Assembly (NCBI GenBank): GCA_963666345.1
Contig: OY762721.1
Coordinates: 896,001-960,000, forward strand
DNA length: 64,000 bases
DNA from: Desulfatiglandales bacterium
GTDB taxonomy: Bacteria; Desulfobacterota; DSM-4660; Desulfatiglandales; Desulfatiglandaceae
Reading direction: 5' to 3'
This document shows positions 1 to 64,000 of the stretch, in pieces (positions within the stretch are counted from its first letter, which is position 1; each line of letters starts with the position of its first letter). Below the pieces are notes generated by a model that was given only the letters and a program-made list of their open reading frames with translations, searched no databases and was not told the DNA's origin. Both the position numbers and the translations under genes were made by a program.

Positions 1-968
1 ATCTTCCCGTAAAGAAAGGAAAGGTTATAATATATATTCGCGTCGTTTTGTTCCAGCTTTGCAGCCTTCAGATAATGGGATACGGCCTTACCGTAACTGC
101 CCTGTTCGCTGTACATATAGCCGAGCAGTTTGTGATAGGGGAGCCTGTCCTCCTGGTCCGTTCTCTCAAGGACAGCCTCATATTCCTTGATGGCCGCGCT
201 TCTTTCCCCTTTCTTTTCATAGAGCTCCGCCAGTCTTATTCTTGAATCAAGATCATCCGCATTCATTGATATAAGTTTTTCGAGAACAGCTTCCTTGCCG
301 TCGGTACGCGACATTTCGGAGTAGACATCGAGAAGTTCGGTAAGTACTCCCTGGTCAGGCTCCATCTGCTCCAGCATTTTTGCAGCCTCTTTCCACATGC
401 CGAGCGACTTATATTCATCAATCAGTCTGCGCCGCAACGGCTCATATTCAGGCAGCAGTCTTATTCCTTTTTCCAGCAGCGCCAGCCGCTGTTCCCTGTT
501 TATCTTCCTGTCGGCCTTATCAAGCCAGTCCCCGGGATCAGGCCGGACAATCCATCTTATCATGCCCAGATTTTTATTACGTTGTCTTATGGAGATGTCG
601 AAGCGGTAGTGATCGAATGTTTCCTCGCCGGGCAGAAGTTCGGATACGGACATCTCATCAAAGCGGAGCGCATTTACGTCAAAGCCTTGCGACAGCAGAC
701 GAACACCGAAATTGAATGGAACGCTTGTGGAAATGGAAAGGACCTTTACCTTATCCCTGGGATGGAGGCTGACGGTTTCGCCGGGAAGGATCTTCCGCGT
801 CTCACCGTTAATGCAAACAGTTATGGAATTGCACCTTTGAAAAGGGTTGGTGATGCCACGCCATACCCACCAGCCTGATGCAATTGCAGCCAATATGATC
901 AGATAAAGAAACAGGCGAAGGAGACTAGCTGATATTGTCCTCTTTCTCTTTTTCAGCAATCGGGGCAT
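1..968 (-). CDS. TPR-repeat membrane-anchored protein, runs off the window start (3' partial)
   Basis: Manual translation from ATG at 968: MPRLLKKRKRTISASLLRLFLYLIILAAIASGWWVW (TM anchor), then TPR-like helices (RIRLAELYEKKGERSAAIKEYEAVL; LLGYMYSEQGSYGKAVSHYLKAAKL); open to position 1; absent from the ORF track. Confidence 0.8.
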   Translation of the reverse strand, partial: MPRLLKKRKRTISASLLRLFLYLIILAAIASGWWVWRGITNPFQRCNSITVCINGETRKILPGETVSLHPRDKVKVLSISTSVPFNFGVRLLSQGFDVNALRFDEMSVSELLPGEETFDHYRFDISIRQRNKNLGMIRWIVRPDPGDWLDKADRKINREQRLALLEKGIRLLPEYEPLRRRLIDEYKSLGMWKEAAKMLEQMEPDQGVLTELLDVYSEMSRTDGKEAVLEKLISMNADDLDSRIRLAELYEKKGERSAAIKEYEAVLERTDQEDRLPYHKLLGYMYSEQGSYGKAVSHYLKAAKLEQNDANIYYNLSFLYGK

Positions 969-1103
969 CTCTCATGACAAACATGTGATATCCATTAATA
1001 CAAAGTAAACTTCGACAAACTATAACTTGCTTTTTATTAAGGCCTTTACCCCCGGCCGGGCCCGGCATTGATTCAGCCGGCTTTTATATCTTTTTTCGTC
1101 TGT

Positions 1104-2189
1104 CTAGACAGGCAGGATTCTGCTCAACAAATCCTTTTCCTGCTTTCCGCTCTTTTCAAACCGCCCCTCCCACAGAAGAAGGATCGGACTGGCCACAAAA
1201 ATTGATGAATAGGTACCCACAACAACTCCTATCATCATGGCAAAGGCAAAATCATGTATCACGCCGCCTCCGAAGACATAAAGAAAGATGATTACAACCA
1301 GCGTGGTAATCGATGTAAGTATGGTTCTGCTAAGGGTTTCATTGATGCTGGTGTTCATCAGCTCGGGGAAAGGCCTTTTGCGGAACCTCTTCGAATTCTC
1401 CCTTATCCTGTCAAAGACTATGATCGTGTCATTAAGTGAATATCCCACTATCGTGAGAAAGGCGGCAATAATGGAAAGGGATATCTCCCGGTCTGTTAAG
1501 GCAAATACGCCTATTGTTATGATCACGTCGTGCATAAGGGCTATAAGTGCCCCCAGGGCGAATTTCAGCCGAAGCACAAAACAGAGACCCACGGTTACTA
1601 TCAGCGCGATAAATATAAGCCATGTGACACTCATACCGATGCTGGAGGTAATATAGACGACAAATGCAAGGGATAAGGCCATTACTATACTCATGAGCCA
1701 TTTGAGTTCAAATCGACCCGATATGTATATCGCGATAAAGAGCATGGCGTAAAAGATGGCAAACAGGGCCTTCTGCCTCAGATCCTCTCCGACCTTGGGG
1801 CCCACCATTTCGACCCGCCGCATATCGACTGAATGCCCGAATTTATCGGTCAGGGCCTTTTCGATCTTAGTTGAAAGTCCGCTCAGCTCTACACCTGTGC
1901 CTCTTATCCTGATAAGGTATTCGAACTTTCCCTTTTCACCGAATTCCTGGATTATGCTGTCGCCGAGGTCGACGGGAACAAGCGCCTCTTTTATCTCCTT
2001 AGGACTGTGCTCCTGGGCAAGTTTTACCTGAGCCAGCACGCCTCCGGAAAAATCAACACCGTAATTCGGACCACCGCGGTATATCAGGAGGATAAAGGTC
2101 GCGATAATCATTGTCAGAGACAGCGCAAATGCCATCTTTTTTTTCCCGATAAAATTTATGTTGCTGTTCGGTTTTATGAATTGCATCAA
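1104..2189 (-). CDS. secF: Protein translocase subunit SecF
   Basis: GVDFSGG, VGPKVG and GYSLNDTIIVFDRIRE motifs; follows secD. Confidence 0.97.
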   Translation of the reverse strand: MMQFIKPNSNINFIGKKKMAFALSLTMIIATFILLIYRGGPNYGVDFSGGVLAQVKLAQEHSPKEIKEALVPVDLGDSIIQEFGEKGKFEYLIRIRGTGVELSGLSTKIEKALTDKFGHSVDMRRVEMVGPKVGEDLRQKALFAIFYAMLFIAIYISGRFELKWLMSIVMALSLAFVVYITSSIGMSVTWLIFIALIVTVGLCFVLRLKFALGALIALMHDVIITIGVFALTDREISLSIIAAFLTIVGYSLNDTIIVFDRIRENSKRFRKRPFPELMNTSINETLSRTILTSITTLVVIIFLYVFGGGVIHDFAFAMMIGVVVGTYSSIFVASPILLLWEGRFEKSGKQEKDLLSRILPV

Positions 2190-2237
2190 TTGTCTCCAAA
2201 AAGCATATCTTGTAAAAGCTTAAAGCCGGTTTTCCGC

Positions 2238-3812
2238 TCAGATACTGATTCGCTTGATTCGTCGATTTACGTAAAGATAATCAAAGACTATCCTTGTCAC
2301 AAAGATGGCGGTAAAAAGACTTGAAAGTATTCCTATACTCAACGTTACGGCAAATCCCCTGACAGGCCCTGTACCGAATTGAAACAGCACCAGAGCAGCA
2401 ATCAGAGTCGTAACGTTTGCATCAAGGATCGTCACCAGCGCCTTTGAATACCCGCCTTCGATAGAAGTCCTGGGCGTTTTGCCGACACGGAGTTCTTCAC
2501 GAATCCTTTCAAAAATCAACACGTTTGCATCCACCGACATACCGATCGTAAGAATGATACCTGCGATTCCAGGCAGGGTAAGAGTGGCTCCGAAAAAGGC
2601 GAGCCCCGCCATAATGAACAGCATGTTAAGAAGAAGAGCCATATCGGCTACAACACCGGACAACCCGTAATAGAGCGCCATGAACAAAATCACTATGACG
2701 CCGCCGATCAACATCGACTTAAAACCTTTTTCAATAGAGTCCTTTCCAAGGGAAGGTCCTACAGTGCGCTCTTCTATGATCTTTACCGGAGCCGGCAGAG
2801 CCCCGGCCCTAAGTACAATCGCCAGATCCCTTGCCTCTTCCATGTCGAAACGCCCGGTGATCTGTGCCCTTCCCCCTGATATACGGTCCTGGATAACGGG
2901 GGCGGAATTGACGGTATTGTCAAGTATGATTGCCAGTCTCTTTTTGATATTATCGCCGGTAACTCTCTCAAAAAGCCTTGAACCCACTGCGTCAAAGGAA
3001 AGAGAAACGTAAGGCTCATTGTACTGGCTGTCTATCTGAACCCTTGCATCCGTTATATACTCCCCTGTCAGCATGGTCCTTTTCTTTAAGAGATACGGCT
3101 GCTTTTTATCATTGTAAAGGATCTCGGAACCGGGCGGTATATCGCCCTTAAGTGCCTCCTGGACACCGTGATCCTCATCCACAAGCTTGAATTCAAGCAG
3201 CGCCGTCCTACCGATAAGGGCGATCGCCCTCTGCGGATCCTTGACGCCCGGGAGTTGAATCAGTATCCGGTTGTCCTTCTGGGGCCTTATGTCAGGCTCA
3301 CTTACGCCAAACTGGTCGATTCTGTTCCTTATGGTCTCCAGGGCCTGGTCAACGGCCATCTTGGTTATTCTGTTTCTAGGCCTGGTTTCCAGAATCAGAT
3401 GAAAGTCGGATCTTTCACCTTCCGAAGAGATCTCCTTTACCTCAAAATCGGGATAATTGGCCGCAGCCATCTCCCTGAAAACCGCCCTGTCCCCCTGCCG
3501 CATCAGGGATATTTGGATACCCTCGTTTTTAAACCTCTCAAGGCTCATATATCTCAATTTGCTTTTGCGAAGATCCTGTTTGAGTTCCTCCACAACCAGT
3601 TCCAGATGGCTTTCCACCGCCTTGGCGGCTTCCACCTCCAACACAAGGTGCATTCCTCCCTGAAGGTCCAGGCCGAGGTTTATCTTCTCATCAGGAAGGA
3701 AACCTGTCCACCAACCGGGAAGGCTGGAAGTAAGCGTAGGGGTTAAATAAACGAAAGAAAGGACTACCACGCATAAGGCCAAAACACCACGCAAGGTTAA
3801 GCTCTTTGACAC
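2238..3812 (-). CDS. secD: Protein translocase subunit SecD
   Basis: LGLDLQGG, LRAGALPAP, GMSVDANVLIFERIREE. Confidence 0.98.
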   Translation of the reverse strand: MSKSLTLRGVLALCVVVLSFVYLTPTLTSSLPGWWTGFLPDEKINLGLDLQGGMHLVLEVEAAKAVESHLELVVEELKQDLRKSKLRYMSLERFKNEGIQISLMRQGDRAVFREMAAANYPDFEVKEISSEGERSDFHLILETRPRNRITKMAVDQALETIRNRIDQFGVSEPDIRPQKDNRILIQLPGVKDPQRAIALIGRTALLEFKLVDEDHGVQEALKGDIPPGSEILYNDKKQPYLLKKRTMLTGEYITDARVQIDSQYNEPYVSLSFDAVGSRLFERVTGDNIKKRLAIILDNTVNSAPVIQDRISGGRAQITGRFDMEEARDLAIVLRAGALPAPVKIIEERTVGPSLGKDSIEKGFKSMLIGGVIVILFMALYYGLSGVVADMALLLNMLFIMAGLAFFGATLTLPGIAGIILTIGMSVDANVLIFERIREELRVGKTPRTSIEGGYSKALVTILDANVTTLIAALVLFQFGTGPVRGFAVTLSIGILSSLFTAIFVTRIVFDYLYVNRRIKRISI

Positions 3813-3893
3813 TTGTTACTCCATGCATATTTTTTTCAGTCTGTTAACTAAAATCGGGCATATCCAAGACGCCCTTTTACCCGCATATGCCTA

Positions 3894-4211
3894 TTACTGC
3901 CCCTTCTGCATCACGGCGGTTATAAAACTCCTCGAAACCTTCACCCTCACCTTAGGGGCGACCTCCATGGTCACGGTATCATCGGTCAGTCCTGTAACAG
4001 TACCATGAAGCCCTCCGGAGCTGACTACCCTGTCTCCCTTTTTCATCGAGGAAATCAGCGCCTTGTGCTGTTTTGCCTTTTTCTGCTGAGGCCTGATAAG
4101 CAGAAAGTAAAAAATGGCAAACATAAGTATCAGCGGGACAAAGGCCCCAAAACCGCCGCCCCCTCCGGCACCGGTACCACCGGCACCCATAGCGTACGCC
4201 AAAGAATTCAT
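3894..4211 (-). CDS. yajC: Preprotein translocase subunit YajC
   Basis: FYFLLIRPQQK...GDRVVSSGGLHG; canonical tgt-yajC-secD-secF order. Confidence 0.97.
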   Translation of the reverse strand: MNSLAYAMGAGGTGAGGGGGFGAFVPLILMFAIFYFLLIRPQQKKAKQHKALISSMKKGDRVVSSGGLHGTVTGLTDDTVTMEVAPKVRVKVSRSFITAVMQKGQ

Positions 4212-4222
4212 CTTAAACCTCC

Positions 4223-5401
<1,179 letters not shown>

Positions 5402-6454
5402 CTATGCAATAAGCATCGCATCGCCATAACTGTAAAACCTGTACCCATTTTCAATCGCGAATCTGTATGCCTTTCTTATCCGTTCTGTTCCGGCTAAGGC
5501 GGATACCAGAAAGAGAAGAGAGCTTTTCGGAAGATGGAAATTGGTTATCAGGGCATCAACCACCTTGAACGAGTATCCGGGTGTCACCAATAATCCCGTC
5601 ATTCCCTCTCCCTGTCTCACAAGTCCCCCTGGAATACCTGCTGTCTCCAGGGTTCTCACAACGGTGGTGCCTACGGCAATAACCCTGCCACCATTTTTCT
5701 TGGTACGATTAATCGCCTCGGCCGCATCTGCTTCGATCCTGTAAAATTCCTCATCAAGCCTGTGCCCCCGTATGTCCTCGGTTCGCACGGGTCTGAATGT
5801 GCCGTATCCCACATGAAGAGTCAATTGAGCAATGTCTACGCCCTTTTTACCAAGCCTTTCCGACAACTCCCTGGTAAAATGAAGGCCGGCTGTGGGGGCT
5901 GCAACAGCACCTCTTTTTGATGAAAAGACGGTCTGATAACGTTCCCTGTCAAGTTTCCTCAGGGAAACTCCGTCTCTCTTTATATACGGAGGAAGCGGCA
6001 TGACCCCGCTTCTGTCAAGCAGGGAATCGATGTCCGTTTTTCCGCTGAACTCGATTCTTACCTTGCCGTCGCCCAGAACCTCCTTGACCTGACCGGTAAG
6101 GCCACCGGCAAAATGTAAAACAGATCCCGTTTTAGCACCTTTTGACGATTTAAGCAGGCAAATTCTGCTTCCGTCGCCGTCTTCGACAGATTCGGGGTGC
6201 TCCAGCACCAGCAGTTCGACCCTTCCGCCAGTATCTTTCCTGCCTCCGATTCTGGCGGGAACAACGCTGGTATTGTTGACTACAAGCAGATCTCCGGATT
6301 CAAGCAGATCGGGAAGATCAAAAAAATTCATCTCCCGAAACTCTGGTCTTAGGCGATCCACAACAAGTAACCTGGAATGGTCGCGGCTTTCAGCAGGAAC
6401 CTGCGCGATCAGTTCACGGGGCAAATCAAAGTCATAAGATTTAAGGTCATACAT
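5402..6454 (-). CDS. queA: S-adenosylmethionine:tRNA ribosyltransferase-isomerase
   Basis: AAPTAGLHF, LHVGYGTF, TNFHLPKSSL, YRFYSYGDAM. Confidence 0.98.
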   Translation of the reverse strand: MYDLKSYDFDLPRELIAQVPAESRDHSRLLVVDRLRPEFREMNFFDLPDLLESGDLLVVNNTSVVPARIGGRKDTGGRVELLVLEHPESVEDGDGSRICLLKSSKGAKTGSVLHFAGGLTGQVKEVLGDGKVRIEFSGKTDIDSLLDRSGVMPLPPYIKRDGVSLRKLDRERYQTVFSSKRGAVAAPTAGLHFTRELSERLGKKGVDIAQLTLHVGYGTFRPVRTEDIRGHRLDEEFYRIEADAAEAINRTKKNGGRVIAVGTTVVRTLETAGIPGGLVRQGEGMTGLLVTPGYSFKVVDALITNFHLPKSSLLFLVSALAGTERIRKAYRFAIENGYRFYSYGDAMLIA

Positions 6455-6666
6455 AAAAATTCAGATCGTATAAGCTAGTCGTGATTCTCAATAAAGTCAA
6501 ATAATTTAATTGATTCAAAATCCGCAATCCAAACTGATAAACAGCCTATGACTTAGGGTTTTGGCTTACCTCCCGGCACAATGAAGGATATCACGTGCAG
6601 GGCACTAAGGAACAAGAATTGATGGGCATGTACTATATACACTTCGCATTGTTTCCCGATGTCGGA

Positions 6667-6855
6667 TCATGGCCTATTAAAAAAATATGCCACTAACAAC
6701 CCCGTGCACATCGCGATGAATCCCATTGCCCTCAGTTGCTTGTCAGGCACCCTGCTTACGGCGATCATCCATTTTTTCATTTTTGAAGGAAATGCAAAAT
6801 AGGGAAGACCTTCAAGAATAAGCACAAGCCCCAGCAGACAAAAAAGATATTTCAT
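6667..6855 (-). CDS. DUF2065-family small membrane protein
   Basis: LGLVLILEGLPYFAFP...LRAMG pattern, 62 aa. Confidence 0.85.
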   Translation of the reverse strand: MKYLFCLLGLVLILEGLPYFAFPSKMKKWMIAVSRVPDKQLRAMGFIAMCTGLLVAYFFNRP

Positions 6856-7000
6856 ACGGAAAATCTTTCTCTTACTATTTTTTTAGTGCAACAAAAAAAT
6901 AGAGCACACCACCCTGAAACGGCTTGATGCTGCTCTAGAGATTCTTAAAAATTTTATTATAATCTTAATAATTTACACTGTCAATAAACGTATAATAAAT

Positions 7001-7146
7001 CCGCCACCAAAAAGAGATTCGCATCAGCTCATGGGAGTCAGTCGTCGCTCCCCGGCGCCTTGCATCTAAGATCTTGCCGGTGTCCGAGATTCAAAACCCC
7101 GGGTCATGGCTGATTCCGGCTGAATCAGGTGGTAAATTCCGGTATA
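7001..7146 (+). repeat. Dispersed ~145-bp intergenic repeat, copy 1
   Basis: Collinear similarity to the reverse complement of 18558-18714; core 7054-7080 matches at 25/27 nt. Confidence 0.8.
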
Positions 7147-7315
7147 ATAGTAAGGATCACGGCGGCTTTATCCTTTTTTCCTCCCGGTGTCCGCCTGCTT
7201 TGGTTAAATATCTGAGGGAATTGGGCTTGATAACCTGCCCTTCAACAAAGACATAGCGCTTGATCTATAAAAAAAGATGAGATAGGTTAACTCTTTGTTT
7301 TTAAATATACTGCAT

Positions 7316-8437
7316 ATGGTCAAGAAGATGGAAAACATACTGGAAATAGACCTCTCTTCAATAGAGCACAACCTGTCTCAAATAAGAGGACATGTCGGGC
7401 ATGGATCAAGGATAATGGGGGTGGTCAAATCAGATGCATATGGTCACGGTCTTTTGGAGGTATCAAAAAGCCTTGAAAAAAACGGAATCGATTGTCTTGC
7501 AGTGGCCCATATCCACGAGGCCCTTGAGCTCAGAAAACAGGGGATAGGACTGCCTGTTGTGATCCTATGCGGTCTGCAATCAAGGTCTGAGGCATGCGCT
7601 GCGGTTGAAAACGGACTTACGCCTGTAATTTTTGATTTCGAGACAGCTGAAATTTTATCGTCTGAAGGCCTGAGACGCGGCAAGAAGATATCCGCCTATA
7701 TCAAGCTGGACACCGGCATGGGCCGGCTGGGGATCTATCATGAAGAGGCATTGTCGCTTCTTGGAAAAATAATCCCGCTCCGGAATATCGAGGTTTCAGG
7801 TTTTTTTTCACATCTTTCATCCGCGGATGAGGACACCGACCTGTTCACGGAAAAACAGATAGGATATTTCAAAAATGTCGTAAAGGCGGGACGTTCCATG
7901 GGCGCCGGCCTGCCTCTCAACAGCCTTGCAAACAGCGCCGGTCTTATCTCCTTTAAGGGTGCACAGTGGGAAATGGTTCGACCGGGAATAATCCTTTATG
8001 GAGGTCTTCCCCGCCCCGATTTTTCCAGCCCCATACCTTTGAGACCGGCCATGCGTTTTAGGAGCAGGATCATCCAGATCAGAGAAATGCCTGGAAAAAC
8101 GCCGATCAGCTACGGTCGGACCTATTACACGCAAGGGCCCCGACGCATTGCCGTAGTATCTGCTGGCTATGGTGACGGTCTGCCCAGGGGCATGTCAAAT
8201 CGAGGCAGCATACTGATAGGCGGGATACCGGCTCCCATTAGAGGAAGGATATGCATGAATCTGACCGGTTGCGATATAACAGGCATACAGGGAGTTCGGC
8301 AGGGTGATGATGCGGTATTTCTAGGAACCCAGGGAGACAACAGGATATCAGCCGATGATATGGCCCGATGGGCATTAACCATTTCATATGAACTGTTCTG
8401 CTCGCTGGGACGGGCGAACAAAAGGATTTATCTGTAA
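7316..8437 (+). CDS. alr: Alanine racemase
   Basis: VVKSDAYGHG PLP-lysine motif, DTGMGRLG, VRPGIILYG, GYGDG; start uncertain (7295/7316/7328). Confidence 0.96.
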   Translation: MVKKMENILEIDLSSIEHNLSQIRGHVGHGSRIMGVVKSDAYGHGLLEVSKSLEKNGIDCLAVAHIHEALELRKQGIGLPVVILCGLQSRSEACAAVENGLTPVIFDFETAEILSSEGLRRGKKISAYIKLDTGMGRLGIYHEEALSLLGKIIPLRNIEVSGFFSHLSSADEDTDLFTEKQIGYFKNVVKAGRSMGAGLPLNSLANSAGLISFKGAQWEMVRPGIILYGGLPRPDFSSPIPLRPAMRFRSRIIQIREMPGKTPISYGRTYYTQGPRRIAVVSAGYGDGLPRGMSNRGSILIGGIPAPIRGRICMNLTGCDITGIQGVRQGDDAVFLGTQGDNRISADDMARWALTISYELFCSLGRANKRIYL

Positions 8438-10113
8438 TGAAAGACAGACTTATCAATATTATCAAGGAGACCTACCAAGAATGCATCAGGAAGGGACTGC
8501 TTAAAGACATCCCTTTGCCTGAATTCGTACTGGAGGTGCCCAACAATCAAAATCATGGACATTTCGCCACAAACCTTCCTCTCCTGCTGGCTGCCGGCCA
8601 GAAAAGCGCCCCCAGGCAAATCGCTGATATAATGACCTCCAACATGGGTGACGCAAAGGGTATTTTGGAAAAGACAGAGGTGGCGGGCCCCGGTTTTATA
8701 AACTTCTGGATAAAGGACGAACAATGGCACCGCCTGCTTTCCGACATTGTGACCGGAGACGAATCATTCGGGGGAAGCTTTATCGGCAACGGGAAAAGGG
8801 TTATGGTGGAGTTTGTCAGCGCGAATCCTACCGGCCCTCTTCATCTCGGCCATGGAAGAGGTGCAGCCCTCGGTGATACCCTTTCAAGGATACTCTCCTT
8901 TTGCGGATATGATGTTGACAGAGAATTTTACATAAATGATGCGGGCCTTCAGATTCGCCTGCTTGGGGAATCCGTTTTAAGCCGTTACATGCAGATTGAT
9001 GAACCTGATTTTCCGTTTCCGGAAAACGGTTATCATGGCGAATATGTTTCCGAACTGGCAGAGGATATTTCCAGGCAGTACGATCTCAAGAAAATGTCCA
9101 GGCAAGAGGCAGTTGAACTTTGCTCCTCAAAAGGCAAGGAGATTCTGCTGTCCAGGCTCAAGGATGATCTTTCCGGTTTCAGGGTCTCTTTTGATAGATG
9201 GTACAGTGAGAGCGAGCTTCACGAATCGGGATTTCTCCGCAATACCCTTGATGAAATAGAAACAAAAGGCCATCTTTACGAAAAGGATCAGGCCCTCTGG
9301 ATAGATACATCACGATTTGGAGACGACAAAGACAGGGTCATCCGCAAAAAAGACGGCTTTTTCACCTATTTTGCCTCGGATATCGCCTACCATCTCGATA
9401 AAAATGCCAGGGGCTATGAATGGGCCATAAACTTATGGGGTGCCGACCACCATGGCTACATACCCAGGATGAAGGCGGCCCTTTCGGCCTGCGGCCTTGA
9501 TCAGGATTGGCTGTCGGTTATACTCATTCAACTCGTTAAGCTCTGGAAAGGAGGGCAGGAGATCAAGATGTCCAAGAGGGCGGGGACTTACGTCACCCTC
9601 AAGGAATTGTGCGAGGAAGTCGGGGTAGATGCGGTGAGATTCGTCTTTTTGAGCAAAAACAGTGACTCGCCTCTGGATTTTGACATAGACCTGGTCAAGA
9701 GACGGGACAGCGAAAATCCGGTCTATTACGTTCAATATGCCCATGCAAGGATATGCAGCATCTTCAGGAAGGCTGAAGCAGAAGGAATCGGACTCCCCGA
9801 GGTCCCTTTCAAGGTGCTCAAACATATAAGGCTTGAAGAGGAAATGGCCCTTTTAAGAACCATGGCGGCTTTTCCCTTGCTTTTGCAGGAGATATGTCTG
9901 AAACTTGAGCCCCACCGCCTGACATATTACCTCACAGAACTTGCGGCATCCTTTCACAGGTATTTCAATCTTGGTACCAAACACCCCGAGCACAGGATAA
10001 TATCTGAGGATGTGGAAAAATCGGAGGCCAGGTTGGTGCTGGCCCAGGCGGTCAGGATCGTGATAGCGAACGGACTTAACCTGCTTGGAATCAAGTCTCC
10101 GGAGAGGATGTAA
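8437..10113 (+). CDS. argS: Arginine--tRNA ligase
   Basis: SANPTGPLHLGHGRG (HIGH), MSKRAG, YVQYAHAR, C-terminal PERM. Confidence 0.98.
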   Translation: MKDRLINIIKETYQECIRKGLLKDIPLPEFVLEVPNNQNHGHFATNLPLLLAAGQKSAPRQIADIMTSNMGDAKGILEKTEVAGPGFINFWIKDEQWHRLLSDIVTGDESFGGSFIGNGKRVMVEFVSANPTGPLHLGHGRGAALGDTLSRILSFCGYDVDREFYINDAGLQIRLLGESVLSRYMQIDEPDFPFPENGYHGEYVSELAEDISRQYDLKKMSRQEAVELCSSKGKEILLSRLKDDLSGFRVSFDRWYSESELHESGFLRNTLDEIETKGHLYEKDQALWIDTSRFGDDKDRVIRKKDGFFTYFASDIAYHLDKNARGYEWAINLWGADHHGYIPRMKAALSACGLDQDWLSVILIQLVKLWKGGQEIKMSKRAGTYVTLKELCEEVGVDAVRFVFLSKNSDSPLDFDIDLVKRRDSENPVYYVQYAHARICSIFRKAEAEGIGLPEVPFKVLKHIRLEEEMALLRTMAAFPLLLQEICLKLEPHRLTYYLTELAASFHRYFNLGTKHPEHRIISEDVEKSEARLVLAQAVRIVIANGLNLLGIKSPERM

Positions 10114-10114
10114 G

Positions 10115-10810
10115 TTGGTCGCTAAGAAGGCTCCTCCTTCTCAGGAAACAAACAGGAGAAGGGCAAAACAAATCAGGGTGGAACTATCCTTAATTTCCAT
10201 GTTTTTCTGGGGGTTAGGTCTCTTTTTTCTTCTTGCCTGGATCTTCATACTGGGTATCCTCGTAGGCAGGGGTTTCTTTCCGAACGGGGTCAAGACACTG
10301 ACCGAGATGAAAGACCAGATCACAAAACTTCAGGATATGGTAAACAGGGAAAATCCCTCTCAATTCGATTTTATTGAAAAAATTGAAAAAGATCCTGATT
10401 TTGAATTTTACAAAGAGCTGGAAAAAGGCCGGAGTGAAGTTGAAAAGAAGGCTCCCCCTGCCCGGAAAGGGCCTTCAAAATCCGAGGGCGAAAGGCCTTT
10501 GAAAAGCGTGCCGGAGGACAAAATCGCCTCGATTGAAAAAAAGCCTGACAGATCGGAACCGGTTTCAGATAAAGGATCTGCATATGTGGTTCAAATAGCC
10601 TCCCTTGAAAATAGGACCAAGGCTGCCAAGATGACTGAAAGGCTCAAACACAGAGGTTATCCCGCCTATTTCTACAAGATCTTTTTAAAGGGAAGGCCCT
10701 TTTACAGGGTAAGATGCGGCACCTTTAAGACCAGAGAAGAGGCGGACAGGATTAAAATCAAAATGGCCGATAAGGAAGGCATGTCAGGATTTGTAACTAC
10801 TTCGGAATAA
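10115..10810 (+). CDS. SPOR-domain cell-division protein (FtsN/DedD-like)
   Basis: N-terminal TM (WIFILGILVGRG), charged linker, C-terminal YVVQIAS...YRVRCG SPOR domain; TTG start inferred after GGAGAGGA. Confidence 0.85.
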   Translation: MVAKKAPPSQETNRRRAKQIRVELSLISMFFWGLGLFFLLAWIFILGILVGRGFFPNGVKTLTEMKDQITKLQDMVNRENPSQFDFIEKIEKDPDFEFYKELEKGRSEVEKKAPPARKGPSKSEGERPLKSVPEDKIASIEKKPDRSEPVSDKGSAYVVQIASLENRTKAAKMTERLKHRGYPAYFYKIFLKGRPFYRVRCGTFKTREEADRIKIKMADKEGMSGFVTTSE

Positions 10811-10824
10811 AGGCGGATTAATTC

Positions 10825-11286
10825 ATGAACATAAGAAAGGCAATAATAGGCGAGGTTGGGGAAATTCAACAGATCCTTAACTATTATGCTCACCAGGATC
10901 TCCTGCTCCCCAGATCTCTGAATGAGCTCTATCGTCACGTGAGGGACTACTTTATCATTTCAGATGAAGATGAAGGGGGCAAGGTATTGGGAGTCTGCGG
11001 GCTCGGAATCGTATGGGAGGATCTGGCTGAGATAAAATCCCTGGCAGTGGATAAATCTTCAAATGGCAAAGGCCTCGGCTCCATGCTTGTTAAGGAGTGC
11101 CTGGATGAGGCCCGAAAACTGGGTCTTAAAAGGGTCTTCACCCTTACATATGTACCATCTTTTTTTGAAAAGCATGGATTTAAAGAGGTTGACAAATCGA
11201 TACTGCCTCACAAGATATGGGCCGATTGTCTGAATTGTCCCAAATTTCCGGACTGTGACGAGACTGCCTTGATGATAGACCTCTGA
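10825..11286 (+). CDS. argA: Short GNAT amino-acid N-acetyltransferase (short ArgA type)
   Basis: LLPRSL, LAEIKSLAV, C-terminal KIWADCLNCPKFPDCDE. Confidence 0.85.
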   Translation: MNIRKAIIGEVGEIQQILNYYAHQDLLLPRSLNELYRHVRDYFIISDEDEGGKVLGVCGLGIVWEDLAEIKSLAVDKSSNGKGLGSMLVKECLDEARKLGLKRVFTLTYVPSFFEKHGFKEVDKSILPHKIWADCLNCPKFPDCDETALMIDL

Positions 11287-11521
11287 TTTTTCTCGTGCAG
11301 AGAGACAACTTTCAGGCCTTTTGTTTCACAACTCTTTGATATCTTGGCTAAAGACGGGGCCCCTTGAACTCTGGAATCCTGATATGTTGCACCGTGTAAG
11401 AAAAGATACAGTAATCGACCGACTAATCGGGAGAAAATCCTTATTTTTTTACTGTAAGGTGTTGATTAGATAACCCCTCACTTGAGGAATTGACCTGCCC
11501 GGTCAATACATGGAGGAAAAA

Positions 11522-11899
11522 ATGTTTGGGATAGGTATGCCGGAACTGATCATAATAATGGTCGTGGCTCTCATTGTAATAGGTCCTAAAAAACTACCTG
11601 ATCTGGCAAGGTCTCTGGGAAAAGGCATGGCTGAATTTAAAAAAGCCACCCAGGATATAAAGGAAACCCTCGATGTTGAAGAAGACCTGGCTGAGGCAAA
11701 GGATCAATTGATTGATTCCGTCAGCGGTCTGGATGAAAGGGAATCGGAGGAAAGATCAGATACCGGACAGGAAGATGAAGACAACCCAAAGGAAATCGAA
11801 CCGGACACAACTCTTTCTGAAAAACATGAGGATATTTCTACCGGACACGAACCTGAAGAAAACGCAGTGGTAGCGGAGGAAAAGAAAGAGGATGAATAG
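11522..11899 (+). CDS. tatB: Twin-arginine translocase TatA/TatB subunit
   Basis: MFGIGMPEL...[20 protein letters not shown]; overlaps tatC start; GGAGG RBS. Confidence 0.9.
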
Positions 11900-12635
11900 C
11901 AGCGAAAAACAGCCTTTCTGGGGGCACCTGGAGGAGTTGAGAAAGAGGCTGGTTATCTGTGCCGTTGCGGTGGGAATAGGGTTCGTATTGTCCTATATTT
12001 TTGCCGAAAACCTGTTTCAGGTCCTGGTTGCACCGCTGAAAGACGTGATGCCTGAAGGAGACAGGCTGATTTTCACAAATCTCCCCGAGATGTTTTTCAC
12101 CTACCTAAAGGTATCTTTTATCTCAGGACTTCTTGCCGTTGCACCGGTTATCTTCTACCAGCTCTGGATGTTTGTCGCCCCGGGGCTTTACCGAAACGAA
12201 AGAAGGCTCGTAATCCCCTTTGTTTTGATATCCACGATTCTGTTCGTGGGGGGATCCCTTTTTGGTTATTTTATAGTTTTTCCATTCGGCTTTAAATTTT
12301 TCATGGGTTTTTCAAACGATTTTGTACAGGCCCTTCCCTCGGTAAAGGAATATTTCGCCTTTTCAATGAAACTCCTTTTCGCCTTCGGGTTTGTTTTTGA
12401 ACTTCCAGTTGTCATCTACTTTCTTACTAAGGTGGGGCTGGTTACCACTGATATGCTCAAGAAGAACCGCAAATATGCGATTCTTCTGACCTTCATTATT
12501 GCATCCATACTGACTCCGCCGGATGTAATAACTCAGTGCATGATGGCGGGTCCACTGATTGTTCTCTATGAAATCGGCATTATTGTCTCGATGACCGCAA
12601 AGAAGAAAAAGACAGACGATGAAGAGGAAAAATAG
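11892..12635 (+). CDS. tatC: Twin-arginine translocase TatC
   Basis: [25 protein letters not shown]. Confidence 0.97.
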
Positions 12636-12659
12636 ATTCAATGGGCGGGTTCAGCGCTA

Positions 12660-14609
12660 TTAATCGAGGATCTTCATCTTTTTCCCTGATATCGTCAAAA
12701 GCAGAGGCCGCTTCTTGGCCTCTCCCATACAGTCGAAAGATATACTGCCTGTAACCCCCCTGAACCCCTGCGTGGCTAAAAGGGCCTCTTTCAGATCATG
12801 GCTGTTCAGGATATCGTCTTTCGACAAGGCATGCGCCAAAAACCTTAAAGTATCGTAACCGGTTGCCGCCAGTATTCCCGGATAGGATTCAAAATTTTCC
12901 TCGTATTTATGGACGAAATCCTCTACCAGGGGATCTTTGGACCCCTCGAAAAATCCTGAAGGGAAAATGGCGCCCTGGGCGTATTCACCGGCCAGTTCCA
13001 TCAACTCCCGGGAATGCCACAGGCTGGTTCCCATGACCAGCGGTTCCGTAATATCGTGGTAAACCAGCTGGGGAACGATCATGGCTATTGTTTGATAATT
13101 ATCAGGCATGAATATGGCATCAAAATCGATTATCTTATCAGAGCCTTGAGGATAAATCTCCGCTTCCTCCTGTTGCGGGCTCCACTCATCTTTAAACCTT
13201 TCGATTACTGAAGCAGGCCTTGGATAGTAGGCGCCGGAGAGTTTTTTTATCTGTTCCGCAAAATCGGTTAATCCCGGTTCATATGATTCGGCAGCTGTGA
13301 CCTTCTTTCCCTTTTTCTCCAGTTCATCCCAAAACAGATTCATGAAAAAACGGCCATATGAATTCTCAGGGTACAGGATGGCAAATCTATCCAGATCAAG
13401 TTCATCACTCGACCTTTCAAGGAGACGGGAAACCTCATGTAACGGCGTGAGAAAATTCCTGAATATCATCTCCCCTTCCCTGGCGACATCCTCTTTCTGG
13501 GTCAGGGTAATTATCGGAACCCCCATCAGGCTGCCCCGTTTTGCAACCGCTTCGGCAGACCTGCTCGATAACGGCCCTATGACCGCCACCACCTTTTCCT
13601 TATAAACCAGTTCTTCAAGGGCTGACACGGCAGTGCCCGGATCACCTTTGGTATCCTTTATCAAGATTTCCAGATCAATCCGGTCAGAGCCTCCATCCAG
13701 CACTGCAATCTGAATCCCGTTCAACAGCTCTTCACCATAAATGGAAAATGGGCCGGAAAGCGGGACAAGACACCCTACGACGCCTTTTCTGAATGATTCG
13801 GATTCGGCTATCTTCTGGAGAAGCTGCCGCCCGAGATCGACCCAGAACTGCTGGGGAGTGGAACGGACCAGTGCCATTGCGGTCTTTTTTGCGGAATCAA
13901 GTTCTCCCCTGTCCAGAAGCATACCTGCGATTCTGTGAAGGATAACCTGTTCGTATTCACCTGATCCGGCCTGAGCATAAAATGTCTGAAGATCCCTTAA
14001 GTCCGCCTTCCTGATAAGCAGCTCTATCCGTTCACCCACCTGATTCCGCAGATCTTCATCATTGCGTAACCCCCTTTTCGCCTCCAACCACCAGACAAGC
14101 GCGCTGGGCCGTTGCCCCAGGGCCATGTAACTGTCGCCCATATATAGCAGCAGATTGATTTCAAGAGGGTTACCCGTGTAGGTGGAAAGCCATTTTCGAG
14201 CCTCATCAATAGTAGACCTGTAATCTTTCAGATCAAATAGAGCCTTGGCCTTCGAATACCTGACCTCAATTATGCCTTCATATTGAGGAAACAGCCTCTC
14301 TATCTCACCATAAGTCTGCACGGCCTTTTGCAGATCTCCCCTGTTCGAATATATATCGGCAACCCTGTGCATCGCCACTTCGACGCCTTGCGCTTCCGGA
14401 TGAGCCTCGATAAAGGAATTATAGGCGATAAGCGCCATTTCCAGATCGCCACTTCGCAGATATGAATTGGCGTCAGCCAGAGGATCTAAAGGTGCCGGTT
14501 CATGAGCGGTCTTTTTGGGCAGACCTGCCTGGCATCCTGACATAAAAAAGGCTACTCCCACCAGTAAAGCGGGAATAGCCTTTTTAAAACGAAATGATTT
14601 TATAATCAC
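12660..14609 (-). CDS. Lipoprotein with TPRs and periplasmic-binding-protein-like domain (LpoA/LppC penicillin-binding protein activator-like)
   Basis: Lipobox FMSGC, TPR N-half, VGCLVPLSG...VIGPL...ATGYD C-half. Confidence 0.8.
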
Positions 14610-16519
14610 TTGTTGACTTCCTCAAAATCGGCATCAACCACATCGTCATCCTTTGGTCCCTCAGCTGTTTCCTGGGCACCGCCTGCAGCTGCCCCGTCGG
14701 ACTGAGACTGCTGTGAGGCATGTGCATACATAGTCTCAGCCAGCTTGTGGGATGCCTGGGTTAAATCTTCCGTATATTTCTTTATTTCTTCAGAGTTATC
14801 ACCTTCCATCGCCTTTTTCAAGTTCTCTATGGCCTGTTCGATACCGGTTTTGGTTGTCTCATCAAGCTTGTCACCTATCTCTTTGACGGACTTTTCCGTT
14901 GTATAGATAAGGGAATCAGCCGTGTTTCTGGCATCCACCAGTTCACGCCTCTTTTTGTCTTCTTCCGCATGAAGCTCGGCATCTTTTACAAGGTTGTCGA
15001 TTTCCTCTTCACTCAGCCCGCTCGACGCGGTTATCTTTATGGACTGTTCTTTACCGGTACCCATATCCTTTGCGGAGACGTTGACGATTCCGTTGGCGTC
15101 GATATCAAAGGTTACCTCAATCTGAGGCAATCCTCTGGGAGCGGGAGGGATCCCTACAAGCTGAAACCTGCCAAGGGTCTTATTGTACCCCGCCATTTCC
15201 CTTTCACCCTGCAGCACGTGAATTTCCACAGCAGGCTGGTTGTCGGCTGCCGTGGAAAAGACCTGACTTTTCTTGGTAGGAATAGTCGTATTCTTTTCTA
15301 TAAGCTTGGTAAATACCCCACCCAGTGTTTCAATCCCGAGTGAAAGCGGGGTAACATCCAGAAGAAGCACATCCTTAACATCGCCCTTTAGCACCCCTCC
15401 CTGGATTGCAGCCCCTATGGCCACGACCTCATCAGGATTTACTCCCTTACTCGGTTCCTTTCCGAAGATATCCTTTACCCGTTCCTGAACCTTGGGCATC
15501 CTGGTCATACCGCCGACCAGTATTACCTCATCTATTTCACTGGCCTTAAGGCCAGCATCCTTCATTGCCATGTTGCAGGGAGCCACCACTTTTTCTATGA
15601 GCCCGTCTACAAGCGCCTCCAGCTTCGATCTGGTCAGTTTTATGTTCAGATGCTTCGGGCCGCTGGCATCGGCAGTAATAAACGGCAGATTGATATCCGT
15701 TTCCATAGACCCTGACAGCTCCATTTTTGCCTTTTCAGCGGCTTCCTTTAGCCTCTGAAGCGCCATCTTATCACTCCTCAGGTCTATGCCCTGATCCTTC
15801 TTGAATTCATTGGCAAGGTAGTCGACAACGACCAAATCAAAATCCTCACCTCCCAGGTGAGTATCACCGTTTGTGGATTTGACCTCGAAAACCCCGTCGC
15901 CTATCTCCATGATTGATATGTCGAATGTGCCGCCTCCCAGATCAAAGACGGCAATTTTTCTATCACCCTTTTTATCAAGACCATATGCAAGTGAGGCAGC
16001 GGTAGGCTCATTTATGATCCTTTCGACCTTCAGCCCTGCTATTTTACCGGCATCCTTTGTCGCCTGTCTCTGACTGTCGTTAAAATAGGCAGGAACGGTA
16101 ATAACCGCTTCCGTGATCTTTTCTCCCAGATAATCCTCAGCTGTCTGCTTCATCTTCTGAAGTATCATGGATGACACCTCAGCGGGGCTGTATTCCTTGC
16201 CCTTTATCGATACCTTTGCATCCCCGTTCTCACCCTTGGTCAGTTTGTACGGCAGGACCTCTATATCCTTTTTTATTTCAGCCGATTCGAATTTTCTTCC
16301 GATCAGTCTTTTTACTCCGAAGACCGTGTTCTCAGGATTGGTTACTGCCTGTCTCTTGGCGGTCTGTCCGACAAGTCTTTCATCGCCGTCTGTAAAAGCC
16401 ACCATGGAAGGCGTTGTCCTTGTTCCTTCCTGATTTACAATTACAACCGGATCACCGCCTTCCATTACGGCAACGCATGAATTAGTAGTTCCAAGGTCTA
16501 TTCCGATTATTTTCCCCAT
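14606..16519 (-). CDS. dnaK: Chaperone DnaK
   Basis: [18 protein letters not shown]-terminal DADFEEV. Confidence 0.99.
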
Positions 16520-16593
16520 ATCCTAGCCTCCTTATAGAAACAAATCTTAAAATATAAAAATTTAAAATATTCTCAGGTATATTAAAATCCCCG

Positions 16594-17208
16594 TTAATCC
16601 TGTTTTGAACGCTTACTTACGGCTACCATCGCCGGACGTAACAATCTTTCATTGAGCAGGTAACCCTTTTGAAGTTCTTTGACAACCGTCCCCGGTTCGG
16701 CCGAGTCGTCTTCCAGCTCAAACATCGCTTCATGATAATTCGGGTCAAAGGACTCACCGAGTGAGGTTATCACCTCAAGGCCCGACTTTTTCAATATATT
16801 CTTAAGGCCTTTATGGGTAAGCTCCACACCCTCAATTAAACCCTTAAGGTTGTTTTCATCTTCCCCATGCTCAACCGCCTTTTCAAGGTTGTCGATTACA
16901 GTAAGAAGTTGTTTTATGAGAGTATCATTTGAAAATTTTATCAGGTCGCCTTTTTCCTTCTGAAATCTCTTTTTTAGGTTCTCGATATCTGCCTGACCGC
17001 GCAGATAAAGACCGTAATTCTTTTTCTCCGATTCCCGCAGATCAACGATCTTTTTTATAAGCTCTTTTTTACTCATTTTTTCGAGAGGTATGTCCTTTTC
17101 TTTATCCGCCTCGACAGCTGTTTCAGAATCCTTCACTTCCTGATCGGAAACGCTTCCCGCCTCTTCCGATTTATCTTCATTTTTATTAAAGACATTTATC
17201 TGTACCAC
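16594..17208 (-). CDS. grpE: Nucleotide exchange factor GrpE
   Basis: ADIENLKKR, FDPNYHEAM, QKGYLLNERLLRPAMV. Confidence 0.97.
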   Translation of the reverse strand: MVQINVFNKNEDKSEEAGSVSDQEVKDSETAVEADKEKDIPLEKMSKKELIKKIVDLRESEKKNYGLYLRGQADIENLKKRFQKEKGDLIKFSNDTLIKQLLTVIDNLEKAVEHGEDENNLKGLIEGVELTHKGLKNILKKSGLEVITSLGESFDPNYHEAMFELEDDSAEPGTVVKELQKGYLLNERLLRPAMVAVSKRSKQD

Positions 17209-17597
17209 GACATGCCCCTTTCACAGAAATAATCATCAATCCTCTTTTACGATACTACGCAAACGTTAAGCATGGATAGGGCTTTGTCAAGGTGCTCTGA
17301 GACAGGTTTTTCTTGCATTTCGGCGGAATTCACGCATGCCTTTAGGGCAGATCCGGGACTCGCTCATATTTCATGTTTCTTCAACCGGAACTTTTACAAA
17401 AAAAGGCAGGAAAAAGCCGAAAATCTAAGGGGGGATAGGGATACTGTTTTCCCTATCAGGCAGGATGGATATGATCTTTTTCAGGTCTGCTATCAGTCTG
17501 GGCGCATGTGGCGATCTCCTCTCTCACCGGAGACTGTTCAAAGGAAGAGTCATCGATGAAGCAAATGATCGGTTTCACCCCTGCCTGTCATGCCTTA

Positions 17598-18497
17598 TTA
17601 GTCAACAAGCCCTTTACCTGTCAGGCGCTCGAGGGCCTCCAGATACTTTTCCCTTGTCTTCTCAATTATTTCCTGCGGGAGGTTTGGTGGGGGCGGTTTT
17701 TTCGGCCATTTTATATCAAGGAGATAATCCCTCAAAAACTGTTTATCAAAGCTCTTCTGCGGCCCACCCGAACTGTAGGAATCTGTGGGCCAGAACCTTG
17801 AAGAGTCAGGGGTTAAAACCTCATCTATGAGTATTATACGATCCTCAAAAAAGCCGAATTCGAATTTTGTGTCCGCAACGATAATCCCTTTTTCCGCCGC
17901 AAGGTCCCTGCCCTTTTCATAGATCTTAAGGCTAAGCCGGCTTACCTTATCAGCCACATCCCGCCCAAGAATCGAAACCGCCTTTTCAAAGGATATGTTT
18001 TCATCATGCATCCCTTTCTCAGCCTTGGTCGAGGGAGTAAATATCGGATCAGGCAGTTTTTCAGATTCCTTCAGGCCCAGGGGCAGGGAAATTCCGCATA
18101 TGCTTCCCTGAGAGACATATTCATTCCAACCGGAACCTGAAATGTAACCCCTCACGATACACTCGACCAGAAGAGGTTCCGCCTTTTTGACAAGCATGCT
18201 TCGACCTTTGAGCTGTTCGGCAAATTTTTTGCATGGTTCGGGATATTGTTCCGGATCACTGCTGACGATATGATTTTCCACAATGGATTCCATTGTTTTG
18301 AACCAGAATAAAGAGATCTGGGTCAGGATCTTACCCTTGTCCGGGATAGTATCATCCATAACCACGTCAAAGGCCGACATTCGGTCGCTGGCTACTATAA
18401 GAAGGTAGTCCTCAATCTCATATACATCCCTTACCTTTCCCTGGCGTACGAGCTTGAGTCCTTCAAGATCGCTCATTTGCATAGCACCTGCATTCAT
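17598..18497 (-). CDS. purC: SAICAR synthase
   Basis: [35 protein letters not shown]. Confidence 0.97.
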
Positions 18498-18557
18498 CGC
18501 TAAAACTCCTTGTTTATTAAAAAGTTACATCCAGGACACTCACCCATTGAAACCGAC

Positions 18558-18714
18558 TACCCAAATCCACCGCCTGATTCAGGCGCAATCAACCATGACT
18601 TGGAATTTTGACTTCCGGGCGCCGGCAAGATGTTAGATGCAAAGCGCCAAGGAGCAAAGACTGAGGCCTATGACCTATAGGTCATAAATCTCTTATTGAT
18701 GGTGGTTCAGGGTA
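18558..18714 (-). repeat. Dispersed ~155-bp intergenic repeat, copy 2 (MITE/REP-like)
   Basis: Homologous to 7001-7146; imperfect terminal inverted ends (taccc..ccacc / ggtgg..gggta); perfect 18-bp palindrome tatgacctataggtcata at 18669-18686. Confidence 0.8.
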
Positions 18715-18906
18715 CTACAAGATCATCTTTTACATATCTTTGGTGATATTGTAAAATATGAAAGGCGTCACGACAAGACAAAAAGAAACGGCTGAGGTGT
18801 TGAGATTGTTTCTGTGCATCATCGGCAGTAGCCGGAAGGTTTTTACTGTAAAGAGCGGAAGGCATCGCAGAGATTGAAATCTCTCATGATTAAGGGATGT
18901 CGCCAA

Positions 18907-20340
18907 TCATCTGCTCAGGCTGTGCAGGTAGTCTCTGTAATATCTCAGGACCCTGTTTCTGAAAGTGATGGTTTCCTTATATGGGGGGATGCCCTCGTAC
19001 TGAGCAACCCTCTTTGGTCCTGCGTTATAGGATGCCAGGGCAAGGCTTATGTCTCCATCCTGGATCCTCATCATCCTTGAAAAATATCTGAACCCGAAAT
19101 CGATAGCCTTTCGGGGGTCCAGACGGTCATCGGTCCCGTCCTTCAAGAGTTCCTTTTTATAACGATGAAAAAGGTTGCGTCTTGTGCCGGCGAACTCAAG
19201 GGAATCGAGCATATATTTTCTGGCCAACGTTGCATGACTTTCTTTGTTTTTATCCGTAATGCCTAATATGAGATTAACGGCCTTTTTTCTTAACCTCCTC
19301 TCCTTGGAAAAACTGGTCTGGGCCTCATTGAAATAATCGGGCATGAAGATATGCTTCATTCCAAGTCCCTTGCCGGTCATCGGCATTATCTGGGTTAGTC
19401 CGGCCGCTCCCACATAAGAAACCGCCTTTGAGTCGAAATTTGACTCTCGCCTCATCAGGGCCATAAACAGTAAAGGATCTACGGGGTAATGCCCCTTATC
19501 ATCCGAGCCTAAGATATCATTGAGAAAGTCGGCATAACGGGACTCGTTCCTTCCCAGTGCCCTTTGCCAGTCATCCTTGCCATGTAGCCCGTTTGCCTCA
19601 CCGCCCCTTTCCATATCAAAAAGTTTCAGGTCCTGTCCTGAGGCCCTTTCGGTAAATTCATTAAATATATGATTGACGAAACGCACATTGCGCGTATTCA
19701 AAGGTCCGTCGGAATCATTCATGCCCTGGCAGCGGTTGTAAAAGGATGCCAATCCGTCCCTGAGGTTATATGAACAGGCCTTCATGCTCTCCTCAATCAA
19801 GACCTCCATCAGCTTCAGGCAATTCGGCCTGTCCAGCCTGTCGTCAGAGGCCTTCTTTATCCCGGACCTGTATGATGCCAAAAGAGCCCTGGCCTTTTCG
19901 ACCGCATGATTATGGCTGAGAGCGAGTTTACCTATTTCCCCTATTTCTTCCCTTGAAAGCTGAGTCCTCCTGTCTGAAGAGATCTCTTTTATTATCCTGT
20001 CAAGGATTTCTTCCGCATCCTCGAAAATTCTGACAGCAGCCTCATAATCCTCGTATTCAGGCAGCTTCAGTCCGAAAGAGCGTGCCACATCGGGCCGAAG
20101 TCTGAGTACGCCCTCCTCACCCTTATAGGAATTATCTGAGAGGCTTTTTTTGTGCTGCTCCAGATTCCAGGCTATTATACTTTGTTTCAAGATCTCTTGA
20201 GAATCGGAAGCCGAAACGGAGAAAGGGGATAAAAATAGTATAAGGACACAGAAAAAGAAAATCTTGATGATTGAATTTACATAAATGCCCATGGAAGATG
20301 CCCTTAAAGGATCACATATATAATCTGATTTTTCCGGCAT
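18907..20340 (-). CDS. Secreted lytic transglycosylase (SLT family) with a duplicated degenerate N-terminal domain
   Basis: RRESNF (catalytic Glu), GAAGLTQIMP, ALASYNAG, PPYKET motifs; N-terminal signal peptide; start uncertain. Confidence 0.88.
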   Translation of the reverse strand: MPEKSDYICDPLRASSMGIYVNSIIKIFFFCVLILFLSPFSVSASDSQEILKQSIIAWNLEQHKKSLSDNSYKGEEGVLRLRPDVARSFGLKLPEYEDYEAAVRIFEDAEEILDRIIKEISSDRRTQLSREEIGEIGKLALSHNHAVEKARALLASYRSGIKKASDDRLDRPNCLKLMEVLIEESMKACSYNLRDGLASFYNRCQGMNDSDGPLNTRNVRFVNHIFNEFTERASGQDLKLFDMERGGEANGLHGKDDWQRALGRNESRYADFLNDILGSDDKGHYPVDPLLFMALMRRESNFDSKAVSYVGAAGLTQIMPMTGKGLGMKHIFMPDYFNEAQTSFSKERRLRKKAVNLILGITDKNKESHATLARKYMLDSLEFAGTRRNLFHRYKKELLKDGTDDRLDPRKAIDFGFRYFSRMMRIQDGDISLALASYNAGPKRVAQYEGIPPYKETITFRNRVLRYYRDYLHSLSR

Positions 20341-20371
20341 AAGTCCCCTGTTTTTTTATATCCTTATAAAA

Positions 20372-20914
20372 ATGGTTCTTCTCCAACTTAGTTGTCGAAG
20401 AGGGTCCAAGGGTCCAAGGATTCAAGGATTCAAGGGTTTTCTCTCCAGGGATCATCGCTTTGGACATTGCCCCGACATCCCCTATTTCCCTTCTTAATCT
20501 CTGAAGCCGCTCTTCTTTCAAATAACCCAGGTCAGCTGATGTCATGTCCCGGGTTTCCAATTCACAGGCTGAACCATATGCAATAAAGAAAAATTGCATA
20601 TACTCTATAGCCGTTTTTTCCCATACCCTCAGGCGGTATCCCTTGACATGAAAACAGCGGATCTTCTGATTCGGGAGGTAAAACAGTATTGCTCATCTTT
20701 AAAAAAACGTTTCGTTTCTTTATACATATGCAAACAAGGTGTATACGATTTTCCCCTAACGTTTAACTGCCTATGATCTTTAAGCTTTTCACTCGAACCC
20801 GCGGCCCCTTGACCCCTCCAAGCCGGGAACCCGCTGCGAAGCAGTGGGACTGAGCTGAGCTAAGCGAGGGCGAAGAATCCTTCATTTAGACCAACTCTTT
20901 TGGAGATGAACCAT
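20372..20914. mobile_element. Non-autonomous TIR-bounded element carrying a four-helix-bundle pseudogene
   Basis: Terminal inverted repeats atggttcttctccaa (20372-20386) and ttggagatgaaccat (20900-20914), 14/15 match; internal octamer tandem gggtccaa/ggattcaa. Confidence 0.65.
20435..20787 (-). pseudogene. Four-helix-bundle (23S rRNA IVS protein / Avd-like) pseudogene
   Basis: Manual translation KLKDHRQLNVRGKSY...FTSRIRRSAVFMSRDTA*GYGKK/TAIEYMQFFFIAYGSACELETR...DLGYL follows the family pattern; AAG in place of a start codon, in-frame TGA and a 1-nt frameshift. Confidence 0.75.
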
Positions 20915-21303
20915 AAAAATATCCATCAAAATCCTGTTCATGACAGGCAGACTAACAGAAGATATCACCAATTTAAAGCCCTTTGAAATGTTCCGAAGCC
21001 ATAAAACAGGTTAGTTTGCCGATAACATTATGATAATTGGCTTTTCCAGACCCATTTTTATTTTATTATGGCAGTCCTGCCTCTCTTAGCCGGCTGAGAA
21101 AAGCAGGCTTTCATTATTGAAGTAACAGGATGAGTGCTCCTCACCCATACCCCTTTCTCCTTATTCCCTCCGGTCTCATCTGTTCATCCCTGTCCAAAAA
21201 AAATCTTCCATTCCAGTTACTGATAATATAGTCTGATTGTTCAATTAATGCCCATCCGGAAATTAGGACATACGAACATTAAACTTCAGAGGATATCAAA
21301 AAG

Positions 21304-22086
21304 ATGCCTTCTTTCCTCATATACCTGCTGGTTTTTCTCCTCGGCATTTGTGTTGGAAGCTTTTTAAATGTTTGCATATTCAGACTTCCGTCTGAAGACT
21401 CAATAACAAATCCCCCCAGATCAGTATGTCCTCATTGTCGAAACAGTATCCCCTTCTACGACAATATACCCCTTTTCAGCTATTTCTGGCTAAGGGGCAA
21501 ATGCCGCAGTTGCGGCGGGAAGATATCGTTTAGGTACCCTATGGTTGAATTAATGGGCGGAATCTTCGCCCTTGCCATTTTTAGGCATTACGGTTTTTCA
21601 CTTCCCGCGCTCATCTACTTTGTACTCATATGTTCCCTTGTTGTAATAACCTTCATAGACCTGGATTACGGGATCATACCGGATGTCATTACCCTTCCCG
21701 GGATACCGATAGGTCTGGCGGCATCATTGGTCCTACCATCCATTTCCATTTTCAACGCCCTGCTCGGAATACTGGCCGGAGGAGGGACCCTTTTTATGGT
21801 TGCGTGGATTTACAGCCTCATAACCGGCAAGGAAGGTATGGGCGGGGGTGATATAAAACTACTTGCAATGCTCGGTCCCTTTCTGGGTTGGAAAGGGGTG
21901 TTCTTTACCATATTCGCGGCATCCGTGGTGGGAATGCTGGCTGGAATCATAGAGATGATAAGGCATAGAGAGGGGATGAAGCTTGCGATCCCTTTCGGGC
22001 CTTTTATATCGATTGGAGCTATCCTTTATATCTTTTACGGACCAGGGCTAATGACATGGTACTGGAATTTTATCAGAGCCGTATGA
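21304..22086 (+). CDS. pilD: Prepilin peptidase / N-methyltransferase
   Basis: GSFLNVCI, CPHC..CRSC Zn motif, FIDLD, GMGGGDIKL, IPFGPF. Confidence 0.95.
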   Translation: MPSFLIYLLVFLLGICVGSFLNVCIFRLPSEDSITNPPRSVCPHCRNSIPFYDNIPLFSYFWLRGKCRSCGGKISFRYPMVELMGGIFALAIFRHYGFSLPALIYFVLICSLVVITFIDLDYGIIPDVITLPGIPIGLAASLVLPSISIFNALLGILAGGGTLFMVAWIYSLITGKEGMGGGDIKLLAMLGPFLGWKGVFFTIFAASVVGMLAGIIEMIRHREGMKLAIPFGPFISIGAILYIFYGPGLMTWYWNFIRAV

Positions 22087-22595
22087 GGCCAAATCCGCCT
22101 TCCCTTTCATCCCGGGCTCAATTCATTTCTTTCCACCGCACCCTTTCCACCCGTTTGGCCCTTACATATTCAAACGGCTTCAAGATAATCACTGTCCCTG
22201 AAACTGATCCATCAAAAGGTCAAGTCCATTTTTTTGCCAGCTATTTTTCCCTCAGAAGCGGACATTGACTTATTTCCGATCAGGCTTAATTTTTTCATGT
22301 ATATGGAATGCTGTTCTTAGGCCCAGGAAAAATTCCCGGCCCTGAGGACCAGGCTCCGGTTTTCATCTCAAAAGTACGAGGTTTCAAAGCCGGGTCTTAG
22401 GATTTCCGACCGAATGCGATGCATAAGGTCTCGGAACGCTTACATCTGAAAAGGCGGCGGAACTGAGAAAATCAAGGGATTACTGGGAGGCGCACTACAA
22501 TAGGCCGCACAAGTGATTCCGCAGGTTGGCGCCGAGATTGTGAAAAACGGCCATTTACGTATGAAAACTATCTGGATAATCGGAGGACAACATAT

Positions 22596-25178
22596 ATGAG
22601 ATTTGACAAATTGACCCTTAAGGCACAAGAAATCGTGCAAAATTCCCTGAAACTCGCCGAGGATAAAGGGCACCAGCAGATAGAGCCTGAGCATATTCTC
22701 AAGGCGATATTGGATCAGCAGGACGGAGTTATACCACCACTTTTGGCAAAGATAGGAGTGGACCGCAATCAGCTCCTGAACTCGGCTGATTCCGCTCTCG
22801 AGAAGATACCGCGTGTCTCAGGCGCAGGTCATGAACAGGCCTACCTCTCCCGCCGCTCCAAGTCCATCCTGGATAACGCCTCTTCAGAGGCGGAACAGAT
22901 GAAAGACGAGTATGTAAGCCTTGAACATATACTCCTTGCCATTGCCGCCGAAGGCAGGGGGGAAGCGGCACGGATCCTTTCTCTCGCAGGCCTTGGGAGG
23001 GATTTCATCCTGAAGGCCCTTGTTGATATACGAGGAGGGCAGAGGATCACCGACCAGAACCCTGAAGACAAATATCAGGCCTTGGAGCGTTTCAGTCAGG
23101 ACCTCACCGCAAGGGCCTCAAAAGGTGATCTTGATCCTGTCATAGGAAGGGACGATGAAATCAGAAGGATCATTCAGGTTCTTTCAAGAAGGACAAAGAA
23201 TAATCCAGTCCTCATAGGGGAGCCGGGCGTAGGCAAAACCGCCATTGTGGAGGGGCTGGCCCAAAGGATCGTTCATGGGGATATCCCTGACACCTTGAAG
23301 GACAAAAGAGTGGTTGCCCTTGACATGGGAGCCCTCATAGCGGGAGCCAAATACCGCGGGGAATTCGAAGACCGCTTGAAGGCAGTGCTCAAGGAAGTGA
23401 CCGGCTCGCAAGGACAGATCATACTTTTCATAGATGAGATGCACACCCTCGTTGGAGCAGGCGCGGCGGAAGGTGCGGTGGATGCCTCAAACATGCTTAA
23501 ACCGGCGCTTGCCAGAGGAGAACTCCGATGCGTAGGGGCCACCACCATAAAGGAATACAGGAAATATATCGAAAAAGATGCGGCGTTTGAAAGACGATTT
23601 CAGCCCGTTATGGTTGAAGAGCCTACAGTGGAGGACACTATCTCCATCCTCCGCGGGCTTAAAGAAAAGTATGAGGTTCACCACGGGGTCAGGATTAAGG
23701 ATTCGGCGCTGGTGGCTGCGGCGAATCTTTCTCACCGTTATATAACCGACCGATTTCTTCCCGATAAGGCGATCGATCTCATAGACGAGGCCACCTCAAG
23801 GCTTCGAATTGAAATCGACAGCATGCCTGCGGAGATAGACGACGTTAAGAGAAAGTCCACGCAACTCGAAATTGAAAGAGAGGCCTTGAAAAAGGAAAAG
23901 GACCCCGCTTCCAGGGACAGGCTCAAGAAGCTGGAGCAGGAGCTTGGAGATCTCAAAGCGAGCACCGAGGAGATGGTATCTCACTGGAAAAGGGAAAAAC
24001 AGGCCATTTCAAAGATAGGTGAAATCAAGGAAAGGCTTGAGTCGACAAGGTCTGCGGCACAGGCTGCGGAACGGCAGGGGGACTTGTCAAGGGCTGCCGA
24101 ATTGAAATACGGCACCCTTATACAGCTGGAAAAGGACCTCAAAGAACAAAATGAGAAACTGGCAGAACTTCAGAAGGATAAAAAAATACTGAAAGAGGAG
24201 GTGGAAAGCGAAGACATAGCGGAGGTATTGGCCAAATGGACCGGGATTCCCGTATCCAGGATGATGGAAGGTGAAAGGGAGAAGCTACTCAAGATGGAGG
24301 AACGTCTGGGCAGGCGCGTGGTCGGGCAGGAAAAGGCCATAAACGCGGTTTCCAATGCCGTCAGAAGAGCCAGGTCAGGCCTCCAGGATCCTGACAGGCC
24401 GATAGGATCTTTCATATTCATGGGTCCTACGGGAGTCGGCAAGACCGAGCTTGCAAGGGCCGTTGCCCAGTTCTTGTTCGATGACGAACAATACATGGTA
24501 AGGATCGACATGTCCGAATACATGGAAAAGCATTCGGTCGCCCGTCTGATCGGAGCCCCCCCGGGATATGTCGGTTATGAGGAAGGAGGGTATCTGACAG
24601 AGGCGGTCAGAAGGCACCCTTACTCAGTGGTACTTTTCGATGAAATCGAAAAGGCCCATCCCGATGTATTCAACGCCCTTTTACAGATACTGGACGACGG
24701 ACGGATGACGGATGGAAAAGGCAGGACCGTGGACTTCAAAAACACGGTACTGATAATGACATCCAATGTGGGAAGCCAGTGGATACGGGAACTGGGAATC
24801 AGCGACAATGCCGAGATGGAAAAAAGGGTCATGGAATCGCTCAGGGCCACATTCAAGCCTGAATTTCTGAACAGGATAGATGAAATCGTGATCTTCAACT
24901 CACTCGGAAATGAAGAGATAAAGAAAATCGTTCAGATCCAGATCGGGCTCCTGGCAAAACGCCTCTCAACCAGCAAGATTTCAATCGAATTGAGCAACGC
25001 GGCTGAAAACTTCATGGCAAAAACAGGGTTTGATTCCCTCTACGGAGCAAGACCGCTTAGAAGATCGATCCAGCAACTGATTCAGGACCCTCTTGCGGTA
25101 AAGATACTTGAGGGCTCTGTTAAGGAAGGCGACCTTGTCAAGGTGGATGTAAAGGGGGGTGATCTTGTCATTGAATAG
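22596..25178 (+). CDS. clpB: ATP-dependent chaperone ClpB
   Basis: Two AAA modules ([16 protein letters not shown]), middle coiled coil, 860 aa. Confidence 0.98.
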
Positions 25179-25202
25179 GTCTGAAATTACCGGTTTTTGA
25201 TT

Positions 25203-25237
25203 TCAAGGCCCTCCCCTTTTACGGGAGAGGGCCTTGA
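25203..25237. terminator. Hairpin terminator between convergent clpB and IHF-like gene
   Basis: tcaaggccctc...gagggccttga inverted repeat. Confidence 0.7.
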
Positions 25238-25260
25238 TCACGGCCGGTGAGAAAGTCGCG

Positions 25261-25605
25261 CTACCTTGAATTCATGTGATCCCGCAGTTTTTTTGACACC
25301 TTGAACGTGACGGTTCTGCGTGGTCTTATCATAATCGTTTCACCTGTCTGGGGATTTCTTCCCCTTCTTGCCCATTTAAATCTTACCTGAAATTTTCCGA
25401 ATCCCTTTATCTTTACATCCTCGCCGCCTTCAAGTGTATCCTTGATCTTATTGAAAAGGCAGTCTACCAGGGTTGCGGCCCTTTTTTTCTCAAGCCTTAT
25501 ATAATCCATTTCAGGGAAGAGATATATCTGCCTCGACTTACCACGCCTTTTAAGGTGTACCTTGTCGATGATGCTTGTGACAAGATCCGTCTTTGTGAGT
25601 GACAT
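25261..25605 (-). CDS. HU/IHF-family DNA-binding protein (IHF-alpha-like) with an insertion
   Basis: MSLTKTDL, VKIKGFGKF, RRGRNPQTGE, RRTVTFK. Confidence 0.9.
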   Translation of the reverse strand: MSLTKTDLVTSIIDKVHLKRRGKSRQIYLFPEMDYIRLEKKRAATLVDCLFNKIKDTLEGGEDVKIKGFGKFQVRFKWARRGRNPQTGETIMIRPRRTVTFKVSKKLRDHMNSR

Positions 25606-25709
25606 ATCGGATTCAAACCCAGTGAAAGATATTTATAGTTTCATGCCGGATCCCTGAACACGCCCTTCCGAACGGAAGGATCTCTTACATTCCGTCTCTT
25701 ACGACATTA

Positions 25710-26861
25710 TCAAAAAGCGCCTATAAGTCTTGCGATAACAAGGCGCTGAACCTCAGAAGTTCCCTCCCCTATCTCAAGTAGTTTCTGGTCCCTGTAAAAC
25801 CTTTCGACGTCATATTCTTTCATGAGCCCGTATCCTCCGTGCAGTTGTACCGCATGATTGGCACACCGGTACATGACCTCAGAGCAGTAGAGCTTTGCCA
25901 TTGCCGCCTCTTTTGAAAATGCTCTGTCATTGTCTCTCAACCAGCACGCCTTGTAAAGGATAAGTCGGGCGCATTCGATCTCCATGGCCATATCGGCCGT
26001 CTTAAAGGCATTCACCTGGAAATTCAGGATCGGTTTGCCGAACTGAACCCGTTCCTTTCCATATTTCAGGGCAAGCTCGAAACAGCCCTGAGCCCCGCCC
26101 AGGCCCATTGCTCCTATGGACAGACGCCCTCCGTCAAGGGTCTGCATCATCTGATAAAAGCCGTGTCCTCTCGGACCGAGCATGTTTTTCTTCGGTACGG
26201 CACAATCGTCGAAGTAGAGTTCACTGGTGTTTGAGCCTCTCCACATAAGCTTTCCATGCATCTCCCTTGCCTCATATCCCTTGGTGCCCGATTCGACAAG
26301 GATACACGAAAGCTCAGGCCTTTTATCCTCCCTTGTGCCTGTTCTACACAGGGCTGTCACCCCTGAACTTATCTTTGTGGAGGCGTTCGTAATAAAAATC
26401 TTACTCCCGTTGATAACCCACTCATCGCCTTTCATATTTGCGGTCGTCTTTGAATTGCTGGCGTCTGACCCTGCATTCGGTTCGGTAAGCCCGAACCCCC
26501 AGAGGCCTTTTCCGCTGCAGAGGGAAGGAAGATAGCGCTGTTTCTGATCTTCACTGCCGAAATAATAGATCGGTCCTATACCCAGTGAATTACCGGCTGC
26601 CACGGTAGCGGCATGAGACCCGTCGACGCGTGCTATCTCTTCGGTAGCGATAATGTATGAGATATAATCCATCCCCTGTCCGCCATATTTTTCAGAGACA
26701 AACATCCCGAAAAGCCCGAGATCAGCCATCTTCCGCATGGTTTCATAGGAAAACTCTTCTTTTTCATCGAGTTCCCCAGCAACCGGCTTTATCTCATTTT
26801 CGGCAAATTCACGCACTGAATTTCGCAGAATCTCCTGTTCCATGGAAAGGCTGAAATCCAT
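25710..26861 (-). CDS. Acyl-CoA dehydrogenase
   Basis: FGLTEPNAGSD, NGSKIFITN, QLHGGYG, IGEGTSEVQR. Confidence 0.95.
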   Translation of the reverse strand: MDFSLSMEQEILRNSVREFAENEIKPVAGELDEKEEFSYETMRKMADLGLFGMFVSEKYGGQGMDYISYIIATEEIARVDGSHAATVAAGNSLGIGPIYYFGSEDQKQRYLPSLCSGKGLWGFGLTEPNAGSDASNSKTTANMKGDEWVINGSKIFITNASTKISSGVTALCRTGTREDKRPELSCILVESGTKGYEAREMHGKLMWRGSNTSELYFDDCAVPKKNMLGPRGHGFYQMMQTLDGGRLSIGAMGLGGAQGCFELALKYGKERVQFGKPILNFQVNAFKTADMAMEIECARLILYKACWLRDNDRAFSKEAAMAKLYCSEVMYRCANHAVQLHGGYGLMKEYDVERFYRDQKLLEIGEGTSEVQRLVIARLIGAF

Positions 26862-27447
26862 ATCGACTCCTTTGATTTAGATTGTATTGTAAATAGAATA
26901 GATCACCTTTTTTTTGATAAACAAAAAAATGCCGGCTATTTCGCCAGAGATATTCCTTAAGAAAATTCAGTCTAATCAAGGATCTTTTTGATATCGAAAA
27001 ATTTTGAACGAAAATCTATACAGAGGCCGCAGTAAAAAGGAACGTCTTGTCTCAGTTCGATAATGACGGTAATTGGATAGACTGCACATGGCAGGCTGTT
27101 TTCAGGTTTCCATAACCAGAAGGCAATTTTTTCAATAATAAGGGAGGCAGGCCTTTTCTGCTCTACCGTCAAGGCATAAGCTTTTGCCGGTATTTGTCGC
27201 TTGCCGATATTTACTATAGATTAATTTATTTCGGCATGTCAACCCATTGCATGTTATCCCGAAACCGACTTCGGTAATATGACTGATAATATATCTTTTC
27301 AATTACAAGAATAATGCAGTCGCCCCTCAAAAACTTCATACACGCCCAAAAAGCCTCATTGTATATGCCAGGGCCTGCATGCGGATAAAAAAAAGAGCTG
27401 AACACGAATCCCACCCGAGGCATAAAGAAATGACAGCCGAAAATCAG

Positions 27448-27487
27448 CTTGACAAAAGTTATAGACTTAAGCACTAGTTAATATTTA
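27448..27487 (+). promoter_or_regulatory. Promoter/operator upstream of XRE-cupin regulator 1
   Basis: cttgacaa-N9-acttaa-N6-gttaatattta, same layout as 58163-58202 on the minus strand. Confidence 0.65.
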
Positions 27488-27647
27488 TGGATAATCTTTC
27501 CATAAGTTGAAGTTGATCAGACAAGACAGTTAAATCACCTCCGGCTTGGTGGTTGTAATCCCGGAGGTTTCAAGGCTTCGAGATGACATGGGCTATAAAC
27601 AAATCGATATTTGCCATATTTTCGATAGACAGGATGGTAATACTTAA

Positions 27648-28193
27648 ATGAACCTTGGGTTAATGATTCGCAAGTGTCGAAAAGAGAGAAAGCTGACATT
27701 GAAAATTGTGGCGCAGAAGGCCGGGATCTCCGAGGGTTTTCTGAGTCAGGTCGAAAACAGAGTAAAATCACCCTCTGTGGAAACCCTTATCAATATCTGC
27801 AATGCCATAGGTATTAATGCGGGTGATCTACTGAACAATATAGAAAAAAGTGAAAGACTGGTTCTCATTCGCAGGGCTGAGTGGGACGACATCGATTTGC
27901 CTCACACCGGCTTTGTGACCAGACGTTTTTTTCCACCTGAAGACAGGAAGGTTATTGACAGCGCCATACTGGTAATAGAGCCTGAAAAATCGATACCTGT
28001 GCGAAAAAACCTGAAAGACGTTCAGGAGGCCCTGTGCATACTGAAGGGTTCGGTCGAGCTTGTACACGGCTCCCGTATCATAGAACTTGGAGAGGGAGAT
28101 GCCGTGCACTACTGGTCAAACAGTGAAAAGCAGAAGATCACAAACCGCAGCGGGGAAATTGCGATAGCTTTCTGGGTAGGAACCATTCAGTAA
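27648..28193 (+). CDS. XRE-family HTH plus cupin transcriptional regulator
   Basis: LTLKIVAQKAGISEGFLSQVEN HTH; C-terminal cupin; paralog of 57550-58092. Confidence 0.92.
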   Translation: MNLGLMIRKCRKERKLTLKIVAQKAGISEGFLSQVENRVKSPSVETLINICNAIGINAGDLLNNIEKSERLVLIRRAEWDDIDLPHTGFVTRRFFPPEDRKVIDSAILVIEPEKSIPVRKNLKDVQEALCILKGSVELVHGSRIIELGEGDAVHYWSNSEKQKITNRSGEIAIAFWVGTIQ

Positions 28194-28228
28194 GGCCCCA
28201 AGAGGGTATTCCGGATGGAAACCGATCA

Positions 28229-29311
28229 TCATGTCTCCGAAGTATTGAGAAGATATATCCCCAGGGGGAAAAATACGAGATTCGCAGTCCAGGCGGATAT
28301 AAATGGGGGCAGAACGCCTGACAAACCGAGCGACCTGGTAAGACCCAGCAGCACAAGATAGAGGAAACAGGCACCTATGCCCGCGGCAACGGCAAGAGGC
28401 GTCCCCCCTCTTTTGAGGTTCATCACTATGGCTACACCCAGTATTGCCATAACTATATTGATGAACGGAAACGCCAGTTTCACGTTCATGTCAACTCGGT
28501 ATCTGGTAGGGTCATAACCCTCCCGTTTTATTTTTTCAGCATATCGTTTAAGCTGCCAGTAGCTCATTTCTTCAGGATTTCTTATCTTTTTCACAAAATC
28601 TTCAGGCCTTTCACGTATATCCAGCCTGTAATCGGAAATCCTTTCCATTCCGTATTCGTTCTGTTCAGTGGGTCTTTGAATAATCCCCTCCGCCACAAAC
28701 CACCCATTCCCCTTCCAGGCCACCCATGATGAATCGATTCTTGTCTTAAGCCTGAAATTTTCATCGAAGAAATAGAAGGTGCAGTCATGCATCTCCATCT
28801 TTTCAGGGTCAAAATGATTTATCCAGTAGATGGAATCATCACCCTTGTACCAGATATTGTTCTGACCGTAGAGTCTGGGCTGCCCCCGCCTGTTGACCGA
28901 TATATCCCATATCTCATTGCTTTTTGAACTGCTGAAAGGCACGATGAGTTCGGAAAAAAGAAAGAGGAACAGTGCAAGCCCGGCAGATAGGATTAATACG
29001 GGCCTGGTCAAATCGAATACACTCACGCCGCATGATTTCAGGGCGGTTATTTCATTTCTCTTTTCCATGAGGCTGAGCATGACTATGACGGACAGGAGCG
29101 CAGCAACAGGAAGCATCTGGATAATTATGAAAGGAGTCTTGTAGAAAAAGTAGGCGAACATGGGGCCGATGGACGCGCCCGACTCCACAAAGTTATCCAC
29201 CTTCTGGATAAAATCTATTATCAGATATATGGAAACAAAGATCAGCAGAAAAAAGACGAGATATCGAAGCAGCTCTCTTGAAATATACCTTGCTATTACT
29301 CCCGGTTTCAT
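28229..29311 (-). CDS. lptG: LPS export ABC permease LptG
   Basis: RNEITALKSCGVS, periplasmic jellyroll region, PPFISAWTANLVF. Confidence 0.9.
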   Translation of the reverse strand: MKPGVIARYISRELLRYLVFFLLIFVSIYLIIDFIQKVDNFVESGASIGPMFAYFFYKTPFIIIQMLPVAALLSVIVMLSLMEKRNEITALKSCGVSVFDLTRPVLILSAGLALFLFLFSELIVPFSSSKSNEIWDISVNRRGQPRLYGQNNIWYKGDDSIYWINHFDPEKMEMHDCTFYFFDENFRLKTRIDSSWVAWKGNGWFVAEGIIQRPTEQNEYGMERISDYRLDIRERPEDFVKKIRNPEEMSYWQLKRYAEKIKREGYDPTRYRVDMNVKLAFPFINIVMAILGVAIVMNLKRGGTPLAVAAGIGACFLYLVLLGLTRSLGLSGVLPPFISAWTANLVFFPLGIYLLNTSET

Positions 29312-29317
29312 AACGCT

Positions 29318-30469
29318 CTACCTTTTTCTCAGTCTCATAAAGACGGCCTCGAGGATATTAATCGACTCTTCGCGCTCGGCTCGTCTGATAAGCACAATAA
29401 AGGCCGCCATAAGTAATATGACCGGCATAAAGGCCCCTATTACCGGGCTGACCATCCCTGTTTCACATATGCTTTGTGCCCCCGCGAGGCAGAAATAGTA
29501 AAGCATAAACACACCCAGGCTGACTCCTATGCCGGTGGACATACCGCTTGATTTCAGCTGAGCACCCAGCGGCAGGCCCAGTAGACCCATAAAAAATACG
29601 GCAAGCGGCATGGAAATCTTTTCGAAAAATACGATCAGCACCTCATTTAGACTTGTATTTCCCTTATCATGGGCCTTTATGTGAGAAATCAGTTCCCTCA
29701 CTCCGAGCTCCTTTGGCCCTTTCTGCCTCCTTTCCAGCGCGGCCATTATATCCTTAAGGCCCATGTTGAGATCGTAGGTGGAAAACTTTATCGATCTGGC
29801 CGAGGCCAGCTTCTTGTCAACCATAAAAATAGTGCCGTTTACAAAGTGCAGGTTGATCATCTTCTTTCCCTCAATCGGGGCAATCATTCCCTCCTGAGCC
29901 ACAATCGTGTAAGTCACCTTATCATCCCGCCTGTCAACGACAAAGACCTCTTTCATGGAATTCTCTCTGCTTGAAAAACTTTTGACGTAAAAGGTGACGT
30001 TATCAAAGGGCTGAGAAAAGATTCTTTCCTTTATACCCATATTTGTTTGAGACTGAACTACCTGAAAAAGCAATCCCTTATAGGATCGGTAGCCCCAGGG
30101 GACCGCAAAAATTCCTGTAAAAAGTGAGATCAAAAGCCCTATGGATGCGATGATCAGGGTAGGCTGAAGCAACTGATAGATACCGATTCCACACGATTTC
30201 AGGGCGATTATCTCATTGTCGGACGAAAGCCTGAGAAACGCCAGCACCACCGACATCAGAACCGTGGCAGGAAGCGCGAAGGCAATCATATCGGGCAGCA
30301 GATAAAGAAGCATCCTCAGGACATACCCGGGGTTTACTCCCCTGTCGACGATCATTTCGGTAATGGAAAGCATTCTTGTGGTCAGGAGTATAAAGACCGC
30401 TACAAGCAGACTTACCACGAAGGTGGGGGCAATCTCCCGCAGGATATATCTATTGAGAGTTTTTCTCAT
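29318..30469 (-). CDS. lptF: LPS export ABC permease LptF
   Basis: RLSSDNEIIALKSCG; precedes lptG. Confidence 0.9.
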   Translation of the reverse strand: MRKTLNRYILREIAPTFVVSLLVAVFILLTTRMLSITEMIVDRGVNPGYVLRMLLYLLPDMIAFALPATVLMSVVLAFLRLSSDNEIIALKSCGIGIYQLLQPTLIIASIGLLISLFTGIFAVPWGYRSYKGLLFQVVQSQTNMGIKERIFSQPFDNVTFYVKSFSSRENSMKEVFVVDRRDDKVTYTIVAQEGMIAPIEGKKMINLHFVNGTIFMVDKKLASARSIKFSTYDLNMGLKDIMAALERRQKGPKELGVRELISHIKAHDKGNTSLNEVLIVFFEKISMPLAVFFMGLLGLPLGAQLKSSGMSTGIGVSLGVFMLYYFCLAGAQSICETGMVSPVIGAFMPVILLMAAFIVLIRRAEREESINILEAVFMRLRKR

Positions 30470-30488
30470 TGCTCATTTTCCGGCATAT

Positions 30489-31010
30489 TTAGTTGGAGTC
30501 ATGAAGCTTTTCGAGTGCCCAGGAATCTATCTCAACGGATAGAGAACGATTCAGCAGCTCTACGGAGACAACCACCTTTTCTTTCTGAAACCTGTGCCTT
30601 ATGTAGAAACCGGTCAGTCCTCTGAGTGGTCCCTCCATTATCATGACCCTGTCGCCTTTGTTCATGTATGAACGATTTTCAACGGTTCGATCGGTACCGT
30701 CCAGTATCATCAATGATTTTATCTCTTCCTCGTTGGCCGGAACAGGGCGGCCCTTAAACCCGAGCATCCGGACTATCCCCACTGTCTTGAGAATATTCAG
30801 ATGCTCATGCGGTTCAAGACATGAACGGACAAAGAGGTAGCCCGGAAGCATGGGGACGTAGATCTTTTTAGGGCGGTCCCTGCGCCTGCTTATCACCTGA
30901 ACCTGAGGAAGGAACGCCTCCAAAGACTTGCCCCTGAGTCCATCGTAAACCTTCTGCTCAAAATTGCTTCGAGTGTGAAGAGCATACCATTTTGTTTCTT
31001 CATCAGTCAT
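30489..31010 (-). CDS. NusG-paralog transcription antiterminator (UpxY/RfaH/LoaP-like)
   Basis: WYALHTRSNFE NGN domain, PMLPGYLFV, KOW GDRVMIMEGPLRGLTG; start taken at MTDEETKW. Confidence 0.9.
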   Translation of the reverse strand: MTDEETKWYALHTRSNFEQKVYDGLRGKSLEAFLPQVQVISRRRDRPKKIYVPMLPGYLFVRSCLEPHEHLNILKTVGIVRMLGFKGRPVPANEEEIKSLMILDGTDRTVENRSYMNKGDRVMIMEGPLRGLTGFYIRHRFQKEKVVVSVELLNRSLSVEIDSWALEKLHDSN

Positions 31011-31128
31011 GCTTAACTGTTGTGATAAGATTTCCCGCCGTGGAGTCAAAGGTTAAAAGGTCTGTTATTTATCTGACTATAATAAAAATATTACACTTTT
31101 TGTCCAGGAAGGCAGAATCTGATCAAGC

Positions 31129-31158
31129 AAAAAAATCCTGCCCCACGGGGCCGGGCAG
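31129..31158 (-). terminator. Intrinsic terminator upstream of the NusG paralog
   Basis: Minus strand ctgcccggccccgtggggcagg followed by a 7-U tract. Confidence 0.65.
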
Positions 31159-31318
31159 TTTACCCCTGAAAGGGGGCGTGCCGTGCCGGGCTTCTGAATG
31201 CCCAAAGTGAGCTAAAAGGGCTGAAGTGCCTGAATTCAAGGAAGTCCGCCTCATCAGAAAAAGAGCCGAAACAATTCCGCAATTTCAGTCATTTTCAATT
31301 TTAGCGCATTATAGGCAC

Positions 31319-31588
31319 TTACTCATTTTCATTCAGGACGCCCTCTTTTAAAAGAGACTTTGCCACTTCAATATCATAGGCCCTTTTGGGGTCGAAGTTT
31401 TTGCCGTCATACATCTCCATCGCGGCATTGACGGCCCCGTAGGGTATCCAGCCATGTTCTTCCCAAAGTGAAGGGACATCGATATTCCACAGTCTGAACC
31501 AGATCATTTCATCCTTTTCCATTACGTACATGCGTACGCGCTTATTTTGCGGGAAAGGGAAATAATAGAGTCCCATTTCATCTTTCAT
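31319..31588 (-). CDS. Hypothetical 89-aa protein
   Basis: Aromatic-rich ORF (GLYYFPFPQNKRVRMYV...WEEHGWIPY) with GGAG RBS, 35 bp after the YcaO gene. Confidence 0.8.
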   Translation of the reverse strand: MKDEMGLYYFPFPQNKRVRMYVMEKDEMIWFRLWNIDVPSLWEEHGWIPYGAVNAAMEMYDGKNFDPKRAYDIEVAKSLLKEGVLNENE

Positions 31589-31623
31589 TTATTTTCTCCG
31601 AAGCAATATAACGATTTTACCGG

Positions 31624-33366
31624 TCATTGACGGTCCTTTTTTCCTTCGAGTCTTTCAAGGTTCTCCCTTGCAAATTCTATGGTCGGATCCAGTTCAAGGG
31701 CAATACGGTAAAAGTGAACAGCCATGCCTGTATCGCCCATATCACGGTAATTTGAGGCTATGTTGGCATAATCGATTGCAGAACCTGGATTCAGCTCTAT
31801 AACCTTTTGAAAACATTCGATCGCCTTCGCATGTTCTTTCATCTTGAAATAGCTGAATCCCATGAGATTATAGATATCTGTTCTTTCATTATCAATTTTT
31901 TCCGCCTTCTTGAGGACCTCGATGGTTTCCTCGTATCTCTCCATCTCTTTGAGACAGACCCCGATGTATGAATATATGGTAGGAATATCCTGCTGCTCCG
32001 GATCAAGTCCAAGGGCCCTTTCCATAGCCTTAAGTGCATCCTGGGTATCGCCCATGGACAGATATGACAGACCAAGGAAAAAGTAGGTGTAATACCTGTC
32101 GGGCAGGAGTTCGTCCATTTTCTTCAGCTCTTTAACAGCCCATTGCGGATCCCCGCTGTTTGAGATGATCTTGGCGGAAAGCATCCCGACGCTTGTTCCT
32201 TCAGTCCTTTCCCTGAAATGTGACCCCGGGATAATCACATAAACGGCAGGGACCTCTAATAATGAATGAGTCACATCAACCGCTATCACGTCCATTCCAT
32301 GCCCTGAAACCGCGGACAGGCATTTTTCTATCTCCTCTTTCATGTTGTCATCCGATAGATCCGGCAGACTTGAAACGGGACTCCTTATTCCTGAGCGGGT
32401 GATAAACTCAGCCTCGGCAAGGCCTTTTAGCTTTGGGAGTCCGCTTGCGACATAATTTGAACCGGTGTTGAAATCTCCTCCAAGCTGTGCCACCTCTGCA
32501 AGTGCCCTTATTACCGATTTCTCCGGGCTGGTTGTGGTTCCGGCCGTCCATACGATCTCGCTCTTTTCAGGGAACGTGGAAGGATCATATGCGAGTGCGG
32601 ACACGGTAGGCAAACCCGTATCCAGAGAAAAATCGGAAAGAGTGAGTTCTACGCCTGCACTGCGGAATTTCCGGATCAACTCCCTTGCCAGCGGGTCCTT
32701 TATCGACGCGGGTTCTATGACAGGTACCTTCAGCCTTTTCCTGCTCACAAGAGATGACACGTGCCGTTCCACCACCTCGCATATACCCTGCAGCAGTGCC
32801 TCTTCCATGCAGTTTCCCGCGGAAGAGCCATTGTACTCGTTAAGAGAAAAAAACCAGTCAAAGGGAATCAGGACTTCACGGCCTTTCGTAAGATTATAGC
32901 CCCATGTCCAATTCTGAGGGAGCATTTTAAAGGCCTCCAGCGCCCTTGGCAGATCTTCCGATGTATCACTCACAGACCCTGTTATCATATCAAGGTCAAC
33001 TGCCTTTTCCTTTACTCTTTCATACGATTCGAAGATAAAGTTCTTTGGATCCTTATGAAAGCTGAAAAGGCTGAATCTCTCGACAAGCTCCATCACGGCG
33101 CTTGCCTCGGCCTGCTCAGGGGTCCCCCCCTTCCCCATCTGCTTTCTTTCTCCGATCACCGATGCCGCGTCACTTCCGCATACGCTGAAAAACACAGGGA
33201 TATCAAGCCTGCCGTTGTCGGTTCTTACGGTATCCTTCAATATATCAAGATCCAGTCCTGCCAGTTTCTCCCTCAGACGAGTGACCGTTTCCAAAGGAGA
33301 GACCGACTTGTCAAGATCCCTGGTATAACCCTTATATGTATCCTTAATTATAATAGGCCCGCCCAT
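31624..33366 (-). CDS. YcaO-family protein fused to C-terminal TPR repeats
   Basis: YcaO ATP-binding motifs QMGKG, SAVMELVER, NGSSAGN, GICEVVERH, RALAEVAQ; about four TPRs in the last ~160 aa. Confidence 0.92.
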   Translation of the reverse strand: MGGPIIIKDTYKGYTRDLDKSVSPLETVTRLREKLAGLDLDILKDTVRTDNGRLDIPVFFSVCGSDAASVIGERKQMGKGGTPEQAEASAVMELVERFSLFSFHKDPKNFIFESYERVKEKAVDLDMITGSVSDTSEDLPRALEAFKMLPQNWTWGYNLTKGREVLIPFDWFFSLNEYNGSSAGNCMEEALLQGICEVVERHVSSLVSRKRLKVPVIEPASIKDPLARELIRKFRSAGVELTLSDFSLDTGLPTVSALAYDPSTFPEKSEIVWTAGTTTSPEKSVIRALAEVAQLGGDFNTGSNYVASGLPKLKGLAEAEFITRSGIRSPVSSLPDLSDDNMKEEIEKCLSAVSGHGMDVIAVDVTHSLLEVPAVYVIIPGSHFRERTEGTSVGMLSAKIISNSGDPQWAVKELKKMDELLPDRYYTYFFLGLSYLSMGDTQDALKAMERALGLDPEQQDIPTIYSYIGVCLKEMERYEETIEVLKKAEKIDNERTDIYNLMGFSYFKMKEHAKAIECFQKVIELNPGSAIDYANIASNYRDMGDTGMAVHFYRIALELDPTIEFARENLERLEGKKDRQ

Positions 33367-33467
33367 TACAAGGCTCCTTTCAAAGGCAATTTTTACTTAT
33401 CCCCAAGGCAGTGCGCAGCGATCCTTTTAAATCCTGGTCAAAAAAAATCTCAAGGTGCGATTTATCG

Positions 33468-34292
33468 TTATACACCCACCTTCACGGATCTGTTCATCTT
33501 CCCGGATATATAACCTTCAAGATCCACTGAGACATGGTCAAAACCTATCCCTTTTATCTTTTCACAGATAAGGCCCCTCTTATTTTTGTCCAGCAGGCAA
33601 CCTATTTCATTTCGCATTACCTCTATCCTGGCAACCGATCCGTGATGTCTGACCCTTGGTGCCGAGAAGCCCTGTTTTTCAAGAAATTCTTCCGCCTTAT
33701 CGATCATAACGAGCTTCTCTTCCGTGATAGGGCTTCCGTAAGGTATCCGGGTTGCGAGACAGGGTGAGGAAGGAAGCTCACTGGTAGTCAGATGCATCTG
33801 TCTCGATATCTCACGAATCTCCTGCTTGGTAAGACGCACATCCACCATGGGAGCTGCGACTCCCGCCTCTTGGGCCGCCCTGAATCCAGGTCTGTAATCG
33901 TTCAGGTCGTCATAGTTGGCGCCATGGGCCAAAGAATCTATCGCATTTTCATGCGCAATTTTCACAAGTATCCTGAAAAGGATTTTTTTACACTGAAAGC
34001 AGCGGTCTTCACCGTTTCTGAGGAATGCATCGACCTTCATCTCTCCCGGCTCGACGATGAGGTGCCTGATCCCGAGCTCTCCGCAAAAATCAGAAGCCCG
34101 CTTGATATCTCTTTTCCTGTGAATGATGGAGCCTGCCGTAACGGCCAGTATCCTTTTCCCAAGAACCTCACGCGCAACACTGAGGAGCAGCGTGCTGTCG
34201 ACTCCGCCTGAAAAGGCGATCAGCAGGGAATCCATCTCTTTTAGGCAAGATACCAGGGCATCTCTTTTTTTTTGCAATCCGTAAGATTCCAT
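33468..34292 (-). CDS. larE: LarE-family ATP-dependent sulfur insertase
   Basis: PP-loop AFSGGVDS, RCFQCK, DYRPG, SPCLATRIPYG, RVRHHG, DLEGY.SGKMN. Confidence 0.92.
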   Translation of the reverse strand: MESYGLQKKRDALVSCLKEMDSLLIAFSGGVDSTLLLSVAREVLGKRILAVTAGSIIHRKRDIKRASDFCGELGIRHLIVEPGEMKVDAFLRNGEDRCFQCKKILFRILVKIAHENAIDSLAHGANYDDLNDYRPGFRAAQEAGVAAPMVDVRLTKQEIREISRQMHLTTSELPSSPCLATRIPYGSPITEEKLVMIDKAEEFLEKQGFSAPRVRHHGSVARIEVMRNEIGCLLDKNKRGLICEKIKGIGFDHVSVDLEGYISGKMNRSVKVGV

Positions 34293-34469
34293 ATACCTTC
34301 ATTTATCAATTTACCGAGTTAACTATCAAGGGATAAGACAATTTACAATCTATTTCTTTTCCGGGATATCCGCCCGGACATCTAACCAAGGCGGCCTTCG
34401 GTCCGGTTTGTCGATAATGGAGCCCGGGCAATGAATCCAGACGCATGCCCCGGTTTTTCCGTGATAGCA

Positions 34470-34510
34470 GCATAAAAAAAGGCGGGCATTTCTGCCCACC
34501 TTTTTTATGC
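34470..34510. terminator. Intrinsic terminator after the DUF5320 genes
   Basis: gcataaaaaaaggcgggca-tttc-tgcccacc-T-tract-atgc. Confidence 0.75.
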
Positions 34511-34567
34511 TGCGGCCCTTTATCCGGACATGTTAATGATGTCCGGCGACCTTCCGCCTGGATATCC

Positions 34568-34927
34568 CTATTCCTTGGTCTCTTTTTCAAGTTCCTCCAT
34601 GCGCATGTTTATCTCATCAAGGGCGCGCTTCATGGATTCGGCCTCGTTTTTGAGCATTTCCAGTTCACCGGCCCTGTCCATGTTATAGTTTGCGCCCATA
34701 GGGTAATCGGCGCCATAGGGGTAAGCGCCTCTCCAGCCGAAACCTCTTCCCAACCCTCTGCCACGGCCGGGGCCTCTTCCATAACCCCAGCCACGACCGA
34801 AACCTCTTCCGTAGCCAGCGCCATATCCGTATCCGGGGGCATAACCCCCAGCAGGGTTGCAGAACCCCCTGGCTCCTCCTGTCATTGGGCCTGCGCCCAT
34901 CGGACCTGTTCCGTCAAATCCAGGCAT
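34568..34927 (-). CDS. DUF5320-family Gly-rich protein with C-terminal coiled coil
   Basis: MPGFDGTGPMGAGPMTGGARGFC, GxG repeats, ELEMLKNEAESMKRALDEINMRMEELE. Confidence 0.85.
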   Translation of the reverse strand: MPGFDGTGPMGAGPMTGGARGFCNPAGGYAPGYGYGAGYGRGFGRGWGYGRGPGRGRGLGRGFGWRGAYPYGADYPMGANYNMDRAGELEMLKNEAESMKRALDEINMRMEELEKETKE

Positions 34928-34994
34928 AACAAATACCTCCTTTCATCTGATATCTTAAGCAAGGAATCACAAACAACCATTCCTTTCACATCTG

Positions 34995-35222
34995 TTAATA
35001 TCGTCTATTCCCGGAAGAACGCCTTGTTCCTAAGAGACGGCCGAAGAATCCTGATATTCCGCCTCTGCCTCTTCCGGACATGCCTCCGGCATTTCCTGCA
35101 CCCTGTCTGCCGGCGGGAACTCTGCCTGAGTTATTTACCCCTCGGCCGCCGCCGCATCTGCCGGCACCTCTTCCTGTCATTGGACCCTGACCTTCGGGTC
35201 CAGTACCATCAAATCCTGGCAT
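34995..35222 (-). CDS. DUF5320-family Gly/Arg-rich peptide (short form)
   Basis: MPGFDGTGPEGQGPMTGRGAGRC; AAAGGAGG RBS before ATG at 35222. Confidence 0.8.
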   Translation of the reverse strand: MPGFDGTGPEGQGPMTGRGAGRCGGGRGVNNSGRVPAGRQGAGNAGGMSGRGRGGISGFFGRLLGTRRSSGNRRY

Positions 35223-35260
35223 ATATAACACCTCCTTTTAACTGGAATACAAAATGTTCA

Positions 35261-35587
35261 TCACCAGCCACGACGTCTCCTTCCGCGCCCCCTGGGAGGC
35301 ATCTCGAAATTACCTCCTTCGATTCGCAACACCCTGCCCATAACCAGCGCCTCAGCGACCCTGGACCTGGCCAGGGTGAGAATCCTGCCGAAGGTTTGTC
35401 TGGAGACATTCATCCTCTCCGCTGCCCTCTCCTGATCAAGCCCTTCGAAATCACTCAATCTTATGGCCTCAAGCCCCTCAATTGAGAGGAACACCTCCTG
35501 CATTCCCCAGGGCGGCATCCTGTTTGGAACGAATCCATCCGCTACCGGATGTCCCTGCACGTATCTGGGTTTTATCGGTCTGGGCAT
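35261..35587 (-). CDS. DUF134-family predicted DNA-binding protein
   Basis: MPRPIKPR, LEAIRLSDFEGLDQERAAERMNVSRQTFGRIL, LRIEGG. Confidence 0.92.
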   Translation of the reverse strand: MPRPIKPRYVQGHPVADGFVPNRMPPWGMQEVFLSIEGLEAIRLSDFEGLDQERAAERMNVSRQTFGRILTLARSRVAEALVMGRVLRIEGGNFEMPPRGRGRRRRGW

Positions 35588-35600
35588 CTGGCCTCCGTTA

Positions 35601-35673
35601 TTATGATCATTTGCTCATAACATAATCATAAAACATAAAACTGTCAAGCATTATTATGGTCATATGCTCATTA
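35601..35673 (-). promoter_or_regulatory. Sigma-70 promoter flanked by two 20-bp palindromic operators
   Basis: Minus-strand TTGACA (35642-35647)-N17-TATGTT (35619-35624); palindromes ttatgatcatttgctcataa (35601-35620) and ttatggtcatatgctcatta (35654-35673). Confidence 0.75.
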
Positions 35674-35820
35674 TTTTGATGGGCACCGCTACCGGATACC
35701 CCATAAACACCTTTGTTTGCCGGCGCGCAGGCGCATGTTTTTTTTATTGAGGTATGGATTAGACAAGGGCCTGAGGGGGAGATCGGGGCAGGCAAAACAG
35801 GTTTAAGATCACGCCTTTTT

Positions 35821-37539
35821 CTATGTGGCAGGTTTTTCTTCAAACAAAGGTTCTTCAGATATGATACGCTCGTACACAGGTTCGAACCTGTTCCATATTT
35901 CCAGTCCGAGCCGGTTGTGGGTTCCCACGATCTCACGAAGTATCTTCTCATCAATAAGTGGATTTATAAGAACGGCCCTCAAGACGACTATCTCCTGCGG
36001 CCTGTACCTGGTAGACTCCAGGGTAGTCCTTGACACAAATGTGCTGTCATCCCTTCTTAGTTCCTTGTGAAGTTTGATATTAAGCCCGTTCACAAGGTGG
36101 TTCAGTTTTCTGAGTTTGTCCCTTATCTGCTTTTTCTCTTTTGTTGATTTTACCTTTTTCCTGCTTTTTTCCAGAAACAGAAGGTCTCTTCTGGCCTTTT
36201 CCGGTATGAAGCGATAGGTAAGGATAAACAGGTCGGGTTCATTCAAGGTTTCAAAGTTGCCGCATTTGTCAAGTATCCTCTTAAGGATGTTTGTCGACTC
36301 TTTTGCCCCCCTCAAGAGAAGTCCATATCCATCCCGTCCTATTATCTTGAGTGCGGCCCATGGTTTTAAAGCTGAAAAGGCCCGTGACCCTTCAACTGTA
36401 AAGCGGCCTGTATCCACGGAGTTTTTCCGTATGATATATTTGGAAGACTGTTTTATCAGTTTCAGGTCCTTTTCATTTCGAAAGAGCACTACCCCCATAC
36501 TCATGGGACAGTAGAGCAGTTTATGAGCATCGATTGTGGCCGAATCAGCCATCTCGATACCCTTGAAAAGAGGCCTGTACTCATCCACCAGCATGGCTGA
36601 ACCTCCCCAGCAGGCATCCACGTGAAAAGACGCCCCTACCTGTCGGCATACCTCTGAAATAGAAGCCAGATCGTCGATGTTGCCTGTCTCAGTGGTCCCG
36701 GCTATACCGGCGACGGCAATAACCCTCACCCCCTCCCGATCAAGTTCCAGGGCGCGCTTTTCAAGCTTGTGTATGTTAATTCGATTATCTCCGTTAACAG
36801 GTATTGCTATGACATTTTCTTCACCGATTCCGAGCATGCCGATTGATTTCTTTATTGAATAGTGAGCCCGAGCGGACACAAGCACGACACCCCTTGAACA
36901 ACCGTAATAATTGAGAGCGGTAGCCATCCCGGCCATACGAACGCCCGGGAAGGTTCCATCCTGGGGGAAGGCCTTTTCTCTCGCAACCAGCAGGGCGGTA
37001 AGATTCGCCAGTGTGCCGTCGGAAGTCACATTTCCGAGAGCTACCCTGGGATTCTGCATATTTTTTTCATAGAATTTTTCCGTTCTGCTGAATATAAGCC
37101 TGTGAAGCCAGGCTACCAGTTCCCTTTCCACAAAGCTCGACGCCTTGGCGGTTTCGATCTTTACCTGGTTCTGATTGAGGGCGGCGATTATCATTTCAAG
37201 AAGAATCATGAAGTATGGTATCGCACTCGTCATATGGCCTATGTAATAAGGGTTCCCCACCTTAACCGAGTGGCCTACTACCTTGGATTTTATTTCTGAA
37301 AGCACGTCCTTTATGAGATGGGGACCCACCGGAACAGACTTCTGATTAAAGATCTCACTCAGCTCCGGAAGGGTGATACTGCTGTGGATTCCACCTTTTT
37401 CCTGAAAAAAATCATGGATCATCTCAAGGAGTTCATTGCCGAATTCGACAAACTTATCAGCCGAATCAGGCATGATAAAAAGTTTCCTGAGATATTCGAT
37501 ATTGCTTTCGATCCTTTTTTCAGACGCATCCATGCTCAT
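35821..37539 (-). CDS. panP: Group II PLP-dependent decarboxylase, PanP-type aspartate 1-decarboxylase
   Basis: YIGHMTSAIPYF, LNQNQVKIET, GIAGTTETG, HVDACWGG, IDAHK, EGSR. Confidence 0.85.
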   Translation of the reverse strand: MSMDASEKRIESNIEYLRKLFIMPDSADKFVEFGNELLEMIHDFFQEKGGIHSSITLPELSEIFNQKSVPVGPHLIKDVLSEIKSKVVGHSVKVGNPYYIGHMTSAIPYFMILLEMIIAALNQNQVKIETAKASSFVERELVAWLHRLIFSRTEKFYEKNMQNPRVALGNVTSDGTLANLTALLVAREKAFPQDGTFPGVRMAGMATALNYYGCSRGVVLVSARAHYSIKKSIGMLGIGEENVIAIPVNGDNRINIHKLEKRALELDREGVRVIAVAGIAGTTETGNIDDLASISEVCRQVGASFHVDACWGGSAMLVDEYRPLFKGIEMADSATIDAHKLLYCPMSMGVVLFRNEKDLKLIKQSSKYIIRKNSVDTGRFTVEGSRAFSALKPWAALKIIGRDGYGLLLRGAKESTNILKRILDKCGNFETLNEPDLFILTYRFIPEKARRDLLFLEKSRKKVKSTKEKKQIRDKLRKLNHLVNGLNIKLHKELRRDDSTFVSRTTLESTRYRPQEIVVLRAVLINPLIDEKILREIVGTHNRLGLEIWNRFEPVYERIISEEPLFEEKPAT

Positions 37540-37650
37540 ACCCGAGGGTTCTTACAGTTTCTTAAAACACCGCCACACCACCCGGAGATCTTAACCGGGA
37601 AGTATCTCCAAAGCAGCCCTGCCTGCTATTTCATAGGATTATATCGAAGT

Positions 37651-38580
37651 TCAAAGGGAGAGCATTCTGTTTACCGCGGCCCTTGCCCTTATACTTATCT
37701 CTTCGGGGACCCTCACCTCAGGTTCCAGATTTTCAAGGGCCATAACGGTTTCTTTAAGACCGGTCTTTTTCATATCAGTGCATATCATCCTGGTGTCGGC
37801 CGGGATGAAAATCTTGCCCGGGTTTTCTTTTGAAAGTGGATGAAGGATGCCTGTCTCAGTGCCTACTATAAACTCCTTTGCCTTGGAATCTCTGGCAAAT
37901 GCAAGCATGCCTGAAGTACTTTTTATCTCATCGGCCATATGGAGCACTTCAGGCGGACACTCCGGGTGAGCCATAAAAACGGCACCGGGATGCTCCTTTT
38001 TTATCCTTTTCACCTGTTCCGGCGACAGGTTGTTATGTATGGGACAAAAACCGCTCCAATAGCTGATATCCCTGTCTGTCTTCATTTTTGTATACTGTGC
38101 CAGATTCTTATCAGGGGTCATGTAGATCCTCTTTCGAGATTCCACGGAGTTTGCAACTGCAACCGCATTGGCGGACGTGCAGCAGATATCGCTCTCCGCT
38201 TTCACAGAAGCGGTTGTATTCACGTAACTTATCACTACGGCATCAGGCATATCACGCCTTTTCTCAATCAACTCTTCGGCCGAGATCATGTTAGCCATGG
38301 GACAACCCGCGTCCGCAACAGGAAGGATGACCTTCTTGTCCGGGCATAGGATCGAGGCGGTTTCGGCCATAAAATGGACCCCGCAAAAAACAATTACCTC
38401 CGCGTCCGTCTGAGAGGCCTTGATCGACAACTCAAGTGAATCACCGCAAAGATCCGCGATGTCCTGAAGTTCCGGTCTCTGGTAATTGTGAACGAGAAGA
38501 ATCGCCTTTCTGGCGGCAAGCCTATCCCTTATCTCTTTTTGAAGCACTCTTATTTCTTTATTCTCACTGAATGTTATCAT
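37651..38580 (-). CDS. nadA: Quinolinate synthase
   Basis: HNYQ, GDSLELS, FCGVHFMAETA, GCPMA, AHPEC, CTDMK. Confidence 0.96.
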   Translation of the reverse strand: MITFSENKEIRVLQKEIRDRLAARKAILLVHNYQRPELQDIADLCGDSLELSIKASQTDAEVIVFCGVHFMAETASILCPDKKVILPVADAGCPMANMISAEELIEKRRDMPDAVVISYVNTTASVKAESDICCTSANAVAVANSVESRKRIYMTPDKNLAQYTKMKTDRDISYWSGFCPIHNNLSPEQVKRIKKEHPGAVFMAHPECPPEVLHMADEIKSTSGMLAFARDSKAKEFIVGTETGILHPLSKENPGKIFIPADTRMICTDMKKTGLKETVMALENLEPEVRVPEEISIRARAAVNRMLSL

Positions 38581-38799
38581 CTTTAGTCCTGAACCCTTCC
38601 GTATATTTTCCGGTGCCCGGCCTTGAGGCATAATTTTTGGATAAAAATTTCATATAGTTGATATTGAGCCTACAAGTCAAGGCATTAGGCCGAAATTAAT
38701 CGGATTTTCCCTATTGTAAGGATGTTTTTCAGTCCTCAAAAACCGCCGCTGAAATAAATATACCTGGCCCCGGGCCTTTCAAGAAGACAGCTTGGGCAG

Positions 38800-38832
38800 A
38801 AAAAAGGAGAGGCAACCGCCTCTCCTTTTTTT
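38800..38832. terminator. Intrinsic terminator at the end of the transporter/OFOR operon
   Basis: aaaaaaggagaggc-aacc-gcctctcc-T-tract. Confidence 0.85.
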
Positions 38833-38868
38833 GCCGGCAAAAGCCGTTTCTAACCAATCCCTTATGGT

Positions 38869-39849
38869 CTATTTCTTTTTGAGCTCCGAAAGTAGTCCTT
38901 TAAGGTATTTTTCCCTTTCCTGGAACATCTTTATTACCTGATCCCTTGTCATGGTCCTCTGCGGACTGCCGGTATTCTTCATCTGTTTTTTGACCTTTTT
39001 GTCCTCGAATATTTTCTGAAAAGCGGCAGCACACTTGTCGATTATATCCTGTGGCACACCCTTTGGAAAGGCAATGCCCCTGAAATTCACGCTTGAATCA
39101 TCAACGTCTATCCCTGCTTCCTTGAAGGTCTCTACATCAGGCAGGAATGAATGCCTTTCGAGATCCGCCACGCCCAGAATCTTTATGCGATCCTTGTTTC
39201 TGAAGGCATCTGAAAGGTTATTGAAACCGGCCTTTACTTTACCGGCGACCACAGACTGCATTGCAGGGGTACCGCCCTTTTCAGGGATATAGGTCATCTT
39301 GATCCCTGCTGCCTTTGAGAACTGCAGAAAGGCGATATGATGGCCCACGTACATTCCGGCCCCGTTTACGGTGACCTTTCCGGGGTTTGCCTTGGCATAC
39401 TTTACAACATCAACGATACTGTTGAAGGGACTGTCCGCAGGCACTATAAAAACCGCCGGATCCGCGCCCCAGTTGGCAACAGGCTCGAAGGTGTTGATAT
39501 CGTACTTGGTCTTGTAAACGATCGACTGGGCGATGAAATGGGGGACATTATATGCAGTCATGGTATAACCGTCTTTGGAACCCTTCTGAACTGTCCAGTT
39601 CCATCCGACCTGCCCGCCTGCCCCCGGCTTGTTGATAATGACGATAGGTTGCCCCAGATAATTTTCATCGGCCGCAACCATGGTTACGATCCTGGCCTGG
39701 AAATCGGTTGCACCTCCCGGTGAATATGCCACCACCATGCTTATGGGCTTATCAGGATACTCGGCCTGTACAGCCGAAGTCAGACCGAAAACAACTAATC
39801 CGATAATCAAAAAGACCTTTAAAAAAAATCCCAATTTGTCAGCTTTCAT
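38869..39849 (-). CDS. tctC: Tripartite tricarboxylate transporter substrate-binding protein (TctC/Bug)
   Basis: Signal peptide, YPDKPI, PGGATD, NKPGAGG, DGYT. Confidence 0.92.
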   Translation of the reverse strand: MKADKLGFFLKVFLIIGLVVFGLTSAVQAEYPDKPISMVVAYSPGGATDFQARIVTMVAADENYLGQPIVIINKPGAGGQVGWNWTVQKGSKDGYTMTAYNVPHFIAQSIVYKTKYDINTFEPVANWGADPAVFIVPADSPFNSIVDVVKYAKANPGKVTVNGAGMYVGHHIAFLQFSKAAGIKMTYIPEKGGTPAMQSVVAGKVKAGFNNLSDAFRNKDRIKILGVADLERHSFLPDVETFKEAGIDVDDSSVNFRGIAFPKGVPQDIIDKCAAAFQKIFEDKKVKKQMKNTGSPQRTMTRDQVIKMFQEREKYLKGLLSELKKK

Positions 39850-39931
39850 TTTCCCCTCCTTGATTTAATGGATAATTCCTGAACATTTGCCAATTACATC
39901 AGATTTCGTTTTATTAAGTCCGCCGAGCCCT

Positions 39932-40420
39932 CTAGATAAAAAGCCCCTGCGGTGTCTGAACGAGCAAAATCTTGCTGAAAAGCACATACAATACAGCCAT
40001 GAAAACAAAGGCGATTCCGACTCGAACAGCACCCTTTTTAAGACCCAGATCCTTTCTCCCAAGCGTGAAAGTTACCGCAATCATAAAGAGAAAAGCGGAG
40101 AAATAGAACCCGATTATTTCCATCACCCAGAAATAGACAATCACGAGGATAAAGGTGAATATCACTTTCACCCAGGGATAGGACATCGCGGAAGCCCTGT
40201 TTTTTTTGTCTTCAACGCTTGAGCCCTGAAGGGTCGCCCTGGCGCTTCCGCCCCTCAGAAGAAGTGACTGCATTAACAGGGCCAGGGAAAGCCCCGCCAT
40301 TATAATGATAAGAACCCTGGGAAAAGTCGCGGCCCTGGGATCATCGAAAAACGACAGAGACCAGTAAAGAGCGGCGCTTCCGGCAAGCACAATCAGAGAT
40401 ATAATTATATCGCGTTTCAA
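39932..40420 (-). CDS. tctB: Tripartite tricarboxylate transporter small subunit TctB
   Basis: Four TM segments, FPR and GF motifs, C-terminal PQG; inferred TTG start overlaps the tctA stop. Confidence 0.85.
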   Translation of the reverse strand: MKRDIIISLIVLAGSAALYWSLSFFDDPRAATFPRVLIIIMAGLSLALLMQSLLLRGGSARATLQGSSVEDKKNRASAMSYPWVKVIFTFILVIVYFWVMEIIGFYFSAFLFMIAVTFTLGRKDLGLKKGAVRVGIAFVFMAVLYVLFSKILLVQTPQGLFI

Positions 40421-41925
40421 ACCATTTTCTCCTTTGCCTTCCTGTATGACCTTATTTCTCCGTAGATGCTGTATCCTATCGAGGCGGCGCACAGCACGAT
40501 TATAACGACATTCATGGTGCCGGTGAAAAAATATGAAAATGCGCCCACATCGGTATCGGCAATCAGTTTACCCTTAAGGAAATTATCTTCGGCAATCGGA
40601 CCGAGTATGATTCCCAGCACAACCGGCGCCGCTGAAAAACCGAACTTGTTTCCGATATACATCAGTGTCCCCAGGCTGAACATGACTATAACGTCATCAA
40701 AGCTGTTCTGAACACTGTAGGTCCCGTAGACGGCAAGGACCGTAACCGCAGCGATCATATAGAGATTCGGAACGCTCATTACCATGTAGGAGTACCTTGA
40801 AAGAATAATCCCGAAAACGCACATGGCGACCTGAGCCAGTATAAGGCTGCCGATAAAGGTGTAGGTAACATCCGCGTTATTTATAAACAGATCAGGTCCG
40901 GGAAAAAGCCCATGGATGAGAAGCCCTCCCAACAGAACGGCCGCGGTAGGACTTCCAGGTATGCTCAGGGTAAGAAGGGGTATAAGAGAGGGGCCTACCA
41001 TCGCATTATTGGCCGACTCCGCCGCTGCAACCCCTTCCGGGTTTCCTTTGCCGAAAGATTCCGGCTTCTTTGAAAATTTCCTGTTCTGATCATAGGCGAT
41101 CAGACCTGAAACCTGACCGCCCGCGCCCGGGATGATACCGATTATAGAGCCCGTTACAGAACCTATACCGAGGGCTTTTACCATCTTGATATTCTGTATT
41201 AAGGTCTTTAAAAGTATACCCTTTTCAGGCTTGTAATTCGGCCTCTCAATTTGCACGTCCAGTTTTTCCGACAGGGAAAACACCTGGGGAATAGCAAAAA
41301 GCCCTATAAGTGCGGGCACGATCGCCACCCCTCCGGTAAGCACATCATGAAAGACAAAACGGGGGACCCCCAGCATCATGCTGTAGCCTATCGTACTGAT
41401 CAAAAGCCCGAACATTCCCCCGATGAGCCCCTTGGCAATCGATCCTGAAGCAAGCCCCGCCATTACCGTGACACCGAAGATGGCTATCCAGAACATCTCG
41501 GAAGGACCAAACTTGAGTGCTATCTTGGCCAGGGGCGGGGTAAAGAGCACCATCACGAGCATGCCGAAAAGCCCGCCTATCAGGGAACTTATAAAGCATA
41601 TGTAAAGGGCTGTCTGGGACTTGCCCTGCAGGGCCATTGGATGGCCGTCCAGCAGGGTTGCGATATTTGCCGGCGCCCCGGGGATATTTATGAGAATAGC
41701 CGAGATCGCCCCACCCGCCACTGTTGCCGTGTATACGGCACCCAGCAGGATAAGACCCGTCGCCGGCTGCATGTGAAAGGTGAAGGGTACCAGGAGAGCC
41801 ACAGCCATGGTGGGACTCAGGCCGGGCGTGGCTCCGAGGATCAGTCCTCCGATCACACCCATGATAAGGGTTATAAGATTGGTTAAGGTAAGTGCCTCGG
41901 GAAAATACTGTATAAGTTCTGCCAT
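40417..41925 (-). CDS. tctA: Tripartite tricarboxylate transporter large subunit TctA
   Basis: GATPGLS, NIPGAPA, GIIPGAGG, AAESANNA, LLTLSIPGS. Confidence 0.95.
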   Translation of the reverse strand: MAELIQYFPEALTLTNLITLIMGVIGGLILGATPGLSPTMAVALLVPFTFHMQPATGLILLGAVYTATVAGGAISAILINIPGAPANIATLLDGHPMALQGKSQTALYICFISSLIGGLFGMLVMVLFTPPLAKIALKFGPSEMFWIAIFGVTVMAGLASGSIAKGLIGGMFGLLISTIGYSMMLGVPRFVFHDVLTGGVAIVPALIGLFAIPQVFSLSEKLDVQIERPNYKPEKGILLKTLIQNIKMVKALGIGSVTGSIIGIIPGAGGQVSGLIAYDQNRKFSKKPESFGKGNPEGVAAAESANNAMVGPSLIPLLTLSIPGSPTAAVLLGGLLIHGLFPGPDLFINNADVTYTFIGSLILAQVAMCVFGIILSRYSYMVMSVPNLYMIAAVTVLAVYGTYSVQNSFDDVIVMFSLGTLMYIGNKFGFSAAPVVLGIILGPIAEDNFLKGKLIADTDVGAFSYFFTGTMNVVIIVLCAASIGYSIYGEIRSYRKAKEKMV

Positions 41926-42031
41926 AAAACAACTCTCATCCTGGATACTATGTTATGAGTTAAAATCATGATACAGCAGTCAGTGCGTCAAGGGTTGCGA
42001 CAATAATGCCTTAGGGCCGAATGTCACGGTA

Positions 42032-43573
42032 CTAACTCAACGCTTGTCCATTTTTTTTGACAATCTCCGGTAGCTTGAGGCGTTGAATCTTTCCCGAAGG
42101 GCCTTTGGGAAGTTCATCCATAATAACTATGAGCCTGGGTGTTTTGAAATCGCCCAGGTGCTTCTGACAATGAAGCCTTAGATCTTCCTCCGTAGTGCTT
42201 GAGCAGTCCGGCTTCAAAACAATGCAGGCCATTATCTCCTCGCCGTAGGCATCGTCCGGGATTCCCACGGCAGCCGCATCAAGCACGGAGGGATGCCTGT
42301 ACAGGGCATCATCTATCTCCCTTGGTGCTATGTTTTCACCTCCTTTTATTATGAGTTCCTTTATACGGCCCGTAACAAACACGAAACCGTCTTCATCCAT
42401 GTGACCTATATCTCCCGTGTGAAGCCATCCATCAGGCTCAAGGGCCTCTCTGGTCTTATCGGGAGACTTGTAATACCCCTTCATGACGTTGTCGCCTTTG
42501 ATCATAATCTCGCCGGGCGTATTTCTGGGGACCTCTTTACCTTCCTTGTTTACGATCTTGGCTATATTTCCCACTGCCTGACCGGGGGAGCCATATTTCA
42601 TTTTCGCCGGATCAAGGGGGTTTGAAAACACCGGGGCCGCCGTTTCCGTAAGCCCCATGGTTTCAACAATGGAGACGTTGAATTTTTTTTCGAACTCCTT
42701 ATGAAGCGAAGGTGGCAGCGCCGAGGAGGCGGAGCGCCCAAAACGAAGCTGAGCCAGGTTGTAGCCCTTTCCCTCTACCTCGGTGCCGCTCGTCAGATAC
42801 GAAATAATGGTAGGCACTACACTGAACCAGGTACATCGGTACTCTGAAATAAGTTCCCAGAAATTTGACGCACTGAACCTATGAGGCATAACAACGCTTC
42901 CCCCGCTTACAAGCGGAGTTACGGCCGTTACAACCTCGCCGTTGATATGATAGAGGGGAAGTGAGCAAAGCGCCCTGTCTGCAGGTGTAATCTCGTGGGC
43001 CATTGCCGTGTACTGACCCCCGGCAACCATATTTTTATGAGAAAGGATGACGCCCTTGGGAACACCGGTTGTGCCGGATGTGTATAGCATAAGCGCGTCA
43101 TCGTCTTCGCTAATCTCAGGTAATGTAAATGAAGAGAGGTCATCTCCCTCAGGGAAAATGACCTCTGAATCGTTGTCTATCTGAATCGTTTTTATATCAC
43201 GATTCACTTTCTTCAATGATGCCTCAAGCCTTTCTCTCTGATCTTCGGTGAAAAAGACCAGCCTCGTATCGGAGTGATCCAATACATATTCCAGCTGCGA
43301 AGGCTGGGCCAGAAGGTTTAGAGGCGCAATGACAAAACCTGAGTACATGGCGCCCAAAAATATCTTTGCAGTCTGATATCCGTTGGATAACATGAAAGAT
43401 ACCTTGTCGCCCTTTTCAAGGCCCAGCTTCATGAGCTGTTTACCTAAGGTTGCCGAATCTTTCTTCAACCGCCCGTATGTCAATTCCAGGCCAGGTTCAG
43501 GGGCGATCATAAAAATTTTATCAGGTTCCGCTTCAGCTCTATGGTCGATATAGTATCTTATGGTACGCATCAC
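42032..43573 (-). CDS. AMP-forming acid--CoA ligase, sulfoacetate-CoA ligase (SauT)/oxalate-CoA ligase-like
   Basis: YTSGTTGVPKG, PLYHING, ETMGLTE, PKGPSGKIQR; segment GYQTAKIFLGAMYSG..PLNLLAQPSQLEYVLDHSD resembles SauT as I recall it. Confidence 0.85.
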   Translation of the reverse strand: MMRTIRYYIDHRAEAEPDKIFMIAPEPGLELTYGRLKKDSATLGKQLMKLGLEKGDKVSFMLSNGYQTAKIFLGAMYSGFVIAPLNLLAQPSQLEYVLDHSDTRLVFFTEDQRERLEASLKKVNRDIKTIQIDNDSEVIFPEGDDLSSFTLPEISEDDDALMLYTSGTTGVPKGVILSHKNMVAGGQYTAMAHEITPADRALCSLPLYHINGEVVTAVTPLVSGGSVVMPHRFSASNFWELISEYRCTWFSVVPTIISYLTSGTEVEGKGYNLAQLRFGRSASSALPPSLHKEFEKKFNVSIVETMGLTETAAPVFSNPLDPAKMKYGSPGQAVGNIAKIVNKEGKEVPRNTPGEIMIKGDNVMKGYYKSPDKTREALEPDGWLHTGDIGHMDEDGFVFVTGRIKELIIKGGENIAPREIDDALYRHPSVLDAAAVGIPDDAYGEEIMACIVLKPDCSSTTEEDLRLHCQKHLGDFKTPRLIVIMDELPKGPSGKIQRLKLPEIVKKNGQALS

Positions 43574-43610
43574 GGTCGCTCCCCCTCAATTATTTAAAGT
43601 TAGCAACTAA

Positions 43611-44147
43611 TTACGTGGCCTTATAACTAAACCCCACCTCGAATGCCTCTCTGTTTCTGTTGTGAAATTTGGGAATGATGGCAAGGGTGCTCTCAAGAAC
43701 CTTGTCCTTTTCAAGCCCTTCCACCAGGTTCGCCATAAAGCCTAAAACTATGGTATTGGCAAAAAGTGCATTGTCGAATTTTTCCATAGACAACTCCTTT
43801 GCCGGAAATGAAATCTGTTTGCATTTCAGGCCTTCATCCACCTCATCCACAAAGGCGGGGTCATATATGATTACCCCTTCGTCAGGAACCGTATCCTTGA
43901 AACGTTTGTAGGCCGCGCTTGAAAGGGCGATAAAAAAGTCAGGAGCTTCACACATGGGACTGTCTATGATCTTTTCGGAAAGCACCACCTGACTCCTGAC
44001 ATAGCCTCCGCGCATTTCCGTTCCATGACTCTTGAGCATGGCCACATGGAGGCCCTGCTTCACTCCTGTCTCACCTATGATCTGGCCGAGCCTCACCACA
44101 CCCTGGCCGCCAAACCCGCTAGCAACGATTTCGACTCGATCTTTCAT
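43611..44147 (-). CDS. 2-oxoacid:acceptor oxidoreductase gamma subunit
   Basis: SGFGGQG, GTEMRGG, NTIVLG. Confidence 0.92.
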   Translation of the reverse strand: MKDRVEIVASGFGGQGVVRLGQIIGETGVKQGLHVAMLKSHGTEMRGGYVRSQVVLSEKIIDSPMCEAPDFFIALSSAAYKRFKDTVPDEGVIIYDPAFVDEVDEGLKCKQISFPAKELSMEKFDNALFANTIVLGFMANLVEGLEKDKVLESTLAIIPKFHNRNREAFEVGFSYKAT

Positions 44148-44998
44148 AATCTTCCCGTCCTCCTAATTTTCTCGACTGTGTCATGGACAAATTCATGGAA
44201 TTCAGGCCTTGAGTTGCTCTTATCATGCCAGATACCGCAGGCCCAGAAGGTATTCTCCTTTTCCTGGCCGAGAGGTGCGGCATGATCCTTGATCCAACGA
44301 TAGATATTCACCTGATTCCTGGAACCCAACTCCCTTGAGGCAAAGTTTGTAGGACAGGGATACGGCATATGCACAAGGGAAAACCCCTTGTTCTCGATTG
44401 CCTTTTTGACCGTCTCAACGGCCCATGCGCCGTCCATAGCCACATGACGTGCGAGAAAGGTTGCACCCGCCCCCTTGAGTATCTCCAGCACATCCATCCC
44501 CTCACTCATCAGATTGTGCTCAAACATCCCATAGGGGCTGCTGTCGGTATGGCTCCCCTGAGGCGTGGTCCATCCGTACTGGCCGCCGGTGGACTGATAG
44601 CCCAGATTATCATTGACTATAACGGTCATGTCGGCGTTCGATCTGGCAGCGTGAATCAGATGCATCAGCCCTATTCCAAAGGCATCTCCATCCCCGACCG
44701 TAAGTATTATCTTCTTTTCAGGCGGCAGCGCTATCCGCAACCCCCTTGCTATTGCGTAGGCCCTGCCGTGAGTTCCGGCAAAACCGTCTCCCAGCCATGT
44801 AGCAAAAGTTTGGCGCCCTGCGCATCCTATTGAGGTACCCCAAATCACGTCAGCCACTTCCAGCCCCAGCTCATTTACGGCGGTTACGACTATCTTGTGG
44901 TTCATACCTAATCCACAACCGGAACAGGCGGTACTGGGGATCTTTCTGGTACGCAGATATTTTGATATTAACTCTGATGATCTATATTCCATTACCAT
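44144..44998 (-). CDS. 2-oxoacid:acceptor oxidoreductase beta subunit (TPP-binding)
   Basis: CSGCG, SIGC, GDGD...NDN TPP motif, TGGQ, PCPT. Confidence 0.92.
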   Translation of the reverse strand: MVMEYRSSELISKYLRTRKIPSTACSGCGLGMNHKIVVTAVNELGLEVADVIWGTSIGCAGRQTFATWLGDGFAGTHGRAYAIARGLRIALPPEKKIILTVGDGDAFGIGLMHLIHAARSNADMTVIVNDNLGYQSTGGQYGWTTPQGSHTDSSPYGMFEHNLMSEGMDVLEILKGAGATFLARHVAMDGAWAVETVKKAIENKGFSLVHMPYPCPTNFASRELGSRNQVNIYRWIKDHAAPLGQEKENTFWACGIWHDKSNSRPEFHEFVHDTVEKIRRTGRL

Positions 44999-46167
44999 GC
45001 CTCCAATACCCAGCCCTTGCGTGTAAGGGGTTCGTTTTTAAGTATCTTTTCATATGTCTCAATGAGATCAGGGGTAGTCGGTAAATCCCCGCAGGTACCA
45101 AGGAATCTTATTTCCGAATCCTTGGGAGCCGCTCTCTGGACCTCACGCACCAGCTCACCGTCCCAGTTGAGCTCCACGGACAGATATTTGGCCTTCCTGG
45201 AAAAAAGCTCGTCCGGGAACGGCCAGATATTGATAAGACGGAGCGAACCCACTTTGAGTCCTTGCGACCTGGCCTTTTCCACGGAGGTATTTACAACCCT
45301 TGAAGGACTGCCGTAAGAAACAACAACCAGATCGGGATCATCATCCATAAATTTTTTCTCATAGTGGTGGTTGAATAGGTCCCTGTTGTTCCTGACCTTG
45401 TAGATGAGCCTGTAGGCATGCTTGTGGTGTGCATCCACCTCCTCGATATCATATCCTTCTACCGTCGGAGTCCAGTCCGAGCAGATCGCTCCCGTGTTGT
45501 GCCCCAACACGACAGGCGGGATATCCAGTTCATCGGTAAAGGGATAGAATTCCGGCCCCTGACAGACCTTTCTGGGCCAGATCCTGAATCCCATCTCGTT
45601 CATTTCATCTTCTGTCTCAGGCACACTTATATCCTCGAAACCGTCTGTTATAAGCTGGTCGGCAAGCACCATCACCGGCATACGGAATCTCTCTGAGAGA
45701 TAAAATGCCTCAACCACCATCTTCATGCATTCCTGCGCGCTGTTCGGTGCAAGACATATGGTCTCGAAATTCCCGCCCTGCGTGGGATACCTCATAAGAT
45801 AAAATTCACCCTGGCCGGGTGCTCCGGTAATACCGCTCACAGGACCGACACGCCCCGAATTAAGCACGACCAGAGGTGTCTCACATCCTAAGGCCCAGCC
45901 GAGCGGGTCCGCGTAAAGGATATAGCCTGGTCCTGAAGTTGCGGTCATGGCCTTGTAACCTCCCAGTGAGGCCCCCACGCACATATGGCAGGCCGCGCAC
46001 TCATCCTCGGCCTGCAGATATACGCCTCCCACCTGGGGCAACCTTAGACTCATAGCCTCGGCAAGCTCCGTTGCAGGCGTAATAGGATAACCTGAAAAGA
46101 ACCTGCACCCTGCTATGATGGCCCCCTCGGTTATTGCAAAATTTCCTGTTTCAAGATACCTTTTCAT
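44992..46167 (-). CDS. 2-oxoacid:acceptor oxidoreductase alpha subunit
   Basis: GYPITPATE, QAEDE, TATSGPG. Confidence 0.93.
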   Translation of the reverse strand: MKRYLETGNFAITEGAIIAGCRFFSGYPITPATELAEAMSLRLPQVGGVYLQAEDECAACHMCVGASLGGYKAMTATSGPGYILYADPLGWALGCETPLVVLNSGRVGPVSGITGAPGQGEFYLMRYPTQGGNFETICLAPNSAQECMKMVVEAFYLSERFRMPVMVLADQLITDGFEDISVPETEDEMNEMGFRIWPRKVCQGPEFYPFTDELDIPPVVLGHNTGAICSDWTPTVEGYDIEEVDAHHKHAYRLIYKVRNNRDLFNHHYEKKFMDDDPDLVVVSYGSPSRVVNTSVEKARSQGLKVGSLRLINIWPFPDELFSRKAKYLSVELNWDGELVREVQRAAPKDSEIRFLGTCGDLPTTPDLIETYEKILKNEPLTRKGWVLEAW

Positions 46168-46186
46168 ATCAGAAACCTCCTCTGTT

Positions 46187-47836
46187 TCATGCGGTTACAT
46201 CGATAACGTCAATGGCGAAATCAGGGCAGGAGAAATAACATTTAAAGCACCCGACACACCAGTCTGAGGACTTGACCTCGTTCGGCCTGTAGCCTTTTGC
46301 GTTAAAAAAGTCGGCAGGGCCGAAGGTCTCAACTCCGCAGACCTCGGAACAGTAACCGCATTCCTTGCAGTATTCGGTGTTGAGCACAACCTGGAATTTT
46401 CTGGCATCACAATTGAGGCATCTGCCCGCCTCTGCTTCTATCTGTTCATCTGTAAAACCACATTCGACCTGATCAAAACCGGAAGTACGCTCCCATGGTC
46501 TGAGAAGCTTCATCTCGTTTCTGGGCCTTATATCCAGGACGAATTCCTCGAGCATCACCTTGTCTTCCGGGGCGGCAAGGATTTCGGCAATTTCACCATC
46601 ACCGCCAAGGTAGCTGTCGATGGCGGAGGCCGCCTTTCTGCCGTGAGCTATGGCGTTTATTATGGAATCCGGCCCTGTAACGACATCGCCGCCGGCAAAC
46701 ACGCCCTTTTCACCTGTAGAGAGATCCTGCTCATTTGCCTTGACCCTGTTTCCGCTTGTATCGACCTGTTTTTCCCCTTTCAGGTATGTCAGGTCGGAAA
46801 CCTGACCGACAGCCAGTATGACATTCCCGGCATCCACCTTTTCAGAGATCTCTTCATCGTAGGTCGGATTAAAGTTACATGCATTGTCGAATACGGATGT
46901 GCATTTTATCAGACCTAAGCCTGTGACTTCGTCATCACCCAGTATCTTTTTGGGGGCCCATGAATTGTTGATACTAACCCCTTCTTCTTCTGCACGCGCT
47001 ATTTCCCACTCATGAGCGGGCATCTCTTCCCGTGACTCCAGACAGAACAGGTACACGTTTTTCGCACCAAGCCTCTTTGCCGTCAGAGCCACGTCGATGG
47101 CCACGTTACCGCCGCCTACTACAACCACATCCCCCTCAAAGGAAATATCTTTTTCAAGCCCTATGTCAGAGAGGAAATCCCATCCCCATAGGACCCCTTT
47201 TTTGTCGGAGCCCTCAAGAGGTATTTTTATGCTGCCGCTGGCACCGCTCGCCAGGAATGTGGCGTCATATTCCTTTTTGAGCTGCTCCATACCGACATCC
47301 TTACCCACTGTAGTGTTTCCCTTGAAAGCCACTCCGAGCTCGAATATGTCGTTGATATCCTTGTCCAGTCTTTCCTCAGGCAGCCTGTAATTGGGGATAC
47401 CGTAACGCATGGCCCCACCCGGTTTGGGAAACGAATCAAATATCGTAACTTCATGCCCCTTGGTCGCAAGGTAATATGCGGATGTAAGACCGGCCGGGCC
47501 GGACCCGACAACAGCAACTTTTTTCCCCGTTTTTTCAGCAATCTTTTTATTTTTCTTCCAGCCGTCCCCTCCTTTGTCAACAGCCGCCCTCTTTATCGCG
47601 CGAATAGCTATCGAGTCTCCGAACTGTTTGTAAGCACACACCTCTTCGCAGGGAGCAAAACAGGCATCGGCACAAACAGTTGGGAGAGGGAGCTTTTCGC
47701 GCAGCACAGCCACTGCGTCATCATACCGTTTGTCTTTAACAGCACGGATGTACCTTGGCACGTCCACGCCTGCGGGACATGCTTCTGTACAACGTGGAAC
47801 GATAAATTTTTTTCTTTCAACATGTACTACGCCCAT
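46187..47836 (-). CDS. GltD-like FAD/NAD(P)H Fe-S oxidoreductase fused to a 2x[4Fe-4S] OFOR delta-type domain
   Basis: CTEACP, CADACFAPCEEVC, GSGPAG, GGGNVA, AGGD, EAGRCLNC, then CKECGYCSEVC and CVGCFKCYFSCPDFAI. Confidence 0.9.
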   Translation of the reverse strand: MGVVHVERKKFIVPRCTEACPAGVDVPRYIRAVKDKRYDDAVAVLREKLPLPTVCADACFAPCEEVCAYKQFGDSIAIRAIKRAAVDKGGDGWKKNKKIAEKTGKKVAVVGSGPAGLTSAYYLATKGHEVTIFDSFPKPGGAMRYGIPNYRLPEERLDKDINDIFELGVAFKGNTTVGKDVGMEQLKKEYDATFLASGASGSIKIPLEGSDKKGVLWGWDFLSDIGLEKDISFEGDVVVVGGGNVAIDVALTAKRLGAKNVYLFCLESREEMPAHEWEIARAEEEGVSINNSWAPKKILGDDEVTGLGLIKCTSVFDNACNFNPTYDEEISEKVDAGNVILAVGQVSDLTYLKGEKQVDTSGNRVKANEQDLSTGEKGVFAGGDVVTGPDSIINAIAHGRKAASAIDSYLGGDGEIAEILAAPEDKVMLEEFVLDIRPRNEMKLLRPWERTSGFDQVECGFTDEQIEAEAGRCLNCDARKFQVVLNTEYCKECGYCSEVCGVETFGPADFFNAKGYRPNEVKSSDWCVGCFKCYFSCPDFAIDVIDVTA

Positions 47837-47921
47837 AATTTAATAATCCTCCTCATATTATTAGACAAACAGAACTCCCACACCTTACTGTCTACAAATT
47901 TCGAGATCCCGATTAAAAAAG

Positions 47922-47937
47922 AGCAAGAAAGATGCCA
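47922..47937 (-). promoter_or_regulatory. Sigma-54 (-24/-12) promoter
   Basis: Minus strand TGGCAT-CTTTC-TTGCT, ~85 bp upstream of the operon and next to an enhancer-binding protein gene. Confidence 0.85.
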
Positions 47938-48086
47938 CAAAATTAAACAGCAATAAATAAAGCCTGCGGAAGCCACTATATGCTTAATATTACTATAAAA
48001 AGAAAATTGAAAAATTATTAGCCGGAAACATCTACGATATTTGTTTATCAAGTTTGGCCCATGACGGGTGTGCTGCCTGCCTTACA

Positions 48087-48104
48087 TGTCCGATATTGCG
48101 GACA
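48087..48104. promoter_or_regulatory. Putative upstream activator sequence
   Basis: Perfect TGTCCG-N6-CGGACA ~150 bp above the sigma-54 promoter; related TTTCCG-N6-CGGACA at 48432-48449. Confidence 0.6.
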
Positions 48105-48534
48105 CCTTTTTATCCATTGCAATAATTTATTTCAGGAAGAGAAGGGGTAAATAGAGATATGACCGATATAAACCAAGGGAAAGAGAAAAGGCAGATTCAG
48201 AGGCTTCCTGTAAAAATGTTCGGAACCGGGTCAGAAAACCATGTTGTTTATTGTAAAGTATCTTGACACAAAGTCAAATTCTCCGACATGAAAATGGGTC
48301 CGCATTGGAGCGCTTTACTACTTCCTCATAAAGGAACCAAGCATATAGGATCATCTTTTTTATAATAAAACCAACGTCTTTTCAAAGTTGGTCTCTATTC
48401 ATTACAACAAATTTATTATCCTCAAAGACCGTTTCCGGAATTTCGGACACATTTTAAACCTTTCTTTGGTCACTCAATCCGATTTTTTCCAGATTAGAAG
48501 GAACTTTTCTAAGAATCCACATTTGGCCGATCCA

Positions 48535-49998
48535 TCACAGATTATGTTTTTTACATTTTTCGTAAAGAGTTGAACGGGACAGTCCAAGGACTCTGGCGGT
48601 CCTGGCCATATTGCCCCCGGAAAATTTTATCGCCTGGGAAAGCAGTTCCTTCTCATATCTGTCCATTTCCCTTGAAAAAGGCTTTATTTTTTCAGACCTG
48701 GGTCTTTCAAATGTTCCCTTAAAACAGATTAGTTCCGGGGGAAGGTGCTCCGGCCCGATAACCTTTCCCTCTGCCAGACTCACCGCCCTTAAGACAACGT
48801 TTTTAAGCTCTCTTATATTACCGGGCCATGGGTATGCCTGCATGATCTTAAGGGCGTCCTCACTGAACCTGATACCAGGTCTTTCAATGGAGGAGAGGAA
48901 ATGCTCCACCAATTCAGGGATATCATCAGGTCTCTCGGAAAGAGAGGGTATCACGACACTCATGGTGTTCAACCGGTAGAACAGATCGTCCCTGAATTCT
49001 TTTCTGCTTATCATCTCCCTTAAATCCCTGTTGGTCGCAGCCACCAGCCTGAAATCGACCTTAACGGTCTTAAGGCCTCCCAGCTTTTCGATCTTTTTTG
49101 TTTCAAGGACCCTGAGCAATTTGGCCTGGGCGCTCAAAGGCAGGTCCCCTATCTCATCAAGGAACAGGGTTCCCCCGTGGGAAAGCTCTATCTTTCCCGC
49201 CTTGCCCTTCGGTCTTGCACCGGTAAAGGCACCGGTTTCATAGCCGAACAGTTCCGATTCAAGGAGTTCTCTTGGAATGGCGGCGCAGTTTACACAGACA
49301 AAGCTTCCGTTTCTTCTCCAACTTGCCTTATGTATGGCATGAGCAAAAAGCTCCTTTCCGCTGCCGGTTGCCCCTAGAACAAGGACTGAGGCATCTGTCT
49401 TGGCATACTTGGCAGCCATCTTTTTCGCCTCAACAAGCAGCCTGGTATTGCCTAAAATTGATTCGAAGCTGTACGTTGCCGAAAGAAGGCTGTCAAGGCC
49501 TCGTTTGTAATATTTCAACTCTCTTTCCAGCAGATTAAGCCTCTCCATCAGCTCGTTTATTTCGGTATGGTTCTTGAAGATGGTCTGAAGTACGACCCCC
49601 ACTGTCTCGTCCCCGCTCTTTATCGGTATTCGGTTGACAAGCAAGGCCACATTTGATCTCAGACTGCAGCGCTGCCCGATTTCCATTTTACCGCTTTCAA
49701 GAACCGACGGTATCCTGGAGGAGGGAAAATATTTCTTTATGTGTCTTCCGACCGCCTCGTTTTTATCCGTCCCTAGCAACTCTCCATAAAACCTGTTCAT
49801 GTAGAGGATCCTGGAATCGCTGTCGCATAGGATTATCCCTGAATAGACATTTTCCATTATCAACTCAAGGACTGAAGCGAAATCCTTCATACTTCCGTTA
49901 AGGCCGCCAGCCTTAAGCTCTATGGCAGGCTGAAACTGGAGACTGGATCGGCAGAAATTGATATCTGAAGATGTCCTGGAATTATCGACTGATGACAT
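48535..49998 (-). CDS. PAS-domain sigma-54 enhancer-binding protein (Fis HTH)
   Basis: PAS region, [29 protein letters not shown]-terminal HTH; true start may be downstream (MKDF). Confidence 0.95.
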
Positions 49999-50619
49999 AA
50001 GCTTGATATTCCCTCCTATTTTGAATCACCAGGGTAGGGGTTCAAAATATCTGAAACAGGGGCGGAAAATTCTCAATCGTAAAAGGGCAAGGATATCCTT
50101 CTTACCTATTTAAACATTAGTAAAATGCAATCACAGGTGTCAATTTAAAACAGGCGGGGCTTTATGGCCCGGGTATTCACCAACAGCCCTGTTTATCATC
50201 GTACAGGCGCAGGTACAGGGGCTTTTTCTTTGCTCCGCTACGCTACGCCCAGTCCCACTAATGCTCAGCGGGTTCCCGGTTTCTGCAGACATTGTCTCAC
50301 AAAAAAAAGCCGCTGGAAATTCCAGGGGACGGAGCGTACAGGCTGCAACGGCCGGGTGAATGCCTCATTGAGTTCACCCGCGGGCAAAGGCGAACAAATC
50401 CTTGAATGGGTTATTTTAAATCAACGACAGCAAAATTTACTTGACATAAGAATACTTATAGATTTATTTATCAGATATCAATTACCAAAAAAATTACAAT
50501 TCGTAAATCAACCAGCTGATATTTCTGGTTTTTTTATTGCCCCAGCTTATATCATTGGAGATATAAGAACACCATAGCTGGGTCCGATCCACCACGAATA
50601 TTATAATAGGAGGGATAAC

Positions 50620-51519
50620 ATGGTAGAAGCAAAAGCGATTGAAACGGGCAGCAATTGGGATATGGACTTTGATCTGTGCCTGGATGACGTGGCCCTTGCA
50701 AAAAAGGTCCTTGAAAGCGCCCAACAAAACGGAGGAAAAATCAGTGATGCAGGGATAGTCTTTGCATTGAGAAACATCCTCAAGATGAAATATTATCCTG
50801 TCGCGGTAAAGTATTTTTTTGACGAAAAAGAGCTTGAAGACTTTAAGAACAATACCGAATACAAGGTGTCCCTGCACCCTGTCACCTTCTGCGCCTATGT
50901 TGCGGCAAGCAGGCAGAGGGGGGACATCCTCCTTGGCACAGCCGATAAGCTAGGTTGCTCCAATGCCAAATTCGTCATGAAATGGAAGGAAATTGATGAC
51001 GGCGAGATAAAGAGCCATCTCAAATACACAAAGGACTGGGATCAGGCGGAAAGATTCGTAAAGACCAAAAAGAGACTTCCCAAGGAACCGCTGGCCTTTG
51101 CCACCGCACCCCTTCACAAGGCACCCTTCAAACCGGATCTGATCCACGGCATGTGCGATACCCTCCAGTCATATCATCTTGCAAACGACTGGGATGCCGC
51201 CTTCGACAACCATCCCTTTGAGATGACTATGACCATGAATTCCTCCATATGCCACGGCTGTGTCCAGTGTTTTGTTACGGAGAAATTCAATGTAACCCAG
51301 ATGTGCAGCAGCAGCTATACGGCGGGAAAAACCGAACAGGGCGAGATCAACTGGATTATGCCCTATGATCAGATGGAACCCACAGTCCACTGGATGCTCG
51401 AGCGCACCGTCCGTGACGGAGGGGTGTCCTTCCCCAGGACAGGTGAGACATATCCCGGCTTTGACATCTGCAAGCTGTGCCCCTTCCTGACATTTAAAAA
51501 ACCCAAAAAGGAAAAATAA
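50620..51519 (+). CDS. DUF169-family Cys-rich protein
   Basis: YPVAVKY, TFCAYV..SR, LGCSNA, PDL, SICHGC, GE pattern; GGAGG RBS. Confidence 0.75.
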   Translation: MVEAKAIETGSNWDMDFDLCLDDVALAKKVLESAQQNGGKISDAGIVFALRNILKMKYYPVAVKYFFDEKELEDFKNNTEYKVSLHPVTFCAYVAASRQRGDILLGTADKLGCSNAKFVMKWKEIDDGEIKSHLKYTKDWDQAERFVKTKKRLPKEPLAFATAPLHKAPFKPDLIHGMCDTLQSYHLANDWDAAFDNHPFEMTMTMNSSICHGCVQCFVTEKFNVTQMCSSSYTAGKTEQGEINWIMPYDQMEPTVHWMLERTVRDGGVSFPRTGETYPGFDICKLCPFLTFKKPKKEK

Positions 51520-51675
51520 GCGGAGCGAAATCTCCCCAAACTCATGAAGTCCCCAGGCTCAATATCTCCTGTTGACCTCCTCCCCTGGGGGCTTGAATTG
51601 AACATCCCCGGTATTTTTGCTTAACCGATTTTCTTCTCTTCTGTTCCATGAAAATTCTCACAGGAGACAAATCAG

Positions 51676-52155
51676 ATGAAAGCAACGATAAGGCTGATAG
51701 TAAACGGAGACACCTACTTTGTCGCGGTTGACCCCTCCCGTACGCTCAATGAGGTGCTCAGGGAGGAATTGAACCTTACCGGTACCAAGCTTGGTTGCGG
51801 TTCAGGAGACTGCGGTGCATGCTCGGTCATTGCAGATGGGAAAATAATCAGTTCCTGCCTTACCCTTGCAATAGAGATGGATGGAGTGGAAATAACCACT
51901 GTGGAAGGAATCGCGTCATCAGGTGAGCACCTGCATCCTATCCAAAGGGCCTTTATTGAAAAAGGCGCCATTCAATGCGGGTTCTGCACGCCCGGCATGG
52001 AGCTGTCCGCATTATATCTTTTAAACAGCAACCCTGAACCATCGGAGGATGAAATAAGGGCCGGACTTTCCGGAAATCTTTGCAGATGCACCGGTTATTC
52101 CAAAATCGTGGAGGCCATTTCAGCCGCTGCCGACAAGATGAAAAACTCCGGCTAG
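51676..52155 (+). CDS. Xanthine-dehydrogenase-family 2x[2Fe-2S] subunit
   Basis: GCGSGDCGAC, QCGFCTPG, GNLCRCTGY. Confidence 0.95.
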   Translation: MKATIRLIVNGDTYFVAVDPSRTLNEVLREELNLTGTKLGCGSGDCGACSVIADGKIISSCLTLAIEMDGVEITTVEGIASSGEHLHPIQRAFIEKGAIQCGFCTPGMELSALYLLNSNPEPSEDEIRAGLSGNLCRCTGYSKIVEAISAAADKMKNSG

Positions 52156-52231
52156 ATCTCAGCCCCCTGTCTTTCGGCAAAGAGGTGTTTATCTAATTAC
52201 CATACAATATCTTTGACAAGGATTTCCAGTA

Positions 52232-53131
52232 ATGAGACTTCCCCGATTCGACTATAAGGCACCGGCCACGGTTGAGGAGGCATGCAGACTCCTTGAACAG
52301 TTCGATAAAAACGCCCTTGTTATGGCAGGGGGCACGGACCTTCTGTTGCGCCTCAAGCAGGGGCTTGTCAAACCTTCCATCATAATAGGCCTCAAGAAGA
52401 TAAAAGGGCTTGGCCTCATCCGTTTTGATGAAAAAACCGGACTCACAATCGGGGCCTCAGCCCTGCTGGCGGAGGTAGCATCCCATACGGACGTTCTTAA
52501 GCATTATCCGGCTGTGGCATATGCCGCCAATGAAACCGCCAATGTCCAGATAAGGAACATGGGGACGGTAGCAGGCAACCTTTGCAACGGCTCCCCTTCC
52601 GCTGACAATGCCCCCTCCCTAATGGCCGCGGATGCCGAGGTTACACTGGTAAGTTCCAAGGGGGAAAGAATCGTCCCTTTGGCGGAATTTTTCAAGGGCC
52701 CAGGCCTCACCGAGTTAAGGGACGGTGAGATAATGTCATCGATACTGATTCCGCCGCCTCCGCCCGGCTCCGGCACAGACTATCAGCATATCTCGGCAAG
52801 GGGAAAAGTGGATATCTCCGCAGTAGGAGTCGCGGTAATGCTGATCATGGACGGACTCGTATGCAGGCGGGCAAGCATCGTGTTAGGCGCTGTGGCACCC
52901 AATCCGATTCATGCCTTGGAGGCTGAGAATTTCATACTGGGGAAAAACCTGACACCCTTTCAAATTGAAAAGGCCGCGATCACGGCGTCAAAAGAGGCCC
53001 GTCCCATCTCGGACATAAGGGCTACAGCAGGATACAGGCGGAAGATGGTAAAGGTGCTGACCATGAGGGCCCTTTTGCGGGCAAAGCAAAGGGCGATTAA
53101 AAAAACAGAGGCAAAAGGGGATAGGCCATGA
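52232..53131 (+). CDS. Xanthine-dehydrogenase-family FAD subunit (no [4Fe-4S] insert)
   Basis: AGGTDL, QIRNMGTVAGNLCNGSPSAD, PISDIRA..YR. Confidence 0.93.
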   Translation: MRLPRFDYKAPATVEEACRLLEQFDKNALVMAGGTDLLLRLKQGLVKPSIIIGLKKIKGLGLIRFDEKTGLTIGASALLAEVASHTDVLKHYPAVAYAANETANVQIRNMGTVAGNLCNGSPSADNAPSLMAADAEVTLVSSKGERIVPLAEFFKGPGLTELRDGEIMSSILIPPPPPGSGTDYQHISARGKVDISAVGVAVMLIMDGLVCRRASIVLGAVAPNPIHALEAENFILGKNLTPFQIEKAAITASKEARPISDIRATAGYRRKMVKVLTMRALLRAKQRAIKKTEAKGDRP

Positions 53132-55410
53132 AAGAATTCTCATTAATCGGAAAAGATGTTCCCAGAACCGATGCCAGGGCCAAGGCCACTGGAGCCGCTT
53201 TATACACAGATGATCTCAAACTTCCCGGAATGCTTTATGGAAAAATCCTTAGGAGCCCGGTGGCCCACGCCCGCATAGCCCGCATTGATACAGGCAGGGC
53301 GCTGTCCCTTAGCGGGGTAAAGGCGGTCATCACGGGTGAGGATACTCCGAAGATCAGATATGGCAACTGGCGGCTCTACCCTCACACCCAGGATGAATAC
53401 CCCCTGGCGATTGACAAGGTGAGGTTCATAGGAGATGAGGTTGCAGCGGTAGCTGCGGTGGATAAGGACACGGCTGAGGAGGCCCTGCAGCTTATCACGG
53501 TAGACTACGAGGAGCTGCCCGCGGTCTTTGATCTGGAATCGGCCTTAAAAAAGGGCGCCCCTCTTCTGCATGAAGGCTCCAAAAACAATATCAGTTTGTC
53601 CAGAAAGATCAACTACGGAGATGTTGAAAAGGGCTTTGCCGATTCTTACTACATCCGTGAAGACACCTTCTCTCTGCAGCCGGTCAGCCCGGCCTATCTC
53701 GAACCATGCTCAAGCCTTGCACAATGCGATTCCGACGGCCGCATAACCCTCTGGACTTCCACCCAAGCCCCTTACATAGTCCAGTGTCTCCTGGCATCAA
53801 CCATGGGGATGAGGGAAAATGATATAAGGGTCATAAAACCCAACGTGGGAGGGGGCTTTGGAGGCAAGATGGAACTCCGTTCCTGGGAATTCTGCGCAGC
53901 CTTCATGGCAAGGCAGACAGGACGGCCGGTAAAATTCACACTCACCAGGGAAGAGGAGTTTGCAATCGGAAGAAGAAGGCACCCCATGAAGATCCATTCA
54001 AAGATCGGATTGAGAAAGGACGGGACACTTCTTGCCAAAGATCTGCGCATACAGCTTGACGGTGGTGCCTACAACGCCATGGGACCCACAGCCACCTTTC
54101 TCTGCGGTTATTTCGGGGCAATGCTCTACAAATTCCCCAGCTATAGATTCATGGGCGACCACATCTACACGAACAAACCTCCTGCAAGCGCGATGAGGGG
54201 TTTCGGAGCACCTCAATCGTTGTTTGTAACCGAGACTCAAATGAATATGGCGGCTGAAGGACTGGCGATCGACCCTATCGACATAAGGCTCAAAAATGCC
54301 ATGACAACCGGTTATGAAATCCCCGATGTAGCCACTATATCAAGCTGCGGATTCACCGAATCGCTCAAGAAGGTCGCGGAGATGAGCGATTGGAAGTCAA
54401 AGAGGAAAAAGCTCAATAAGGGAAGCGGCATCGGAGTCGGCTGCTACAGTTTTATCTCAGGAGGGGTGTTTAACTGGTTTGACACGAAATATCCCTTTTC
54501 GGCTGCGGAAATAAGGGCATTCTCGGACGGTACCGTGCACCTTCTGACCATGGCTTCGGACATAGGTCAGGGATCGGATACCGTTTTAAAACAGATCCTT
54601 GCCGAAGAGCTTGGCATAAGGATGGAGGATATCAGAATCACCTCCGCGGATACGGCGGTTACCCCTCAGGCGGACCTCGGGTCCTGGGGAAGCCGGGTCA
54701 CGCTCATGGCAGGAAATGCGGTACTTGACGCTGCCCGTAAAATCAAGGAAAGCCTGTTCATCCCGATTTCCGCCACATTTGATCTGAATGTGATCTATGA
54801 CATGGAGTGCTATGGAGGAAGGATATTTGCAAAGGGGAAACCGGAGAAGGGAATGGGCTTCGGAGATGCCGTGGGCCTCATACAAAAGGCCAACAGGGGG
54901 GAACCGCTCGTTGCCAGGGGGTACTACACACCAAGGGGAAAGGGACTTGTCACCCCTGCCTTCAGTTTCGGTGCCCAGGTTGCCGAGGTGGACGTTGATC
55001 AAGACACAGGTATTGTAGATGTCAAAAGGATGTGGACGGCCCACGATTGCGGAACGGTGATAAACTCCGTGTCCGTGGAAGGACAGCTCGAGGGTTCCAT
55101 TCACATGGGGCTCGGCTACGCGCTTTCTGAAGAACTGTTAATGGAGGATGGAAAGACCCTCAACACGAACTTCCTCGACTACAAGATGCCCACGGCCCTG
55201 GATATGCCTCCGGGTGAATCGGTAACAATAGAAACCTTTGAGCCGGAAGGCCCTTTCGGCGCAAAGGAAGCGGGAGAAGGCCTGGTCTCTCCAACCGCGC
55301 CTGCGATCGCCGAGGCGGTCCATGACGCCACGGGCTACCGGTGCATGAGACTGCCGATAAAGGCGGAAGACATCATTGAAAACAGGGCGCAAAAGGCAAA
55401 AGGCGCCTAA
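53128..55410 (+). CDS. Xanthine-dehydrogenase-family molybdopterin subunit, 4-hydroxybenzoyl-CoA reductase alpha-like
   Basis: STQ, GGGFGGK, AMRGFG, DIGQG, GSWGSR, GPFGAKEAGEG. Confidence 0.9.
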   Translation: MKEFSLIGKDVPRTDARAKATGAALYTDDLKLPGMLYGKILRSPVAHARIARIDTGRALSLSGVKAVITGEDTPKIRYGNWRLYPHTQDEYPLAIDKVRFIGDEVAAVAAVDKDTAEEALQLITVDYEELPAVFDLESALKKGAPLLHEGSKNNISLSRKINYGDVEKGFADSYYIREDTFSLQPVSPAYLEPCSSLAQCDSDGRITLWTSTQAPYIVQCLLASTMGMRENDIRVIKPNVGGGFGGKMELRSWEFCAAFMARQTGRPVKFTLTREEEFAIGRRRHPMKIHSKIGLRKDGTLLAKDLRIQLDGGAYNAMGPTATFLCGYFGAMLYKFPSYRFMGDHIYTNKPPASAMRGFGAPQSLFVTETQMNMAAEGLAIDPIDIRLKNAMTTGYEIPDVATISSCGFTESLKKVAEMSDWKSKRKKLNKGSGIGVGCYSFISGGVFNWFDTKYPFSAAEIRAFSDGTVHLLTMASDIGQGSDTVLKQILAEELGIRMEDIRITSADTAVTPQADLGSWGSRVTLMAGNAVLDAARKIKESLFIPISATFDLNVIYDMECYGGRIFAKGKPEKGMGFGDAVGLIQKANRGEPLVARGYYTPRGKGLVTPAFSFGAQVAEVDVDQDTGIVDVKRMWTAHDCGTVINSVSVEGQLEGSIHMGLGYALSEELLMEDGKTLNTNFLDYKMPTALDMPPGESVTIETFEPEGPFGAKEAGEGLVSPTAPAIAEAVHDATGYRCMRLPIKAEDIIENRAQKAKGA

Positions 55411-55437
55411 AAAAGGGGTGCTTTTGCACCCCTTTTT
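55409..55437. terminator. Bidirectional intrinsic terminator
   Basis: aaaaaaggggtgc-tttt-gcaccccttttt between convergent genes. Confidence 0.85.
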
Positions 55438-55447
55438 CTCCTGCAAC

Positions 55448-56041
55448 CTATCCGAATGTAAAGCCTTCGGGAAGCATCCCCGCGTCTGTTCCTTCCGGAA
55501 CCCATGACAGATCCGTAATGGTGTAGGTGGGATTTACGGTCCTGAAGACCGGGACCACCCTCATTCCGATCTTGGGATCCCCGATGGACAGATAACTCAT
55601 CAGAATGGTCGAAACCCCTTCGAACTCGACATTTATGAACTTGATCGGTTTGTCCAGGGTGTTAAACGCGCCTGAACGCTCACACACCATGAAGGTGTGG
55701 ATGGCCGCGGTCTTTTTGCACACATCGGTGAGATCCACCACCGTGTTTCTGAACAGGCAGTCAGGACAGTGAATGCGGAATGGAAGATAGACGGTACCCT
55801 TGAATTCACAGTCAGGATTGTCACACCTGGTCCCATAAATCTTTCCCTTTCCGAGATTTTCAAAAAATACCGCCTCCCCCCCGTAGGTATGGATATAGAT
55901 CATTTCTCTGGGGTTTGTCACTCCCATGAGCCGCCATCCCTCCTCTTCATTCCTGATAGGCATATTGGGGGTGATATGATGGAAGTCTCCCTTGATCTTA
56001 TACTGGCCCTTATTAACCCGCACGGTTCCAAAAATACTCAT
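55448..56041 (-). CDS. DUF35-type Zn-ribbon/OB-fold protein
   Basis: GTRCDNPDC...YLPFRIHCPDC Zn ribbon, OB-fold IGMRVVPVF; directly after the thiolase-like gene. Confidence 0.85.
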   Translation of the reverse strand: MSIFGTVRVNKGQYKIKGDFHHITPNMPIRNEEEGWRLMGVTNPREMIYIHTYGGEAVFFENLGKGKIYGTRCDNPDCEFKGTVYLPFRIHCPDCLFRNTVVDLTDVCKKTAAIHTFMVCERSGAFNTLDKPIKFINVEFEGVSTILMSYLSIGDPKIGMRVVPVFRTVNPTYTITDLSWVPEGTDAGMLPEGFTFG

Positions 56042-56057
56042 AATATCTCCTCCTCTC

Positions 56058-57494
56058 TCAGGATTCTTTGTCTAAGAGGTGGTCCGGATCCATTAAAATG
56101 GTTGCCGTTACATGGGAACCCACCCCGGCGTGACTTATTGCAAGCGCCCTTCTGGCGTCCTTGACCTGAAGATCGGTCCAGTCATCCGGTTTTTCACGAT
56201 TGAATTCCTTCCAGGTGCCTGGATCACCGTGCAGTTCGGCCCATCTGTTCCATATATGGGAGGCGATTTCGAATGTCTGCATGATACCGGTCGCCCCGAC
56301 CGCGTGCATGCACCCGATCAGCCCGCCGGACAGATTAGAAGGCAGTTTTCCCGGTTTCCCGGTGTGCGGATTCGTATGATAACAATCCCCGGATTCCACA
56401 TAGTCGCGGCCGTATCCGTAAGGCCTCAGCCCTATATCTTCGTATGTCTGGACATCGCTGATGGTAAATGCGTCATGGAGTTCAATTACATCCAGATCCT
56501 CCGTCGGATCCACTATACCGGCCATGCGATAACCGTAATAGGCGCTCATCCTGGCCCCCAGAAAGCCTGTAAATCCGGGATAACGGTCTCCGCCGGGAAA
56601 ACGTTCACCCAGATCCTTGTACTGGTCGGCAGTCTCATTCGGGAGAAGCGGTATTTCCATATCACGCCTGCACGCGGGTCTGAGTGTGTGAGAACCAGCC
56701 GCGACCCATATCCTCAGAGGTTTGTTTTTGGTGTTCCTGGTCAGTTCCATGGCGGTCTGCTCATCGCATACTATTGCACAGGCCGATCCCACGCTCATCA
56801 GGCAGCAGTCCAGGGCGCGAAGAGGATAGGCCACAACCGGAGAGTTGAGGACATCTTCCACGGTTATTTTCATCGGAGCCTGAGCAAAGGGATTGTGACG
56901 CGCATAGCCGTGGTGTTTCACGGAAATCTCGGCCAGGGTCCGGCGGAAGGATTCCTCCTCCTTGCCGAAGACCTGCCAGTACTTCTGGGCCATGACGGCG
57001 TAATAGCCTGTATATATATGACCGAGCGGAGTTTCCCAATCCTTGTCGGCAGCACATGAAATCAGGTGATTACCTTCATCGGTCGGCACCTCATCCATCC
57101 TTTCCCATCCAATGGCAAGGGCGCAATCAGAGTAGCCTGAGGCAACCGCCTTGACCGCCTCCCACAGGGTGGAGCCGCCTGTAGCGCCGCCCGTTTTTAC
57201 GCCTATGTTCCCCAGGGGATCAAGTCCTAGGCGGTCATGGATGACCGCTTCACCAAGGAGTTGGTCACCGAAATGGTCCGCGAAATGGCCGTAATAGGCC
57301 GTATGGATATAGCTTTTAAGCTCGGCCGGTGTCTTGTCGATCAATCTCGCGGCCATGGTTAAGGCATCGACACAGAGCTCCTCAGTCCTTTTTTCAGGAA
57401 TCGCCCGGTCAAACTTGGACTGGCCTGCTGTTACCAGATAAACGGGTCGTAATAGCTTTGGGGTTCTTAATTGTCTCTCACTGAATGTGATCAT
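56058..57494 (-). CDS. Thiolase-fold protein (SCP2-type) lacking the nucleophilic Cys
   Basis: KTGGATGG in place of xACASG, GWERM, ELHDAF, SGGLIGCMHAVGATG. Confidence 0.88.
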   Translation of the reverse strand: MITFSERQLRTPKLLRPVYLVTAGQSKFDRAIPEKRTEELCVDALTMAARLIDKTPAELKSYIHTAYYGHFADHFGDQLLGEAVIHDRLGLDPLGNIGVKTGGATGGSTLWEAVKAVASGYSDCALAIGWERMDEVPTDEGNHLISCAADKDWETPLGHIYTGYYAVMAQKYWQVFGKEEESFRRTLAEISVKHHGYARHNPFAQAPMKITVEDVLNSPVVAYPLRALDCCLMSVGSACAIVCDEQTAMELTRNTKNKPLRIWVAAGSHTLRPACRRDMEIPLLPNETADQYKDLGERFPGGDRYPGFTGFLGARMSAYYGYRMAGIVDPTEDLDVIELHDAFTISDVQTYEDIGLRPYGYGRDYVESGDCYHTNPHTGKPGKLPSNLSGGLIGCMHAVGATGIMQTFEIASHIWNRWAELHGDPGTWKEFNREKPDDWTDLQVKDARRALAISHAGVGSHVTATILMDPDHLLDKES

Positions 57495-57549
57495 AAGGCA
57501 CGCTCCTTTCTTTTGGTTTCCTTTGCGTTACTCGAAAGGACAATTGCAC

Positions 57550-58092
57550 TCAGAGGGTCCCGACCCAGAGTGCGACGGCAAGTCCTTTGCCCCTGTTGGT
57601 AATGCTCTGTTTTTCAGGATATGACCAGAAATGAACCGAGTCTCCCTTTAAGAGTTCCGTCCTTGATTCTCCCTGAACCAGTTCCAGCGAACCCTCTAAA
57701 ACGGAAAGGACCTCCTGGCCGTTTCTTACCTCCTTTCTTACCGGAATCGATTTTCCCGGTTCAAGTACAAGCACGGCACTGTCAATAACACTCCTGTTCT
57801 CGGGGGAAAGAAATCTCCGGGTCACGAATCCGGATTTGGGCAGTTCGGCATGCAGCCAATCCGACTTCTGTATTACTACGAGTCTCTCCTCCCTGTCGAC
57901 ATGGTTGAGCAGATCCCCTGCACTCAAACCGATTGCATTGCAGATGCCTATAAGGGTATCTACGGACGGCGAACTTACGCTGTTTTCGACCTGACTGAGA
58001 AATCCTTCAGATATGCCCGCCTTCTCAGCCACCGCCTTGAGGGTAAGTTTTCCGGCCTTCCTATATCTGCGCATCAATGAGCCCAGATTCAT
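57550..58092 (-). CDS. XRE-family HTH plus cupin transcriptional regulator
   Basis: LTLKAVAEKAGISEGFLSQVEN; paralog of 27648-28193. Confidence 0.92.
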   Translation of the reverse strand: MNLGSLMRRYRKAGKLTLKAVAEKAGISEGFLSQVENSVSSPSVDTLIGICNAIGLSAGDLLNHVDREERLVVIQKSDWLHAELPKSGFVTRRFLSPENRSVIDSAVLVLEPGKSIPVRKEVRNGQEVLSVLEGSLELVQGESRTELLKGDSVHFWSYPEKQSITNRGKGLAVALWVGTL

Positions 58093-58162
58093 CGAAAGAT
58101 TTCCTTGTCTTGTAAATTATTGAAAGATGGGCCTTGTCATAAAAGGGGTTCTTAGATTCTAC

Positions 58163-58202
58163 TAAATATTAACCATAGGTTAAGTAATATGGTCTTGTCA
58201 AG
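58163..58202 (-). promoter_or_regulatory. Promoter/operator upstream of XRE-cupin regulator 2
   Basis: Minus strand cttgacaa-gaccatatt-acttaa-cctatg-gttaatattta; contains palindrome TTAACC-N3-GGTTAA. Confidence 0.7.
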
Positions 58203-58655
58203 GGAGAACTTTCAGGATTATGAAAGGGTTTGTTCAGGGTGCTTAATAAAGAGGTGCAGGCCCGGCAAAAAGGCCTCTTAAAAAGACAGGGTAACAGGCG
58301 GCTTCTTTATGATTTTAAAAGGTATTACAGCTTATTATTGATGGGAGGATCTTTCCTGACAAAAAGGGGCCACCTCTGTTTTATGCCCTTTTGCCGCCCG
58401 TTTGACAGGCGGCACATGAGCCGAAAGCAGAGGTTTGCCAGGAGGTATCTATTTCAGCTTTTCGATAACAGACCGGATCATTTCGCCTATCATACCGCAT
58501 CAAAAAACTTTGGCATCGCTTAAGTCCGGCATCAGGGATTCCCGGACCACAGGAACAGCTTCGGAGTATACCCTGCCATGAATTCCATTCACATTGTTTA
58601 GTAGCCGGCACTTATCCCGTACTCAAGGGGTTGGAATGCATGCCTCGCCTTCGGC

Positions 58656-59033
58656 CTATTTCCCCACAAACTCTCCGGCATTAAAGTTCCCGACCATTTT
58701 CTTTCCACCGGGCCCGGTCAATGTGCCCTTTCCATGTATCCTGTTGTTTTTGAACTGCCCTACATACTTGACGCCGTTCGCCCTGATCAGGATACCCTGT
58801 CCGTTCAACATATTGTTTCTGAACTCACCCACATATTTTGAACCGTCAGCGGACTGGAGGGTCCCCCTGCCCTCCATTTTCCCGTTTACGAAACAACCCG
58901 TATATCTGTCACCGTTCGGGTACTCGAAAGTACCCCGTCCATTCCTGCAATCGCCCCTTAAACAGTCCCCGAACGCGAGCGAAAAGCTAAGGCAGACGGC
59001 GGATACAATAACCAAGATTTTTATGCCTTTCAT
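58656..59033 (-). CDS. Secreted MORN-repeat protein
   Basis: Signal peptide, CLRGDCRNG, repeated YxGxFxNxxxxGxG. Confidence 0.9.
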   Translation of the reverse strand: MKGIKILVIVSAVCLSFSLAFGDCLRGDCRNGRGTFEYPNGDRYTGCFVNGKMEGRGTLQSADGSKYVGEFRNNMLNGQGILIRANGVKYVGQFKNNRIHGKGTLTGPGGKKMVGNFNAGEFVGK

Positions 59034-59064
59034 TATTCCCTCCTTGATCTTGAAGGCCGGATGT

Positions 59065-59706
59065 TCAGCCTACTGCAGGAATTATCACTATGTTGACTCT
59101 CCTGTTAGTTGAATCATTGCTGGAGATGGGCTGAGTCTCTCCGAAACCGATTGCGATTATCCTGCCTGCGTCCACCCCCTCCTTGACCAGGGCGTTTCTG
59201 ACCGCTTCAGCCCTTTTCTCGGACAGGGTCTGATTGTACGACTCGGTTCCCTTTGAATCGGTGTGCCCTTCAACACGAATTGAGGTTTGAGGATATCTCT
59301 TCAGCACCCCGGCGACCCTGGCGATCTCACTGTAGCCTCCCGGTTTCAGGGTGGAGGAATCAAAATCAAAGAACACCTCCGATTTGAAAGTGGCGGTCAG
59401 CACGTCGCGGTTTCTTTGAACGCTCGCCGCCTCGCTGGTAGCTGCTACCGATTTCAGCTCCTGTTCCTGTCTGTCCATATAAGTGCCGACCTGATGCCCG
59501 GCCAGGCCACCGGCGGCGGCTCCTATAGCGGCGCCCAGGATAGTGGCCTCGGTATCGCTTCCGATTACCTGGCCGAGGATAGCACCTGCCGCGGCACCGA
59601 TAAGCACCCCGGTTTTTGCGCCCCTTTCCCTTTGAGTTGGTCCTGCGCAGGATATAAGGCACAGAGCCGTGATCACACATAAGATTATGGTTACAGTCCT
59701 TTTCAT
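59065..59706 (-). CDS. OmpA-family lipoprotein with glycine zipper (YiaD-like)
   Basis: Lipobox LISC, GAAAG zipper, EGHTDS, LSEKRA, NRRV. Confidence 0.93.
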   Translation of the reverse strand: MKRTVTIILCVITALCLISCAGPTQRERGAKTGVLIGAAAGAILGQVIGSDTEATILGAAIGAAAGGLAGHQVGTYMDRQEQELKSVAATSEAASVQRNRDVLTATFKSEVFFDFDSSTLKPGGYSEIARVAGVLKRYPQTSIRVEGHTDSKGTESYNQTLSEKRAEAVRNALVKEGVDAGRIIAIGFGETQPISSNDSTNRRVNIVIIPAVG

Positions 59707-59722
59707 AGGTTACCTCCTGGCT

Positions 59723-60862
59723 TCAATATTTCCCTTTGTATTCATAGCCGCCTCTGACCCCGTTTTTTGAAAAAACGACCTGCCACAACTGAATTCTTCT
59801 TGCCCTGAAACTTCCTGCGCAAGAAAGGAGATAATAGGTCCACATGCGGTAGAATCTCTCATCATACATATCACCTATCTTGTCCCAGTTATCGATGAAA
59901 TTCTTATGCCACGCCATCAGGGTGGGGTCATAGTATTGACCGAAGCTGTGCCAATCTTCCATGACAAGCTGTCCCTCGGCCGCCGAGCAGATCTGCCTTG
60001 CCGAAGGAAGCATTGAATTAGGGAAGATATACTTTTCAATCCACGGATCCGTCGACCTGACGGAGCTGTTTCCCGCGATCGTATGCAACAGAAAAAGCCC
60101 GTCTTCTTTCAAACAGTTGCTGACTACCTCCATGTAGGTCCCGTAGTTCCTGTAACCCACATGTTCGATCATGCCGACTGAGACGACACGGTCGAATTGT
60201 TCCTTTATATCCCGATAATCCATGAATTCGATTCGGACATCAAGGCCGCGGCAGTATTGCCTGGCAAATTTCACCTGCTCTTTGGACACCGTTATTCCAA
60301 GCACCCTGACATCATATTTTTCAGCGGCCCACCCGGCAAGGCCTCCCCACCCGCACCCGATATCAAGGACGCTCATGCCCGGTTTAAGCATCATCTTGCG
60401 GCAGATCATGTCCATCTTGGCCTCCTGGGCCTCGTCCAGGGTCCCGGCCTTATCCCAGTAACCGCATGAATAGTTCATCCTCCTATCCAGCATAACGGAA
60501 AAAAGAGGGTTACCGATGTCATAATGCCGCTTTCCGATCATATATGCCTTTGACCTGCTCTGGGCATTTGAGATCTTCGCCTTTAGGACCGCCCACAGGA
60601 GACACTTATCGTTTCGCACCGTCTTGTCAAGCCTCGCGCTCATTATCCTGTCAAAAAGTTGATCAAGTGCCTCACATTTCCACCACCCGTCCATGTAACT
60701 TTCTCCCAGGGCAAGTGAGGCGCCTGACAGAATCCTGTCATAAAAACCGGGGTTTAGCACCCTGATATCCCACGGCCTGTCTCCGTCAACCCGGACATCC
60801 AGGCATTCGAATATCTTTTCCGCTGCCTTCCTGGCATCTGATTTTCTCATAGGGAATCTCAC
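59723..60862 (-). CDS. cfa: Cyclopropane-fatty-acyl-phospholipid synthase
   Basis: HYDIGN, LDIGCGWG, SVGMIEHVG, YIFPNS, RMWTYYLLSCAG. Confidence 0.95.
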   Translation of the reverse strand: MRFPMRKSDARKAAEKIFECLDVRVDGDRPWDIRVLNPGFYDRILSGASLALGESYMDGWWKCEALDQLFDRIMSARLDKTVRNDKCLLWAVLKAKISNAQSRSKAYMIGKRHYDIGNPLFSVMLDRRMNYSCGYWDKAGTLDEAQEAKMDMICRKMMLKPGMSVLDIGCGWGGLAGWAAEKYDVRVLGITVSKEQVKFARQYCRGLDVRIEFMDYRDIKEQFDRVVSVGMIEHVGYRNYGTYMEVVSNCLKEDGLFLLHTIAGNSSVRSTDPWIEKYIFPNSMLPSARQICSAAEGQLVMEDWHSFGQYYDPTLMAWHKNFIDNWDKIGDMYDERFYRMWTYYLLSCAGSFRARRIQLWQVVFSKNGVRGGYEYKGKY

Positions 60863-60903
60863 TTCCGGTGATTTTTATCTCCCGTCTCAAATAGTGCCTT
60901 TGC

Positions 60904-61800
60904 TTATGCGACTAACAACCCTGCGGCAACCAGCACCGGGGTCACGACGCAGATAATAACGTTCAGCCCCATATAAGGTATAAGTTTCTCTATATTCTCC
61001 CGGTACCTTATCCCTCCCACAAAGGCGGGCACTGCCATAATAACGGTTAACAGGCCGATAAGTGTAATTTCAGGTAAAAATCCGAAACAGGCGCCAAATA
61101 TTATAGACAGATAGGCCATCAACAGGAATACGCCGTAAATAAAACCGCTGTTTCGTCTGCCCACGACGATCGGAAAATTTCTTCGCCCCACATTTCGGTC
61201 GGCTTCAATATCAGGGAACTGATTCAAAAGGAGCAGATCGCTGATCAAAAAAAAGGGTACAAGTGACGCGATAAACGCAGGCAGCGAATACTCACCCGTG
61301 AGAACAAAATGTGTGCCCATTACCATGAGCGGCCCGAAACCCACTCCAGGAGCCACCAGGCAGAGCAAGGGGCTTCCTGAAAGCCATGGAGTATATGCAA
61401 ATATCGTCAAAAGCCCCAGGACGCCTACAGGCAGAAGCCATAAGCCTCTGACATAGATAAAAAACAGCCCCATAAAAACGGTTACGGCAAAGGTTATGAC
61501 CGCGGTGTAAAGGACGCAACAAGCCATGGCAGGCCTTTCAGGCAGGGTTCCGCTACCTCCGCTGAAAGGGGTTCGGGAGGTCTTTAGGTCGAGCCCGCTT
61601 TTGAAATCAAAATATTCGTTAAAGGCGTTAACGCTTATGTGAGCGCTGACAGCCCCTAACAGAGCCAGGATAAAGTAGTAAATACTTACATGACCTGCCG
61701 TCCACACGGCTGTCCCCAACCCCAGCAGGACGGATGCGGGGGTTATCACCAGAAAAGGAATGCGCATCGGTCCCAGAAGATATTTCAGGTTGTTCGTCAT
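60904..61800 (-). CDS. UbiA-family prenyltransferase (MenA-like)
   Basis: NEYFDFKSGLD, FSGGSG, NQFPDIEAD Asp-rich motifs; multiple TMs; start taken at MTNNL. Confidence 0.85.
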   Translation of the reverse strand: MTNNLKYLLGPMRIPFLVITPASVLLGLGTAVWTAGHVSIYYFILALLGAVSAHISVNAFNEYFDFKSGLDLKTSRTPFSGGSGTLPERPAMACCVLYTAVITFAVTVFMGLFFIYVRGLWLLPVGVLGLLTIFAYTPWLSGSPLLCLVAPGVGFGPLMVMGTHFVLTGEYSLPAFIASLVPFFLISDLLLLNQFPDIEADRNVGRRNFPIVVGRRNSGFIYGVFLLMAYLSIIFGACFGFLPEITLIGLLTVIMAVPAFVGGIRYRENIEKLIPYMGLNVIICVVTPVLVAAGLLVA

Positions 61801-61804
61801 TGTC

Positions 61805-62098
61805 TCATGTACTTGATTTTTGAGGACCTTCTGATGGAAGACCTTGTTTTCTATCGCCCCATCGCCATGCCGGTTTTTCACCCTTTTTCCAGCATATATA
61901 AATCAACAGGGATGTTAAGGCCATCAGAAAAAAGAAGAAGCCTGTCATGCTCACTATGGAATTTATCAAAAAGCAGCTGCCGGCTAAAACCAGCAGGATA
62001 TATACGATCAGTACGGACCACCCCTGCCATGTAACCGGAAGCCCCCATCCGAAACCATATTTTTTTGCCGGAAACCATACCCGATTTTTCTCCGCCAT
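61805..62098 (-). CDS. Small two-TM membrane protein of unknown function
   Basis: WFPAKKYGFGWGLPVTWQGW...KGEKPAWRWG; start taken at MAEKN. Confidence 0.75.
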   Translation of the reverse strand: MAEKNRVWFPAKKYGFGWGLPVTWQGWSVLIVYILLVLAGSCFLINSIVSMTGFFFFLMALTSLLIYICWKKGEKPAWRWGDRKQGLPSEGPQKSST

Positions 62099-62170
62099 AC
62101 TTTTCTCTTTCCTCTTTTGGAACTTCGCCGTCAACCTCCGCCTGAAGCAATCTGCGCCGGCACTGTTGAC

Positions 62171-62695
62171 TTATGGCTTGATCAGATCTCTCTTGATCGA
62201 ATATGACTCAACCATATCTCCATAACAATCGAATCTGCTGTCCGGTTTCATACCGATCTTTTTCAGGATATGGATAGATGCCGTATTTTCTGGAATTGCG
62301 GCCCCGTAGATGGTTTCCAGTTTCAGGGCCTCAAACCCGTATCTGACGCAAAAAGACGCAGCTTCAAATGCATACCCTTTGCCCCACCGGTCCTGAACCA
62401 GACCATACAGTACATCAATAAAAGCGAATTTTTTCACATATTCCAATCCGCAGTAACCGATATTTTCTTCCGAGCCCTTTTCCTGTACCATGAACGTCCC
62501 GAAGTTATGTCTTTCCCAGTGTAAGAGTCTATCTCTGAGCCATTCATAGATCCTGGCTTCAGGATATGGTCTCTCCAGGGGAAGAAATCTTGTCCTTTCA
62601 GGATCAGACAAATAATATCTCATAAAACCATGATCAGTCTCTGAGATTTGCCTTAAAACGAGTCTTCTGGTTTTCAATGTTTTCAAATCATACAT
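62171..62695 (-). CDS. GNAT (RimJ/RimL-type) acetyltransferase
   Basis: TRRLVLR, WGKGYAFEA, NTASIHILKKIGM. Confidence 0.9.
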   Translation of the reverse strand: MYDLKTLKTRRLVLRQISETDHGFMRYYLSDPERTRFLPLERPYPEARIYEWLRDRLLHWERHNFGTFMVQEKGSEENIGYCGLEYVKKFAFIDVLYGLVQDRWGKGYAFEAASFCVRYGFEALKLETIYGAAIPENTASIHILKKIGMKPDSRFDCYGDMVESYSIKRDLIKP

Positions 62696-62739
62696 CCCTG
62701 CATTTTAGAGCTGATAGAGGTACATGCCGTCTTCCGCGC

Positions 62740-63558
62740 TCAAAGAGGAACAAACAAGACATCGCTCATACTTCGGCCCAGGAATTCCTCACCGAAGCTT
62801 TTGAATCTTTTAGGGTCATCGGTGGTGAAAAAGTTCCTGCCCCCGGCCCTGGACAACCTCGTTTCCATCTCCGGGTGGCGCATGAGGTAATCACCCAGTC
62901 TGTCCGCCACTATGGCCGGGGCATCCAGTACCCGGCAGTTCCTTCCCGAAAGCCTCTTGATGTCCCTTTCCAGAAAGGGGTAGTGGGTGCAGCCGAGGAT
63001 CAGGGTGTCCACAGTCTTACTTTTAAGAGTTCTCAGGTATTTCTTAAGGATCATGTTGGTCTCAGGCTTTCCCGCCCACCCCTCCTCCACCAGGGGGACC
63101 AGGAGGGGGCAGGCCTGCCCGAATACCTTCAGTTGAGGGTTCAGCTTGCGCAGTTCCTGTTCATAGACCCCGGATTCGATGGTGGCACGGGTACCCATGA
63201 CCCCGATCCGGCCCCACCGTGAGGACTTTGCCGCAGCCTCAGCAAGGGGGATGACGACTCCAAGAACGCGCCGCTCGGGATAATGCAGGGGCAGCCACTC
63301 CTGCTGGATCTTCCTCAGGGCCTTGGCCGATGCGGTGTTACAGGCAAGTATGACAAGCTCAGCGCCCTGACCAAAAAGAAACTCCACGGCCCGTAGGGTA
63401 TATTCGTAAACCATCTTGAGGGACTTGTTGCCGTAAGGCGCACGCGCACTGTCGCCCAGGTAGAGGTAGTCGTATCCCGGCATTTCCTTTAGAAACGCCT
63501 TTAGGACCGTCAATCCGCCGTATCCGGAATCAAAAACACCGATCATAATAACTCCCAC
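62740..63558 (-). CDS. murI: Glutamate racemase
   Basis: FDSGYGGL, PYG, ACNTAS, LGCTHYP. Confidence 0.97.
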   Translation of the reverse strand: MGVIMIGVFDSGYGGLTVLKAFLKEMPGYDYLYLGDSARAPYGNKSLKMVYEYTLRAVEFLFGQGAELVILACNTASAKALRKIQQEWLPLHYPERRVLGVVIPLAEAAAKSSRWGRIGVMGTRATIESGVYEQELRKLNPQLKVFGQACPLLVPLVEEGWAGKPETNMILKKYLRTLKSKTVDTLILGCTHYPFLERDIKRLSGRNCRVLDAPAIVADRLGDYLMRHPEMETRLSRAGGRNFFTTDDPKRFKSFGEEFLGRSMSDVLFVPL

Positions 63559-63605
63559 AGTAGGAAGATAAAGTAGTGAGGAGACTTCCGCAATTATAAA
63601 TCCGC

Positions 63606-64000
63606 TCAGTCCGACAGGTAGTACTCCAGAGTGGACACGACCCTTACCTTCTTGATGTGAGGGGTATTGCTGTCTCTGTCATGGATCGAAAACTGACCTT
63701 GTCTTGCTCTTTTGATCTTGCCGAGTTTACTGTTTGAATCCCTTGCAAATTTCAGGGCAACCTCTCTTGCATTTTTGGTGGCCTCCTCTATCATGTCAGG
63801 CTTTATCCTGTTCAAGTTCGTAAATAAAAATTGGGTCCTTGTTTGATAATCCTGCCCTGAAATGGCGATCCCTTTCTTGCCTATTTCAACGAGTTTCTTC
63901 ATTGCGTCCCGAACGGTATCGACCTTGCCGGAATAGACCGAGATTGTTGAGTTGGCTGAATATCTGAATTTTATCCTGTCCGAGGCGCCATAACCCTGCG
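63606..64000 (-). CDS. SIMPL (DUF541) protein, 5' partial
   Basis: KPDMIEEATKNAR, ARQGQFSI, KKVRVVST; frame stays open to the window end. Confidence 0.85.
   Translation of the reverse strand, partial: QGYGASDRIKFRYSANSTISVYSGKVDTVRDAMKKLVEIGKKGIAISGQDYQTRTQFLFTNLNRIKPDMIEEATKNAREVALKFARDSNSKLGKIKRARQGQFSIHDRDSNTPHIKKVRVVSTLEYYLSD

Follow-up and report, generated by a model that had tools for sequence, protein, structure and literature searches.

The locus raises the question of which compound is processed by an operon that combines an OFOR complex, a SauT-like CoA ligase and a TTT importer. It lies in a 64,000-nucleotide stretch of Desulfatiglandales contig OY762721.1, hereafter the window, from a sediment bacterium that reduces sulfate. 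The operon most likely handles the C2 organosulfonate sulfoacetate through an unusual NAD(P)-linked enzyme with TPP and iron-sulfur clusters instead of the known degrading enzymes. A literature search found no paper describing such an operon or OFOR route.

Organization and Control of the Operon

Eight co-oriented minus-strand ORFs fill positions 38869-47836, and ORF, Pfam and fold data bear out the arrangement of eight genes between a promoter element and a terminator given in the preliminary description. The operon is self-contained, with a -24/-12 element on one side, a strong hairpin on the other and the gene for a PAS/sigma-54 activator upstream. The features are, in the direction of transcription:

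48535..49998, minus strand: sigma-54 enhancer-binding activator with PAS sensor, AAA+ sigma-54 interaction domain and Fis-type HTH (Pfam)
48087..48104, minus strand: palindrome TGTCCGCAATATCGGACA, candidate activator binding site (UAS; read from the sequence and by regular expression)
47923..47937, minus strand: -24/-12 sigma-54 promoter element TGGCATCTTTCTTGC, TGGCAT-N5-TTGC (pattern and context)
46187..47836, minus strand: NfnB/GltD-like NAD(P)H-FAD flavoprotein with N-terminal 2x[4Fe-4S] and a fused C-terminal 2x[4Fe-4S] OFOR delta-type ferredoxin domain (PF14691, PF07992, PF13187)
44992..46167, minus strand: OFOR alpha, TPP pyrimidine-binding domain and domain II (PF01855, PF17147)
44144..44998, minus strand: OFOR beta, TPP diphosphate-binding domain with four Cys for a proximal [4Fe-4S] (PF02775)
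43611..44147, minus strand: OFOR gamma (PF01558, 109 bits)
42032..43573, minus strand: AMP-forming acyl-CoA ligase, SauT-like, proposed sulfoacetate-CoA ligase (PF00501, PF13193)
40417..41925, minus strand: TctA-type large membrane subunit (PF01970, 439 bits)
39932..40492, minus strand: TctB-type small membrane subunit (PF07331 on residues 30-181)
38869..39849, minus strand: TctC-type periplasmic binding protein, SauZ-like (PF03401)
about 38798..38830, minus strand: intrinsic-terminator-like hairpin GGAGAGGC-GGTT-GCCTCTCC followed by a T (U) run (sequence and fold)

Of 42 related loci, defined by a ligase of at least 62% identity, 20 have a homologue of the activator (PF00158 with 224 bits, PF00989 PAS, PF02954 HTH_8) upstream of the cluster, at 52-65% identity. 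The palindrome, 268 nt before the first start codon, has an imperfect second copy at 48432-48449, and nine of 26 orthologous loci have TGTC-N10-GACA palindromes between -223 and -268; we infer that it is the activator site. The promoter element lies 101 nt before the first start codon. Its bare pattern, with at most one mismatch, is found 3 times in the window against 3.3 expected, which is not above chance. The element is nevertheless credible because the activator gene lies directly upstream, the genome encodes rpoN (433 bits, cut-off 277) and orthologous loci have a similar element between -86 and -147, 11 of 26 with a relaxed pattern and 6 of 26 with a strict one. The promoter earlier called clear thus stands on position, activator, rpoN and conservation, and not on the pattern by itself. 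The terminator hairpin folds with -32.6 kcal/mol (z = -6.45; none of 200 shuffles as good), although a simple terminator scanner does not flag it. Metatranscriptome contigs 95-99% alike, from four marine-sediment runs of one study, cover 38911-47230 and span the gene junctions, as far as these were checked.

Importer and Ligase

The nearest non-deltaproteobacterial relatives of both TctC (58-61% identity) and the ligase (44-52%) sit in TctABC-SauS-SauT or sauRSTU-type clusters. The four best plasmid matches of TctC are 58-61% identical and the next 35% or less. All four records have a SauT-like ligase match within 2.5 kb, and inspection of two of these loci showed the order LacI / TctA TctB TctC / aldehyde dehydrogenase / AMP-binding. 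TctA is 60% identical to that of one SauS-SauT cluster (L035). The listed GTG start of TctB overlaps the end of TctA by 76 nt, and the true start is probably downstream. The TTT-type SauZ of Bilophila wadsworthia binds sulfoacetate with a Kd of 0.13 uM, as reported in PMC10413351. TctC, compared here with these relatives of about 60% identity, is proposed as a candidate sulfoacetate binder; its distance from them weighs against a firm assignment of the ligand. Together, the clusters of these relatives and the SauZ binding data given in PMC10413351 narrow the importer of the preliminary description to the sulfoacetate type.

The ligase is 44-52% identical to ligases adjoining SauS; its plasmid matches comprise 11 at 44-48%, then one step at 41%, then 38% or less. 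The aldehyde dehydrogenases beside related ligases pass the NCBIfam SauS equivalog (cut-off 600 bits) in four of four cases tested, with 731, 653, 800 and 684 bits, and one related locus (H5) has the order IclR-SauS-ligase-MFS, that of sauRSTU. In a quick tree with few outgroups, OFOR-linked and SauS-linked ligases form one clade (SH-aLRT 99) apart from the other ANL ligases sampled, so the likeness to SauT noted before holds in this tree. Among solved structures the ligase is nearest to oxalate-CoA ligases (298 bits) and malonyl-CoA ligase/synthetase, not to fatty-acid ligases. Judged by sequence relationships, transporter and ligase are both orthologous to their counterparts in the sulfoacetate system.

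An OFOR Clade of Its Own

The OFOR subunits miss every NCBIfam equivalog cut-off. The best models give 321 bits for alpha (cut-off 411; PDB matches 1yd7, 8ys5, 6n2n), 147 for beta (cut-off 364; aligned to 8ys5_C and 5b46_B) and 107 for gamma (cut-off 235). Neither a fatty-acid ligase nor a standard 2-oxoglutarate or pyruvate OFOR, the findings that would have spoken against the initial reading, was thus encountered. The flavoprotein is closest to solved structures of NfnB type (9n5u, 8oh5_C, 4ylf_B) and gives 472 bits to PRK12771 (cut-off 516); its residues 478-544 match NF042987 OGOR_delta.

The clade is tight, with 65-91% identity within it (81-91% for alpha across main-clade loci) and next relatives at 45% or less, and its substrate loops carry changes that are invariant. 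Among 301 genomes sampled evenly across the phylum, seven, including the window's own, have an alpha match of at least 65%, and the next best reaches 45%. In the clade alignment (33 loci rows plus the window, two rows being outgroups), alpha keeps YPITP and Arg106 and has the clade-specific loop RVGPVSGITGAPGQG, while beta has the clade-specific ACSGCG, GCAGRQT and NDNLGYQSTGGQ. Of the two motif divergences pointed out before, ACSGCG is invariant among aligned clade members, one outgroup row having ACPGCG, and AEDECAACH of alpha is conserved in part only. Its first and third Cys recur in the main clade only, the subclade of 69-73% identity having T and A there, and the middle Cys is found in three aligned rows; because of this patchy recurrence it is not a conserved CxxCxxC cluster motif.

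Active-site positions were mapped using PMC5020499 and the structure and clade alignments. Where StOFOR has its pocket for the substrate side chain, the clade has invariant residues that are polar or positive (beta Arg62, Gln135, Ser136; alpha Ser111), a point for the reading preferred below. The residues responsible for binding the carboxylate of the 2-oxoacid in StOFOR and DaPFOR (PMC5020499), Thr30 of YPITP and Arg106, are strictly conserved. This counts against the preferred reading and is at least equally compatible with a genuine 2-oxoacid (sulfopyruvate) enzyme.

Gene Neighbourhoods and a Proposed Second Route

The slot of SauS in related clusters is filled here by the four genes for the flavoprotein-ferredoxin fusion and OFOR alpha, beta and gamma. 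This GltD-alpha-beta-gamma set is directly upstream of the ligase in 28 of the 42 loci, with truncated versions in three more. In the 69-73% subclade (L081 and L083) it is followed by a SauS-like dehydrogenase, whose best model is SauS (525 and 521 bits, below the cut-off), and by a class III aminotransferase; L083 has in addition GntR and a taurine-type ABC importer. In metagenome contigs, OFOR gamma (with beta and alpha where the contig allows) is directly upstream of the SauS-like gene in 12 of 13 loci having this gene at 78% identity or more and an upstream stretch of at least 700 nt. One locus (L093) combines ligase, OFOR, SauS-like gene and aminotransferase. This sister context would be a second route to sulfoacetyl-CoA. 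Strict co-localisation and the ligase-free SauS-like/aminotransferase context of the same OFOR clade indicate that ligase and OFOR share one acyl-CoA, as the preliminary description had supposed. Within 8 kb of the OFOR genes, no other gene family is shared by more than 5 of the 45 OFOR loci.

Some observations count against the preferred reading. In the second context the SauS-like proteins stay under the SauS cut-off, the ligase has no neighbouring OFOR in five genomes, two of which gave no alpha orthologue (MAGs of unknown completeness), and in one locus (L042) the 8 kb 5' of the ligase are without OFOR.

Known Sulfonate Enzymes

The window's own genome is complete (4.16 Mb) and encodes DsrA. 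Profile scores stay below the cut-offs for Xsc (best 330 bits, cut-off 676) and SauS (best 32 bits), so that the absence of sauS and xsc, noted before for the adjacent genes, extends to the entire genome. It also has no PFL-like glycyl radical enzyme, ComE, Ldh_2 family protein or CuyA-like protein. Among the 27 cluster-bearing genomes (the window's own and 26 others), SauS passes its cut-off in none and Xsc in five. PFL-like enzymes are found in 15 of the 26 others, and in eight of the 26 both Xsc and PFL-like enzymes are missing. Four dehydratases of the UxaA/GarD family are encoded in the window's own genome, and two of these, which are of the split SuyAB-like type, adjoin beta-hydroxyacid dehydrogenases and LarA-like proteins. 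The family is present in 21 of the 26 others and absent from five, one of which is 97% complete.

Proposed Pathway and Alternatives

Our best explanation as a whole, to which we give a probability of about 0.4, is sulfoacetate catabolism under sigma-54/PAS-activator control in a DsrAB-bearing sulfate/sulfite reducer. Its parts differ in strength: we consider it quite probable that the OFOR complex consumes sulfoacetyl-CoA and probable that sulfoacetate is the substrate, while a reductive desulfonation that is driven by NAD(P)H and yields acetyl-CoA and sulfite is a tentative proposal. By orthology, TctABC (a TTT system of SauXYZ type) would import sulfoacetate and the SauT-like AMP-forming ligase would convert it to sulfoacetyl-CoA. 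Gene context suggests that this ester is the substrate of the four-gene complex, in which alpha/beta/gamma with TPP and a proximal [4Fe-4S] would be wired via the fused delta-ferredoxin domain to the NfnB/GltD-like FAD/NAD(P)H module. The complex would take the place held by SauS, with downstream Xsc and Pta, in the described pathways. It may run the first half of the reverse OFOR reaction: sulfoacetyl-CoA and TPP would give sulfoacetyl-TPP and CoA, and two electrons from NAD(P)H would yield 1-hydroxy-2-sulfoethylidene-TPP, the enamine that Xsc makes from sulfoacetaldehyde. The enamine would expel sulfite, and CoA would thiolyse the remaining acetyl-TPP, just as it does when an OFOR runs in its normal forward direction (net: sulfoacetyl-CoA + NAD(P)H -> acetyl-CoA + sulfite + NAD(P)+). 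The released sulfite could be the electron acceptor for DsrAB. The partial reactions are precedented in pyruvate synthase/PFOR and Xsc. To our knowledge, known NAD-linked OFORs are all oxidative, which we count against this proposal.

The main rival, which takes up the sulfopyruvate example of the preliminary description and which we consider unlikely, is a sulfopyruvate synthase that reductively carboxylates sulfoacetyl-CoA to 3-sulfopyruvate, followed either by sulfolactate and a SuyAB-like lyase giving pyruvate and sulfite or by transamination to cysteate. It agrees with the invariant carboxylate site, the descent of the enzyme from 2-oxoglutarate/2-oxoacid OFORs, the split SuyAB-like dehydratases with their neighbours and the spread of the UxaA/GarD family. 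However, this family is missing from five cluster genomes, no Ldh_2, CuyA-like or ComE protein is encoded in the window's own genome, and none of sulfolactate dehydrogenase, SuyAB and CuyA recurs near any of the 45 OFOR loci. All loci keep an NAD(P)H-type flavoprotein as their electron module, and the operon encodes no bifurcation partner. Reductive carboxylation of an acyl-CoA driven by NAD(P)H costs about +30 kJ/mol or more and is not feasible, whereas reductive C-S cleavage can be driven by NAD(P)H. We rank desulfonation above sulfopyruvate synthesis because the latter is thermodynamically unfavourable with such a module; in addition, a beta-sulfonated TPP enamine should tend to lose sulfite, as in Xsc.

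The opposite direction, oxidation, is thermodynamically the natural one for an NAD(P)-linked OFOR; NADH-dependent phenylglyoxylate dehydrogenase is an example. A sulfopyruvate:NAD(P)+ oxidoreductase would then form sulfoacetyl-CoA, the ligase would run backwards (AMP + PPi -> ATP) and sulfoacetate would be excreted, with SauS forming sulfoacetaldehyde instead in the second subclade. The conserved carboxylate site and the reductive direction known for SauS (from PMC10413351) fit this scheme, which we nevertheless regard as very doubtful. Binding-protein-dependent importers in both contexts, SauZ-like TTT and the taurine-type ABC system of L083, indicate uptake of sulfoacetate or taurine and not of a C3 sulfonate; the operon has no sulfolactate dehydrogenase and the genome neither SauS nor a sulfoacetaldehyde consumer; and excretion would waste sulfite that a DsrAB organism can respire. 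Little probability also goes to a different small anionic acid such as malonate, oxalate or 3-sulfopropionate, with the OFOR acting on a matching pair (for example, oxaloacetate/malonyl-CoA) and the sulfonate link a coincidence of shared ancestry. The ligase's nearest solved structures would suit this, an identity of 44-52% to SauS-linked ligases does not suffice to define its specificity and no NCBIfam equivalog is passed. Against it, the nearest outside relatives of TctC and of the ligase, two independent proteins, are in both cases found in SauS clusters, with a sharp identity gap to all else, and the SauS-like dehydrogenase, aminotransferase and L083 taurine-type importer tied to the sister OFOR subclade indicate a C2 sulfonate and not a dicarboxylate. 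That the OFOR merely replaces SauS, whose slot it occupies, and releases free sulfoacetaldehyde for desulfonation by another enzyme is highly improbable. Xsc and PFL-like enzymes are at hand in 5 and 15 of the 26 other genomes, but the window's own complete genome and eight others have neither, and a SauS-like enzyme beside the OFOR in the second subclade would be redundant.

Comparison with Known Systems

Kor-type 2-oxoglutarate/2-oxoacid OFORs (1yd7, 8ys5, 6n2n, 5b46) share the alpha/beta/gamma(/delta) composition, TPP motifs, four Cys and YPITP with Arg. The window OFOR differs from them by missing all equivalog cut-offs, by identities of 45% or less to other OFORs of the phylum, by GPVSG for GPSTG in alpha and YQST for YG(L/M)T in beta, by fusion of delta to the flavoprotein and by constant linkage to enzymes proposed to make sulfoacetyl-CoA. 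With NfnB/GltD/DPD-type flavoproteins (9n5u, 8oh5_C, 4ylf_B, 5jca_L, 2vdc_G) the fused flavoprotein shares the N-terminal 2x[4Fe-4S] and FAD/NAD(P)H domains, but the operon has no NfnA-type partner and an OFOR delta-type ferredoxin domain is fused at the C-terminus. Phenylglyoxylate dehydrogenase PadEFGHI (NF045762/64/66) likewise joins an OFOR core to GltD-like FAD and ferredoxin-like subunits, a set-up whose redox partner is NAD(P)(H) and not free ferredoxin. The window proteins score 24-49 bits to the Pad models (cut-offs 300-700), flavoprotein and delta are one polypeptide and the proposed direction is reductive.

In Xsc (TIGR03457), TPP-bound 1-hydroxy-2-sulfoethylidene expels sulfite and leaves acetyl-TPP, the same chemistry as proposed here. 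Xsc, whose TPP-dependent C-S cleavage is cited in PMC10413351, belongs to a different protein family, starts from the aldehyde with no redox input and yields acetyl phosphate, whereas the window enzyme would start from the CoA ester, take two electrons and yield acetyl-CoA. Compared with the sauRSTU/Xsc pathway of Cupriavidus necator H16 and SauXYZ-SauCD-SauS-TauF-IseG of B. wadsworthia, as outlined in PMC10413351, the operon has a four-gene NAD(P)-linked OFOR in the place of SauS, is without SauS, Xsc, TauF and IseG, and is controlled by sigma-54 and a PAS activator instead of IclR, LacI or GntR. A point in common with these pathways is that the sulfite formed would be useful to a sulfite reducer.

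Organization and control of the operon

Eight tightly packed genes occupy positions 38869–47836 of the minus strand (ORF calls; Pfam and NCBIfam assignment), all co-oriented as the preliminary description had stated. They encode a GltD-delta flavoprotein, the alpha, beta and gamma subunits of an OFOR, a SauT-like AMP-forming acyl-CoA ligase and the TctA, TctB and TctC components of a TTT transporter. The last ~70 residues of the flavoprotein form an OFOR delta-type two-cluster ferredoxin (NCBIfam). The remainder of the window carries mainly housekeeping genes.

Features of the operon and its flanks
31624–33366, minus strand: YcaO domain fused to TPR repeats
34445–35485, plus strand: ORF of 346 aa, with no Pfam or NCBIfam match
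35821–37539 and 37651–38631, minus strand, 3' of the operon: quinolinate synthase NadA and a group II PLP decarboxylase
Operon gene 1, minus strand: GltD/NfnB/DPD-type flavoprotein of 549 aa with two [4Fe-4S] clusters and FAD/NAD(P)H domains (Pfam, NCBIfam)
101 nt 5' of the first start codon, minus strand: candidate sigma-54 element TGGCATCTTTCTTGC (sequence pattern)
48535–49998, minus strand, upstream of the operon: sigma-54 activator gene (PAS/AAA+/HTH)
50164–55410, plus strand, divergent from the activator gene: DUF169 protein, then a three-gene [2Fe-2S]/FAD/molybdopterin enzyme of the xanthine dehydrogenase/aldehyde oxidase family

The candidate element fits GG-N10-GC with TGGCA/TTGC. Taken by itself the pattern does not exceed chance (3 matches in the window, 3.3 expected) and was rejected as a measure of significance, so that the promoter announced as clear owes its support to context: the gene for an enhancer-binding protein, the presence of RpoN in the genome, and sigma-54-like elements at comparable distance in 6 of 26 orthologous loci with a strict pattern or 11 with a relaxed one. 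With these attributes the operon qualifies as a predicted sigma-54-dependent operon. Nine of the 26 loci have TGTC-N10-GACA palindromes between about -223 and -268; that of the window is at -268. The strong terminator noted beforehand was borne out by folding: a hairpin rich in GC and bearing a U run lies 3' of TctC (-32.6 kcal/mol, z = -6.45), though a simple terminator scanner gave no call there.

With the PanP aspartate 1-decarboxylase model the group II PLP decarboxylase reaches 517 bits, under the cut-off of 606. A PanP homologue (72–75%) follows the cluster in only 2 (L001 and L018) of the 42 loci whose ligase is at least 62% identical to that of the window. We therefore read its position as lineage synteny and leave it and NadA outside the pathway. 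The PanP-like protein may have a cysteate or cysteine-sulfinate decarboxylase role.

Expression

Metatranscriptome contigs 95–99% alike to the window, from four marine-sediment runs of one study, cover positions 38911–47230. They bridge the TctC-TctB-TctA, TctA-ligase, ligase-gamma, gamma-beta, beta-alpha and alpha-GltD junctions; contigs of this kind are no proof that one transcript spans the operon, and DNA may be present in RNA libraries. The habitat is read from the runs after setting aside those with small word shares (X10–X17). The NadA and activator genes have almost no contig cover, an absence that carries no meaning. All four runs have one base fewer at position 42051, among the final ligase codons, so that close relatives end this protein differently; its best database relative has 510 aa versus 513 aa in the window.

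The ligase and its importer

The ligase has the ANL two-domain architecture (Pfam PF00501, 272 bits; PF13193, 69 bits). A scan of species genomes with it led to 55 loci. In two of them, both non-deltaproteobacterial, the ligase (52% identical in L035, 47% in L034) adjoins an aldehyde dehydrogenase whose score exceeds the NCBIfam equivalog cut-off for SauS, the acylating sulfoacetaldehyde dehydrogenase (731 and 653 bits, cut-off 600); L035 also holds a phosphotransacetylase. Plasmids give 11 matches at 44–48%, with a drop to 41% and to 38% or less after these. The gene order is IclR-SauS (800 bits)-ligase-MFS at plasmid locus H5 and LacI-SauS (684 bits)-ligase-TctCBA at plasmid locus H1. Identity to SauS-linked ligases is 44–52%, against 41% and 38% or less for the rest. 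In a quick ML search (50 rows, only 7 outgroup ANL ligases), 36 deltaproteobacterial ligases, 6 SauS-linked ones and that of L071 share one branch (SH-aLRT 99) apart from the 7 other ANL ligases, in agreement with the likeness to SauT, the sulfoacetate-CoA ligase, proposed beforehand. Among solved structures, oxalate-CoA ligases and malonyl-CoA synthetase come closest, which places the protein in the family branch that activates small dianionic acids and not fatty acids. The genomic partnership of SauT with SauS is absent from its own genome and from 26 related genomes. We propose that the protein is a sulfoacetate-CoA ligase, its relatives making sulfoacetate the probable substrate.

The transporter gene set is complete (TctA, TctB and TctC; Pfam PF01970, PF07331, PF03401). 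TctC gives four plasmid matches at 58–61% and the next at 35% or less. All four lie within 2.5 kb of a SauT-like ligase match on the same record, and the two inspected loci hold LacI, TctA TctB TctC, an aldehyde dehydrogenase and an AMP-binding protein. In L035, TctA and TctC are 60% and 59% identical to those of the window. TctC thus ranks as an ortholog of the TctC of SauS/SauT clusters, with predicted binding of sulfoacetate. According to the source (JBC 2023, PMC10413351), the TTT system SauXYZ of Bilophila imports sulfoacetate, with a Kd of 0.13 uM for SauZ, ITC with this ligand having been performed on B. wadsworthia SauZ only. SauZ homologues of alpha-, gamma- and delta-proteobacteria are linked there to SauT or SauCD and "nearly all" are accompanied by SauS; the words ferredoxin and oxoacid are absent from the paper.

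The OFOR complex and its genomic linkage

The OFOR set comprises alpha (POR_N, PFOR_II), beta (TPP_enzyme_C, CxxC...C...C), gamma (POR) and the delta-type ferredoxin. By its scores it differs from the standard 2-oxoglutarate and pyruvate enzymes, which formed part of the outcome named beforehand as unfavourable: alpha, beta and gamma score 321, 147 and 107 against NCBIfam equivalog cut-offs of 411, 364 and 235, and pass none of those for 2-oxoglutarate, pyruvate, VOR, IOR, oxalate and phenylglyoxylate OFORs, the Pad, oxalate and Por models giving far lower scores still. The nearest solved chains belong to Kor-type enzymes (1yd7, 8ys5, 6n2n, 5b46).

GltD-alpha-beta-gamma lies directly upstream of the ligase in 28 of the 42 loci, with three more cut by a contig end. 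TctA is found 3' of the ligase in 26 of them and an activator homologue upstream of the cluster in 20, while an MFS transporter replaces TctABC in four. The redox module is NfnB/GltD-like, of NAD(P)H type, and fused to delta in all loci. Alpha is 81–91% identical among loci of the operon-type main clade. Of 301 genomes sampled evenly across the phylum, only 7, the own one included, have an alpha match of at least 65%, the next best being 45%. A clade at 42–45% (L074, L075) was dropped as a functional guide for its unrelated context (CoA transferase and AFOR; RACo). Compared with the SauS-bearing clusters, the OFOR complex stands in the place of SauS.

Several loci show variations. In one lineage (L022, L023, L029, L030) a D-isomer 2-hydroxyacid dehydrogenase of 416 aa lies upstream of the activator gene in all four cases. 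Three of these loci, and L033, have a homologue of the 2-hydroxyglutaryl-CoA-dehydratase D-component just upstream of the cluster. L082 (G323:C23:134000-153900) has a main-clade OFOR (alpha 83%) and the activator gene with no ligase directly after. The OFOR is followed by a biotin carboxyl carrier, biotin carboxylase, a PYC_OADA-type carboxyltransferase, three BKACE and a 3-hydroxyacyl-CoA dehydrogenase; some 20 kb beyond, the same contig carries ligase-TctABC, with a TauE-family gene and an amidase close by (L014). An Anaerolineales-binned contig (L004) carries the cluster with OFOR subunits 90–92% and ligase 82% identical, this ligase being nearly identical to that of a Desulfobacteraceae MAG (L003); either mis-binning or a recent transfer might account for this.

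A probable second feeding route

A sister group of the main clade, at 69–73% alpha identity, is found in L036, L073, L072, L081 and L083. In L036 and L073 the OFOR is again followed by a ligase. In L081 and L083 the next gene encodes an aldehyde dehydrogenase with SauS as best model (525 and 521 bits, missing the cut-off of 600), and the one after it a class III aminotransferase; L083 alone adds GntR and an ABC system with the TauABC taurine transporter as best models, all under cut-offs. A metagenome scan with the OFOR-linked SauS-like protein gave 45 loci. Thirteen combine a SauS-like gene at least 78% identical with 700 nt or more of sequence upstream of it, and in 12 (the exception is L087) OFOR gamma, with beta and alpha where the contig allows, lies directly upstream of this gene. 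Five SauS-like loci at 73–77% with room upstream have no OFOR there. On metagenome contig L093 (2333–11352), a ligase (72%), GltD, alpha, beta, gamma, a SauS-like dehydrogenase and a class III aminotransferase follow one another, placing both contexts beside one OFOR. SauS-like matches in genomes G321, G312 and G317 (365–500 bits) were dropped, having no link to an OFOR and 36–43% identity to the OFOR-linked protein.

These contexts suggest two feeding routes that meet one OFOR clade. The ligase would convert sulfoacetate to sulfoacetyl-CoA; alternatively, an aminotransferase would convert an amino-sulfonate to sulfoacetaldehyde, and an acylating dehydrogenase this to sulfoacetyl-CoA, the only metabolite common to the two predicted routes. 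The earlier idea that ligase and OFOR converge on one acyl-CoA gains from this sharing of the clade by ligase-linked and SauS-like-linked contexts. Since both routes start with binding-protein-dependent importers, the OFOR most probably consumes sulfoacetyl-CoA, as a sink and not a source.

Known desulfonation enzymes in the genomes

The known anaerobic enzymes of C-S cleavage are Xsc (sulfoacetaldehyde acetyltransferase), SuyAB and the glycyl radical enzymes. The lack of sauS and xsc noted beside the operon extends to the whole own genome, a single 4.16 Mb contig (SauS, best 32 bits; Xsc, TIGR03457, best 330 bits versus 676). This genome also has no PFL-like glycyl radical enzyme, ComE, Ldh_2-type dehydrogenase or CuyA-like lyase; DsrA is present.

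Desulfonation-related families in 26 further cluster-bearing genomes (matches over cut-off; MAG completeness mostly unknown)
SauS: 0/26
Xsc: 5/26
PFL-like enzymes: 15/26
UxaA/GarD family: 21/26

Neither Xsc nor a PFL-like enzyme is found in 8 of the 26 genomes or in the own genome, and no further gene family occurs within 8 kb in more than 5 of 45 OFOR loci. Two observations count against a desulfonating role of the OFOR complex: two of five genomes with a stand-alone ligase gave no alpha orthologue, and the own genome encodes four UxaA/GarD-family proteins (family-level assignment), two of them split like SuyAB and adjoining beta-hydroxyacid dehydrogenases and LarA-like proteins. The split type occurs in two clusters that may serve DHPS/sulfolactate routes. 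L067 (G000:C1:787001-799500) has TRAP DctQM, an aldehyde:ferredoxin oxidoreductase, a HIBADH-like dehydrogenase and small and large dehydratase subunits, then GntR, a sulfatase and a homologue of LarA scoring above the cut-off of the malate-racemase model LarAH5 (542 bits versus 462). L066 (G000:C1:3909001-3921000) has an aldehyde dehydrogenase, a HIBADH-like dehydrogenase, AcnX, small and large dehydratase subunits and a Lar_N protein.

Active site, proposed reaction and alternatives

The active site was mapped with the structurally characterised StOFOR (PMC5020499), alignments to 5b46_B and 8ys5, and a clade alignment of 33 loci rows per subunit plus the window, two rows being outgroups. Alpha keeps GYPITP (Thr30) and Arg106; every row has the arginine, and a single row departs from YPITP (YTLTP), this Thr and Arg being carboxylate-site residues according to the same source. 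The side-chain pocket positions are polar or positive and clade-invariant: beta Arg62 at the position of StOFOR Lys49b, beta Gln135-Ser136 in place of Gly-Leu123b (YQSTGGQ versus YGLTKGQ or YGMTGGQ) and alpha Ser111 at that of Thr349a (RVGPVSGITG versus RSGPSTG). Such a pocket would suit a -CH2-SO3- side chain, without telling carboxylation and elimination apart. An extra Fe-S cluster on the alpha motif CAACHMC was rejected: the middle Cys occurs in only 3 rows, T and A replace the two outer Cys in the 69–73% subclade, and in solved homologues the three positions align with Ile/Ile/Ala or similar.

We privilege, tentatively and with a probability of about 0.4, the hypothesis that GltD-delta/alpha/beta/gamma reductively desulfonates sulfoacetyl-CoA to acetyl-CoA and sulfite. 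The OFOR would run half-way backwards: sulfoacetyl-CoA would be loaded on TPP as acyl-TPP, two NAD(P)H-derived electrons would reduce it to hydroxyalkylidene-TPP, sulfite would leave from an Xsc-type enamine or a one-electron ketyl-type radical, and the remaining acetyl-TPP would be thiolysed by CoA to acetyl-CoA, one enzyme acting in place of SauS, Xsc and Pta. In Xsc, sulfite is expelled from the same hydroxyalkylidene-TPP that sulfoacetyl-CoA would give, and acetyl-TPP is a normal OFOR intermediate thiolysed by CoA. Acetyl-CoA would give 8 [H], 2 for desulfonation and 6 for sulfite reduction, a balance that fits a complete oxidiser.

NAD(P)H cannot drive the carboxylation of an acyl-CoA, whereas it can drive reductive C-S cleavage. 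The conserved NAD(P)H-type module, these energetics and the shared intermediates of Xsc and OFORs rank desulfonation first among five readings. The same module makes a sulfopyruvate synthase, which would carboxylate sulfoacetyl-CoA, unlikely, although the D-isomer 2-hydroxyacid dehydrogenase beside the cluster in L022, L023, L029 and L030 would speak for it if it acts on sulfolactate/sulfopyruvate. The importers at the head of both routes, pointing to a sink, argue against an oxidative sulfopyruvate oxidoreductase paired with a reversed ligase, which we find improbable, and we hold it equally doubtful that ligase and OFOR handle another small acid. That the complex merely replaces SauS, in whose place it stands, ranks last and is very improbable.

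Significance and comparison with known systems

If the desulfonation hypothesis is correct, the enzyme activity itself would be new. It would constitute a further mechanistic class of desulfonation, oxygen-independent and without a glycyl radical, and a new reaction of the OFOR superfamily, reductive elimination instead of carboxylation. In sulfate reducers of sediments it would serve sulfoacetate as well as, through the SauS-like dehydrogenase, substrates of the taurine type, and the genes would provide a marker set for sulfoacetate/taurine respiration by complete-oxidising sulfate reducers of marine sediments. The more conservative sulfopyruvate synthase, if correct, would be an undescribed link of C2 and C3 sulfonate metabolism. 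In its available parts, the literature searched connects no OFOR with sulfoacetyl-CoA, sulfoacetate or the breakdown of taurine.

As regards an NfnAB-type bifurcating transhydrogenase, the operon has an NfnB-like part, and Pfam finds no NfnA-like FAD/[2Fe-2S] partner among its genes. OFOR beta has only the TPP domain in common with Xsc (TIGR03457) and may work like this enzyme without being a member of its family. The operon departs from the known sulfoacetate pathways as a new variation.
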